This document shows, piece after piece, positions 1 through 28,262 of a stretch of DNA of 28,262 bases. The notes beneath the pieces are model-generated. The model ran no database searches. It saw only the letters and a program-made list of their open reading frames with translations, and had not been told where the DNA came from. How positions within the stretch are numbered: the first letter of the stretch is position 1; each line of letters begins with the position of its first letter. The stretch spans positions 1 to 28,262 of the forward strand of contig JAIPFO010000001.1 of assembly GCA_021736565.1 (NCBI GenBank), given 5' to 3'. This DNA is from Phycisphaerae bacterium (lineage in GTDB: Bacteria > Planctomycetota > Phycisphaerae > Sedimentisphaerales > SM23-30). Position numbers and translations under genes: made by a program.

Positions 1-66
1 TATCTCCAATCAAGACTTTTTTTCAACCACACCGCCCTCAGTAATGGTTAAAAATTCTGGTTTAGT

Positions 67-501
67 TCATATTTTTTGCCCGCATTCTTGACAAAACTTA
101 GAATCCTCTTCGTTCAGCTTGCTGCAGGCCAAACATCTGACCATGATCACCTTTTCAGACTTACCGCCAAGGTTAATATCAGCTTCATCCAGAGCATCTT
201 TGACCATACCACCGGCCATACGGCTGTAGGGCTCCAATTCATCCCTTGCTTTTTCCGGATCCAAAACAACACCAGAACCGGCAAGTCCCCGGGCTCCAAT
301 TGTGCTTATGATTCGTCCAACTATTATCAGAAAAAATCCAGTAAATGCTCGTACAAAAGCTGATTTAGGATCGAACGAATGGTTCCCGATGTTCATAGCT
401 ACAGTCACAAACAATGATAAAAACAAAATAGCCCCAAGAATCGATATCATCCCACCAATATAGTAAGCGGCCTTACGTTCCTCAGATATTCGTTTGCCCA
501 T
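67..501 (-). CDS. Small membrane protein with C-terminal zinc-ribbon (CxxC...CxxC)
   Basis: Two hydrophobic segments followed by CLAC...CQECG. Start moved to ATG 501 (MGKRISEERK) because AGGA lies just upstream; the ORF track extends to 528. Confidence 0.75.
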   Translation of the reverse strand: MGKRISEERKAAYYIGGMISILGAILFLSLFVTVAMNIGNHSFDPKSAFVRAFTGFFLIIVGRIISTIGARGLAGSGVVLDPEKARDELEPYSRMAGGMVKDALDEADINLGGKSEKVIMVRCLACSKLNEEDSKFCQECGQKI

Positions 502-554
502 TATTTTTTCCTGTCGTTTTAAATTCAAAATGTAATTGTATCCTAAAAACCGGT

Positions 555-1478
555 TTACTCCAACGCCCCCACCAACTCCATCACACTGGCCACCTCATGC
601 CGCCGGCAATAATCTTCAATTCCCGAGATAATCACCATCGCACAATTCGGATCGATCATCATCTGGGTTCCCACACATACCGCCGAGGCACCGGCCAGAA
701 TAAATTCCAATGCATCGTTGGCCGTTGCGATGCCACCCAGGGCGATAATGGGGACCCCCAAGGGTTTGCCCACCGCCTCATACACCCGGTTCACCATATA
801 CACCGCCATGGGCTTGATCGCCGGCCCGCTGACCCCCCCCGTCCGGTTCCCTAAGACAGGGCGTCTGGTCTCAACATCAATCGCAAGGCCCACAAACGTA
901 TTGATCAAACTCAAACAATCTGCCCCCGCGTCAACCGCCGCCCGGGCCATCTGGGCAATATCGGTCACATTCGGCGTCAATTTCACGATCAGATAAGTCT
1001 CCGGACACGCCTTACGCACCGCCGAAACCAGCTCACTAATCGCACACGGGTCTGTCCCGAAAGTGATCCCCCCCTCCTTAACATTCGGACAACTCGCATT
1101 CAGCTCCAACCCCGCCACACAATCCAAACCCGCAACACGCCGTGAAACGGCTACATAATCATCCACCCCCTTACCGGCCACATTGACAATGACCGGTATT
1201 TCCATCCGATCCAATAGCGGCACCTTCTCCGAGCAAAACCGCTCCAAACCCACATTGGCCAGGCCGATCGCATTGATCATCCCTGCGGCCGTCTCAAACG
1301 TCCGCTGCGGCGGGTTCCCCGCCCGTTCCTCCAAGGTAATGCTCTTGGTAATAAACCCACCCAAAGCCGATACATCGACAAAATCATTTAACTCAAACGC
1401 ATACCCACACGTCCCCGATGCCGTCATTACAGGATTCGCCATCCGGATATCACCCAAACAAACACTCAAATCTACCAT
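555..1478 (-). CDS. pyrD: Dihydroorotate dehydrogenase, family 1B catalytic subunit
   Basis: Motifs NPVMTASGT, KSIT, GMINAIGLANVG, ELNASCPN (catalytic Cys), KLTPN, LINT, GGVSGPAIKP. Adjacent to pyrK. Confidence 0.96.
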   Translation of the reverse strand: MVDLSVCLGDIRMANPVMTASGTCGYAFELNDFVDVSALGGFITKSITLEERAGNPPQRTFETAAGMINAIGLANVGLERFCSEKVPLLDRMEIPVIVNVAGKGVDDYVAVSRRVAGLDCVAGLELNASCPNVKEGGITFGTDPCAISELVSAVRKACPETYLIVKLTPNVTDIAQMARAAVDAGADCLSLINTFVGLAIDVETRRPVLGNRTGGVSGPAIKPMAVYMVNRVYEAVGKPLGVPIIALGGIATANDALEFILAGASAVCVGTQMMIDPNCAMVIISGIEDYCRRHEVASVMELVGALE

Positions 1479-1541
1479 AACATATCTTTCATCAAATTCT
1501 CATGAGCAAAGTTGTAAATCAGCCTTTGGCTGGCGAACACC

Positions 1542-1590
1542 ACTCTCAGTTCTTAACTCTTAACTCTCAGTTCCTAGTTCCTAGTTCTTA
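1542..1590. repeat. Heptamer tandem repeat, 7 units
   Basis: actctca-gttctta-actctta-actctca-gttccta-gttccta-gttctta between pyrK and pyrD, overlapping the pyrK stop codon. Confidence 0.85.
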
Positions 1591-2502
1591 ACTTCCCCAA
1601 ACCACCCTGGCCGCATCAAACACCGGCCCATTGGCACAAACCATCTTATACTTCTGAGCCGTCCCTTCCTTCACCGTCACCACACACGACTGACACACCC
1701 CGATCCCGCAGGCCATATACGCTTCCATACACACCTGACATGCCATCCCCTTCTCTGCGGCAAATCCCGCTAAAGCCTTGAGCATTCCATCAGGCCCACA
1801 GGCATACAACACCGCATCGCCCCAGTCCGGGTTCCTCACCAAAAACTCACCCAACGCCGCGACAATACTCCCGCCATATCCGCAACTGCCATCATCGGTC
1901 GTGATAACACACGCCGTCTGGCTCCGCACAAACTCCTCCAACGCCATCGTCGGCTCTAAGACATCCGCCGAATCAATCGCCGCCGGCTTCAAACTCCCCT
2001 CAATATGACTCACTGTTCGCGTTCCGGCAAAAGCCACCTTCTGAACCCCCCGCCGGCTCAGCTCATCGGCAAGGAAAAACATCGGCGGGAAACCAATCCC
2101 ACCCCCCAGCAAAATCGCCTTGCCATCTTCCGGGAGCGTAAAGCCATTACCCAACGGCCCAATAACATCCACAAGGTCCCCAACTCTCCGGCGTTCCAGC
2201 CATCGGGTGCCCGGCCCGACCACCCGATATACCAGGTCCAGACAGGTCACCTCCCCGAAATTTCCCGGTTCAACCCGCACTCCGGCGATACTGAACGGCC
2301 GTCGCAACAGCGGGTCACCCACACGCGATATATCCATATCCCGACAAGCCACCTGGACAAACTGCCCCGGCACCGCACCACCAAGCACACTACCGGCCTC
2401 ACCTTCAAATTCAATAGTCATCACACGATGACCAACGCCAAAACTACGCTGACCACCTATCCGTCCGACATACTGCCCACGTTTCAACTTATTTTTCATC
2501 AC
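1588..2502 (-). CDS. pyrK: Dihydroorotate dehydrogenase electron-transfer subunit (FAD/NAD-binding, 2Fe-2S)
   Basis: LLRRPFSI, GPLGNGF, LGGGIGFPP, YACGP, MACGIGVCQSC...VCANGPVF. Start is GTG 2502 or ATG 2499. Confidence 0.95.
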   Translation of the reverse strand: MMKNKLKRGQYVGRIGGQRSFGVGHRVMTIEFEGEAGSVLGGAVPGQFVQVACRDMDISRVGDPLLRRPFSIAGVRVEPGNFGEVTCLDLVYRVVGPGTRWLERRRVGDLVDVIGPLGNGFTLPEDGKAILLGGGIGFPPMFFLADELSRRGVQKVAFAGTRTVSHIEGSLKPAAIDSADVLEPTMALEEFVRSQTACVITTDDGSCGYGGSIVAALGEFLVRNPDWGDAVLYACGPDGMLKALAGFAAEKGMACQVCMEAYMACGIGVCQSCVVTVKEGTAQKYKMVCANGPVFDAARVVWGS

Positions 2503-2653
2503 TCAATTCACCTGTCAATTACAGTTAACAACAATACTCTCATGCCATTGATCAGCCAAAAAAGCTACTCGACTCCCACCCGAAAGTCAACCAAAAACCC
2601 CCGGCTCCCCCAACGCCTCTCAGAATCCACCATCAAACCTATAAATTTCCCCC

Positions 2654-2682
2654 TTGACCCGGCGGGAGTAACCCTGTAAAAT
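2654..2682 (+). promoter_or_regulatory. Sigma70-type promoter for guaB
   Basis: TTGACC (2654-2659), 17-bp spacer, TAAAAT (2677-2682), 65 bp upstream of the guaB ATG. Confidence 0.7.
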
Positions 2683-2747
2683 GTGCGGTTAAACCCGAGT
2701 GGCGTTTTTACCATAACTACATTATAAATAAGGATTTACATAAAATC

Positions 2748-4217
2748 ATGACAGATAAAATCATAGGCCAGGCCATTACATTTGACGATGTACTTCTTAT
2801 CCCCGGTGCAAGTAATTTCTTACCCAAGGACGCCAATACCGCCACAAAACTCACTCGTAATATATCCATAAATATCCCACTGGTCAGCTCGCCTATGGAC
2901 ACCGTCACCGAATCGGCCCTGGCGATAGCTTTGGCCCAGGAGGGCGGCATCGGCATCATCCATAAGAACCTCACCGTCGAAGCCCAGACTCGCGAGGTCG
3001 ACAAGGTCAAACGCAGCGAAAACGGGATCATCCTGGACCCCGTCACACTGGGGCCAGACATTAAAGTCAGTATTGCCAGGGAGTTAATGGCCGAACAGAA
3101 CATCTCCGGCGTGCCCATCGTCGACAAAAATGCCAAACTCGTCGGGATCCTCACCCGCCGCGACCTGGCGTTCCTCGGCAATAACGAACAGAACATTCAA
3201 TCGGTTATGACCAGCGAAAACCTTGTAACCGGGCCACCCAACACAACATTAGAGCAGGCCGAGGCGATCCTGAACCGTCATAAGGTCGAAAAACTCCTGC
3301 TAATCAACACCAATGGCACCCTGGCAGGGCTGATCACCATGCGTGACATCGACCGGGTCCACCAATACCCCAACGCCAGCAAAGACCCCCGGGGTCGCTT
3401 GCGGGTCGGGGCCTCGGTGGGTGTGCTGGACTTTGACCGGATAGAACATCTTATTAGAAAAGATGTTGACCTGATCGTAGTTGATTCCGCCCACGGCCAC
3501 TCTAAAAATGTCATCGAAACCGTCAAAGAAATACGAAAAAGATGGGATATCGACATCATCGCCGGCAACGTCGCTACTGGCGAGGCTGCCAAGGCACTCA
3601 TTGATGCCGGTGCCGATGCCATCCGAGTAGGGATCGGCCCTGGCTCGATCTGCACAACCCGCGTCGTCTCAGGCGTCGGTGTCCCCCAGATCACCGCCAT
3701 CATGAACTGCTCAGCGGTCGGCGACGCACACGGCGTCCCCATCATCGCCGATGGCGGCATCCGCCAGAGCGGCGACATTACCAAGGCCATCGCCGCAGGG
3801 GCCTCAACCGTCATGCTGGGATCACTCTTGGCCGGCCTGGATGAATCCCCGGGTAAACTGGTCATCTACAAAGGACGACGGTTCAAAGAATACCGCGGTA
3901 TGGGCTCCATGGGCGCCATGGTCACAGGCGGCGGCGGACGATACGGCCAAAACACCAAACAGTCCGAAAAACTCGTCCCGGAAGGCGTCGAAGGACGCGT
4001 ACCCTACCGGGGCCCTCTCCAGGACTACGTCTACCAGATGGTTGGCGGCCTTCGAGCCGGCATGGGATATTGCGGTACGCCCGACATCAACGCCCTGCGT
4101 AAAAACGCCCAGTTCATGAGGATCACAGCCGCCAGCGTCGTCGAAAACCACCCCCACGACATCAGCATTACCCACGAAGCGCCAAACTACTCAACTGGAA
4201 CCACCTGGGAACAATAA
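2748..4217 (+). CDS. guaB: Inosine-5'-monophosphate dehydrogenase with CBS pair
   Basis: [46 protein letters not shown] (catalytic Cys), [21 protein letters not shown]. Confidence 0.98.
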
Positions 4218-4241
4218 ATTCGAGAACAAAAGGTCTTATTT

Positions 4242-6092
4242 ATGTATAGCTTTCTTTTTTATGCAAACACCACAGGTAATTCAAATCCAAACCGCTATGA
4301 TAAAAGTGAAGCCATTATTCGTGAAATCCTTCCTGATTTAGGTTGCCAAATTAGAGTTAAAAAACAAACTTTAGAAGAAATTAATGGTGGATGGTTTTAT
4401 TTTTATCCTGACGAAATCAAAAAACCACATTTTATAACTGATTACTGTGACCCAGAAGTTTCAATCTTGGTATGGGGTGACCTAGTACAAGATACCGATT
4501 TGTCTCCCGCTGAAATTATAGCTACTACATGGAAACAGGGAGGGGTTTCAAAAGTACGTGAACTTGACGGTTGTTTTTCAGCAATAATTGTTGATAGACA
4601 CTCCAAAAAGATATATCTCGTATCAGACGTCATGGGGCTTCGTACGTTTAACTTTTTCAAAAATAATGATTCTTTTTTAGTATCAATACATGATGTCGCA
4701 TTTGTTTCTACTGGTCTTTGCCCAATAGAATATGACCAGGAATCCATAGCTTCGCTTTTTGCCTGTGATTGGTCAATAGGCGGAAAAAGCCTTCTCAAAC
4801 CTATACAGACATGCCATCCCAGTGAATATATTATATGGACAGATGGCCAAATTGAACGGAAAAATGACTCTCTCTTATTTTCTCAAGAGCGCATTGAGCC
4901 AGGAGATATAAAAAAGAGAAATCTTCATATTGATGCAATGATTGAAATAATGCGTGACAATGCAATTCGATATTGTAGCAATTCATCACTTGTTGATATG
5001 GAATTAACTGCCGGAATGGATAGCCGGGCAGTATTAGGTATTCTTCTACCTCTTATCGGTAAAGACAGGCTTAGGTCAGAAACTGGGGGCAGTCCCAAAA
5101 GTGTCGATGTTGAAATGGCTCGAAGGTTAGGAAAAAAATATGGTTTTCAGCAAAACGATTATATGCCAAATCCAGACACTGCCGACTATTTTTTACAATT
5201 CTCAAGCATGCTTGCCTTTTTTTCTAATGGCACAGCAAACAGCAAAAGAGCAGTATATAAACTACCTGTCTTACGAAAAGAGTATCGACCAACGTTTATT
5301 GGTAATGGAGGAGAAGTATATCATGGTTATTATTATCCCAGTCCATTAAGGAAACCATCATTAAGCAATTACACTGTCAATAATTGTGCAAATCACCTTA
5401 AAGGAAAGTTACATAATATCAAAACATTGAATTGGGCAGACCCATTTATTGTTGATAGTATATATCAGCGACTTGAAAAGGTACTGAGAAGTTATAGCCA
5501 AATGACAACATGTGCAGCAGATATATTTAATTTATTTTATCTTTATGAACGTTATGGCTGCTGGGGAAGCAGAGCGTTAAAAATGCCATGGGGCATAAAC
5601 AGGTATTCACTTTTCGACAGTGCAAAGCTAGTAAAATTATCCTATCAGTTACCAGCCCCTATATCGCAGAATTGTCTACTACACAGAACAATCATTAAAA
5701 GATATTTACCTGAAGCTTACCATTGGCCAATAAATAAAAATAATTATATGCCAATGCTGGATTATCCTAAAATATCAAAAGCAAGTCGTGAAGCCATCAA
5801 AAGGCTTAAGAAATATAATACAGCTATCAAATCAGGCCTGGGGCTTGACAAAAAAAAAGACATTGACCAGGCTACTGGCGATATTTTTGCCTCTCAATTA
5901 GGTCAGACAATGAAAGATATTTTGCTATCAAACGATAGTTTACCCGGATCAATCGTTCATCTGGATTCTATAGAAAAAATGATTGAAATGCATGTTTCTG
6001 GTAAAAAGAATTATATTCATATTTTAGGATTTATGATGACCGTCCAGCAATGGAAAAAAATGATCGAAAAAGTTTATGAAAAAGCACGTTAG
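4242..6092 (+). CDS. Asparagine synthetase-like (AsnB family) ATP-dependent amide ligase/amidotransferase, lacking the N-terminal Cys
   Basis: Ntn-like region (ELDGCFSAIIVD...LVSDVMGLR), PP-loop variant ELTAGMDSR, and GNGGE. The N-terminus is MYSFL, not MC. Confidence 0.75.
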   Translation: MYSFLFYANTTGNSNPNRYDKSEAIIREILPDLGCQIRVKKQTLEEINGGWFYFYPDEIKKPHFITDYCDPEVSILVWGDLVQDTDLSPAEIIATTWKQGGVSKVRELDGCFSAIIVDRHSKKIYLVSDVMGLRTFNFFKNNDSFLVSIHDVAFVSTGLCPIEYDQESIASLFACDWSIGGKSLLKPIQTCHPSEYIIWTDGQIERKNDSLLFSQERIEPGDIKKRNLHIDAMIEIMRDNAIRYCSNSSLVDMELTAGMDSRAVLGILLPLIGKDRLRSETGGSPKSVDVEMARRLGKKYGFQQNDYMPNPDTADYFLQFSSMLAFFSNGTANSKRAVYKLPVLRKEYRPTFIGNGGEVYHGYYYPSPLRKPSLSNYTVNNCANHLKGKLHNIKTLNWADPFIVDSIYQRLEKVLRSYSQMTTCAADIFNLFYLYERYGCWGSRALKMPWGINRYSLFDSAKLVKLSYQLPAPISQNCLLHRTIIKRYLPEAYHWPINKNNYMPMLDYPKISKASREAIKRLKKYNTAIKSGLGLDKKKDIDQATGDIFASQLGQTMKDILLSNDSLPGSIVHLDSIEKMIEMHVSGKKNYIHILGFMMTVQQWKKMIEKVYEKAR

Positions 6093-6146
6093 GCCATACA
6101 TCACGAGATAGCTTTTTAAGTGTATTTTCGATTTATAATACTAAAT

Positions 6147-6184
6147 ATTCAAGGGCCGCAAAAAATATTGCAAAACCCTTGAAT
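6147..6184. terminator. Stem-loop between convergent genes, possible bidirectional terminator
   Basis: attcaaggg (6147-6155) pairs with cccttgaat (6176-6184), with an inner gcaa/ttgc pair. Confidence 0.5.
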
Positions 6185-6200
6185 GTTATTTATATGATAA

Positions 6201-6863
6201 TTATTTGTTTCGCCGTTTTTTACGTAATATCAATCCCCCAAGTGCAATAAATGAAAGCGTACCTGGTTCAGGTACCAATATTATATTATCAACTCGAGCT
6301 TCAATGTTACCATTGGCACTTTGAGTAACATCTAATTGTATATATAACCCCTTCATATCTTTTATCACCTCTTCAAATGAATCAGTTCCACCACCTGATT
6401 TCCAAAACCAGTGAGTACTGCTAAAGGTATATGGTATAAAACGATTTTGCCAAGTGCCTGTATTAACAACACTCTGGCCTGAAGCAACTCCAGTAAACAA
6501 AGTATTATTTTCGCCACCTTGAATAACAATTACTGTTCGCTTTAATGCATTTCCAGGAAGATATTCATCCCAACTGATTCCGCTGAAGCTTGATAAATCA
6601 CCAAGATACGTAGAAGGTGCTTTTACAAAAATATTGCCACCTCCACTCATTGTATCTGTAGCCAATAATGAATTTCCAGGATTGCCAAAACTAGTAATTA
6701 AAAGATCACCTCCAAAAACCGGATTAAAAAATGGCGTTCCTTTTGTCCATCCCTGAAGCGTACCGTCCTCAAAATCAGATGTAATCATACTTGCTAATGA
6801 GGCCCCTTCAAGACATGACATTATTACAATTGCCAGAGTTACGAGAATAATAAGTTTTTTCAT
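6201..6863 (-). CDS. PEP-CTERM surface protein with laminin-B (laminin IV)-like domain
   Basis: Signal peptide MKKLIILVTLAIVIM with GGAGG RBS before ATG 6863. Contains APSTYLGDLSSF. C-terminal VPEPGTLSFIALGGLILRKKRR is a textbook PEP-CTERM tail. Confidence 0.9.
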   Translation of the reverse strand: MKKLIILVTLAIVIMSCLEGASLASMITSDFEDGTLQGWTKGTPFFNPVFGGDLLITSFGNPGNSLLATDTMSGGGNIFVKAPSTYLGDLSSFSGISWDEYLPGNALKRTVIVIQGGENNTLFTGVASGQSVVNTGTWQNRFIPYTFSSTHWFWKSGGGTDSFEEVIKDMKGLYIQLDVTQSANGNIEARVDNIILVPEPGTLSFIALGGLILRKKRRNK

Positions 6864-7837
6864 TACAACACCTCCAATAAAGAAATAATTAACACACAAG
6901 CCACATCAGCTTGCTTTATTTTAAAATATATTATTAACTGAACTTTAAAAAAAACATTGGCTACAGATATGTAACAGCAGAAGCAGAACTCTACTCCTAT
7001 GACACAAGCCGTAGTACGAATAGCTCATTTGTGCCTAAGAACACCTTAAAGCCTTACTATATTGTGTTACTTTTACGAAAATTTTTCTGGCCAGGCTTGT
7101 GTAATATGAAATAACTCTGGAACAGGCTGGACAGTACACCTGGTAATGTTTGTAAAAGTTCTTTTTAAAATATCGATATAGGGCATATAATATAAAAAAA
7201 TTGAAAAAGTTCAGTAATTATTCAGACTTATCCTGCTTTATATAACTAACATATAGTTGGCAGTTTAACCATGGCCCCGATTACACTGCTACATTCGAAC
7301 ACATTAACAATGAAAGCAATCAACACTTCACAATGCACCTAAAACTGGCATACGCTAACTAAATGGCTCTCGCTCTTACGGAAATATCCATAGAAATACA
7401 AGCCGCACACCATGCCAAACAAGGCACCTTAATCAAAAAAACACAAAGAAAGGAAGACATGGAAAACCATCAATCCTCCAATGCACCTCAATGTTAGAAT
7501 TCATTATTGCGTAATTTTCGAAAAATGTCAAGAAAATAATACCATTTTTTTGCAATAATTGAGTCAAAAGTCAATATTGTCACCTAAAAACGGCAATTAA
7601 AGAGAGTACTAATCCGCCAAAGTCGAACCAGCATCTTTACTAATATCTTTAACGCAAAAGACTATTTTATTTGAGCAATATACCCGTATTTAATAACCAA
7701 GAGATGGTATGATGGCGAAAAGTGCCGGCATCTTTGTCGCGGTCAAGCTGGCGTTGGTACAAATAGGTGCTTTCGTCTATCGATAAAGAGATAGTTTTCC
7801 TGTACTTGGACACTCAAGCAATCCAGAGAACCCTCTC

Positions 7838-7993
7838 ATGAGACACGTCACACTAAACAGAACGTTTGCATTTCGAGGCGGTCCCCGAGATGGTTTCACA
7901 TTAATTGAATTATTGGTCGTGATCTCGATTATTGCGTTATTGGCAGCCATTCTGATGGCGGCTTTGGGTATTCCGGCGAATTCAGTCCAATAA
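7838..7993 (+). pseudogene. Truncated prepilin-type N-terminal cleavage gene (DUF1559 / planctomycete T2SS-protein-like), 51 aa
   Basis: Hand translation: MRHVTLNRTFAFRGGPRDG|FTLIELLVVISIIALLAAILMAALGIPANSVQ*. Below the ORF-track cutoff. It stops just after the pilin helix. Confidence 0.75.
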
Positions 7994-8069
7994 TCAGGAT
8001 GGCATTCTAACAGCCCTGCGGCAGTTTCTCTATAAATCAATTAAAACCGAGGACTTAGGAACAATAAAA

Positions 8070-8120
8070 TGTAGACTTTAGTGTAGATTTTAACACTAAA
8101 AACGTTCATAAGTGCTTATT
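8070..8120. other. Direct-repeat pair plus short palindrome next to the tRNA 3' end (possible integrase arm/att-flank relic)
   Basis: tgtagactt (8070-8078) and tgtagattt (8082-8090); ataag-tg-cttat around 8108-8119. Confidence 0.4.
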
Positions 8121-8126
8121 CTATAA

Positions 8127-8213
8127 CGGAGAGGGGGGGATTCGAACCCCCGGTACGGTTGCCCGCACACTGGTTTTCGAAACCAGCTCCTTAAGCCGCT
8201 CGGACACCTCTCC
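8127..8213 (-). tRNA. tRNA-Ser (anticodon CGA), CCA not encoded
   Basis: Reverse complement is GGAGAGGTGTCCGAGCGGCTTAAGGAG-CTGGT-TT-CGA-AA-ACCAG, a long variable arm (TGTGCGGGCAACCGTACC), then GGGGGTTCGAATCCCCCCCTCTCC-G. Confidence 0.97.
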
Positions 8214-8344
8214 AGGATAATCATTCATCGGCCATTTTTTGGGCTTTTGATATTATCAAGAACATATCTATACCGAAATAAGCAAAAATATGCAAGAAAA
8301 TTTATATTAACCCGGTAATTTTTTTCTCGGCTTAAACGTTAGAT

Positions 8345-8373
8345 TTGACGATGGACTACAGATTTGCTAAAAT
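8345..8373 (+). promoter_or_regulatory. Sigma70-type promoter upstream of the deacetylase gene
   Basis: TTGACG (8345-8350), 17-bp spacer ending TGc (extended -10), TAAAAT (8368-8373). Confidence 0.7.
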
Positions 8374-8511
8374 GCTTAAACGTATCAAAAAACATACGCG
8401 TGGCCACAGACGTAAAAAAAGTGCTTTTTTTAAGCTTAAAAATGAATTTCAATTGGTGGCAGAGTTCAAATGATCGTTCGATGCCCCTTAGAGATATAGA
8501 GCCCAATAGCT

Positions 8512-9453
8512 ATGACAAAGACATTATTTGGATATGACAGTTGCTTTCTGGAACATTTAACCGGGGAGCATCCCGAGGGACCGGATCGCCTGGTGAGTAT
8601 TGTGGAGGCGATTGAGAAAAATGGGATGACCGAGGCCCTCCTTCCCGTAAAAAAACGGGTAGCGGTGGACCCATGGATCCAACAAATCCACACGAAAGAT
8701 TATATCGAGCGGTTTCGCCTGGCGTGTGAAAATGGCGAAACCTATATCGATTCGGCAGAATCGGCGATATGCCCCAAATCGTACGAGATTGCTCGTGTAG
8801 CGGTTTCGGTGACACTGGCGGCATGTGACATGATCATGGCGGGTGAAGCGAATAATGGCTTTTGCGCCCTTCGACCGCCTGGCCATCACGCCGAAGTTGA
8901 TAAATCTATGGGATTCTGCATGTTCAACAACATAGCGATTGCGTGTAAATACCTACAAAAGCACCATGGCCTGAAGCGGATCTTGATTTTAGACTGGGAT
9001 GTTCACCATGGCAATGGCACACAGAACAGTTTTGAGCGTGACCCTTCGGTCTTGTTTTGCAGTTTCCACCAGCATCCGGCCACGCTATTTCCAGGAACCG
9101 GCTGGCCCCAAGAGCAGGGTGAAGGATTGGGACGCGGCTTTACCTTGAATCTCCCCCTGGAACCAGGATCGGGCGATAGCGAGTGTATGGAGCAGTTCCA
9201 GAGACGTTTTTTGCCGAAAGCGCACGAGTTTATGCCGGAGTTCATTCTGGTCTCGGCGGGATTCGACGGGCACATTGATGACCCGATGGCAGAGTTGGCA
9301 ATGACAGATACGGCCTTTGACGCGATAACCCTGGACGTTATGGAAATCGCCAATAAATATTGTAAAGGCAGAGTCTTGTCGATACTAGAAGGAGGCTACG
9401 ACCTGGAAACACTGGGCCGTTGTGTCGTGAAACACATAAAATGCATGATGTGA
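8512..9453 (+). CDS. Histone deacetylase-family (class II-like) Zn-dependent amidohydrolase
   Basis: HPEGPDRL, RPPGHHA, GFCMFNNIA, DWDVHHGNGTQ, SAGFDGH..DP and LEGGY. All catalytic and Zn ligands are intact. Confidence 0.94.
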   Translation: MTKTLFGYDSCFLEHLTGEHPEGPDRLVSIVEAIEKNGMTEALLPVKKRVAVDPWIQQIHTKDYIERFRLACENGETYIDSAESAICPKSYEIARVAVSVTLAACDMIMAGEANNGFCALRPPGHHAEVDKSMGFCMFNNIAIACKYLQKHHGLKRILILDWDVHHGNGTQNSFERDPSVLFCSFHQHPATLFPGTGWPQEQGEGLGRGFTLNLPLEPGSGDSECMEQFQRRFLPKAHEFMPEFILVSAGFDGHIDDPMAELAMTDTAFDAITLDVMEIANKYCKGRVLSILEGGYDLETLGRCVVKHIKCMM

Positions 9454-9460
9454 ACAAAAT

Positions 9461-9555
9461 TGACGCCAGCGTCAAACCCCGACAGACCGGGATTTGAAGC
9501 CCATTTTCCGCATCCGAAGATGCGATTTTAAAGCCGAAAAATGACTTTTGGCGTG
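9461..9555 (+). repeat. Intergenic GCGTCA...TGACGCG repeat, copy A
   Basis: tgacgc-ca-gcgtca palindrome, then tttgaagcccattttccgcatc...atgacttttggcgtg. The last 64 bp align without gaps to copy B. Confidence 0.8.
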
Positions 9556-9656
9556 GAGGTCAAAATTATTATATTAAATGCACAGCCACTATCCCACAAG
9601 ATTGTTTCAGGTATGGGAATCGCTTTCACCATTTTACAAAAGTAAGGAGTTATTTT

Positions 9657-10766
9657 ATGAGTTCGACAATGAAATATATTTTAAGTCTCAGTTTATTCGT
9701 TCTTTTTACTGGCATAACAGGCTGCCATGAGCCTGAACTAAATGAACCGGCCAAGGTTCATGTGGAAAAAACAGCAGCGAAAAATATACCAACAGAAATG
9801 GTAGAGGTTCCGGAAAATAGCGCAACACTTCCGACGACACTGGGTAAAAGCAATGGGATTCTGGTCGCGAATACGATGGTCTATGATTTTGGAAAGGTTG
9901 AGCCGAATCAGAAGATCAATGGGGAGTTCATCCTGACCAATGAAGGGAAGCAACCGGTTAAAATGAAGCAGAAGGTACGTACAAGTTGCAGTTGTGTGGC
10001 GATGCCAACACTGGAAAAGCTTGAATTGGCACCGGGTGAGAGTGGGAAATTGACATTCGTATATACCACCAAGACAACGCCTGGGACCATAATGCAACGA
10101 CTTTACATCGACGTAACAGAAGGGTCGCCGAAAGTCTTGCCGCTGGCATTGAAAACTGAAGTTCAAAAGGTCATCACGGTCGAACCGGACACTTTAACAT
10201 TTAAACTGGAAAGCAACGCCCCGCAAGCAATTGAATTTACTTTGAATGCACTCGATAAAAAACCATTCTTGATCACCTCCATTAATGGGCTGGGGACCCA
10301 AAGCAGCACAACGTATGATAAGGATAAGAGTGCGGCCACCCAAAAGGTCACCGCGACTTTTGCCCCTGAGGATTTGCGTAAACATCCCAAAGGATGGTTA
10401 TTTATCAACACAAACCATCCTAAGGCAACAAGTTTGAGGGTCCCGTTCGAAACGACATTACCTTTCGCCGTCCGTCCTCCATCAAAGCAGATGATGAATG
10501 TGCAGCCGGGCAAGGTCTATAAGAGCAAAATCCATATCCTTTCTAATTATAACACTGAATTTGAAATAGGAAAAGTCACCAGTGAGAACAACTATGCTAC
10601 CATGACAAAGACGACCAAAACCAAAGGTGGGTATATTCTGGATGTTGAGTTTGTCTTGCCTGAAGATAAATCCCCAAAATATTTCCGGGATTATCTGCAC
10701 GTTGAAATTAAAGACCATCCAATGGACATGCAGAAAGTGCTGTTTTACGGCACTACACAACAGTAA
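9657..10766 (+). CDS. DUF1573-domain lipoprotein with tandem Ig-like domains
   Basis: Lipobox ITGC; YDFGKV...FILTNEG...VRTSCSCVA (DUF1573 SCxC motif); AAGGAG RBS. Confidence 0.8.
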   Translation: MSSTMKYILSLSLFVLFTGITGCHEPELNEPAKVHVEKTAAKNIPTEMVEVPENSATLPTTLGKSNGILVANTMVYDFGKVEPNQKINGEFILTNEGKQPVKMKQKVRTSCSCVAMPTLEKLELAPGESGKLTFVYTTKTTPGTIMQRLYIDVTEGSPKVLPLALKTEVQKVITVEPDTLTFKLESNAPQAIEFTLNALDKKPFLITSINGLGTQSSTTYDKDKSAATQKVTATFAPEDLRKHPKGWLFINTNHPKATSLRVPFETTLPFAVRPPSKQMMNVQPGKVYKSKIHILSNYNTEFEIGKVTSENNYATMTKTTKTKGGYILDVEFVLPEDKSPKYFRDYLHVEIKDHPMDMQKVLFYGTTQQ

Positions 10767-10772
10767 CGCCCA

Positions 10773-10849
10773 GCGTCATATGTGATTTTGACGCTCGTTT
10801 TCCGCATTTTAAAGGGCGACTTTAAAGTCAAGAAATGACTTTTGACGTG
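10773..10849 (+). repeat. Intergenic repeat, copy B (77 bp)
   Basis: gcgtca...acttttgacgtg. By hand alignment, 58/77 identical and gapless against copy C. Confidence 0.85.
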
Positions 10850-10902
10850 GATATCCATATAACATTGATCGTTTTTTTAATTCAACAAATTGAGGAATTT
10901 AG

Positions 10903-12348
10903 ATGCGAATTGCACCGTTAAATTGTCGCTTGAAAACAGCGGGCGTTTTGCTCGCTGTTTTTATTTGCTCACTGGCCCTGGCTCTCGGATGCATGGAAAA
11001 AAAGCGTACGGGGAAGCCCGATGGATCATCAGAGGGCAATTTTTCTATCTTACTCTCCGGAAACTGGATGGGGCATTTGGGGCCATGCGGATGCACGGAT
11101 AAACAACTTGGCGGGATCGACCGGCGAACAGAAAAGCTCCAGGAGATCGCACCTGACAAATCAAGGCGTTTGTTGATCGACGCCGGCCCATTGATCGAAC
11201 AAAGTGACCGGCAATCGCAGTTGAAATTACAAACATTTCTCTATAGTATGAAAGAGCTTGGCTATGATGCGGTGGGCTTGACACCTGAGGAAATAGTACT
11301 TCTTCATGAAACCATTGACACGACGCCAGCGGACAGGCCGGTGATTGTCTGTTCGAATATGAGTGCCGAGAACCGCAAGATCTATGGCGTCCAGAACTAC
11401 GTTTTCCGGGCCTTGAAGAGTAAGGGCCGGGTTCTCAATGCCCTGGTGATGGCGGTAGCGGATGGAGACAACATCAGCAACGATGAGGTCAGGGATAAGG
11501 TAAATCTGAAAGACCCTTTAGCATCCGTCAAAGAGATCCTTTCAAGCCTCAACATTCGGGCCGACCAGGGCTCCCCGGAAACGCTGGTCGTTGTGATGAC
11601 ATCAGACTCAAATGAAACACTCATGAGACAATTACAGGAGATCAAGGCGATTGATTTGCTGGTCAAGCGTGGTTTTTTTGACGAACCAGAAAAGATCGCG
11701 TCAAAAAAAGGCAAGTCCATAACGGTTACGACCGGTAAGATGGGAAAATATCTTGCCCAGGTGACCGTTCCAGGTGACGTTGCGATTAAAGCAGAAAACT
11801 TCGGTTTCAAGGCCGTGGAAATTCTGGATACCTTCAAACAGGACCCGGCCATTACCGCCATGTTTACCGACTATCAAATGCGTATGGAGTTGGAAAAGCT
11901 CATTGAAGAAGGATTATCCCGAATGGTCCTGCCCGATCCGGAAAATTCTTTTGTCGGAAGTCATACCTGCCAGCGATGTCATGGCGACATTTTCAAACAA
12001 TGGCAGAAGAGCAAGCACGGTCATGCCCTACTTAGCCTGACGGACCCGAAAGTCAATCGACAGTATGATCCTGAATGCATGGCCTGTCATACGGTAGGAA
12101 TGCGTTATGAAACAGGTTATCGGTCAATAGAGTCAACGCCAAACCTGGCCAATGTGGGCTGTGAAATGTGCCATGGCCCAGGTAGTAAACATGTCAAAAG
12201 CCCAAAAAAGAATCCTTATTTAACCGCATTTGTTGCGTGTGAAGATTGTCATGACCATGAAAACAGTCCACGATTTGAAGCCAACCGGGAACATTATTTT
12301 AAAGAGATCCGTCACTGGAAGAACGAACCCCGCCAGCATTGGAAATAA
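10903..12348 (+). CDS. Lipoprotein: UshA/5'-nucleotidase-like N-terminal domain fused to a tetraheme c554-like cytochrome c domain
   Basis: Lipobox LALGC; GHLGPCGC...GGIDRR...LLIDAG; four CxxCH motifs (CQRCH, CMACH, CEMCH, CEDCH). Confidence 0.88.
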   Translation: MRIAPLNCRLKTAGVLLAVFICSLALALGCMEKKRTGKPDGSSEGNFSILLSGNWMGHLGPCGCTDKQLGGIDRRTEKLQEIAPDKSRRLLIDAGPLIEQSDRQSQLKLQTFLYSMKELGYDAVGLTPEEIVLLHETIDTTPADRPVIVCSNMSAENRKIYGVQNYVFRALKSKGRVLNALVMAVADGDNISNDEVRDKVNLKDPLASVKEILSSLNIRADQGSPETLVVVMTSDSNETLMRQLQEIKAIDLLVKRGFFDEPEKIASKKGKSITVTTGKMGKYLAQVTVPGDVAIKAENFGFKAVEILDTFKQDPAITAMFTDYQMRMELEKLIEEGLSRMVLPDPENSFVGSHTCQRCHGDIFKQWQKSKHGHALLSLTDPKVNRQYDPECMACHTVGMRYETGYRSIESTPNLANVGCEMCHGPGSKHVKSPKKNPYLTAFVACEDCHDHENSPRFEANREHYFKEIRHWKNEPRQHWK

Positions 12349-12399
12349 AGACACGCACACTCACCATGGTGACCAACCGAAGCATTAAATGTGATGGTT

Positions 12400-12483
12400 G
12401 CGTCAAAAGTCCATATTGACGCGTAAAAACATCGATTAAGCAGCAATATCCAGAATTCAAAAAAACTTATGACACTGGCGTCA
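12400..12483. repeat. Partial repeat ends or short hairpins of the same family
   Basis: gcgtcaa-aagtccata-ttgacgc (12400-12422) and tgacac-tg-gcgtca (12470-12483). Confidence 0.6.
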
Positions 12484-12691
12484 AATGTTGTATTTAGTAA
12501 TTCAGATGTGACAAAAATTGGTCGATAGTTCATTATGTATGATAATGCCGATTAAATGGTTTGTATAATCATTTAGTCGTTTTTTTTGGAACTTGTATAG
12601 CGATATTGAGTCTAAAGTAAGACCTTGTTTCGAACTTTTAGAAAAATGAGTGGCACTGGAAGACTTTTTTGTGTAAAAAGTTACGTTCGAA

Positions 12692-12722
12692 GACAAGATA
12701 GATAAAATGGATAAGATAGACA
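12692..12722. repeat. Degenerate nonamer tandem repeat
   Basis: gacaagata-gataaaatg-gataagata-gaca. It resumes after repeat copy C as aagata-gacaacctt-gacaac. Confidence 0.6.
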
Positions 12723-12725
12723 TCT

Positions 12726-12802
12726 GCGTCATAATTATTTTTGAAGCCCGTTTTCTGCATCATAAAGGGTGATTTCAAATACAATATTTAACTTTTGACG
12801 CG
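12726..12802 (+). repeat. Intergenic repeat, copy C (77 bp)
   Basis: gcgtcataattatttttgaagcccgttttctgcatcataaagggtgatttcaaatacaatatttaacttttgacgcg. Confidence 0.85.
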
Positions 12803-12843
12803 GGAACCAAGATAGACAACCTTGACAACGGGGTAATAGCCTG

Positions 12844-14352
12844 GTGATGAGATATATTTGGCATATCAATGGAATTCTGGCGGCGGTAGCCTTAGGGGTC
12901 CTGTATTTTGGGCTTACTGGAATACCTAAAGCCCTGATAACCGGAAGCGATACCACCGGGACAGTTTCCAGTTCTATGAATGGTAAAAATGGTTCATTAA
13001 CCGATAACAACGGTGATACCGCCATGGTTGAAGCGGCAAGGCTATTCACGAGGCGGTTTGGGCCGCCCATTGGGACAGTAAATATCCTTATCGAACCCCA
13101 GAACGCTATTACCCAGGGAGCACAATGGAAAATTAATACCAGCCCATTCCTCAATAGCGGCCAATTGGCCCAGAGTGTCGCAGCGGGGAATCACGTGATC
13201 GGGTTTAAGGAAATTGAAGGATACCATGCGCCCAAACCATTTAAAATAACGGTAGGACGTGAACAAACAGTAAAGGAAATTGGAAAATATATCCTGATCC
13301 CCCCCCCGGAATATGGCAAGTTACGCATAACGCTCGGTCCTGAGGGGATCGTGGGCAAAGGGGGTAAATGGAAGGTTGACAAGGGGGAATGGCAGGAAAG
13401 CGGCGCAACTTCAGAAAAAATATTAGTGGGAAGTCATCAGGTTACCTTTGCCGGTGTGGCGGATTACGATCCACCGGCGGCCATGAGCGTTACAATTGAA
13501 AAAGATCAAACGGTAGATCAAACGGCGGATTATAAACGGATTGATTATGGTTCAGTACTGGTCAATCTCTCGCCAGAGGATGCGGTAAAAGCCGGAGTCA
13601 AGTGGCGGGTCAAAGGGAATTCAACCTGGTATCAAAGCGGCGAGACCGATATTAAAGCCCGGGCAGGAACCCAAACCATTGAATTCCAAGGGACACAGCG
13701 ATGGAAAGCTCCTGCCGCAATAGCGGTTGACGTGGTCAAAGATGAGCTTTTCACTACGGAGGCGGTTTTTGAGTGGATTATTCTCAAACAGGGCTCGATC
13801 ATTGTAAAAATCATGCCAAACGATTCCACATTAACAATGGCTCAATGGCAGCTCAATGGCAAAGGCGATTGGTACAACAGTGATGAGAAGGTCGGCCCCA
13901 TTGATGAAGGGAAATATTCGATCAACTTCAAGCCGGTCGCCGGTTGGAATCCGCCGGATGCGATGAATGTAGAGGTTGTCATTGATCAGATAAGCGACCT
14001 GGAAGCCCTGTATCGTAAGCCCAAGCCGGCCCCTCCAGCCTTCACCCTGACGGCGACTATTGTATTGCCGCCCAAGGGTGGGATTGTCTGGGTGAAATTA
14101 CCCAAGGCCACACGGGACCATGTATTCCTGATCGGTGAGATGATCGATACGGACTATAAACTTATCGAGGTACGACACGGCATCGCGGTGGTCAACCGTG
14201 GTGGGTATGACTTCACCTTGACGATTCCCAAGCCATCGCCACCCAAACTAGCCCCCCCGAAGTCTACGACAACAGAAAAACCAATGATACCTTCTCGCCG
14301 TCCACCGATCCAGAAATCACCGATACCGCGAAAACCAAGTATTAAAAAATAA
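12844..14352 (+). CDS. GspC-like inner-membrane protein: TM anchor, four ~80-aa Ig/PEGA-like repeats, C-terminal HR (GspC/PilP-like) domain, Pro/Lys tail
   Basis: N-terminal TM (GILAAVALGVLYFGL); four repeats G(T/K/S)xxx...W...G...F...(Y/W)xxP; FTLTATIV...GIVWV...VFLIGEMIDTDYKLIEVRHGIAVVNRGG; located just upstream of gspD. Confidence 0.65.
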   Translation: MMRYIWHINGILAAVALGVLYFGLTGIPKALITGSDTTGTVSSSMNGKNGSLTDNNGDTAMVEAARLFTRRFGPPIGTVNILIEPQNAITQGAQWKINTSPFLNSGQLAQSVAAGNHVIGFKEIEGYHAPKPFKITVGREQTVKEIGKYILIPPPEYGKLRITLGPEGIVGKGGKWKVDKGEWQESGATSEKILVGSHQVTFAGVADYDPPAAMSVTIEKDQTVDQTADYKRIDYGSVLVNLSPEDAVKAGVKWRVKGNSTWYQSGETDIKARAGTQTIEFQGTQRWKAPAAIAVDVVKDELFTTEAVFEWIILKQGSIIVKIMPNDSTLTMAQWQLNGKGDWYNSDEKVGPIDEGKYSINFKPVAGWNPPDAMNVEVVIDQISDLEALYRKPKPAPPAFTLTATIVLPPKGGIVWVKLPKATRDHVFLIGEMIDTDYKLIEVRHGIAVVNRGGYDFTLTIPKPSPPKLAPPKSTTTEKPMIPSRRPPIQKSPIPRKPSIKK

Positions 14353-14363
14353 GCGATGGCATT

Positions 14364-14429
14364 CGCGTCACAAGTCGATCCGCCAAAAGTTGCTGATGGC
14401 GGATCAGCTTGAAAAGCACTGATGACGCG
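14364..14429. terminator. CGCGTCA...TGACGCG-bounded hairpin between convergent genes
   Basis: Outer inverted repeat cgcgtca/tgacgcg; inner gatccgcca-N11-tggcggatc (14377-14405). Confidence 0.6.
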
Positions 14430-14437
14430 GACATCCA

Positions 14438-14935
14438 CTATGGCACGTAAAGTCGCCATTGATCAAGTTCTTTGAAAAAACAAAAGCGAAAAGTGAATTG
14501 ATCGACCTGGAGTCGACGGTTCGGGCCTTTGCGATGCTTCACGACAATACTGGCACTCGCCTGTTGTGGATCATCGTCAAACGTAATTTCGACGGTGTCC
14601 GCATCCCATTGCTGGATAATAACCGTTGCAGCCGATGAGCCCAGCAGCCTTCGAGCGGTCATAAGCCCGATAAGGCGGGGGTCATTTTGGGCGGAGGGGA
14701 ATCGCCCCGGCTCGATATAATTCGCCAGGGTTTCATACTGACGGGCCGCCAGAGCGACCAGGATCTTATCCGTCATGGTCCAGATGGCCCTGCGATGAGC
14801 CGCGAATTGCTCATCAGCCCCCCCCTGGCCCTCCAACCGACCGCCTGACGGGGAACAAGACACTAAAAAGAACATCCCCAGGGCAATAACCAGGGAGCGA
14901 TGTAAACAAACCATTGAGGAACTAAAATTATTCAT
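14438..14935 (-). CDS. Small hypothetical lipoprotein, possibly NTF2-like fold
   Basis: Lipobox-like FLVSC after a hydrophobic stretch; helical N-half then beta strands ending in W-R-L-Y; divergent from gspD. Confidence 0.65.
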   Translation of the reverse strand: MNNFSSSMVCLHRSLVIALGMFFLVSCSPSGGRLEGQGGADEQFAAHRRAIWTMTDKILVALAARQYETLANYIEPGRFPSAQNDPRLIGLMTARRLLGSSAATVIIQQWDADTVEITFDDDPQQASASIVVKHRKGPNRRLQVDQFTFRFCFFKELDQWRLYVP

Positions 14936-14966
14936 AGTGGTCTAACCCTTGCCACGATTGACACCC

Positions 14967-15157
14967 GCGTCATATTTTTTTGAAGTCAAATTTCTAAGTC
15001 ATCACAACTGATCTTGAAAACAGTTATTCGCTTTTGAGATTCAAATCAGATTGACACTATTTTCGCCATAAAGACGCCTGCATCATAAGAATTTTGAAGT
15101 CCTATTTCAAATCACCCTTGAGGCTGATTTGAAATATAAAAATCAACTTTTGACGCG
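14967..15157 (+). repeat. Two tandem copies of the intergenic repeat (D1 degenerate ~14967-15040; D2 15080-15157)
   Basis: D1 begins gcgtcatattttttgaagtc. D2 ends caacttttgacgcg and contains the hairpin tatttcaaatca-N10-tgatttgaaata. Confidence 0.8.
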
Positions 15158-15245
15158 GGAGTCAGTAAACATCCTTATAAAATAACATAATGTTACAACA
15201 ATGTAACCCACAGAGTCTAACATAATAACGGAGTTATTAGTTACT

Positions 15246-18200
15246 ATGATGAATTCTAATGATTATAATATGCCAGAATCCAATAAAAATGCAAGTACCA
15301 ATCGTAAGAAATTTCCGATTCGGCCCGGCCATATATCCCGATGGCTCAAATCCCACCAACGGCTGATCGTGCTGGGGGTGGTGATCTTGAGTATTATGGT
15401 CTGGAGCGGCGCAGGGAGTATTGGTGCCGAGGAAAATAAGTCCGATAATCAGGACGTTATTATAACCGACGAAGATGCGACCCCTTCGGCTAAGGAAACA
15501 GATGACGCAACAAATGATGACCAGAAGGTTGAATCGTCCAACGACATGGCCGATGCAAACGCTATAGAGGAGTTCTCTCCTGAAGACCTCCAAATGATGG
15601 AATTGATGGAGAGATGGGCCAAATCAGCTGAAGAAAACCCTGGTTCAGAAGAATCGAAAGATCTGGAAAAGCAACTGGAATCGGTCATGGAAAAAGCATT
15701 GCAGAAGTCCAATCCGACCCAGCCAGACCCTGTTGTTCTGCCCCCCAAAAAACCTGTTGTCAAAACGCAAAAAAACAATCCGGTTAAGCCCCCCATAAAA
15801 CCCAACGGCACCAAGCCTCCTGTCAAGCCGATAAAGCCTGTCCTACCCAATAAAACTACAATCAAGCCTACCAAATCGCCTATTCTGACCACTCCGACCC
15901 AAACCAGTACAGCCACGACAGCAACCCCGGCGGCTGTCAATGAGGACACCGACGCTAAAGTCGATCCGTTTACTCCACCGGTTGACCCGGATTCAGTTCA
16001 GATCAAGGTAAAAGATGACATCATCGACTTACAGGTTCTGATGGAACATGTGGGTAAGGAACTTCAATTAAACTTCCTGTATGACAGCGAGACTTACCCT
16101 GTCGGGAAGGTCAGACTGCAGCAGTATGGAAAAATTCCCCGTAATATGTTATTACCCTTACTGGAACATGTATTGCAAAAAGCAGGTTTTTCAATGGTAA
16201 AAGATGCGCCCTACATTCGGATCGTCAAAGAAACGGATGTCATCAAGAGCACACCGGTTTTCCCATCGGCTCATAATAATTTATCTGATGCGTCACCTGA
16301 ATCGCTGGTCACTCATATCGTTGAAATTGAATATGTACAAGCCAGTCAAGTCAAATCGGCCCTGGCACAGTTTACGACCTCATTGATCACTCAGATACCT
16401 GAGAGCAACATATTGATCCTGACCGAATATCCCAACAAATTAACACGATTGCTGGAAATTATTACATTCTTGGACCGCGCCGGCCCGGTCTCTCGGATGG
16501 AAGTATTGCATCCAAAATATTTACCCGTACAAGACCTTCAGAAAAAAATTGAAACGTTGATGACTGCGTTAAATGCGCAGCAGGCGGTTTCTTCGGGCGG
16601 TTCTTCCAGCGTAAACACTCCCACGCCCAACTTAAGTAAGATGTCACCGGCGGATCGAATGAAATATATTCGTGATCAACGCGCCAGGAAAGAGGCCGCG
16701 GCGAAAGCTCCAGGGACTTCCAGCACCACTGCGACGACCAAGCCCCTGGCGGCCAAGATGATCGCCGAGCCGCGTACCGAACGGCTGTTTGTGATCGGAA
16801 CCGATGATCAGATCGCCCAGGTGAAGCACTTATCAGACCTCTTTGATGTGCCGCAACCCGGCCCGGATATCTTTCTTGAATCCCTGCCGATGAAGCACGT
16901 GGAGGCCAAATCCGTTGAATCCCAGATCAAGGCCCTGTTCACGGAATTATATGAAGCCAAACCTGACCCGGCAATGGGTGGCAGCGACGCGAGGGTACCG
17001 ACCCCCATCTCGCGGACACCAAGCCGCTCCACGCCAAGCCGTTCTGCGCCTAATCCAGAGCCATCACTAACCGGCAGCAGTCCGAGTCATGGTCCATTTA
17101 TGTTGGTGGATGAACGGGTCAACCGGATATTGATCGTCGCCTCACGGGAAATGATTGACCAGGTAAAAGATTTACTGCTCGTTCTGGATATTCCCGTACC
17201 GGGCGCAGAGTTTCATCTGAATGTTTTTGAGTTTGAATATCTGCAAGCCGCTGATGCCGCCGAAAAACTCAATAAATTACTGGAAGCACTCGCCAGTCAG
17301 AAAACGAAAGAAGAACCATCACCGCCGACACCGCCAACGCCTTCGTCGCGAACCTCTATTTCATCGCGGACCCCGGTAAAAACGCCGAGCGAAAGCGGGT
17401 TTATTAAGCCGGGCGATGAAGGCCCGTTCATGATCACTGACGAACGGACCAATCGGCTACTGGTGGTAGGGACCGATGAACAGGTCGAACGGATCAGGGA
17501 CTTGCTCACGCTGCTGGATGTGCCATTGCCAGGGGGGGCAATTGTGATTAAACAGATCAAGATCCAATACGTCGAAGCCGAGACGGTCAGCGGGCAATTA
17601 AGCGAACTGATCGAAGCGATCAATAACCCCGATAAGGCCAAATCAGACAGTTCTCCCTCCCCCACCCCGCCCACCAGTTCGCGAACGTCATACCCCAGAC
17701 CTCCAAGCCCGGGAACAACACCCCAAACAAAAGGTTTTGTCAAAACCGGTGACATGGGTCCATTTATGCTGGTCGAGGAAAGAACCAACCGGCTGATCAT
17801 CGTCGGGACCGAAGAGCAGATCGTCCAGGTTGAAGAGTTACTGGGCATGCTGGATATTGCCGGTATTCAAATCAGGCTGGATGTGGTCGAGCTGAAATTT
17901 GTAGAGGCCGAAAGCGTGGCCGGTCAGATCGCCGAATTGATCGAGGCACTTAATAGCGGTAAACCCTCCCAGTCAAGTGTTAAATCTGGAACGAGCGAAG
18001 GGTCGCAACCTTCAACCCCAATAACTCCGATAAGAACATCCTCATCCTACAGGCCCCCTCCACAGGCCAGCCCATCCAAACAACTCCTCAAGACCTCGGA
18101 AGGAGGCCCATTCCTTGTTACCGATGGTCGAACGAACCGGTTACTGGTCGTCGGAACAGACGACCAGATTCGGCAGGTGCATGAACTGCTGGCGGTTCTG

Positions 18201-21098
18201 GATATTTCCGGCGAAGCGATCCTGATCGAAACCTATATCGTCGAACATGTGAATATTGAAAAAGTGACCGAACAACTCATGGAACTGGTTCCGGCACTTC
18301 GCAGCGACGAACCCAATAAAACCCCCGGAAAGCCTTCTTCGAATCGCACGAGCAGCACACCAACACGGTCAATGCCCGACGGGCTCAGAACGCCCTCCTC
18401 ATCCTCGTCGTCGTCACAAAGCAGTCGCTCACAAATGGTGAGCCCCTCCGAAGAGGGTCCATTATTGATCGCCGACCCCCGGACCTATCGGATTCTTGTC
18501 GTCGGAACCCAGGATCAGATTTCCCAGGTCGGTGACCTGCTGGTCATACTGGATGTGCCACTGAAAATTGAGATCCTGCCCTACCAGATGAAATATATCC
18601 CGGCAGACACTGCCGCTGAACAACTCAGCCAGTTATTGCAGGCCATTAACGTTGACGAGGACAGCTCGTCATCATCAGGCCGCCCAAAAACATCGCCTCA
18701 ATTAGTCGGACCGCCTCAGCCAGGTTCCCCGAGCAATCGCTCATCATTATCCTCGCGAAATCGCAGTTCTTCTTCCGGCCAGGGTGTCCAACTTGTCCAG
18801 GCCACCTCCAGCGGGCCCTATCTTCTGGCCGATGTAAGAACGAGTCGACTGATTATTATCGGTTCGGCACGTAAGGTCTCTGAGGCCCAGGAATTCCTCT
18901 CGCTACTGGATGTAAAAGTAGATCGTACGCTGGTATCACTACCGGTGAAACATGTCGAGCTTGAAACCATAACGAACCAGGTGGCCGATTTATTGGCGGT
19001 TTTGAACGAGCAGGAAGGCGCCGAGGCCTCTAGTAAGGGGTTATCCTCCTCGGGCCGCCGGTCGACACGAAGCAACACGACAGGGCGCACCGCGAACAGC
19101 GGTGGGATCACCGGGGGCATCACTCCCACCAATCAAACATCATCGTCCAGTAACAGTGTGGGCTCCTTGATCGAGATCATCCCGGCAGGGCCGTTTTTAC
19201 TGGCGAACGAACGAACCAGCCATCTGCTGGTGATCGGCAGTGTAAAACAGATCGAGCAGGTCCAGGATTTACTGAAGATGCTGGATGTTGACATGAACTT
19301 CAAACTCTACCCCGAGCAGATAACCAACGTTGCGGCCAGTGAGCTGGCCGGTCAGTTAGGAAACCTTATGGTATCGCTCACGGGTAAAGATCAAGTGTAT
19401 GGGGCCAGCTCCAGTGCCGGCAGTGCACGGAGCGGTTCCAGCCGAACGGGCAGTTCTACAAGCAGTCGAACCAATACCCCATCCGGGCAGACCATGATCA
19501 AAGTCACCGCCCAGGGCCCCTACCTGTTGCCCGATGACTCTACCAATCGATTACTGGTCGTAGCAACCGACAAACAGTATCAATCCGTCAAAGATTTACT
19601 GCCGGTATTGGATGTGTATAATGAATTCGGCCAGCGCCGATTGAAAACCTATCAGCCTAAATATGTCAATGCGACCGAAGTGATCAAGATACTGGATGAT
19701 TTGGGGATCACCAATAAGAAAGAATCAGGCGATATGCGACCGCGGGAGCGGGCGGGATTACTGGACAGGCCCGACCAGAGCGTCATTGCCGGCCAGCCCG
19801 GTGAAATGGCCTTTTTACCGGGAATGGAAGAACCGGATGTCTATGTCGCGGTACTGGAAACAATGAATAAGATTTTTGTCTACGGTCTGGAGTATCAGAT
19901 CAAGGGCATTGACGAGATCATGAAACATATCGACCTGGACCCCACCGATGCGTTTGGTCAATATGAGATCATTCCGCTGGAGAACCAGGATCCTGAATAT
20001 GTGTCCGATTGGCTCAGTGAGCTATTGGACACCGACCGCTATGAAAAGATCGGAGAGAACACGAAACTGGTTGACGGGGCGGAAGGCGCCCCGAAAATCG
20101 TTCCACTGGTCGAGATCTATTCGATCGGTGTTCGAGGTTCGGCCCGACAGCGAGAAGAGATCAAGAAGATAATCGACGTTCTGGACCGGCGAAAGCCCCA
20201 GGTCTTTGTTGAAGCAATTCTGGTACAATTAAATGAAAGTTCCGGGTTGAGCCTGGGCGTTCAGTTACAGGAAATATTTAAATCCGGCGGTGATAATATT
20301 TCGGTCCAGACCCCGTTTGGCTTCGGAGCGACGATGGGAACCAGTGGCGTTCTGAGCGGGTCCGGGTTAACGCTCGGTTATTATGATACAGATTTTGTCA
20401 AGGCCTCCATTGAAGCCATGGCGGATGAAGGCAATGGCAAAGTGGTCTCCATGCCCCGTATCACCGTGAATGACAATGAAGATGCGACGATGACCAGCGA
20501 ACGGGCAGAACCGACAACCGAGGTGGTGCTGCAGCCGGGTTCTGATACCACACGGGAAACCTTCAAAGGCTATGAAACCGCCGGGACAACACTGACGATT
20601 AAACCGCATATCAGTGAAGGTGATTTTCTGCAACTGGAGATCGGATTAAAGGTTGACAGCTTTGATGGAAAATCCCAGGGCAGTGTTCCGCCCCCCAAAA
20701 ACAGCAATGATATTAAAACAAATGTTACGGTTCCCAATAATATGATCGTTATCCTGGGTGGTTTGAAATCTCAGAACAATGGCACCTCGATAAGTAAAGT
20801 GCCTCTGCTGGGTGACCTGCCGCTTATCGGGTCACTGTTCAGAAGCGTCAACCATTCGGAGACCAGCGGTTATCTGTATGTGTTTGTCAAGGCCCAGATC
20901 ATTCGAAGTCCGGAAGATAAAAATAATCAAGCGGACTTTAGTGACCTGAAACGAATTTCCGAGAAAGCCTGGAACGAGAAAGAATCCCGAAAGATCAATT
21001 TCCGTGAGAAGCCGATCATTCCGGGTATCAAAATGAAAAAAGAAATGGATGACGAAGGCGACTCCAGCAGCCGGGAGACATTTTCCTCGCCCTACTAA
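15246..21098 (+). CDS. gspD: Giant type II secretion secretin (1950 aa): low-complexity N-terminus, N0, ~12 Secretin_N domains, secretin core, S-like tail
   Basis: N0 (DLQVLMEHVGKELQLNFLYD...LLEHVLQKAGF); repeated DERTNRLxxxGTxxQ...LD units; D..KPQVFVEA, MPRITVND, GTTLTIKPHI, IVILGGL, KVPLLGDLPLIGSLFR; directly upstream of gspE. Confidence 0.95.
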   Translation: MMNSNDYNMPESNKNASTNRKKFPIRPGHISRWLKSHQRLIVLGVVILSIMVWSGAGSIGAEENKSDNQDVIITDEDATPSAKETDDATNDDQKVESSNDMADANAIEEFSPEDLQMMELMERWAKSAEENPGSEESKDLEKQLESVMEKALQKSNPTQPDPVVLPPKKPVVKTQKNNPVKPPIKPNGTKPPVKPIKPVLPNKTTIKPTKSPILTTPTQTSTATTATPAAVNEDTDAKVDPFTPPVDPDSVQIKVKDDIIDLQVLMEHVGKELQLNFLYDSETYPVGKVRLQQYGKIPRNMLLPLLEHVLQKAGFSMVKDAPYIRIVKETDVIKSTPVFPSAHNNLSDASPESLVTHIVEIEYVQASQVKSALAQFTTSLITQIPESNILILTEYPNKLTRLLEIITFLDRAGPVSRMEVLHPKYLPVQDLQKKIETLMTALNAQQAVSSGGSSSVNTPTPNLSKMSPADRMKYIRDQRARKEAAAKAPGTSSTTATTKPLAAKMIAEPRTERLFVIGTDDQIAQVKHLSDLFDVPQPGPDIFLESLPMKHVEAKSVESQIKALFTELYEAKPDPAMGGSDARVPTPISRTPSRSTPSRSAPNPEPSLTGSSPSHGPFMLVDERVNRILIVASREMIDQVKDLLLVLDIPVPGAEFHLNVFEFEYLQAADAAEKLNKLLEALASQKTKEEPSPPTPPTPSSRTSISSRTPVKTPSESGFIKPGDEGPFMITDERTNRLLVVGTDEQVERIRDLLTLLDVPLPGGAIVIKQIKIQYVEAETVSGQLSELIEAINNPDKAKSDSSPSPTPPTSSRTSYPRPPSPGTTPQTKGFVKTGDMGPFMLVEERTNRLIIVGTEEQIVQVEELLGMLDIAGIQIRLDVVELKFVEAESVAGQIAELIEALNSGKPSQSSVKSGTSEGSQPSTPITPIRTSSSYRPPPQASPSKQLLKTSEGGPFLVTDGRTNRLLVVGTDDQIRQVHELLAVLDISGEAILIETYIVEHVNIEKVTEQLMELVPALRSDEPNKTPGKPSSNRTSSTPTRSMPDGLRTPSSSSSSSQSSRSQMVSPSEEGPLLIADPRTYRILVVGTQDQISQVGDLLVILDVPLKIEILPYQMKYIPADTAAEQLSQLLQAINVDEDSSSSSGRPKTSPQLVGPPQPGSPSNRSSLSSRNRSSSSGQGVQLVQATSSGPYLLADVRTSRLIIIGSARKVSEAQEFLSLLDVKVDRTLVSLPVKHVELETITNQVADLLAVLNEQEGAEASSKGLSSSGRRSTRSNTTGRTANSGGITGGITPTNQTSSSSNSVGSLIEIIPAGPFLLANERTSHLLVIGSVKQIEQVQDLLKMLDVDMNFKLYPEQITNVAASELAGQLGNLMVSLTGKDQVYGASSSAGSARSGSSRTGSSTSSRTNTPSGQTMIKVTAQGPYLLPDDSTNRLLVVATDKQYQSVKDLLPVLDVYNEFGQRRLKTYQPKYVNATEVIKILDDLGITNKKESGDMRPRERAGLLDRPDQSVIAGQPGEMAFLPGMEEPDVYVAVLETMNKIFVYGLEYQIKGIDEIMKHIDLDPTDAFGQYEIIPLENQDPEYVSDWLSELLDTDRYEKIGENTKLVDGAEGAPKIVPLVEIYSIGVRGSARQREEIKKIIDVLDRRKPQVFVEAILVQLNESSGLSLGVQLQEIFKSGGDNISVQTPFGFGATMGTSGVLSGSGLTLGYYDTDFVKASIEAMADEGNGKVVSMPRITVNDNEDATMTSERAEPTTEVVLQPGSDTTRETFKGYETAGTTLTIKPHISEGDFLQLEIGLKVDSFDGKSQGSVPPPKNSNDIKTNVTVPNNMIVILGGLKSQNNGTSISKVPLLGDLPLIGSLFRSVNHSETSGYLYVFVKAQIIRSPEDKNNQADFSDLKRISEKAWNEKESRKINFREKPIIPGIKMKKEMDDEGDSSSRETFSSPY

Positions 21099-21111
21099 TA
21101 AGAAATGCTTA

Positions 21112-21192
21112 CGCGTCCAAAGTTAATTTTGAATTCCGTGTCCATTTTGTATTGATGATCATTTTATACGACGCGAAGAATGGACTTCAAAA
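21112..21192 (-). repeat. Intergenic repeat, copy E (inverted, with ~17-bp insertion)
   Basis: Reverse complement reads ttttgaagtccattcttcgcgtcgtataaaatgat...ttaactttggacgcg. Confidence 0.75.
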
Positions 21193-21223
21193 CCACTGAG
21201 AACCTGGCGCCAAGAAGGAACTT

Positions 21224-22942
21224 ATGAAAGAACAGTTACTTGAGATAGCTCGCACGAAGCAGATATTAGACGCGGAGATGTTGGAGCATTTCATAACCCA
21301 ATATGAATCGACCCAGAGGGGCGATCATGATGGCGATGGAGAGACTCTGGACGCGGCCCTGCTGCGTTCGGGCCATTTCACCGAAGATGAGATCTTGCGA
21401 CTTTTTGGCGAATACCTGGAGATCCCCTTCCTGGAGCAGATCCAGCCGGCGATGGTCCCCGCGCATTTTGTCACGTCGGTCCCGTCCAATTACGCGCACC
21501 ATCATCACCTGGTGGCGACCGACCAGAACGATTCGACGATGACGATAGCGGTCTGCAAACCGTTGAGTTTGTATCCGCTGGACAATGTCGCCAAGATGGT
21601 CGGCCGGGCGGTCTCACCGGCCCTGGCGACCAAGGCCACGATCAATACCGCGATTAACGCCGCCTACGAACAGCGAACGACGGTATTGGAAGATGTGGCT
21701 GGTGATGTCGATAGCCATAGCCTGGAAGGGCTGCTGGGCGACGCCTCGAATTCCGAAGACCTTCTTGATGTCGTTAATCGTCCGCCCGTGATTCGCCTGG
21801 TCAATGACATCTTGTTTAAAGCCCTCCAGATGCGCACCAGTGATGTCCATATTCACCCGTTTGAACAGCGGGTCGTCATCCGCTATCGCATCGACGGCTT
21901 GCTCTATGACATGCTCACGCTGGATTATCGTACCCTCCCGGTCATTGTCTCACGTATTAAGGTGATGGCAGGGATGGATGTTGCCGAACGTCGCATGCCG
22001 CAGGATGGCCGGTGCAGTGTGCGGATCGGACCGCGGGAGATCGACCTGCGTGTCAGTACCGTGCCGACGGCCTATGGTGAACGGACGGTGCTGCGTCTGC
22101 TGGATAAAAGCTCCGGGGTGTATAACTTGAAGGACTTGGGGCTGGGCGAATCGGAGTTTGGCCGGATTGATGAATTGATCAAACGGCCGCACGGTATTTT
22201 CTTTGTCACCGGTCCGACCGGCAGCGGTAAAACGACCACACTCTACAGTTTTCTACAGCGAATTGATTCGACGACAAAAAATATTATTACCGTCGAAGAC
22301 CCGATCGAATATCAGCTTGACGGGATCAGCCAGATCCAGGTGGCCACCAAAAAAGGAATGACCTTTATCACCGCCCTGCGTCATGTCCTGCGACAGGACC
22401 CCGATGTCATTATGATCGGTGAAGTCCGTGACGAAGAAACCGCTCGCATGGTGATCCAGTCGTCCCTGACCGGCCACCTGGTGTTCAGCACGCTCCACAC
22501 CAACGACGCTTCCGGCGCGGTCACGCGTCTTCTGGATTTCGGGGTGGAACCCTACCTGGTGGCCTCCTCCGTCGCGGGTGTATTGGCCCAGCGGCTCGTG
22601 CGGCGACTATGCCCTCATTGCAAAGAAATAATCCCATCGGATTCAAAACAAATCCAGAAGCTGGGACTCAGTCATGCGGGATTTGAGAAAGTCTACCACA
22701 GCAAAGGCTGTGACAAGTGCTTCCAGACGGGCTACATGGGGCGAACGGGGATATATGAACTCATGACGATCAATGACGACATACGTCAGGGCATCTATCA
22801 GCGGGGCACCGCCGGTGCGATAAAAAAATCGGCGATTGAAGCGGGCATGACCACGCTGAGAATGGATGGCCTTCGAAAAGTGGAAGAAGGCGTGACGTCC
22901 CTGGAGGAAGTTTTACGCATAGCACAATCGGATGACGTCTGA
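21224..22942 (+). CDS. gspE: Type II secretion ATPase GspE/PulE
   Basis: SDVHIHP, RYRIDG, DVAERRMPQDG, Walker A GPTGSGKTT, TVEDPIEY, LRQDPDVIMIGEVRD, STLHTNDA, tetracysteine CPHC...CDKC. Confidence 0.96.
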   Translation: MKEQLLEIARTKQILDAEMLEHFITQYESTQRGDHDGDGETLDAALLRSGHFTEDEILRLFGEYLEIPFLEQIQPAMVPAHFVTSVPSNYAHHHHLVATDQNDSTMTIAVCKPLSLYPLDNVAKMVGRAVSPALATKATINTAINAAYEQRTTVLEDVAGDVDSHSLEGLLGDASNSEDLLDVVNRPPVIRLVNDILFKALQMRTSDVHIHPFEQRVVIRYRIDGLLYDMLTLDYRTLPVIVSRIKVMAGMDVAERRMPQDGRCSVRIGPREIDLRVSTVPTAYGERTVLRLLDKSSGVYNLKDLGLGESEFGRIDELIKRPHGIFFVTGPTGSGKTTTLYSFLQRIDSTTKNIITVEDPIEYQLDGISQIQVATKKGMTFITALRHVLRQDPDVIMIGEVRDEETARMVIQSSLTGHLVFSTLHTNDASGAVTRLLDFGVEPYLVASSVAGVLAQRLVRRLCPHCKEIIPSDSKQIQKLGLSHAGFEKVYHSKGCDKCFQTGYMGRTGIYELMTINDDIRQGIYQRGTAGAIKKSAIEAGMTTLRMDGLRKVEEGVTSLEEVLRIAQSDDV

Positions 22943-22957
22943 CCCCATCGTCCTAAG

Positions 22958-22972
22958 TCAACTTTTGACGCG
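22958..22972 (+). repeat. Right-end fragment of the intergenic repeat (copy F)
   Basis: tcaacttttgacgcg, 13 bp before the gspF ATG; identical to the end of copy D2. Confidence 0.7.
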
Positions 22973-22985
22973 AGAGTTAATTATT

Positions 22986-24206
22986 ATGCCAACCTTTGAA
23001 TACATCGCTTTAGATCGTCAGGGAAAACAGGTTCGCGGCAGCATCGCCGCTGAATCGGCTTCCGCTGCGCGCAAACTGATGCGGACCCGGCAGCTGCATA
23101 CCAAAAAGCTGCGGTCTGTCAGCGAGGCATCCCACAGCGGCAGCTTTGAACTGGGCCAGTTATTCAGCAGTAAACGCCGGCGAATGGTCTTGGAGTTCAC
23201 CAAGCAATTGGCCACGATGATCAAGGCGGATGTCAAATTGACCGAATCGCTGGGGGTCATGATCGCGCAATCCACCGATCCAAAGTTCACCCAGATATTG
23301 CAGAATATCCGTGACCAGCTTCTCTCGGGTGAAAACCTGGCCGATGGGCTCAGGGAATATCCCGGTTGGTTTGACACGATCTATGTCTCGATGGTGCGGG
23401 TCGGTGAAGCGACAGGCAACCTGGGCCGATCGCTGAATCTGCTGAGCGAATATATCGGTAAACGCCAGAAACTGGAAACCAAGGTCAAATCGGCCCTGAC
23501 CTATCCGGCGGTACTGGTGGTGATCTGTCTCCTGGCCACCGTGTTTTTAATGACAGTCGTTGTACCGAAGCTGGCGAAGATTATTATCAGTAGCGGTAAG
23601 GAACTACCCGCCGTGACACAAATCATGATGAATACCAGTAATTTTCTGATTAGCTGGTGGTGGCTGGTACTTATCGCCCTGGCGTTTGGCAGCTGGATGT
23701 TACGACAATTTATCCGATCGAACAAAGGCCGGACCCTGTTTGACCGGTTGATATTGAGAATACCGGTTATTGGCGAATTGATGCGTCAGAGTATTGTCGC
23801 ACGATTTTCATCGACGCTTGCCGCACTGATTCGCAGCGGGATGCCGATTGCCGACAGTCTCAAGATCGTCGCCGATGTCACAGGTAATACGATCATGAAT
23901 AAAGCGGTTCGCGAGGCGCGGGATCGCATTATCGGCGGGGCCGATATCGCCACACCTCTCCGTGAAAGTAAAGTCGTCGGACCGGCGGTGGCCCATATGA
24001 TCTCGGTGGGCGAGCGATCGGGCGAATTGGAATCCATGCTCGTTACCGTTGCCAAGGATATCGAAGAAGCGACCGATGAGACGGTTCAGCGGATCAGCTC
24101 GGTGATCGAACCGGTGATCATTGTTGTCATGGCAGTCGTTGTCGGGCTGATTATTTACTCGATTGTCCTGCCGATCATGCAGGTGTCCGATATTGGAGGG
24201 ATATAA
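22986..24206 (+). CDS. gspF: Type II secretion inner-membrane platform protein GspF/PilC
   Basis: MPTFEYIALDRQGKQVRGSIAAES, FTKQLATM, MVRVGEATGNL, ALTYP, MISVGERSGEL, SVIEP. Start moved from 22932 to ATG 22986. Confidence 0.95.
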   Translation: MPTFEYIALDRQGKQVRGSIAAESASAARKLMRTRQLHTKKLRSVSEASHSGSFELGQLFSSKRRRMVLEFTKQLATMIKADVKLTESLGVMIAQSTDPKFTQILQNIRDQLLSGENLADGLREYPGWFDTIYVSMVRVGEATGNLGRSLNLLSEYIGKRQKLETKVKSALTYPAVLVVICLLATVFLMTVVVPKLAKIIISSGKELPAVTQIMMNTSNFLISWWWLVLIALAFGSWMLRQFIRSNKGRTLFDRLILRIPVIGELMRQSIVARFSSTLAALIRSGMPIADSLKIVADVTGNTIMNKAVREARDRIIGGADIATPLRESKVVGPAVAHMISVGERSGELESMLVTVAKDIEEATDETVQRISSVIEPVIIVVMAVVVGLIIYSIVLPIMQVSDIGGI

Positions 24207-24224
24207 AGCACAAGAAAACAAACG

Positions 24225-24268
24225 CGTACTCACGCGAATGCGTACTTCCGTACTTTTTAGATCGTACT
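24225..24268. repeat. Four spaced CGTACT hexamers between gspF and gspG
   Basis: cgtact at 24225, 24241, 24249 and 24263. Confidence 0.5.
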
Positions 24269-24397
24269 TGATTCAATGCGTTATCTCGCGGGCATGAATT
24301 TGTGTACAAAAAAAGTGCGAAATTCAACCGAATGAACCTTAAGGAATATGAAACCATGAAATATAACAGACACATTTTATTTTGTAAGGAGTTTTTG

Positions 24398-24859
24398 ATG
24401 ATGAGAAAGACAGTTACTTTAAGCAAGGACCGGAACCGTGCGGGTTTCAGTCTGGTAGAATTAATGGTGGTCATTGTGATCATCGGGCTACTGGCCGGCG
24501 TGGTCGGGGTGAATGTTATTGACATGATTTACAAAGGGAAAGTCGGCGCGGCCAAAGCACAGATGGCAACTTTCGAAACAGGTATTGATAATTTCAAAAT
24601 CGATACCGGCCAATACCCCGTGGAATTAGCGGAATTGGCCAATCCGGGAGACATCACCGGTGCCAGCCCGACCGGATACCTCAAAGGTGCCACCGAAATT
24701 CCCCTGGACCCATGGAACAATGAATATGTTTATGAACTGACCGGGGACAGTATCACACCCTATACCTTGTATTGTACCGGAGCCGATGGCATGGATGGCG
24801 CCGAAAATGAAGAAGGTCGCGACTTCAATGTTAAAGGTTACCTGGATGCTGTCGAGTAA
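24398..24859 (+). CDS. gspG: Major pseudopilin GspG
   Basis: AG|FSLVELMVVIVIIGLLAG, NFKIDTGQYP, PLDPWNNEYVY, GADG; TAAGGAG RBS before ATG 24398. Confidence 0.95.
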   Translation: MMRKTVTLSKDRNRAGFSLVELMVVIVIIGLLAGVVGVNVIDMIYKGKVGAAKAQMATFETGIDNFKIDTGQYPVELAELANPGDITGASPTGYLKGATEIPLDPWNNEYVYELTGDSITPYTLYCTGADGMDGAENEEGRDFNVKGYLDAVE

Positions 24860-24891
24860 ACATTACGCCGTGAACACCATGGACGTCTCCA

Positions 24892-25470
24892 ATGCTGATG
24901 GGCAGAATAACAATGACAATCCCAAAAAGTAAAACCTTTCGCCAGTGTTCCCCCAGCGGCTACGTTCTGGTGGAACTGGCGGTTGTCATTACCCTGATGG
25001 CCCTGTTAGTCGGGATTGTCGTGGTTCCCTCTGTTGGCCCGATACGCCGGGCCAGAGTCCATGACGATATTTCAAAATTTTGCCAGACGCTGCGATTGGT
25101 GGCCGAAGAGGCCGTGCTGCAAAACCGTCGGTTCACGATCGTGATCGATGTGACCAACGGCTATTACAACGTCTATGAAGAAAAGGCTAAAACCGATTAT
25201 GACATGTATGACGAACCGGTACTCGGCCAGGGAAGCCTGGATATCAGCTACATTGAGCAGGCCGTTTTCCAGGATGGCAAACACACGCTCTCAGGGAATA
25301 TGGAACTCAAAGCAACCCCGAACGGCTGGCAACAGTCGGTTCTGCTTGACCTGATAGATGACCGGATGGAGCAGCCCCATTACATCCGCTTTGACCAGGG
25401 GACCACCCGGGTCATGGTATCACGGCAGAAGCTGGAATTACCCGCGGTGAAGAAAGACCTATCGCTTTGA
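24892..25470 (+). CDS. gspH: Minor pseudopilin GspH-like
   Basis: SG|YVLVELAVVITLMALLVG followed by ...LRLVAEEAVLQ; follows gspG. Start uncertain (24892, 24898 or 24913). Confidence 0.8.
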   Translation: MLMGRITMTIPKSKTFRQCSPSGYVLVELAVVITLMALLVGIVVVPSVGPIRRARVHDDISKFCQTLRLVAEEAVLQNRRFTIVIDVTNGYYNVYEEKAKTDYDMYDEPVLGQGSLDISYIEQAVFQDGKHTLSGNMELKATPNGWQQSVLLDLIDDRMEQPHYIRFDQGTTRVMVSRQKLELPAVKKDLSL

Positions 25471-25503
25471 ATAACGGACCATCGAATGCCCGTGTGATAA
25501 ATA

Positions 25504-26256
25504 ATGACGCGAACAGATGTTACAACTAAAAATACCGCCAACGTGAGTGCCGAAACTCACCGCGGCCACCAGCGACCCGGCTTTACGCTGATAGAAGCGG
25601 TGGCGGCCATGTTCATTTTGACGCTGGCGATGACAGGGATCATCGTAGCCTATCATCGCACTTTGGAGTCCGTGGGTGAGCAGATCCTCCGGGAACGGGC
25701 ACTGGCCGTGGCACAACGCCATATGGAGTCTCTCCTGGGCACCCTGGAAGAACCCAACAGTATTGTCACGTCGGGGCATGATAAGATCGACCCGTTTTTC
25801 AACTGGAAGATGGAACTGAAACGGATCGCCGTAGGCGAAAAAAAGGCCCGTTCCGATGGGGCCAATACGGTGATCAGTGCCCGGGTGACCGTCTCGTGTG
25901 ACCGGGAAGGCGCCAAATCGTTTAAGCCGATATCCCTGACACGGTATTTTTCCAAACTCAAACCCACAGAAGGTAATGCCATAGCGGTGCCCCTGGAAAT
26001 GGAGATGCCCGAAGATGAACAATGGTATCAGGATCTGGAAAAAGAACTGGGGCGCAAGCCGACCCCGGACGACATCATGGCCCATTTTCTAAAAACGATG
26101 ATCGCCCCCAACGACAATGACCGGGACGCGGATAATAGACGGACAGAAAAGGACGATGGGGCAGGCCGTAATAAGGATAATGGCGAAAGTGATGTGTTTA
26201 ATAAAAAAATCGAGGTATTGAACGAAGAAGACCTTCTGAAATTATTGCAGGAATAA
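25504..26256 (+). CDS. gspI: Minor pseudopilin GspI-like with long charged C-terminal extension
   Basis: PG|FTLIEAVAAMFILTLAMTGII...ERALAVAQRHME...FNWKMEL; position between H and J. Confidence 0.75.
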   Translation: MTRTDVTTKNTANVSAETHRGHQRPGFTLIEAVAAMFILTLAMTGIIVAYHRTLESVGEQILRERALAVAQRHMESLLGTLEEPNSIVTSGHDKIDPFFNWKMELKRIAVGEKKARSDGANTVISARVTVSCDREGAKSFKPISLTRYFSKLKPTEGNAIAVPLEMEMPEDEQWYQDLEKELGRKPTPDDIMAHFLKTMIAPNDNDRDADNRRTEKDDGAGRNKDNGESDVFNKKIEVLNEEDLLKLLQE

Positions 26257-26258
26257 CG

Positions 26259-26843
26259 ATGCGGCCACATGCTTTTTCAGTATTAGAATTGATCGTGACC
26301 CTGACGATCGTGGCGTTACTCACCGTCGCGGTCCTGGGACTGTTGAATGGAACGACCGCGCAAAGTGCGCGGGTTAATCAGCGTATGGAGCAGATGGGTG
26401 CGATTAATATGTGCATGGACCGGCTGATGGATGATGTGATCAAGGCCGCTGAAGACGACACCCGGTGGCATGTTAAAAAAGGCTATCGTCAGCAAATGAA
26501 AACATCCCATCTGACCATCCAGCGAATGGGCGGCGGTGAAAAAAGCGACTTGATATGGCAGATCGACTGGATCGCCACGCCCAGTGAGGATGGCGAGGAT
26601 CTAACCTTATATCGCCGGGAGAAAACCGGCAAGAAAAATGACGAAACGGATGTGTTTATCCCGCTGTGCGAACATTTGTATTCGTTCGACGTGCAAATGA
26701 TCAACGAAGAGGGACTGGACGACCCCAATGCCGCCCCGGCGGTCATCCAGGTAAAGGCCGAACTGTTCCGGATGCCCGAACATGAACCGGATTTTTTACT
26801 GCCGGTCAATCAAACCTATTGCCTGCGGCGATTTGGCAAATAA
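26259..26843 (+). CDS. gspJ: Minor pseudopilin GspJ-like
   Basis: HA|FSVLELIVTLTIVALL...MDRLMDDV...LTLYRRE; position between I and K. Confidence 0.78.
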   Translation: MRPHAFSVLELIVTLTIVALLTVAVLGLLNGTTAQSARVNQRMEQMGAINMCMDRLMDDVIKAAEDDTRWHVKKGYRQQMKTSHLTIQRMGGGEKSDLIWQIDWIATPSEDGEDLTLYRREKTGKKNDETDVFIPLCEHLYSFDVQMINEEGLDDPNAAPAVIQVKAELFRMPEHEPDFLLPVNQTYCLRRFGK

Positions 26844-26877
26844 TCAATACCCCGATGGGGTGCGTAAGAAACAACAG

Positions 26878-28122
26878 ATGGAAAGACATTCATCACAATT
26901 GAATACGAAAGGCTCGCGCATCAACAAGCGAGGGTTCGTGCTGATGCTGACGTTAATGATGCTGGTATTGATCACCAGCGTGATCGTCAACTTTCAGGCG
27001 GACACCACCCTGCATGTGCGTGCCAGTACATTTCGCCAGGATTATGTGCAATGTCGGTACGCGGCCGAATCCGGAATGATTGCCGGGAAGTTTCTGGTCA
27101 TTGAGCTCCTCACCGATAGAAAAGCCCTGACTGCTATCAAACCCGGCAGCAGCCAAAAGAAGAAAACCATCGCCCTGGACCCCAATGCGCTGGACGACCC
27201 CAACACCCTCGACGACCTGATCAAAAATATACTGGCGGACCCCAATGCGCTGGAATTTGAAGAGGCACCCCTGGAAGAGAAATCCCAACGGAAGATGGAG
27301 TTACTTTTAAAGGAGAAGAGGATCCAGGTGGGCAAGGCCGACGTGTTGGTCCAGATCTTTGACGAAACCGGTAAGCTGCCGATGATGTGGGTGGCACAAT
27401 CCCCCTATATCGGCACCAAGGACCCCGATCTCCTCAAAAATCTCGGGAACTATCTCGGAGCCCCCCCGGCAACGTCCAGACGGGCTAAAAAAATTGCGGA
27501 TGACATCTCAAAACCCTTAAATATCCCCGCTGCGTTTAATTCTGTTCAACAGGACGGGAGCCGTACCAGCAGCTCCCGCCGTGCGACGAGCAGCTCTCAG
27601 CAGCAATGGAAAGTACGCGGGCTTCGCCTGTCAAGCAAAAAGCGAGCCGAACACAGCAAACAGCGGTACGATTCCATGGCGAGCTTTGCATCCACATGGA
27701 ACCGGGAGGTGCAACCCGACACAGATAATGACGTGCTACTGGAACCGCTGAACGCGCATCCCGGGGCATTTTCAGATTACCTGGGCACCTGGGGTCACGA
27801 CAAGGTCAACATCAATACCGCACCGGTCGAAGTACTTGAAGCGGCCTTAAAGCCATTGGGCGTCACACGGGCCATGGCCGAAAAGATCGTGACATTGCGT
27901 GAGGAGAAGCCGATAGGCCATCCCACAGCGTTACGTCAGTTCGATGAGTTCGAGGCATTGATCCCCGCGCTGGTCGCCTTGACCATGCCCTTGAGTAATA
28001 CCTTTACCATTCGTGTTACGGCCACGTTAGGCCGGACGGAATATACATTGTTTTCAGCGGTTTATAAATCCCCCTTTGCTGATGGCGGGATTATGACACA
28101 AGCTATTTATGCAGGAGAATAA
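26878..28122 (+). CDS. gspK: Minor pseudopilin GspK
   Basis: KRG|FVLMLTLMMLVLI (no Glu+5, typical of GspK), CRYAAESG, IFDETGKL, KVNINTAPVEVLEA, FTIRVTA. Start moved from 26782 to ATG 26878. Confidence 0.88.
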   Translation: MERHSSQLNTKGSRINKRGFVLMLTLMMLVLITSVIVNFQADTTLHVRASTFRQDYVQCRYAAESGMIAGKFLVIELLTDRKALTAIKPGSSQKKKTIALDPNALDDPNTLDDLIKNILADPNALEFEEAPLEEKSQRKMELLLKEKRIQVGKADVLVQIFDETGKLPMMWVAQSPYIGTKDPDLLKNLGNYLGAPPATSRRAKKIADDISKPLNIPAAFNSVQQDGSRTSSSRRATSSSQQQWKVRGLRLSSKKRAEHSKQRYDSMASFASTWNREVQPDTDNDVLLEPLNAHPGAFSDYLGTWGHDKVNINTAPVEVLEAALKPLGVTRAMAEKIVTLREEKPIGHPTALRQFDEFEALIPALVALTMPLSNTFTIRVTATLGRTEYTLFSAVYKSPFADGGIMTQAIYAGE

Positions 28123-28125
28123 CCT

Positions 28126-28262
28126 TTGGCTTCAAAACGTTGTTTGGGAATTTATTATAGCGATACAACCCTGGTGGCGGTACTCGCCGTCCGGCAGGGC
28201 CGTCAGGTACGCCTGGATGAGGTAATTCGAATCTCCCCCGACGCCGGCGGACCAGAACATCA
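28126..28262 (+). CDS. 5' part of a probable GspL/PilM-like actin-fold protein (runs off the window)
   Basis: TTG start after GCAGGAGA RBS; MASKRCLGIYYSDTTLVAVLAVRQGRQVRLDEVIRI matches the LGID-like beta-strand start of PilM/GspL; follows gspK. Confidence 0.6.
   Translation, partial: MASKRCLGIYYSDTTLVAVLAVRQGRQVRLDEVIRISPDAGGPEH

Follow-up and report, generated by a model that had tools for sequence, protein, structure and literature searches.

Correia elements (CREE/NEMIS) of Neisseria are non-coding sequences of ~100 bp which have terminal inverted repeats of ~20-26 bp and form long hairpins. They are present in hundreds of copies, amount to ~2% of the genome and are almost wholly intergenic, lying frequently just upstream of genes or within operons, where they act as co-opted cis modules; their documented functions involve promoters, IHF and RNase III, and we know of no parent insertion sequence (IS) that has been identified. 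Members of the IS1182 family, as defined in ISfinder, are ~1.3-1.95 kb in length, with a single ORF and terminal inverted repeats.

MITEPye1 of Paracoccus yeei is non-coding, with terminal repeats of 18 bp that are similar to the ends of an IS1182-family IS; it lies between genes, folds into a stem-loop, is flanked by 4-bp direct repeats and is found at 1-3 copies per chromosome (PMC11578231). The ISMac2-related MITEs of Methanosarcina acetivorans are 160-169 bp in length and present in 7-14 copies, with 25-26-bp inverted repeats and 0-4-bp direct repeats, and were given an IS1182-family partner by their ends (PMC3852290). The IS1272/IS1182 family is itself heterogeneous; some members target palindromes, and IS1272 replaces the target stem-loop, leaving no duplication (PMC5678879).

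The repeat described here was noticed in the gaps of a cytochrome/T2SS region within a 28,262-nucleotide stretch of DNA (the window) from a Sedimentisphaerales MAG. It is highly probable (roughly 0.9) that it is a selfish, genome-wide MITE family associated with an IS1182-like element, and that the copies in the T2SS region are ordinary members of it. The family belongs to the Sedimentisphaerales (Phycisphaerae, Planctomycetota), is very abundant and apparently has not been described so far; in a full-text literature search, no paper came up that links MITEs to any of these three taxa.

Anatomy of the element and its copies in the window

The modal length of the element is 85-95 bp (~90 bp), too short for a transposase, and it has no coding capacity. 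When the right end is reverse-complemented, it aligns with the left end for ~19 nt around GCGTCAWAAGT. The end consensus, of ~19 bp, is TGACGCC-N-GCGTCA-W-AAGT (also written TGACGCC-N-GCGTCAAAAGT), and the small palindrome TGACGC-NN-GCGTCA lies inside each of the two ends. Pairs of termini that face inward show a spacing peak at 85-95 bp (136/249 pairs). Two subtypes, T1 and T2, have these same ends and unrelated cores; the T1 core (conserved part GTTTTCCGCATCTTAAAG) is conserved to the same degree as the termini. Some copies contain optional hairpin modules, and in variants a GC hairpin takes the place of the AT hairpin at the same position.

All six copies given in the preliminary description are real, each being recovered by the nhmmer profile search (E 1e-22 to 4e-6; Table 1). 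The identity of copies B and C (58/77) was reproduced exactly, and the end motifs GCGTCA/TGACGC and the palindrome were also found again. The unit itself, put at ~77 bp, is really ~90 bp, as it includes the terminal palindromes that had been taken as separate marks. Likewise, two hairpins that had been listed separately, at 12400-12422 and 12470-12483, prove to be opposite ends of a single T2 copy. The end-motif hairpin at 14364-14429 does belong to the family, as a weak degenerate copy; the right-end fragment at 22958-22972 is part of a solo right end; and the earlier statement that no copy lies to the left of the tRNA gene was not quite correct, since a T2 fragment is found there.

Table 1. 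Members of the repeat family in the window, with their nhmmer matches, flanks and surroundings.
Feature	Positions	Strand	nhmmer match	Flanks and remarks
T2 fragment left of the tRNA-Ser gene	7557-7612	-	T2 seed model positions 30-86, E 1.9e-6	81% match to 12398-12439
T1 copy A	9462-9561	+	E 4e-18	Extra CCCG..CGGG hairpin module; perfect 6-bp duplication AAAATT, 9456-9461 and 9562-9567
T1 copy B	10766-10855 (nhmmer 10770-10855)	+	E 8e-22	Left terminus damaged, one extra C; abuts/overlaps TAA stop of DUF1573 gene; no recognisable duplication in flanks
Complete T2 copy	12393-12482	-	T2 model positions 1-90, E 1e-18	Perfect 6-bp duplication AAATGT, 12387-12392 and 12483-12488
T1 copy C	12719-12808	+	E 5e-21	Perfect 6-bp duplication AAGATA, 12713-12718 and 12809-12814
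Short degenerate family member	14361-14435		Weak, E 0.003-0.008	GCGTCA...TGACGC ends enclose GC-rich hairpin module GATCCGCC...GGCGGATC, which recurs in other copies; predicted fold -34 kcal/mol, z -5.8
Decayed T1 copy D	14960-15038	+	E 4e-6	Left terminus intact, right end eroded; also in X2 relative (X2 contig covers 14203-15402, 15 gaps)
T1 copy E, altered core	15073-15163	+	E 1.5e-15	Fold z -5.8; flanks agree 4/6 (CATAAA / AGTAAA); also in X2 relative
Decayed T1 copy F	21112-21209	-	E 1e-6 to 1e-7	Inverted, between secretin gene and gspE; also in X2 relative (X2 contig covers 20859-22237, 2 gaps)
Solo right-end remnant (…ACTTTTGACGCGAGAGTT)	22947-22977	+	Model positions 59-89, E ~0.0002-0.04 by model (0.0085)	In 43-bp gspE/gspF gap

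Abundance, target sites and a candidate partner

A count of copies and orientations over the source assembly (2.94 Mb, 71% complete) gave 931 copies by nhmmer (T1 759, T2 166), equal to 2.7% of the assembly and dispersed on contigs across the whole of it. The 11-mer ACTTTTGACGC occurs 167 times in the genome (~1.4 expected), TGACGC-NN-GCGTCA 135 times (~0.2 expected) and the 12-mer ACTTTTGACGCG 68 times. Density in the window is 0.25 copies/kb against 0.32/kb in the genome, and the window's contig ranks 69th of 106 by copy density. One third of all intergenic regions of the genome contain a copy, and at least 7 copies are found in 15% of genome windows of 13.6 kb; it is true, as first noted, that nearly every gap of the cytochrome/T2SS region is filled, but the region is not special in this.

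On a crude ORF map 705 copies are wholly intergenic, and the ~100 apparently genic ones, all except ~9, fall within short spurious ORFs or over-extended 5' ends. Tandem and divergent gaps hold 1.9 and 2.0 copies/kb and convergent gaps 1.0/kb, and orientation relative to genes is weakly biased toward co-orientation with the downstream gene (267:197, or 58:42; p 0.0013). Since convergent gaps are half as dense and orientation is uneven, some form of selection or insertion bias therefore exists. Mean identity to the consensus is 77%, and most copies are old. Fragmentation of the assembly by the repeats was considered and rejected; only 13-15 of the 580 contig ends bear a copy, which is not above expectation.

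The flanks of the copies carry a target-site duplication. Among 466 near-full copies, an exact 6-bp duplication was found in 79, so that it is retained perfectly in only 17%, compared with 0/466 for shuffled partners; a match of at least 5/6 was found in 179 (shuffled partners, 12/466). The register is exactly 6 bp, other registers giving nothing, and the fraction with an intact duplication drops with copy quality (31%, 12% and 8% by copy-score tertile). In the window 3 of the 7 full copies have perfect duplications.

An empty site for copy A, the comparison suggested at the outset, was found in one case, on one assembled contig (not reads) of metagenome run X2. The contig comes from a relative ~93% identical with the same gene order; in it, 11 letters separate 9451 from 9561 (...GTGAAC-AAAATT-ATTATATT), so that a single AAAATT is present and no element. 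A 28-mer of the empty site had no match in JGI metagenome contigs, and a search with the multihaem cytochrome gave one relative, 46% identical, which is too distant for an empty-site comparison. More widely, the 18-nt terminus is present in 10 of 18 confamilial genomes, at 0 to ~200 copies per genome, while the order's other families show 0-1 occurrences (an exact-pattern scan of genome contigs with a 24-mer gave no match; the 18-mer scan succeeded). T2-like MITEs with duplications are present in related MAGs.

One of the confamilial genomes (G015) contains, as its contig C161, a 1903-bp IS with perfect 19-bp inverted repeats at its ends, which are 18/19 identical to the left end of the MITE. 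The product of its one ORF, 578 aa long, has DDE_Tnp_1_6 and DDE_Tnp_1 domains, both above Pfam cut-offs; the best NCBIfam match of this protein is transpos_IS1182 (E 2.6e-48, positions 31-484/488, 165 bits vs a 270-bit cut-off), and it is <30% identical to its nearest annotated plasmid homologues, labelled IS1182 family. The length, single ORF and inverted repeats fit the layout of that family. Furthermore, the IS duplicates the same 6-bp A-N4-T as the MITE; 8 of 9 right hexamers were exactly partnered among 10 left junctions, the shuffle mean being 1.0. The MITE cores are unlike the IS interior beyond the ~19-nt termini, so the MITE did not arise simply by deletion from this IS.

No homologue of the transposase was found by tblastn in the source assembly, which is 71% complete; we infer that the mobilising enzyme of the source organism is also an IS1182-like transposase. 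The single DDE_Tnp_1 gene of the source genome (on C45) was rejected as the autonomous partner, as the termini do not bracket it. No rve gene was found in the source genome, and pairing its termini over long range with matching 6-mers gave no convincing IS.

On the MITE reading, an IS1182-like DDE transposase would bind the ends of the element in trans and then excise or copy it. Insertion would take place at A-N4-T (AWNWTT-like) sites through a 6-bp staggered cut, repair of which would produce the 6-bp direct duplication. Accumulation between genes likely reflects AT-rich sites together with selective removal of genic insertions, and copies once inserted would decay like neutral sequence. Any effect on the cytochrome/T2SS genes would be incidental.

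Alternative readings

It is possible, if unlikely, that the elements are of MITE origin and many copies have since been co-opted genome-wide as cis modules upstream of genes, either as 5'-UTR hairpins acting on transcript processing or stability, or through a host-factor site in the T1 core. Gaps that contain promoters are twice as dense as convergent gaps, co-orientation with the downstream gene is weak but significant, the T1 core matches the termini in conservation and the AT hairpin is swapped for a GC hairpin in place; all of these are consistent with co-option. However, an AT-rich target preference alone could account for the placement bias, the copies have decayed to 77% mean identity, and covariation is absent beyond subfamily swaps. 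An outward hybrid promoter with the right-end TTGACG as its -35 box was rejected, as -10-like hexamers are not enriched downstream (12/192 at spacings of 16-18 bp, with no peak). Among RNA runs, none was found to contain the locus. It is improbable that copies have been recruited across the genome to shape the processing of operon transcripts, whether as RNA hairpins in 5'-UTRs and between cistrons or by providing sites for host factors; the features that could point to this are a density of one copy per ~3 kb in a small planctomycete genome, a preference for positions upstream of genes, a conserved T1 core and interchangeable hairpin modules. If true, there would be MITE-borne regulation in operons such as those for T2SS and cytochromes, in a phylum without described cases.

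The preliminary description had proposed a MITE/REP-like element, and it is the first half of this that stands, on the inverted ends, the 6-bp duplications, the ~930 copies, the empty site and the matching IS. In a REP/REPIN element, palindromic repeats would occur in pairs, and a RAYT (an IS200/IS605-like Y1 HUH enzyme) would move them in the form of single-stranded hairpins. The outline is suggestive, with a small palindrome at each terminus and a pair of inverted ~25-nt units, and the source genome has five Y1_Tnp (PF01797) genes of ~180-236 aa. Y1 transposases of the HUH class (IS200/IS605), however, insert without target duplication, and the present copies have a variable 6-bp duplication at their flanks much more often than chance would give. 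The repeat does not lie on both sides of any of the five Y1_Tnp genes (one adjoins a copy, at about background density), and a DDE IS that has the same termini and makes the same duplication is present in the confamilial genome. Because duplications are present and no Y1_Tnp gene is bracketed, the REP/RAYT reading is not supported and is very unlikely.

The reading of the repeat as an operator or structured RNA, conserved and particular to the cytochrome/T2SS operon, whose expression or stoichiometry it would tune, can be dismissed almost entirely. In its favour, a copy or remnant lies in 6 of the 7 gaps from 9.4 to 23 kb, 5 of the 6 full T1 copies there are co-oriented with the genes, and the predicted folds of copies are stable hairpins (z down to -5.8). 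Against it, there are hundreds of copies elsewhere with no enrichment here, which is the outcome that the preliminary description had named as refuting a T2SS-specific role; the genome-wide orientation bias is slight, copy A is missing from a close relative whose gene order is the same, and the fold architecture varies between copies. The proposed covariance check told against RNA structure as well. In the terminal palindrome, core hairpin and long-range stem alike, compensatory changes were no more frequent than in column shuffles, and pair-breaking changes were in the majority; no compensatory base-pair changes were found beyond module or subfamily swaps. Every mutual-information peak was explained by alternative modules, namely the insert CCCGGC..GCCGGG or the GC hairpin, and none by a helix. 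RNAalifold with 300 T1 copies gave no consensus structure on either strand, and in an Rfam scan of 8000-24000 (E<=1) the tRNA alone was matched.

The MITE family accounts for the odd intergenic similarity in the window and does away with the tempting but wrong reading of the repeat as a regulator dedicated to the secretion/cytochrome operon. The boundaries of the family are now clear, and it has two subtypes, a target of 6 bp (A-N4-T) and, as candidate partner, an IS1182-like element. This should aid the annotation of MAGs from the order, where a copy may pass for a promoter, a small RNA or a regulatory motif; strains could also be told apart by insertion polymorphisms, and a further data point is added on target choice by IS1182-like transposases.

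Comparison with described elements

Small non-coding size, inverted ends, copy number, a share of about 2% of the genome, intergenic position, frequent placement directly upstream of genes or within operons, and hairpin folding are common to this element and the Correia elements. Their sequences are unrelated, Correia elements duplicate TA instead of 6 bp at A-N4-T, and for the present element a matching IS1182-like IS exists in a confamilial genome. The functions involving promoters, IHF and RNase III belong to what is documented for Correia. With the REP/REPIN-RAYT systems it shares abundance, intergenic position and short palindrome-bearing repeats in inverted pairs, but a REPIN makes no target duplication and has a flanked RAYT gene, neither of which holds here. 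The IS of the confamilial genome resembles the IS1272/IS1182 family in its DDE transposase and in inverted ends able to form a stem-loop; it differs from IS1272 in that a clean duplication of 6 bp is left, and its transposase is distant from the annotated ones of the IS1182 family. The ISMac2-related MITEs are also short and multicopy, with an IS1182-family partner assigned through their ends, but their host is archaeal, their inverted repeats are longer and their copies far fewer. MITEPye1 differs from the present element, with its 6-bp repeats and ~930 copies, in sequence and in host phylum; the two have in common ends that resemble those of an IS1182-like IS, an intergenic position, flanking direct repeats and a stem-loop fold.

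The repeat unit and its distribution

The genome has 167 occurrences of the end motif ACTTTTGACGC, where about 1.4 are expected, and 135 of the palindrome TGACGC-NN-GCGTCA against about 0.2. Chance falls far short of explaining this, and the observation in the preliminary description of a repeat in the cytochrome and type II secretion (T2SS) region is thus real. The unit was defined by aligning the flanks of all ACTTTTGACGC sites and by iterated nhmmer, and the genome-wide search, proposed in that description, returned 931 copies, or 79 kb and 2.7% of the source assembly (2.94 Mb, 290 contigs, GC 49%, completeness 70.8%, contamination 0.6%). The window is contig C120 of this assembly in its full length of 28,262 bp. 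Every copy listed earlier was recovered by the profile, and the hand-counted identity of copies B and C (58/77) is exact; the unit, however, is about 90 bp and not 77 bp. There are two subtypes, T1 (759 copies, whose core carries the conserved motif GTTTTCCGCATCTTAAAG) and T2 (166 copies, with an unrelated core), which have their ends in common. The ends form inverted repeats some 19 nt long, TGACGCC-N-GCGTCA-W-AAGT, and the small palindrome noticed earlier lies inside each of them. Two apparently separate hairpins proved to be the ends of a single T2 copy, and a T2 fragment lies left of the tRNA, where no copy had been seen.

A GC-rich hairpin module, RTCCGCC-N3-14-GGCGGAY, is found at 14377-14411 and at 17 other genome sites; it lies inside MITE copies at varying positions, standing in for the T1 AT hairpin or, in T2, for the left sub-terminal portion. 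A second swappable module is CCCGGC-N2-6-GCCGGG (n=35).

Once crude-ORF artefacts are set aside, copies lie between genes in at least 98% of cases. Their density is about 2/kb where the gap is tandem or divergent and 1/kb where it is convergent, a difference that could stem from an AT-rich target preference or from selection. Copies are not enriched at contig ends.

Repeat copies and neighbouring genes in the window
Feature	Position	Strand	Remark
T2 fragment	7557-7612		left of tRNA; profile search
Histone-deacetylase-family gene	8512-9453		
T1 copy A	9462-9561	plus	perfect duplication AAAATT
DUF1573 protein	9657-10766		
T1 copy B	10766-10855	plus	
Multihaem cytochrome	10903-12348		
Complete T2 copy	12393-12482	minus	ends 12400-12422 and 12470-12483; perfect duplication AAATGT
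T1 copy C	12719-12808	plus	perfect duplication AAGATA
Secretin	15246-21098		1950 aa, six Secretin_N repeats
Two unassigned ORFs			gene neighbourhood of repeats
GspE, GspF, GspG genes			gene neighbourhood of repeats

The secretin is far longer than canonical GspD and has internal DNA repeats with a period of about 336-351 bp (families D1, D2, D4). An AT-rich spacer of 236 bp (12483-12718), flanked by T2 and T1 copies and upstream of the gene at 12844, includes TGTATAAT, an extended -10-like motif, and may be the site of the real promoter for the downstream secretion genes. The right-end TTGACG is not supported as an outward promoter: -10-like hexamers do not peak at a distance of 16-18 bp. Nearly all of the gap at 22942-22986, from gspE to the probable start of gspF (ATG at 22986), is MITE right-end remnant, so that the sequence directly upstream of the gspF start codon is MITE-derived.

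Target duplications and an empty site

Full-length copies have direct repeats on their two sides that are exactly 6 bp long, and the target consensus is roughly AWNWTT. In the strict seed sets exact repeats flank 17/96 T1 and 9/43 T2 copies (shuffled-pairing means 0.6 and 0.4), and in the set of 466 near-full copies the repeats are exact at 79 and match at 5/6 positions or better at 179, against 0 and 12 with shuffled partners. Exact duplications fall with copy-score tertile (31%, 12%, 8%), as expected if element and duplication both decay with age.

The duplications bear directly on the REP alternative (REP/RAYT), a REP-like element having been offered alongside a MITE. HUH transposases leave no target duplication, and none of the five Y1_Tnp (IS200/RAYT-like) genes in the genome (contigs C157, C131, C126, C174 and C191, L001-L005; about 180-236 aa) is bracketed by the repeat or otherwise associated with it. 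This reading is not supported. The MITE stands on its ends, duplications, copy number, empty site and a matching IS in a relative.

Only two public runs carry the locus: X1, a lake-water metagenome that is probably the source, and X2, a marine-sediment metagenome with a relative about 93% identical. One X2 contig follows the window over 8481-9451 and, after 11 letters, again from 9561 on, reading ...GTGAAC-AAAATT-ATTATATT at the copy A site. This is a precise empty site, with both flanks, a single AAAATT and no element. X2 contigs spanning 14203-15402 and 20859-22237 cross copies D/E and copy F unbroken, showing that these insertions are older and shared with the X2 relative. The mean identity of T1 copies to their consensus is 77%, and only 17 pairs are alike at 95% or more. 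Most of the family is old, and at least one insertion took place after this relative had split off. Beside the copy A site, the relative has 8 additional bases (TATGATGT) against window 9445-9455, immediately preceding the stop codon of the deacetylase-family gene and changing its C-terminus from ...CMM* to ...CMML*.

A candidate partner insertion sequence in a relative

Among 30 relatives searched, the 18-nt terminus is present in 10/18 same-family genomes, very unevenly (0 to about 200 matches), and at most once in genomes from other families of the order. In a scan of named genomes it belongs to Sedimentisphaerales MAGs (Phycisphaerae, Planctomycetota), the single matches scattered elsewhere being due to chance. 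In one relative, G015, many contig ends have a match about 35 nt away, as is typical of a longer repeat present in several copies. One entire contig, C161 (1903 bp), is bounded by perfect 19-bp inverted repeats, TGACGCCTGCGTCAAAAGT, and has a single ORF of 578 aa with DDE_Tnp_1_6 and DDE_Tnp_1 domains. The top NCBIfam match is an IS1182-family transposase (E 2.6e-48, near-full profile coverage, below the curated cut-off), and the closest annotated plasmid homologues, at <30% identity, are labelled IS1182 family. From G015 contig ends 19 IS-flank junctions were taken; 8/9 right-end hexamers exactly equal one at a left-end junction (shuffle mean 1.0), all flanks are A-N4-T, and other registers give no match. 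The IS therefore shares with the MITE both the 6-bp duplication and the kind of site where it is made.

T2-like MITEs of about 85 bp, with the same ends and visible duplications, are present in G015 and other Sedimentisphaerales MAGs, and transposase fragments also in G007, G011 and G017. G015 has a second transposase copy, 74% identical (C12, L018), and, at a C138-type junction (L138), an IS left end of variant sequence (TTGCTTAGGCGGCAG...), so at least two IS sublineages coexist there. The preliminary description had suggested a RAYT/IS200-type or DDE transposase with the same termini, and the one in G015 is a DDE enzyme; since the C161 type was not found in the window's own, incomplete assembly (70.8%), we infer the link in this organism, where an IS1182-like transposase would move the MITE family.

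Operon-specific roles and known systems

The preliminary description alternatively proposed a conserved operator or RNA structure tuning the T2SS/cytochrome operon. This is not supported: copy density is 0.25/kb in the window versus 0.32/kb genome-wide, 570/1747 intergenic regions carry a copy, 7 or more copies occur in 15% of 13.6-kb windows, and 68 of 106 contigs are denser than this one (rank 69th). Orientation to flanking genes (267 co-oriented, 197 anti-oriented, p 0.0013) is a weak bias and no rule. Rfam gave no match and RNAalifold no consensus fold, mutual-information peaks come from alternative modules, compensatory double changes in the terminal palindrome, core hairpin and long-range terminal stem do not exceed column shuffles, and the majority of variation disrupts pairs. 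Taken singly, copies form stable folds (z -0.7 to -5.8) by end-to-end pairing, with differing architectures, but so would any element with inverted ends.

The repeat is a genuine and clearly defined MITE family of great abundance, not specific to this region, and at the level of sequence it has every feature by which a prokaryotic MITE is recognised. The Correia element of Neisseria comes closest to it in abundance, size and placement, although sequence and target duplication differ. A full-text literature search gave no paper on MITEs together with Planctomycetota, Phycisphaerae or Sedimentisphaerales, and the family appears to be undescribed so far. Target behaviour in the IS1182 family is heterogeneous, IS1272 replacing stem-loops without duplication (PMC5678879). 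MITEs linked to this family are already documented, namely the ISMac2-related MITEs of Methanosarcina (PMC3852290) and MITEPye1 of Paracoccus yeei, with repeats of 4 bp and 1-3 copies on a chromosome (PMC11578231).

Follow-up and report, generated by a model that had tools for sequence, protein, structure and literature searches.

The locus

The window, by which we mean the whole stretch of DNA analysed (28,262 nt), derives from a metagenome-assembled genome of the Phycisphaerae. It contains a type II secretion system (T2SS) gene cluster of the gspD-E-F-G-H..K type, whose first gene, located at the gspC position, is the main subject of this study. The genes of the locus are as follows.

12847..14352, + strand: gspC-type gene, 501 aa from the ATG at 12847 (an in-frame GTG at 12844 gives 502 aa), stop at 14352
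14438..14935, - strand: small lipoprotein gene between gspC and gspD, 165 aa, with the lipobox LVSC
15246..21098, + strand: gene of the secretin GspD, 1,950 aa, with Pfam and TIGR02517 matches above cut-off
21224..28122, + strand: rest of the T2SS operon, i.e. gspE, gspF, gspG, a gspH-like gene, two pseudopilin genes and gspK

The first of these was initially described, in a sequence-only reading of the DNA, as an ORF encoding a repeat-bearing GspC-like protein, and we can confirm that this ORF is real. An identical protein of 501 aa has been recorded for a second contig, and orthologs align with it over their full length at 29-36% identity. Wherever the contig of an ortholog continues beyond the gene, the gspC-gspD order is conserved; it is found in at least six lineages. 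In contrast to typical gspC loci, an opposite-strand lipoprotein gene parts the gspC-type gene from gspD; this gene is convergent with the gspC-type gene, which is therefore not co-transcribed with gspD here.

Architecture of the gspC-type protein

The sequence-only reading had proposed a transmembrane (TM) anchor followed by four repeats, a Pro linker and a small beta domain. All of these elements were recovered where they had been placed, and the complete set of features, extended by several others, is given below.

12847..12927, + strand: short cytoplasmic N-terminus and single TM anchor, aa 2-28 (AF2 helix aa 2-25)
12928..13017, + strand: low-complexity linker, aa 29-58, variable among orthologs (pLDDT <50 over aa 28-53)
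13018..13071, + strand: conserved juxtamembrane helix motif DS.L..A.R.FS.RW.PP.G, aa 59-76 (AF2 helix aa 60-72)
13072..13314, + strand: repeat 1, PEGA/transthyretin-like beta sandwich, aa 77-157
13315..13548, + strand: repeat 2, aa 158-235 (VIA match of model residues 156-234 to CnaB2 8bdw_A, Z 9.5, rmsd 1.9 A)
13549..13791, + strand: repeat 3, aa 236-316 (VIA match of model residues 236-312 to the carboxypeptidase D transthyretin-like domain 1qmu_A, Z 8.9)
13792..14010, + strand: repeat 4, aa 317-389 (or to aa 395, nt 14028)
14011..14040, + strand: Pro-rich linker of 10 aa before the HR domain, aa 390-399
14041..14229, + strand: HR (homology region) domain of GspC/PilP fold, aa 400-462 (pLDDT ~95)
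14230..14349, + strand: basic, disordered Pro-rich tail of 40 aa (12 Pro, 11 K+R, 1 D/E)

The AlphaFold model on which the structural comparisons are based was built from a 48-sequence alignment and reached a pLDDT of 89 (a single-sequence run, at pLDDT 36, was unusable). Word-indexed homolog searches, performed with the protein and with the ortholog alignment, returned only the protein itself and one fragment, the candidate lists having probably been saturated by Pro-rich words.

The most hydrophobic 19-aa segment of the anchor spans aa 10-28 (mean Kyte-Doolittle value 1.87), and two residues of the anchor region, W6 and G23, are kept in the alignment of 11 orthologs. The protein lacks Cys altogether and thus has no lipobox. 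Conservation is also evident in and around the juxtamembrane motif (S59, R71, P74, P75 and G77), which is common to two repeat-less homologs, P0153 and P0154. At the other end of the molecule, neither a PDZ domain nor a coiled coil was found in the tail by Pfam search or in the AF2 model; the tails of the orthologs, which vary between 34 and 110 aa, are all Pro-rich and carry a net positive charge.

The four repeats

The central part of the protein is an array of ~315 aa, in which the repeats are joined by Pro-containing linkers of 4-8 residues. The local alignments of all six repeat pairs score 77-120, against means of 23-27 for shuffled sequences (z 12.7-22.2), and none of 500 shuffles reaches the observed values; the four ~80-aa repeats originally proposed for positions ~13072-14016 are thus borne out, with limits at 13072 and 14010 or 14028. 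The sequence pattern G-x-H-x-V-x-F...GW..P is conserved in the 11 orthologs and in 35 repeat segments of other proteins.

An Ig/PEGA-like nature had been suggested for these units, and structure searches agree with this in the form of PEGA/transthyretin/CnaB-like beta sandwiches. The repeats are seven-stranded, ~80-aa sandwiches of the transthyretin type (Z 8.7-8.9 with the carboxypeptidase D transthyretin-like domain), and in the ESM Atlas the clusters closest to them are arrays of PEGA/CarboxypepD_reg. The Pfam PEGA model (PF08308) and related models gave no match at E<=10 in the protein or its orthologs. The sole trace of PEGA was found in a distant repeat-bearing protein (P0007), as a summed weak score of 2e-10 with no single significant stretch. 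Neither the repeats nor the C-terminal domain matched any PDB entry in sequence searches; designed "Cake" propellers retrieved by a PDB profile search were rejected as spurious summed matches of ~4 bits per stretch.

Repeat copy number is confined to a narrow range, with four repeats in seven orthologs and three in the other four. All repeats are about equally diverged across the orthologs, so that comparison did not pair single repeats by position. Outside the T2SS loci the family is large, comprising ~2,700 representative proteins, many of them giant and exported, in which the repeats occur together with CBM96, papain-like peptidase or thioredoxin domains; no Pfam model covers it.

Beta sandwiches of ~80 aa, strung together by short linkers and projecting or spacing a functional domain, are also known from the B repeats of SdrD/SdrE, from the CnaB domains of Gram-positive pilins and from NOMO1. 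These stalks differ from the repeats described here in their location (Gram-positive cell walls or the ER lumen), and their sequence identity to the repeats is 10-17%. We know of no tandem CnaB/transthyretin-like stalk in any T2SS adaptor.

The HR domain and the identity of the protein

The small beta domain that follows the Pro-rich linker had been compared with the GspC/PilP HR domain, and two lines of evidence bear this comparison out. In a VIA search of 48,161 PDB chains, the GspC HR domain of ETEC E. coli (3oss_C) ranked first (Z 10.7, rmsd 1.6 A), the match covering 63 of 65 residues (396-462 of the model), followed by the HR domains of PilP, GspB, PulC and LspC with Z values of ~7-8.6. 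The alignment behind the model contained no Pfam-recognised GspC. Foldseek used with the whole model yielded repeat-driven matches only and missed the HR domain, so that the exhaustive VIA search was needed. At the level of profiles, hhalign linked the domain to the HR domains of six proteins of the same phylum that are positive for Pfam T2SSC (93.7% probability, E 1.8e-7, 60 columns), and the HR profile independently retrieved, from other genomes of that phylum, Pfam-positive GspCs whose genes directly precede gspD. Among the distant homologs found in this way, those of loci L028, L030 and L031 match PF11356 (1.7e-10, 7e-5 and 2e-4, respectively). The same Pfam model (PF11356, T2SSC) gave no match at E<=10 in the window protein or in 11 aligned relatives, and there was likewise none from NCBIfam.

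GspC is defined by a short cytoplasmic N-terminus, a single TM helix and a periplasmic HR domain (PMC3169554). Like members of this family (Pfam PF11356; e.g. ETEC GspC, 3OSS chain C, PulC 6HCG and LspC 7OIO), the window protein combines a TM anchor with an all-beta HR domain and is encoded upstream of gspD. It departs from them in that four PEGA-like domains (~315 aa) take the place of the Pro-rich linker between anchor and HR domain, the 40-aa basic Pro-rich tail stands where a PDZ domain or coiled coil would be expected, a conserved juxtamembrane helix motif is present, and its score lies below all Pfam and NCBIfam thresholds.

Repeat-less GspC homologs also occur in planctomycetes. In sister Phycisphaerae loci (L030, L047-L062), as well as in the orphan P0153 (181 aa, from a genome of the same family as the window), the TM anchor, juxtamembrane motif and HR domain are arranged as in the window protein; in the sister loci, where GspE is 56-63% identical to that of the window, the HR-protein gene lies upstream of gspD, with no other gene at the gspC position. 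P0153 and P0154 carry a poly-Pro linker exactly where the window protein has its repeats, and the HR domain of the repeat-less homologs begins at ~aa 100-120. The C-terminal tail is ~150-200 aa long in the sister-locus proteins, whereas P0153 ends right after the HR domain.

Could the C-terminal domain be a chance look-alike, carried by an unrelated membrane-anchored repeat protein of the surface or periplasm that happens to be encoded beside a T2SS? The lack of a curated family match, the transcriptional separation from gspD and the wide distribution of the repeat family in unrelated proteins would fit such an explanation, which we nevertheless regard as extremely improbable: the synteny with gspD persists in orthologs that have diverged to 29-36% identity, the first-ranking structural match extends over the whole domain and is accompanied by independent profile evidence, and the TM anchor and juxtamembrane motif recur in repeat-less proteins at the gspC position.

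PilP (2IVW, 2Y4X, 3JC8 chain Pa) has the same core beta-sandwich fold (Z 6.9-8.6) and the same presumed docking on the secretin N0 domain. It is, however, a lipoprotein encoded in pilMNOPQ, while the window protein has a TM anchor and no Cys and is encoded in a gspD-K operon; the absent lipobox Cys and this operon context (GspD above the TIGR02517 cut-off) speak against a PilP identity.

Closer in architecture is GspB (OutB of Dickeya, 4WFW), which likewise consists of a TM segment, an HR domain and a C-terminal extension, with a lipoprotein gene as neighbour. GspB proteins differ greatly in length and composition, and a pilotin gene is co-located in Dickeya and Klebsiella (PMC9239104). By analogy, the window protein could be a scaffold that acts with the lipoprotein in piloting and anchoring the secretin, the true GspC being encoded elsewhere or being too divergent for recognition. 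The basic Pro-rich tail and the adjoining clade-specific lipoprotein gene are in keeping with this idea, as is the match to the GspB HR domain (4wfw_A, Z 7.7), and the genome of the window organism, only 70.8% complete, leaves room for another gspC. Several observations nevertheless make it quite improbable. The GspC HR domain is the better structural match (Z 10.7 vs 7.7), and the profile link leads to proteins positive for Pfam T2SSC and not T2SSB, a model that gave no match. GspB homologs found in a UniProt search belong to beta- and gammaproteobacteria, and the protein acts beside GspC (PMC9239104). By contrast, searches of the window, of the 70.8%-complete genome and of a complete orthologous operon revealed no HR protein beyond the one encoded by the gspC-type gene; the operon extends from that gene as far as two ORFs in the places of gspL and gspM and encodes a single HR protein. 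The expectation that no conventional gspC lies elsewhere in the operon was therefore upheld within this scope. In addition, the homologous repeat-less gene is the only one at the gspC position of the sister loci.

We therefore consider it probable that the ORF encodes the GspC-equivalent of a T2SS in a Phycisphaerae (Planctomycetota) bacterium, with an HR domain that docks on N0 of the secretin and with repeats that serve as a rod. The docking is predicted from the nature of the domain; a complex prediction with GspD N0-N1 and the HR domain scored 0.00, which weighs neither way on binding.

The partner secretin and the clade-specific lipoprotein

The GspD encoded in the window is itself greatly enlarged. 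Its N0 domain (aa ~256-330, nt 16011-16235) is followed by a region with 12 Secretin_N stretches and by the secretin domain (aa 1724-1887), and an in-house profile counts nine extra N domains. Similar enlargement was observed in all six repeat-bearing lineages whose secretin gene is complete or nearly so; their secretins have ~1,530-1,950 aa and 5-9 extra N domains. In 12 sister loci, the TM+HR protein is 299-374 aa long and devoid of repeats, and the secretins of 13 sister loci (including those 12) have 1,055-1,397 aa with no more than one extra N domain. The proposal that adaptor and secretin are both extended is accordingly supported: repeats occur only alongside the long secretins, and repeat-less sister loci have shorter ones. 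This co-occurrence may, however, have a single evolutionary origin, in which case it counts as one phylogenetic observation.

Of the expected dependence of repeat number on GspD length across genomes, a loose trend was found but strict proportionality was not (n=6 lineages). Proteins with three repeats are accompanied by 5, 5 and 7 extra N domains, and those with four by 7, 9 and at least 6; the corresponding distances from N0 to the secretin domain (1027, 1027 and 1256 aa vs ~1199, 1302 and 1463 aa) overlap, with a one-sided rank p of ~0.1.

A precedent for a secretin lengthened by additional N rings is PilQ of Thermus thermophilus, with six N-domain rings and a length of 350 A. PilQ is a component of a T4P/DNA-uptake system, with 6 rings as against ~13 in the window GspD, and we know of no matching lengthened HR adaptor described for it. 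The six-ring PilQ has been reported to span the wide periplasm of Thermus (PMC5745081).

The small lipoprotein gene is a further peculiarity of the repeat-bearing clade. Wherever the stretch from gspC to gspD of an ortholog locus could be scanned, with three- and four-repeat forms alike, it contains a homolog (profile E values of 1e-40 to 1e-74, pairwise BLAST down to 1e-9), and the gene is absent from the sister loci. A three-sequence alignment of the lipoprotein, used as a query for loci, added mostly close relatives of loci already known. The lipoprotein is a candidate accessory or pilotin-like factor specific to the clade. Language-model features of its sequence gave an NTF2/DUF4440-like lead only.

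Discussion

Within a T2SS, the inner-membrane platform and the secretin are physically connected by GspC alone. The HR domain of this protein binds the N0 domain of GspD, and its TM region joins the GspL/GspM platform. To our knowledge, all systems studied so far come from proteobacteria with similar periplasms, and a literature search for GspC proteins with PEGA repeats or for T2SS secretins of Phycisphaerae found nothing relevant.

In the mechanism that we propose, the gspC-type product would be bitopic, anchored in the inner membrane and exposing its HR domain in the periplasm, where docking on the basal N0 ring of the secretin would couple the platform in the inner membrane with the pore in the outer one. 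In place of the Pro-rich linker that ordinarily joins the anchor to the HR domain, the four PEGA/transthyretin-like beta sandwiches would form a rod; at ~3-4 nm per domain, the HR domain would be held ~12-16 nm from the inner membrane. A spacer role is consistent with the fold, which the repeats share with the B-repeat stalks of SdrD/SdrE, the CnaB domains of Gram-positive pilins and the rods of NOMO.

The repeats might instead act mainly in the recognition of cargo or glycans, taking over the substrate selection ascribed to the missing PDZ domain; docking on the secretin would still be the task of the HR domain. Several features would suit such a function: the window protein has neither PDZ domain nor coiled coil, each repeat has conserved aromatic residues (W95, W176, W183, W254, W262, GW..P), the same family is found in giant exported proteins with CBM96, papain-like peptidase or thioredoxin domains, and repeat number does not strictly scale with secretin length. 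We judge this explanation unlikely, since the repeats are not C-terminal like a PDZ domain but lie between anchor and HR domain, at the site of the Pro linker of the repeat-less homologs, their linkers are short and stiff, their copy number is narrow, their fold matches that of known stalk domains, and they occur only with elongated secretins.

The rod model therefore remains our preferred reading, and it can be placed in a wider context. In the same lineage 5-9 further N-domain rings were added to the secretin, and a small lipoprotein dedicated to the system arose; taken together with the repeats, these changes make the whole apparatus look re-dimensioned for a much wider periplasm. The restriction of the repeat-bearing adaptor to loci with giant pores suggests a machine built for an unusually wide envelope. 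Planctomycetes have been reported to have an enlarged periplasm (PMC11131199), and a wide periplasm of the window organism would be in line with that report. To accommodate thirteen secretin rings and an adaptor stalk of 12-16 nm, the two membranes would have to lie roughly 60 nm or more apart, which is a demanding geometry for this uncultured organism. We put forward only tentatively, as a possibility that falls somewhat short of even chances, that GspC (by 3-4 rigid beads), GspD (by 5-9 extra N rings) and the new lipoprotein lengthened the system together, in an envelope 2-3 times as wide as that of model bacteria.

PF11356 matches were found in only 6 of 401 sampled genomes of the phylum; the curated models (Pfam T2SSC and NCBIfam) thus miss the GspC of this phylum, and T2SS operons there would be annotated as lacking gspC.

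The clade described here contains GspC proteins with 0, 3 or 4 folded spacer domains and secretins with ~4 to ~13 periplasmic rings. Comparisons within it can therefore inform us on how trans-envelope machines match their lengths and on how wide the planctomycetal periplasm really is. If the joint lengthening is true, the length of GspC would be a tuned structural parameter rather than that of a flexible tether, and these loci would constitute a natural "ruler" system, giving insight into how trans-envelope machines set their length.

Anchor, repeats and predicted structure of the adaptor

The GspC-type protein of the window (the adaptor) is encoded on the forward strand by an ORF starting with GTG at 12844 or ATG at 12847 and ending with the stop at 14352; according to a database record, an identical 501-aa protein is encoded by a second contig. 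Its N-terminus contains a single strongly hydrophobic segment (aa 10-28) and the protein is devoid of cysteine, which indicates that it has a membrane anchor rather than a lipoprotein signal, in agreement with the sequence-only reading. The four tandem repeats that this reading had placed behind the anchor begin as follows:

aa 77, nt 13072, forward strand: repeat 1
aa 158, nt 13315, forward strand: repeat 2
aa 236, nt 13549, forward strand: repeat 3
aa 317, nt 13792, forward strand: repeat 4

All six pairwise local alignments among them score 77-120, versus shuffle means of 23-27 (z 12.7-22.2; observed score reached by 0 of 500 shuffles). The repeats are therefore real, despite an identity of ~20-30%.

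AlphaFold prediction from the single adaptor sequence gave a pLDDT of 36, while a 48-row alignment (orthologs, one repeat-less homolog and 35 four-repeat segments of other proteins, with no Pfam-recognised GspC) raised the mean to 88.9 (repeats ~97, C-terminal domain ~95). In a Foldseek comparison of this model with the PDB the repeats dominate, matching tandem CnaB/prealbumin-like stalks (Gram-positive pilins, SdrD and related proteins). Individual repeats resemble a CnaB2 domain (VIA Z 9.5, rmsd 1.9 A) and carboxypeptidase D transthyretin-like domains (Z 8.7-8.9). The closest Swiss-Prot models are SdrD/E/F B-repeat stalks and NOMO rods, and the closest ESM Atlas clusters are PEGA/CarboxypepD_reg arrays, so the proposed Ig/PEGA-like nature of the repeats is borne out. 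Since the linkers between the repeats are short and contain proline, and the structurally closest domains act as stalks, we argue for a spacer of ~12-16 nm (a figure based on typical domain size); the chief alternative is that the repeats bind cargo or glycans.

A large repeat family and the adaptor orthologs

A Pfam and NCBIfam search with the adaptor produced no match, even at E<=10. With the adaptor as query, HMMER was run exhaustively against 1.84 billion representatives and found 2,745 proteins at E<=0.001; at E<=1e-30 there are 451 repeat-family representatives. Most of the 2,745 are large to giant in size (the longest has 5,869 aa) and have the repeat alone in common; some members also carry CBM96, papain-like peptidase or thioredoxin domains, and one shows a weak summed PEGA signal. 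The ~80-aa repeat (window 13072-14010; proteins P0004-P0152) represents a very large family without a Pfam model, with up to 15 copies per protein.

Among the matches are ten full-length orthologs of the adaptor (29-36% identity), six with four repeats, as in the window, and four with three. All have five elements in common. One is the TM segment, in which W6 and G23 are conserved; others are a juxtamembrane helix motif (aa 59-76) and the repeats. A Pro linker leads into the 65-aa C-terminal domain (consensus F.L.GT...G...G.AWIKLP.........VGE.I..Y.L..V..G.VVL.RDG.DF.LEV), and the tail of 34-110 aa is rich in Pro and carries a net positive charge.

The C-terminal domain and the identity of the adaptor

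In GspC proteins, a Pro-rich linker connects the TM helix to an HR domain, which binds GspD N0, and the C-terminus is a PDZ domain or a coiled coil (PMC3169554). In an exhaustive VIA search of 48,161 chains, the top match overall to the adaptor model was the ETEC GspC HR domain of the GspC-GspD complex (3oss_C), aligned with residues 396-462 (Z 10.7, rmsd 1.6 A, 63/65 residues).

Further VIA matches to the HR region of the model
PilP, 3jc8_Pa, Z 8.6
GspB, 4wfw_A, Z 7.7
PulC HR, 6hcg_e, Z 7.3
PilP, 2y4x_A, Z 7.1
LspC, 7oio, Z 7.0
PilP, 2ivw, Z 6.9

When 401 genomes of the phylum were searched with a profile built on the C-terminal domain (A2), it matched T2SSC-positive (Pfam) proteins encoded directly upstream of gspD. 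One is a canonical 281-aa GspC with HR and PDZ domains (T2SSC 1.7e-10), and two others score 7e-5 and 2e-4 against T2SSC. When A2 was compared, profile against profile, with HR regions taken from six independent Pfam-positive proteins, the match had 93.7% probability (E 1.8e-7) over 60 columns covering the entire HR core. Fold and profile thus both uphold the suggested resemblance to GspC/PilP HR. PF11356 is matched at E<=1e-5 in 6 of the 401 sampled genomes; this curated model therefore largely misses the phylum.

The adaptor gene is followed by:

14438-14935, reverse strand: lipoprotein gene (165 aa)
Downstream: GspD (1,950 aa; TIGR02517 above cut-off), with a weak N0 match, 12 Secretin_N stretches and a secretin domain
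After GspD: GspE, GspF, GspG, a GspH-like protein, two pseudopilins and GspK, then the contig end

The closest GspE relatives (56-63% identity) come from Phycisphaerae, Sedimentisphaerales and Anaerohalosphaeraceae MAGs, so the organism belongs in Planctomycetota. The window's own genome, a 2.94-Mb MAG (70.8% complete), has six secretin genes (contigs C43, C200, C232, C171, C140 and C120; open frames 629-1,963 aa). In this 70.8%-complete genome PF11356 has no match and the HR profile finds the adaptor alone. One orthologous contig covers the operon in full (adaptor, lipoprotein, D, E, F, G, three pilin-like ORFs, K, and 491-aa and 180-aa ORFs), in which no second HR domain was found. Within this scope, no conventional gspC was found elsewhere, a finding that would have refuted the sequence-only reading.

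As the main rival reading, the whole adaptor would be a scaffold of the GspB type that works together with the lipoprotein encoded next to it (PMC9239104). Against this, the adaptor matches GspC more closely than GspB, and no second HR protein was found in the 70.8%-complete genome or in the orthologous operon. We read the adaptor as the GspC of the window's operon.

The 491-aa and 180-aa ORFs (L127:13674-15750) occupy the gspL and gspM positions of the orthologous operon and have no Pfam match at E<=0.01, so the inner-membrane platform of this lineage also escapes curated models. Upstream of the adaptor, window 8512-12348 is syntenic with L007:3094-8023, a locus with ~31% adaptor identity; the shared genes encode a histone-deacetylase-family enzyme, DUF1573 Ig-like protein(s) and a cytochrome c554-like multihaem protein. 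On the P0097 contig, too, the adaptor is preceded by the cytochrome gene. These products may be cargo or partners of the window's T2SS.

Repeats and secretin length

To count extra N domains, we used an in-house profile built on the N-domain type that recurs in the secretin.

Adaptor repeats, extra N domains and secretin length in repeat-bearing lineages
Window: 4 repeats, 9 domains, 1950 aa
L007: 4 repeats, 7 domains, 1895-1910 aa
L041: 4 repeats, at least 6 domains, secretin fragmented
L043/L135: 3 repeats, 5 domains, 1569-1572 aa
L044: 3 repeats, 5 domains, 1529-1548 aa
L045/L129/L131: 3 repeats, 7 domains, 1836-1858 aa

At 12 sister Phycisphaerae loci a 299-374-aa TM+HR protein without repeats is encoded immediately upstream of gspD, and 13 sister-locus secretins (these 12 included) measure 1,055-1,397 aa and have no more than one extra N domain of this type. 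By this comparison, the presence of repeats is tightly coupled to secretin elongation, a pattern that may go back to one ancestral event. Within the clade, repeat number and secretin length trend together loosely: the distance from N0 to the secretin domain is 1027, 1027 and 1256 aa in three-repeat lineages versus about 1199, 1302 and 1463 aa in four-repeat ones (one-sided rank p ~0.1). The proposed coordinated extension therefore holds for the coupling of repeats to elongated secretins, but not as a strict match of numbers across the six lineages.

The repeat-less homologs P0153 (from a same-family genome) and P0154 share the TM segment and juxtamembrane motif of the adaptor, but carry a poly-Pro linker exactly at the site of its repeats. 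P0153, a protein of 181 aa (L027:7566-8111, G093 contig 25) with TM segment, juxtamembrane motif, poly-Pro linker and HR domain, is the product of an orphan GspC-like gene: its neighbours are metabolic (HlyIII, GNAT, glycogen phosphorylase-like), and all T2SS genes lie far away.

A small lipoprotein gene lies between the adaptor gene and gspD in all six repeat-bearing lineages, and was found at none of the sister loci. The conserved product (140-170 aa, lipobox L-x-S-C) is present in every repeat-bearing locus; its gene is on the opposite strand in most genomes and on the same strand in L041, and at four loci (L008, L042, L043, L046) public gene calls take the antisense frame. Language-model features give a lead towards an NTF2/DUF4440/SnoaL-like fold. 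The lipoprotein may serve the giant secretin as a pilotin-like factor. GspD itself has a ~250-aa extension ahead of N0 (aa 1-255; window 15246-16010, forward strand), composed of a signal/TM-like segment (aa ~38-60), an acidic stretch and a Lys/Pro-rich stretch recalling TonB-type Pro-rich spacers. N0 also starts late in sister-locus secretins (aa 260-480).

Implications for the cell envelope

A literature search retrieved no description of a GspC with folded repeats, nor of a Phycisphaerae T2SS. In the adaptor, four beta sandwiches arranged as a rod would stand in for the Pro-rich linker of GspC, and PDZ would have been lost. Together with ~13 secretin rings, this spacer would point to an envelope gap much larger than that of proteobacteria. 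For comparison, Thermus PilQ, with six rings, is 35 nm long and spans the wide periplasm of that organism (PMC5745081). An enlarged periplasm has been reported for planctomycetes (PMC11131199), and the wide envelope gap implied for the window's organism would fit it.

What the first reader, a model, noticed from the sequence alone, without database searches (positions are those of the whole stretch)
16302..20204. Giant secretin with about 12 stacked Secretin_N domains instead of 3
Seen: between N0 and the secretin core there is one N1-like domain (from SLVTHIVEIEYVQA) and 11 further ~105-125-aa units. Each runs beta strand, (Y/H)(V/L)xA helix, loop, D/E-x-R-T-N-R-L-x-x-x-G, helix, L-D. The array spans about 1300 aa. 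Eight consecutive units share a GP(F/Y/L) motif before the second strand (HGPF, EGPF, MGPF, GGPF, EGPL, SGPY, AGPF, QGPY), which points to tandem amplification of one ancestral unit. Known: Proteobacterial GspD has N0-N3, and each N domain forms one ring of the periplasmic tube. Inference: this secretin could build a tube several times longer than the canonical one, an 'extended-barrel' T2SS suited to the wide periplasm of planctomycetes or to handling very large substrates.
Basis: partly seen in the sequence, partly recalled or inferred. Interest (0 to 1): 0.85.

Follow-up and report, generated by a model that had tools for sequence, protein, structure and literature searches.

The report
Twelve-ring type II secretion secretin
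This is a real 1,950-residue outer-membrane secretion pore with 12 ring-building domains instead of the usual three. It is a mid-sized member of a large, apparently unpublished class of elongated secretins, and its relatives vary from 4 to 12 domains, which could be used to test how such machines set their length.

Summary
ORF 15246-21098 (+) encodes a 1,950-aa GspD secretin heading a gspD-E-F-G-pseudopilin-K operon. Pfam finds 12 Secretin_N stretches, a weak N0 and one pore domain.

Ten units are 101-122 aa because each carries a 29-49-aa disordered Ser/Pro/Thr/Arg/Gly-rich loop between helix 1 and strand 2. AlphaFold2 gives beta-alpha-loop-beta-beta-alpha for each unit, and Foldseek's top 38 hits are all secretin N-domains.

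It is not an assembly artefact. The repeats are only 60-78% identical at DNA level over short stretches, and an independent assembly tiles the gene.

It is not unique:
- Orthologues in the same family (Phycisphaerae, Sedimentisphaerales-like) carry 4-12 units, with lineage-specific amplification of the central units.
- Other lineages hold more than 100 sequence clusters of 2,000-5,500 aa with 13-39 units.
- This scan had already noted giants with 34-53 units on other DNA.
- I found no paper on any of these.

New here: the syntenic inner-membrane GspC-like gene upstream carries 0 Ig-like repeats where the secretin has 4-5 units, and 2-4 where it has 7-12.

A stacked conduit of about 45-55 nm is the best reading, but it is inferred, not shown.

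The parts
15246..21098 (+). gspD: 1,950-aa type II secretion secretin
   Evidence: TIGR02517 scores 425.7 bits against a cut-off of 351. Best solved relative is E. coli K-12 GspD 5wq7, E 1.4e-36.
15357..15428 (+). Hydrophobic signal peptide or anchor (aa 38-61, ...LIVLGVVILSIMVWSGAGSIGA) after a 37-aa N-region
   Evidence: Read from the translation. Whether it is cleaved or acts as an anchor was not tested.
15429..16007 (+). Low-complexity linker (aa 62-254): an acidic stretch, then Lys/Pro-rich and Thr-rich stretches
   Evidence: Composition P 13%, K 11%, T 10%, E 9%, D 9%. Its resemblance to the TonB Pro-rich spacer is from my own memory and was not tested.
16008..16280 (+). N0 domain (about aa 255-345)
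   Evidence: Pfam PF21305 E 0.0019, below the cut-off. phmmer aligns aa 261-441 to N0-N1 of 5wq7, i-E 5e-5. Relatives P0002 and P0010 pass the cut-off.
16305..16481 (+). Unit 1: short canonical N1-type Secretin_N (aa 354-412)
16491..19955 (+). Units 2-11: ten long N3-type Secretin_N units (101-122 aa). Each has a 29-49-aa disordered S/P/T/R/G-rich loop between helix 1 and strand 2. Units 3-10 carry GP[FYL] before strand 2.
   Evidence: In the AF2 model of aa 655-990, cores have pLDDT 66-76 and loops are below 50. The Foldseek top 38 hits are all secretin N-domains.
19968..20198 (+). Unit 12: last Secretin_N (aa 1575-1651), equivalent to N3 next to the pore
   Evidence: Its helix 2 aligns to helix 2 of N3 in 5wq7.
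20199..20924 (+). Secretin pore domain (Pfam aa 1724-1887; the alignment to GspD runs aa 1633-1890)
20925..21098 (+). Charged C-terminal tail (aa 1894-1950) plus stop codon; possible S-domain equivalent
   Evidence: Read from the sequence only; not tested.
12844..14352 (+). GspC-like partner (P0091, 502 aa): TM helix, four Ig-like beta-sandwich repeats of about 78 aa, a small C-terminal beta domain (HR/PilP-like), and a Pro/Lys tail
   Evidence: AF2 mean pLDDT 83.7. Foldseek finds tandem Ig-fold stalk proteins. Atlas named hits for aa 390-470 are T2SSC, PilP and HofP at 0.77-0.79, a lead only. It lies upstream of the secretin on the same contig in 14 of the 17 same-family genomes that have a match; in two more the best match is on another contig.
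14438..14935 (-). Conserved 165-aa lipoprotein (lipobox FLVSC), NTF2/SnoaL-like. It lies between the GspC-like gene and gspD on the opposite strand.
   Evidence: Present in about 20 orthologous loci. Its role is unknown; a pilotin or accessory role is a candidate.
21224..22942 (+). GspE ATPase
   Evidence: PF00437 E 5e-136, plus MshEN.
22932..24206 (+). GspF platform protein
   Evidence: PF00482 E 4e-56.
24302..24859 (+). GspG major pseudopilin
   Evidence: PF08334 and N_methyl.
24892..26843 (+). Three small ORFs (24892-25470, 25504-26256, 26259-26843), probably minor pseudopilins
   Evidence: N_methyl motif in the second (E 3.3e-5), sub-threshold in the third (E 0.0086, no stretch counted), no Pfam hit for the first.
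26782..28122 (+). GspK-like minor pseudopilin
   Evidence: PF03934 E 3.4e-5, 24.6 bits against a cut-off of 24.2.

Best explanation
The gene encodes the outer-membrane secretin (GspD) of a type II secretion system. The host is a Phycisphaerae (Sedimentisphaerales-like) bacterium from lake water.

Between N0 and the pore it has 12 ring-building Secretin_N domains:
- one short N1;
- ten long N3-type units, each with a disordered Ser/Pro/Thr-rich loop of 29-49 aa at the helix-1/strand-2 position;
- one last N3 next to the pore.

Most likely the units, joined by linkers of only 3-6 residues, stack as successive oligomeric rings. The periplasmic vestibule would then be roughly 45-55 nm long instead of about 20 nm.

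The length is evolutionarily adjustable. The central unit has been duplicated repeatedly and independently in related genera, giving 4 to 12 units. The inner-membrane GspC-like protein encoded just upstream has gained Ig-like spacer domains in the genomes whose secretin is long. So the whole trans-envelope machine seems to have been lengthened.

Shown: gene integrity, domain count, fold, operon context, copy-number series, co-occurrence with the lengthened partner.

Inferred: ring stacking, tube length, wide periplasm, loop position.
For: Identity and context
- Domain content. Operon.
- Solved relatives are all T2SS GspD first.

Fold
- The AF2 units have beta-alpha-loop-beta-beta-alpha topology.
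- Foldseek's best 38 PDB hits are all secretin N-domains, E down to 3.6e-7.
- Linkers are 3-6 aa. In PulD, N1-N3 'pack tightly' (PMC6882859).

Copy-number series
- Orthologues in 21 same-family genomes have open frames of 1,040-1,967 aa with 4-12 units.
- In G002 and G001 the central units are 64-84% identical to each other, against 55-66% to any unit elsewhere. The penultimate unit is a positional orthologue across genomes: 50-78% identical across genomes, about 28% to its own central units.
- The loops keep their length (32-50 aa) and their low-hydrophobic composition across the family.

The partner
- Ig repeats per GspC-like protein against N units per secretin: Ig 0 with N 4-5; Ig 2 with N 7; Ig 3 with N 7-10; Ig 4 with N 8-12. 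Naive Spearman 0.86.

Precedent and reality of the gene
- Thermus PilQ uses six N rings to span a wide periplasm (PMC5745081).
- Planctomycetes have an enlarged periplasm (PMC5394234).
- Not an artefact.
Against: - No oligomer was modelled. AF2 gave low inter-domain confidence (pTM 0.27), so the stacking geometry is unsupported.
- The N0/HR complex prediction scored 0.00, which is uninformative.
- The HR-like identity of the partner's last domain rests on language-model scores below 0.9 and on synteny. There is no Pfam or PDB sequence hit, and no GspC or PilP appears among the top 50 whole-model Foldseek hits.
- The N-unit/Ig-repeat association is driven mostly by the split between short and long forms. 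The gene tree is unresolved (2 of 17 inner branches starred), so the number of independent events is unknown.
- No ultrastructure is known for this lineage.
- If the secretin alone reached the inner membrane, a longer GspC would not be needed, so the geometry of the two parts is unclear.
Confidence: 0.62

Rival explanations
1. Only the last one to three units form ordered rings under the pore. The central array is a flexible, partly disordered tether or curtain. It might be a spacer to peptidoglycan, a substrate-docking surface, or a shock absorber, rather than a closed tube.
For: N0-N2 of canonical secretins are flexible and poorly resolved in most structures (PMC6882859). AF2 gave no confident inter-unit geometry (pTM 0.27). 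One third of each unit is disordered loop.
Against: The linkers are only 3-6 aa. The cores of all units are conserved in every orthologue. Thermus PilQ shows that six N domains do stack.
Confidence: 0.2
2. The machine is not a classical exoprotein T2SS. The long secretin would serve another cargo or direction: an exopolysaccharide nozzle, a fibre linked to crateriform-type envelope complexes, or macromolecule uptake into the periplasm. This concerns cargo and is compatible with the stacked-ring architecture.
For: T2SS secretins are required for slime secretion in cyanobacteria and myxobacteria (PMC12475490). Planctomycete crateriform structures form 'press stud-like' links between the two membranes and carry fibres (PMC5394234). 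GspL, GspM and a recognisable GspC family hit are missing from the window.
Against: TIGR02517 (GspD equivalog) is above its cut-off, while PilQ, SctC and MshL models are far below theirs. GspE, F, G and a GspK-like gene follow directly. The contig ends 140 bp after gspK, so L and M may lie beyond it.
Confidence: 0.15
3. Assembly artefact or decaying gene: a mis-assembled repeat array or a pseudogene.
For: The source is a 71%-complete MAG of 290 contigs at low depth, about 7.5x.
Against: The frame is uninterrupted for 1,950 codons. DNA repeats are too diverged to mis-assemble. An independent assembly tiles the gene with one mismatch. Independent genomes carry 10-12-unit orthologues.
Confidence: 0.02

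Closest known systems
Canonical T2SS secretin GspD/PulD/XcpQ (PDB 5wq7, 5wq8, 6hcg, 5wln)
   Same: Same order of N0, N-domains and secretin pore. Same operon partners (GspE, F, G, K). Best sequence and fold matches. TIGR02517 is above its cut-off.
   Different: It has 12 N-domains instead of 3 (N1-N3) and 1,950 aa instead of about 650. There is a low-complexity linker of about 190 aa before N0. Ten units carry the variable helix-1/strand-2 insertion that canonical secretins have only in N3.
Thermus thermophilus PilQ (N0-N5, six stacked rings, 35 nm; PMC5745081)
   Same: Extra beta-alpha-beta-beta-alpha N rings lengthen the periplasmic part, which the authors interpret as spanning a wide periplasm. 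N domains carry long insertions.
   Different: PilQ is a type IV pilus and DNA-uptake secretin of 757 aa with 5 N rings plus N0. The protein here is a T2SS GspD with 12 plus N0. Its extra units are a tandem amplification of one unit type, and their number varies between genera.
Giant N-domain-array secretins of Planctomycetota, Verrucomicrobiota and marine metagenomes (unpublished as far as I found; e.g. P0047 at 4,199 aa, P0072 at 4,123 aa, P0101 at 5,532 aa)
   Same: The same principle: tandem Secretin_N arrays before one pore domain.
   Different: They are only about 25% identical to this protein. They have 15-27 Pfam stretches and 13-39 by my profile. Their units are mostly shorter. The window's subfamily is separate. 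Within it this protein scores highest of 1.84 billion representatives.
InvG (T3SS secretin) N3 variable loop (PMC6155069)
   Same: [quoted passage not shown] It is disordered in most structures and is thought to form the luminal periplasmic constriction in the closed state.
   Different: InvG has one such loop per subunit. This protein has ten, and they are Ser/Pro/Thr-rich.
GspC/PulC (TM, linker, HR domain binding N0; PDB 3OSS, 6hcg)
   Same: The upstream protein P0091 has an N-terminal TM helix, a periplasmic spacer and a small C-terminal beta domain. It is encoded next to the secretin.
   Different: Its spacer is four Ig-like domains rather than a flexible linker. It has no PDZ or coiled coil and no Pfam T2SSC hit. 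HR identity is only a lead.

Membership tests
T2SS secretin GspD (TIGR02517 / PF00263 + PF03958 + PF21305) | C-terminal secretin pore domain | tested here: met
   PF00263 E 2.7e-35 over the full model, 1-169. Aligns to 5wq7 residues 305-575.
T2SS secretin GspD (TIGR02517 / PF00263 + PF03958 + PF21305) | Whole-protein score above the curated equivalog cut-off, and better than the PilQ, SctC and MshL models | tested here: met
   TIGR02517 scores 425.7 bits against 351.35. PilQ scores 170.7 against 284, SctC 133.6 against 238, MshL 75 against 250. The summed score is inflated by the repeated N units.
T2SS secretin GspD (TIGR02517 / PF00263 + PF03958 + PF21305) | N0 domain at the N-terminus of the periplasmic part | tested here: inconclusive
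   PF21305 scores 18.4 bits, below the cut-off of 27. However, phmmer aligns aa 261-441 to N0-N1 of 5wq7 (i-E 5e-5), and homologues P0002 and P0010 pass the cut-off.
T2SS secretin GspD (TIGR02517 / PF00263 + PF03958 + PF21305) | Secretin_N (ring-building, KH-like beta-alpha-beta-beta-alpha) domains | tested here: met
   12 Pfam stretches. AF2 topology. Foldseek's top 38 hits are secretin N-domains.
T2SS secretin GspD (TIGR02517 / PF00263 + PF03958 + PF21305) | Encoded with the GspE ATPase, GspF platform protein, GspG pseudopilin and GspK | tested here: met
   The same order is seen in relatives L146-L148.
T2SS secretin GspD (TIGR02517 / PF00263 + PF03958 + PF21305) | Forms a 12-15-mer with stacked N rings and secretes folded periplasmic proteins | not testable with these tools
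   No oligomer model was made and there is no experiment.
GspC (for the upstream P0091) | Bitopic inner-membrane protein whose HR domain binds secretin N0 | tested here: inconclusive
   The TM helix and C-terminal beta domain are modelled at pLDDT above 90. Atlas named hits are T2SSC, PilP and HofP at 0.77-0.79. There is no Pfam hit and no PDB profile hit. The complex prediction scored 0.00, which is uninformative.
Type IV pilus secretin PilQ | AMIN domains or the PilQ subfamily model; pilMNOP neighbours | tested here: not met
   TIGR02515 scores 170.7 bits, below its cut-off of 284. No AMIN hit. The neighbours are gsp-type.

The most novel reading that the evidence does not exclude
The helix-1/strand-2 loops sit where the InvG N3 variable loop forms the luminal constriction. 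With 10 loops per subunit and about 15 subunits, some 150 disordered Ser/Pro/Thr/Arg-rich chains would line a conduit about 50 nm long. They would act as a polymer brush, a permeability barrier or sliding surface spread along the channel rather than a single gate. Separately, the number of N units in the secretin and of Ig domains in the GspC-like partner would be co-evolving molecular rulers that set the distance between the two membranes at the machine.
Probability: 0.2. Interest if true: 0.8.

Novelty: new variant of a known kind. Interest (0 to 1): 0.6.

Why it matters
Every secretin studied so far has at most six periplasmic rings. The Thermus PilQ paper (PMC5745081) calls that complex one of the largest characterised.

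This family gives a natural series of one orthologous T2SS secretin with 4, 5, 7, 8, 9, 10 and 12 rings in related genera. The inner-membrane partner changes in step. That makes some open questions testable by comparative cryo-ET or cryo-EM:
- How does a T2SS bridge the periplasm?
- How is its length matched to the envelope?
- How far must the pseudopilus travel?

At 12 rings it is also smaller, and so easier to express and image, than the 30-50-ring giants found elsewhere in the PVC group.

If the loops line the lumen, it would be a new kind of channel lining.

On its own, though, the gene is one more member of a widespread class, not a singular oddity.

Tried and rejected
- Complex prediction: N0-N1 (aa 250-415) with the HR-like domain of P0091 (aa 385-470) scored ipSAE 0.00. 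The tool says this counts neither for nor against binding.
It returned mostly distant (24-34% identical) secretins of many phyla, so it was of no use for a named survey of close relatives.
- Tree of the C-terminal 520 aa of 20 orthologues: only 2 of 17 inner branches were starred. Independent gains could not be counted, and no phylogenetically corrected test of N units against Ig repeats was possible.
- Whole-model Foldseek of P0091 was dominated by its Ig repeats, so it could not test the HR domain. A profile search of PDB sequences gave only designed 'Cake' beta-propeller proteins at E above 0.03.
- Pfam found nothing for P0091 or the lipoprotein.
- TRF and the repeat finder found no recent DNA-level array. 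I therefore rejected recent tandem duplication and assembly error for this genome.
- My first-pass HMM undercounted short N1 units and split some units. The counts were reconciled by hand, and for several orthologues they are good to plus or minus 1.
- Nine literature searches found no description of secretins with more than six N domains. A 2025 review of the phylum does not mention secretins or T2SS at all.
Full report
**1. What is there**

The window is one whole contig (C120) of a 2.94-Mb, 290-contig, 71%-complete MAG. Public runs place the sequence in a lake-water metagenome.

ORF 15246-21098 (+) is uninterrupted for 1,950 codons.
- Pfam gives Secretin_N (PF03958) with 12 separate stretches (E 6e-76).
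- It gives one Secretin pore domain at aa 1724-1887 (E 2.7e-35) and a sub-threshold N0 at aa 261-326.
- NCBIfam's GspD equivalog TIGR02517 is above its cut-off (425.7 against 351 bits). The PilQ, SctC, HofQ and MshL models are far below theirs.
- Directly downstream lie GspE, GspF, GspG, three small ORFs of which one carries a clear prepilin N-methylation motif, and a GspK-like gene.
- The best solved relatives are all T2SS GspD pores. The best is E. coli K-12 5wq7. Its N0-N1 aligns to aa 261-441, and its N3 helix 2 plus pore aligns to aa 1633-1890.

**2.

The unit boundaries, in aa, are: 354-412, 416-536, 541-650, 655-760, 765-872, 877-988, 992-1105, 1109-1224, 1228-1349, 1353-1458, 1464-1570 and 1575-1651.

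GP[FYL] occurs exactly eight times, in units 3-10.

One correction: ten units, not eleven, are long (101-122 aa). The last is about 77 aa.

The extra length of the long units is a loop of 29-49 aa between helix 1 and strand 2. Over the 380 loop residues the composition is S 26%, P 14.5%, T 10%, R 8%, G 8%. Units are joined by only 3-6 residues.

**3. Fold**

I ran AlphaFold2 on aa 655-990 (three units) with a 68-row alignment of unit triplets from homologues.
- Each unit comes out as strand-helix-[disordered loop]-short strand-strand-strand-helix.
- Cores have pLDDT 66-76 and loops are below 50.
- pTM is 0.27, so the relative placement of the units is not predicted.
- Foldseek against the PDB returns secretin periplasmic domains as its top 38 hits: ExeD, D. 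radiodurans GspD, EpsD, GspD, PulD, XcpQ N0-N2, InvG and HofQ. E goes down to 3.6e-7.

**4. Not an artefact**

- TRF finds no tandem array in the DNA.
- The repeat families are only 60-78% identical over 44-64 nt.
- Logan's independent contigs of the probable source run tile 15000-21300 with one mismatch, at even depth (about 7.5), with no conflicting joint inside the gene.
- Independent genomes carry orthologues of similar size (below).

**5. Relatives**

In the held genomes of the same family (25 genomes, 18 genera), 21 have the orthologue. Open frames run from 1,040 to 1,967 aa.

I fetched these genes and counted units with my own HMMs. Counts are good to plus or minus 1.

| Units | Genomes |
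|---|---|
| 12 | G000 |
| 11-12 | G002 (gene cut by the contig end; the same as NCBI GCA_001303695.1) |
| 10 | G001, G013, G015 |
| 9 | G009, G011 |
| 8 | G003, G004, G008, G033, G034 |
| 7 | G012 |
| 4-5 | G005, G006, G007, G010, G016, G017, G031 |

Other families of the same order have 4-5 units.

Two named NCBI relatives are labelled 'Sedimentisphaerales bacterium' and 'Phycisphaerae bacterium'.

Ten or more units is thus neither the norm nor unique in the clade.

**6. How the array grew**

Within this protein, the structured cores of units 3-10 are 25-52% identical to each other, so the duplications are old here.

In G002 and G001 the picture differs:
- The central units are 64-84% identical to one another.
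- They are only 55-66% identical to any unit of another genome.
- That indicates independent, more recent amplification (or concerted evolution) in those lineages.

The penultimate unit is a positional orthologue everywhere. It is 50-78% identical across genomes and about 28% identical to its own central neighbours.

So the ends of the array are fixed and the middle is the expandable module.

A marine-sediment run holds 90-95% identical pieces of the 5' and 3' parts of the gene. It holds nothing of 16477-19200, which fits faster divergence of the array.

Loop length (32-50 aa) and low-hydrophobic S/T/P/R/G-rich composition are kept across the whole family, while the loop sequences are not.

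**7. Not a record**

The word-index search already returned secretins of 2,085-2,699 aa from other lineages, about 25% identical.
- Pfam counts 21, 20, 15 and 8 Secretin_N stretches in four of them.
- Members of their clusters reach 4,199 and 4,123 aa, with 27 stretches each.

I then searched 1.84 billion representatives with a profile of 69 long-loop units.
- The window's protein is the top scorer (856 bits, 10 long units).
- Its own subfamily follows, with 3-11 long units.
- After that come more than 100 clusters of 2,000-5,532 aa with 13-39 matched stretches.

This scan's earlier notes describe such giants, with 34-53 units, in many Planctomycetota and Verrucomicrobiota genomes, also without a paper.

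My own nine literature searches found none either.
- The Thermus PilQ paper calls its six rings one of the largest characterised.
- A 2025 review of Planctomycetota never mentions secretins or T2SS.

**8. The partner upstream**

I followed a first-reader note on this window (e1-5289577) and examined ORF 12844-14352 (P0091, 502 aa).

AF2 with 15 orthologues gives a confident model, mean pLDDT 83.7:
- a TM helix;
- a short disordered stretch;
- four beta-sandwich domains of about 78 aa;
- a small C-terminal beta domain;
- a Pro/Lys tail.

Foldseek matches tandem Ig-fold stalk proteins.

For the last domain, the only named language-model neighbours are T2SSC, PilP, HofP and XpsN clusters, at 0.75-0.79. 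That is a lead only.

A match to the gene is found in 17 of the 18 other same-family genomes first searched. In 14 of them it lies on the secretin's contig, just upstream of the secretin.

Its Ig-repeat number goes with the secretin's unit number.

| Ig repeats | Secretin units | Genomes or proteins |
|---|---|---|
| 0 | 4-5 | G005, G007, G010, G017 |
| 2 | 7 | G012 |
| 3 | 8-10 | G008, G009, G011, G015 |
| at least 3 | 7-8 | G003, P0011 (both cut by a contig end) |
| 4 | 8-12 | G000, G001, G002, G004, G013, G033, G034, P0006 |

- G014 also has four Ig repeats. Its secretin gene is interrupted by stop codons, so at least 7 units could be counted and it is left out of the table.
- The naive Spearman coefficient is 0.86.
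- Kin are not independent, the gene tree is unresolved, and most of the signal is the split between short and long forms.
- In the one supported small clade (92/94), G012, G011 and G000 go 7/2, 9/3 and 12/4.
- G005 is an exception of another kind. Its protein has seven tandem HR-like domains.

**9. Mechanism**

The best reading is a T2SS whose periplasmic vestibule is lengthened by stacked N rings.

Dimensions are inferred from two measured complexes:
- PulD with N0-N3 is 20 nm long (PMC6882859).
- PilQ with six rings is 35 nm long (PMC5745081).

At my estimate of 3-4 nm per ring, nine extra rings would give about 47-56 nm. Four Ig domains could add about 15 nm on the inner-membrane side, based on the typical Ig domain length as I recall it.

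In PulC the linker forms a cage that spans the gap below N0. Here that linker seems to be replaced by a rigid Ig stalk.

[quoted passage not shown] That insertion is disordered in most structures. It is thought to form the luminal constriction of the closed channel, and it threads outward when the needle fills the lumen (PMC6155069). By homology the loops may face the lumen, but this is inference.

Planctomycetes have an enlarged periplasm (PMC5394234). No ultrastructure is available for this lineage.

**10. Verdict**

This is a real, intact secretin. It is a new variant of a known kind, and a mid-sized member of a widespread, apparently undescribed class of elongated secretins.

Its particular value lies in three things:
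- the graded 4-12 series among close relatives;
- the lineage-specific amplification of the central units;
- the co-lengthened partner.

The tube itself remains unshown.

Noticed in passing
window 12844-14352 (+): GspC-like protein made of a TM helix, four Ig-like repeats and an HR/PilP-like domain. It lies upstream of the secretin in relatives. Its repeat number (0, 2, 3 or 4) tracks the secretin's N-unit number.
   Followed up: yes
window 14438-14935 (-): 165-aa lipoprotein (lipobox FLVSC) with NTF2/SnoaL-like features. It is conserved between the GspC-like gene and gspD, always on the opposite strand, in about 20 orthologous loci. It is a candidate secretin accessory or pilotin of a fold not known for pilotins.
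   Followed up: partly
window 15429-16007 (+), aa 62-254 of the secretin: An acidic stretch followed by a Lys/Pro-rich stretch between the signal or anchor sequence and N0. It resembles the TonB-type rigid periplasmic spacer (from my own memory, not tested). The GspC-like protein also ends in a Pro/Lys tail.
   Followed up: no
G000 contig C200 (L137:3448-6405, -): A second secretin in the same MAG (986 aa, cut by the contig end) also has about 6 N-like units. The MAG has six secretin-domain genes in all.
   Followed up: partly
L133 (G005:C25:46800-49300): In one genus with a short (4-unit) secretin, the GspC-like protein has seven tandem HR-like domains and no Ig repeats.
   Followed up: no
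window 10903-12348 (+) and L145:1-1473: A multihaem cytochrome (Cytochrome_C554 hit) lies upstream of the GspC-like gene both in the window and in G002. It may be a conserved neighbour or a cargo.
   Followed up: no
window 16477-19200: A marine-sediment run holds pieces 90-95% identical to both ends of gspD but none of the central array. The array seems to diverge, or change copy number, faster than the ends.
   Followed up: no
L035 (G014:C32:1-7000): The orthologous secretin gene of G014 is interrupted (1 TGA and 1 TAA within matches). It may be a frameshifted or decaying copy, or an assembly error.
   Followed up: no

Follow-up and report, generated by a model that had tools for sequence, protein, structure and literature searches.

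The current view of secretin gating rests on channels that have one periplasmic constriction and three to six rings. In InvG, residues 217-267 constitute a variable insertion of the N3 domain, located at helix 1/strand 2, a segment that lacks order, projects into the pore, and has been linked to the periplasmic constriction. Parts of this loop are ordered in needle-bound InvG, lying within the ring-building interface and packed between N1 and N3. The N3 loop of f1 pIV is disordered and aimed at the pore centre (PMC8563730), and loop 288-303 of PulD is unmodelled in a structure that shows constriction sites at N3 (10.1101/397794). D. radiodurans GspD displays a constriction of approximately 67 Å at N3, while a second periplasmic gate made of N-domain loops, termed Gate 2, was described in Thermus PilQ (PMC5745081). 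An earlier note on the DNA studied here had pointed to a single disordered Ser/Gly-rich N3 loop in some T2SS secretins (e.g., Dickeya OutD), and a single N3 loop was borne out for PulD as above and by the chain sequences of E. coli K-12 GspD and P. aeruginosa XcpQ, each containing one low-complexity loop in N3. A literature search on planctomycete or Phycisphaerae secretins returned nothing relevant.

The window analysed here, a stretch of 28,262 nucleotides from a Phycisphaerae bacterium (assembly GCA_021736565.1, contig JAIPFO010000001.1), contains an open reading frame of 1950 aa which, judged from its sequence, is a GspD-type secretin inside a T2SS operon (Table 1). The protein scored 425.7 bits against the TIGR02517 GspD equivalog model (cut-off 351.35) and 121.9 bits against PF00263 (cut-off 27.5 bits), the latter in agreement with the genome search, with the PilQ, SctC, MshL, and HofQ models all falling under their cut-offs; its best Foldseek matches were also T2SS secretins. 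A signal/anchor segment and a low-complexity N-terminal region are followed by a putative N0, 12 Secretin_N units (seven stretches matched by Pfam, 251 bits), and the secretin barrel. The N0 family PF21305 reached 18.4 bits, under its 27-bit cut-off, and is precomputed for the homologues P0004, P0005, and P0007. Directly downstream lie the T2SSE, T2SSF, T2SSG, N_methyl, and T2SSK genes, in an order identical to that at locus L019.

Table 1. Positions of the giant secretin gene, its ring units and inserts, and the downstream operon genes within the window.
Feature	Position (nt)	Strand	Residues or length (aa)	Character	Basis
Giant GspD-type secretin gene	15246..21098	+	1950 aa		Translation, Pfam, TIGR02517
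Putative N0 domain	16026..16223	+	aa 261-326		PF21305, sub-cut-off
Unit 1 (U1)	16305..16490	+	aa 354-415	Secretin_N without insert	Half-domain HMMs
Units 2-10 (U2-U10)	16491..19628	+	aa 416-1461	Nine consecutive insert-bearing Secretin_N units	Half-domain HMMs
Insert U2	16578..16748	+	57 aa	Lowest S+T+P+R (0.44); charged K/R/E stretch	
Insert U3	16956..17090	+	45 aa	Pro 0.22	
Insert U4	17298..17420	+	41 aa	Pro 0.22; AF2 pLDDT <50 at aa 686-717	
Insert U5	17628..17756	+	43 aa	Pro 0.23; AF2 pLDDT <50 at aa 796-829	
Insert U6	17958..18104	+	49 aa	AF2 pLDDT <50 at aa 905-944	
Insert U7	18306..18455	+	50 aa	Ser 0.34	
Insert U8	18654..18812	+	53 aa	Ser 0.34	
Insert U9	19011..19187	+	59 aa	Gly 0.15, Pro 0.03	
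Insert U10	19386..19514	+	43 aa	Gly/Ser/Arg-rich, Pro 0.02; AF2 pLDDT 30-34 (low-quality model)	
Insert U11	19722..19835	+	38 aa	Other kind: acidic/Arg-rich	
Loop of U12	20043..20087	+	15 aa only	Barrel-adjoining ring (N3 position)	
Secretin (barrel/gate) domain PF00263	20415..20906	+	aa 1724-1887		Pfam, genome search
Rest of T2SS operon	21224..28122	+		GspE, GspF, GspG, pseudopilins, GspK-like	
GspE (T2SSE)	21224-22942	+			
GspF (T2SSF)	22932-24206	+			
GspG (T2SSG)	24302-24859	+			
N_methyl pseudopilins	up to 26843	+			
GspK-like (T2SSK)	26782-28122	+			

The twelve units were called with purpose-built half-domain HMMs, one covering beta1-alpha1 and the other beta2-beta3-alpha2, an insert being defined as the gap between the two halves. 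This gap is 0 aa in U1 and takes the values listed in Table 1 for U2-U12, so that the nine inserts of U2-U10 total 440 of the 1950 aa (23%), within units that repeat at a regular period of 107-125 aa. By the same HMMs, all nine interrupt the ring-building fold after helix 1 and before strand 2, and the secondary structure of an insert-bearing unit in the AF2 model reads E-H-[coil]-E-E-H. The claim of the earlier note that nine consecutive units carry an insert at one fixed site was thereby upheld, with lengths of 41-59 aa, and the three peptides it quoted were located in U4, U7, and U10; its position for the array also held, but the last insert ends at 19514, which is 14 nt beyond the 19500 it had given. 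The ring next to the barrel, U12, has a short loop only, and the insert of U11 is of a different kind, with ends conserved family-wide (an RPRERA-like start and a PG[LM]EEP end).

The best PDB match of the unit profile was the N3 domain of D. radiodurans GspD (DR_0774), and the alignment places the insert opposite the approximately 55-aa low-complexity N3 insert of that protein. The second half of the profile taken alone matched E. coli GspD N2 best, as against the D. radiodurans N3 for the whole unit, which makes an N2-like or N3-like class assignment by sequence ambiguous. The inserts of U2-U10 are identified as the secretin variable insertion, occurring in nine consecutive stacked domains and not in one.

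In composition, the nine inserts matched their earlier description as Ser/Thr/Pro/Arg-rich and aromatic-poor: S+T+P+R makes up 0.44-0.66 of U2-U10 (0.22 in the remaining protein), FWY 0-0.05 (0.05), and ILVM 0.05-0.14 (0.30). Family-wide, the inserts contain 25% Ser+Thr and approximately 11% Pro, with aromatics at about 1-2% (F+Y approximately 1.3-2%, Trp absent). Chance alone does not account for this richness: of the genome's 1594 ORFs with 250 aa or more, the giant secretin has the most STPR-rich sequence windows (nine, comprising eight of the inserts and one N-terminal linker). The other five secretins of this genome have zero to two such windows each and no periodic insert array, which rules out STPR-rich loops as a general habit of the genome.

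The disorder proposed for these chains was supported by prediction. Three inserts (U4-U6) had AF2 pLDDT values of 28-39, compared with 65-78 for the cores, in the better of two models, built on the deeper alignment, with no secondary structure within their disordered parts; eight of the nine inserts also fell on the disordered side of a charge-hydropathy plot. The second model (units 10-12 plus the barrel, from a seven-row alignment) was of poor quality, with a mean pLDDT of 51. Most units carry a short hydrophobic stretch (FIK, FVK, LLK, MIKV, and similar) in the final ten or so residues of the insert, a pattern seen 13 times against 1.0 expected, and AF2 modelled it as an extra strand ahead of beta2. 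Because the insert end holds this short strand, the fully disordered part comes to approximately 32-40 aa in the three units with the deeper alignment. Taken together, the inserts of U2-U10 are predicted to be intrinsically disordered, polar, and weakly basic chains. A candidate linear motif, [ST][ST]R[ST], occurred 16 times against 4.4 ± 2.1 in shuffles; it is regarded as weak, given that its position is not fixed and that the number is raised by two closely related proteins, P0004 and P0005.

Orthologues of the giant secretin were found in 23 of the 24 genomes searched in its family, and other families of the order have the insert-bearing unit as well. Three genomes of the family are closed or almost closed, an indication that isolates exist. 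In two orthologue pairs that are unsaturated and contain few indels, the simple Nei-Gojobori method, applied to compositionally biased sequence, gave insert dN/dS values of 0.29 (0.18-0.43) and 0.19 (0.11-0.32) against 0.07 and 0.01 for the respective cores, a 4-19 times difference. Across 114 inserts from related and hence non-independent genomes, lengths ranged from 32 to 68 aa with a median of 49-50 and an IQR of 43-53. Pro drops from approximately 0.2 to 0.05 along the inserts towards the outer membrane, and this gradient was negative in 15/15 and 14/15 relatives in two partly overlapping sets of likewise related genomes. The net charge varies from -5 to +8 among relatives, by which a conserved positive charge was ruled out, and no alignment column is conserved across the inserts. 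These comparisons indicate that selection acts on the presence, length (approximately 43-53 aa), and position-specific composition of the inserts and not on their exact sequence, the composition being graded from Pro/Thr-rich near the inner-membrane end to Gly/Ser/Arg-rich near the outer-membrane end.

The inserts of U4 and U5 are the sole pair recognisably similar to each other (z 7.1; median z 0.5 for other pairs), and the inserts were duplicated along with their units as the array grew. Recent microsatellite slippage was ruled out as their origin, because Ser is encoded by a mixture of all six codons and the gene contains a single DNA tandem repeat of 24 nt.

By analogy with the known secretin loops, the most likely role of the inserts is tentatively proposed to be that of soft constrictions in series, displaced when secretion takes place, a reading to which we assign a probability of about 40%. 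Each ring would have its loops attached at the lumen-facing side, as is the case for the N3 loops of InvG, PulD/GspD, and f1 pIV, and at rest the loops would collapse into the channel, forming a row of soft constrictions that occlude the long periplasmic conduit, keep periplasmic contents out, and prevent leakage. The conduit is estimated to be unusually long, at approximately 45-50 nm. With the passage of the pseudopilus and folded substrate, the loops would give way, probably by slipping out through the gaps between neighbouring rings in the manner of the InvG loop around the needle, where they may transiently brace the ring stack.

The need for displacement follows from a lumen-filling estimate with ring dimensions borrowed from solved secretin structures. 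The prediction of more than 100 loops per assembly was sound, a 15-mer with nine loops per subunit having approximately 135 loops and about 6,600 residues. Were every loop luminal, the chain density would be 0.54-0.93 g/ml and 40-68% of the lumen volume would be filled, such that the loops could not remain in the lumen during secretion; the brush-like gate suggested earlier is not supported by this estimate, since the result would be a near-solid plug and not a brush. A pseudopilus could coexist with an all-luminal plug only if the loops were driven out, and it is just as possible that they reside permanently outside the lumen. Two further points count against soft constrictions, namely that the structural precedents concern the barrel-adjoining N3 ring whereas the long loops here sit in distal rings, and that the net charge is unconserved. 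An extension of this reading, in which the stiffer Pro-rich entrance and the flexible Gly/Ser/Arg-rich segment near the outer-membrane gate form a graded polymer lining that takes an active part in transport as a self-sealing, direction-biased soft barrier closing behind the substrate or pseudopilus, is considered improbable; if true, it would be a form of bacterial disordered-chain gating undescribed for any secretion system.

The main rival to serial soft constrictions, itself rather unlikely, holds that the loops are structural straps, lying mainly between or outside the rings and folding upon assembly onto neighbouring subunits or rings, thereby stapling together the unusually long 13-ring tube, with no part in gating. 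The same loop in needle-bound InvG is partly ordered and joins the ring interface between N1 and N3, the semi-conserved hydrophobic strand at the C-terminal end of many inserts could be read likewise, lengths confined to a narrow span (IQR 43-53 aa) would suit reaching a fixed partner, and the filling estimate speaks against permanent luminal residence. Beyond that short strand, however, there is no sequence conservation, which would be unusual for a specific interface, AF2 gave the inserts no structure, and the Ser/Thr/Pro/Gly/Arg composition with about 1-2% aromatics also argues against straps. It is less probable still that the inserts are tolerated low-complexity filler, passed on with duplicating units at a permissive helix1-strand2 loop and drifting without specific function, as might be suggested by their rapid divergence (U4 and U5 apart), by the free variation of this site across secretins, and by the unconserved charge. 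Pure drift fits poorly with dN/dS values of 0.19-0.29, well under 1, with the very narrow length distribution and few indels, with the conserved position-specific Pro-to-Gly gradient, with the retention of the inserts across an order, and with the absence of any such array from the other five secretins of the genome.

The mucin-like composition noted above also raises the prospect of the loops serving as modification scaffolds, with periplasmic O-glycosylation of Ser/Thr-rich chains producing a hydrated, protease-resistant lining or coat, which would fit either location. Three PMT_2 and two Wzy_C family members occur in the genome; these matches are nevertheless uninformative because 9 of 14 control genomes contain the same families (e.g., ArnT and WaaL), and with no sequon found and no linked glycosyltransferase within the window, this role appears quite unlikely. 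Phosphorylation of the loops, also raised in the earlier note, is unlikely as the periplasm is ATP-free. Least probable is a selective phase akin to that of FG-nucleoporins, whereby a cohesive disordered meshwork passes cognate substrates only. Many disordered chains anchored on a channel wall and the weakly enriched [ST][ST]R[ST] motif would be in keeping with such a phase, but FG and other aromatic cohesive repeats are absent from the listed inserts, the estimated density far exceeds that of a hydrogel, and the pseudopilus that drives T2SS substrates almost fills the lumen; the nucleoporin analogy drawn earlier was thus not sustained.

Nine length-constrained disordered loops, one in each of nine stacked rings, pose the questions of how a long conduit is sealed and how a pseudopilus and folded proteins pass through it, and the conserved proline-to-glycine gradient together with purifying selection offers testable handles on loop function. 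A luminal location would make the loops the most extensive deployment of disordered chains within a bacterial transport channel; a strap role would explain the stabilisation of very long secretin tubes.

Among known systems, Thermus thermophilus PilQ resembles the present protein in being a long multi-ring tube (six rings, N0-N5) across a wide periplasm with extra flexible N-domain loops that form a second periplasmic gate (PMC5745081). It differs in serving T4P/DNA uptake, in having 757 aa and six rings, and in that its Gate 2 employs the beta1-alpha1 and beta2-beta3 loops within one ring (N1), as opposed to the alpha1-beta2 site in nine rings here. GspD, PulD, XcpQ, and ExeD share with it the secretin barrel, a passed TIGR02517 threshold, Secretin_N domains, and the GspE/F/G/K operon, but have approximately 650 aa and three Secretin_N units in place of 1950 aa and 12. 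The giant PVC secretins of the representative library (3000-5500 aa) likewise possess tandem Secretin_N arrays with 10-23 matched stretches; in most of their units, however, the match is confined to the second half of the profile, and a spacing that is often approximately 70-80 aa leaves no long insert. The clade with the insert-bearing unit of approximately 110 aa is smaller and comprises about 45 clusters at 50% identity, with proteins of 1000-1960 aa. [quoted passage not shown] In secretins known so far, each subunit bears a single loop of this type, in the ring adjoining the barrel, whereas in the giant secretin the loops occupy nine distal rings with a composition graded along the stack, and the barrel-proximal ring has a loop of 15 aa.

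The 1950-aa protein is a secretin of the GspD type. Pfam detects Secretin_N in several stretches (251 bits), a C-terminal Secretin domain and a weak match to N0; the NCBIfam GspD equivalog TIGR02517 matches at 425.7 bits, above its cut-off of 351, and the protein falls under the cut-offs of the PilQ, SctC, MshL and HofQ models. Immediately 3' of the gene lie GspE, GspF, GspG, three N_methyl pseudopilins and a GspK-like gene, which together with the GspD-model score places the secretin in a type II secretion operon. The nearest named relatives belong to metagenome-assembled genomes of Sedimentisphaerales/Phycisphaerae (phylum Planctomycetota). The source genome (2.9 Mb, 71% complete) holds six secretins with open frames of 629-1963 aa, a large number for its size. 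At the N-terminus, a hydrophobic segment is followed by ~200 aa of low complexity before N0, acidic first and Lys/Pro-rich and Thr-rich after; this region could comprise a signal anchor and an extended spacer in the direction of the inner membrane, and would then be comparable with the inner-membrane-related part that has been reported in D. radiodurans GspD.

Utilising two small HMMs made from the secretin's own repeats (one spanning strand 1 to helix 1, the other strand 2 to helix 2 with strand 3 between), 12 Secretin_N units were detected, U12 being nearest the barrel. The gap between the two halves measured 0 aa in U1, 57, 45, 41, 43, 49, 50, 53, 59 and 43 aa in U2-U10 in order, 38 aa in U11 and 15 aa in U12. 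Ser, Thr, Pro and Arg (STPR) make up 0.44-0.66 of the nine long inserts vs 0.22 of the remainder of the secretin, with 0-5% aromatics and 5-14% aliphatics (vs 30%). Among the 1594 ORFs with 250 aa or more in the genome, the secretin ranks top for STPR-rich windows; the other five secretins of the genome have 0-2 such windows each. A second very long ORF carries eight. The earlier note's claim of nine consecutive units with a long, STPR-rich and aromatic-poor insert at one site is thus borne out, and all the peptides it quoted were found in the inserts; its range of 16570-19500 agrees with the mapped inserts, save that the last one ends 14 nt beyond 19500. Long ORFs also run antisense over this region, and their stop-free frames are probably explained by the higher GC content of the inserts (0.58 vs 0.49).

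Coordinates of the secretin features and of related loci in the source genome (G000)
Feature	Window (strand)	Protein (aa)	Remark
Secretin ORF	15246-21098 (+)	1-1950	1950 codons
N-terminal region	15360-16010	~39-255	hydrophobic segment at ~39-56
Nine STPR inserts, U2-U10	16578-19514		
Modelled inserts, U4-U6		686-717, 796-829, 905-944	AF2
Extra-strand stretches and equivalents	e.g. 17403-17420	720-725, 831-837, 947-953	AF2 model
U11 insert	19722-19835	1493-1530	acidic/Arg-rich, unlike the nine
U12 loop	20043-20087	1600-1614	barrel-adjacent ring, classical N3-loop position
Secretin domain		1724-1887	C-terminal, Pfam
Antisense long ORFs	17297-17848 (-), 18818-19132 (-)		over the insert region
Six secretins of the genome			contigs C43, C140, C171, C200, C232 (loci L001-L006)
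Second very long ORF			contig C121, minus strand, 2792 aa

The disorder anticipated for the inserts was supported by two approaches. When units 4-6 were modelled with AF2 on a 37-row alignment in which seven orthologues supplied the unit triples, the cores reached pLDDT 65-78 with the expected strand-helix-strand-strand-helix pattern, and the inserts had pLDDT 28-39 and no secondary structure; Foldseek matched the model to N domains of type II secretins. A charge-hydropathy plot placed all cores on the folded side and eight of the nine inserts on the disordered side. The final ~10 insert residues of most units contain a short hydrophobic stretch (FIK, FVK, LLK, MIKV; 13 occurrences vs 1.0 expected from composition-preserving shuffles), a few residues before strand 2, which AF2 renders as an additional strand, paired with strand 2 in a hairpin. 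This stretch recurs in relatives and is absent from classical GspD N domains. In family members the U11 insert begins with a conserved RPRERA-like sequence and ends with a conserved PG[LM]EEP, pointing to a putative specific element, structured or binding, near the barrel.

Of 24 same-family genomes searched, 23 contain orthologues, whose open frames span 1040-1967 aa. Elsewhere in the order, other families have shorter ones (~1000-1380 aa) with about three units of ~110-aa period, in which STPR-rich segments likewise precede strand 2. A search of 1.84 billion representative proteins yielded ~45 clusters with 3-11 matches to the complete insert-bearing unit; outside these are secretins of 3000-5500 aa in which most units match the profile over its second half alone. 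Many such proteins, with 10-23 Secretin_N-like stretches, occur among proteins P0041-P0159, and these giant secretins are a large class well beyond any characterised one. Among inserts of the secretin, only U4 and U5 are still recognisably alike (z 7.1 vs shuffles; median 0.5 for other pairs), and therefore inserts were copied along with their units and diverged afterwards. In a tree of unit cores, only indicative because the alignment is short, the first, second-to-last and last STPR units cluster by position across genomes; the middle units cluster by lineage, a sign of lineage-specific internal duplications. Recent slippage was ruled out as the origin of the inserts: Ser is encoded by all six of its codons, and the only tandem repeat of the gene is a trivial one.

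That the inserts are neutral filler is improbable. Their sequence is not conserved among relatives. Their length is constrained (32-68 aa, median 49-50, IQR 43-53) in a set of 61 taken from 11 family genomes and in another of 114 taken from 30 cluster representatives. Across the family, inserts contain about 13% S, 12% T, 10-12% each of P and A, 9-10% R and 9-11% G; F+Y amounts to 1-2%, and Trp and Cys are absent. Nei-Gojobori dN/dS for two unsaturated orthologue pairs was 0.29 (bootstrap range 0.18-0.43) and 0.19 (0.11-0.32) in inserts vs 0.07 and 0.01 in cores, with few indels, so the inserts evolve 4-19x faster than the cores while still under purifying selection. Neutrality is also opposed by a Pro gradient, from ~0.2 in inner-membrane-proximal units to ~0.05 in the last STPR unit (0.09, 0.22, 0.22, 0.23, 0.16, 0.14, 0.11, 0.03 and 0.02 for U2-U10 here); the rank correlation is negative in 15/15 orthologues and 14/15 cluster representatives, sets that partly overlap and comprise related, non-independent genomes. 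Gly tends upward along the array, Arg follows no consistent trend in the secretin, and net charge varies among relatives from -5 to +8 without being conserved.

A 15-mer with nine loops per subunit would carry 135 loops and ~6,600 disordered residues per channel, in keeping with the more than 100 chains proposed earlier. With a published ring inner diameter of 67-77 A and a ring height of ~33-40 A estimated from published overall lengths, the chains would amount to 0.54-0.93 g/ml and occupy 40-68% of the lumen volume if every loop lay inside the tube. The pseudopilus nearly fills such a lumen, and the brush along the channel envisaged in the earlier note would at this density be a plug without space for it. 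A displaceable-loop mechanism is therefore favoured, tentatively and with a probability of about 0.4, by analogy with the loop behaviour documented for InvG, here ninefold: loops rooted at the lumen side of the rings would collapse into the resting tube as a succession of soft constrictions, and would be displaced between rings as pseudopilus and cargo pass. The main rival, that the loops permanently strap rings or subunits together in a tube estimated at ~45-50 nm (from ~3.5 nm per ring), is rather unlikely. O-glycosylation is less likely still; the PMT_2 and Wzy_C genes present in the genome are uninformative. Phosphorylation is unlikely because the periplasm is ATP-free. A selective phase like that of FG-nucleoporins is very unlikely: the defining aromatic motifs are missing from the inserts.

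No literature on planctomycete multi-ring secretins or repeated N-domain loops was found. Among solved structures, the unit profile best matches D. radiodurans GspD (8co1) in its N3 domain, where a ~55-aa low-complexity insert occupies the equivalent position; a ~67 A constriction at N3 was reported in the 8co1 paper; E. coli K-12 GspD and XcpQ have shorter polar or Gly-rich loops there. The N3 variable insertion has been proposed as the source of the periplasmic constriction. Loop 288-303 of PulD is unmodelled, and its channel was described with "N3 domain constriction sites" (10.1101/397794). Given these equivalent loops, the insert is a known variable element of secretins; the nine share its site and disorder, but not its barrel-adjacent location. 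What is new is that nine consecutive rings bear it, while U12, at the N3 position, has just 15 residues, so that the usual N3 constriction element is minimal here. Thermus PilQ is likewise a long multi-ring secretin, with a second periplasmic gate built from N-domain loops (PMC5745081), but that gate is formed by different loops in one ring, whereas the present secretin has inserts in nine.
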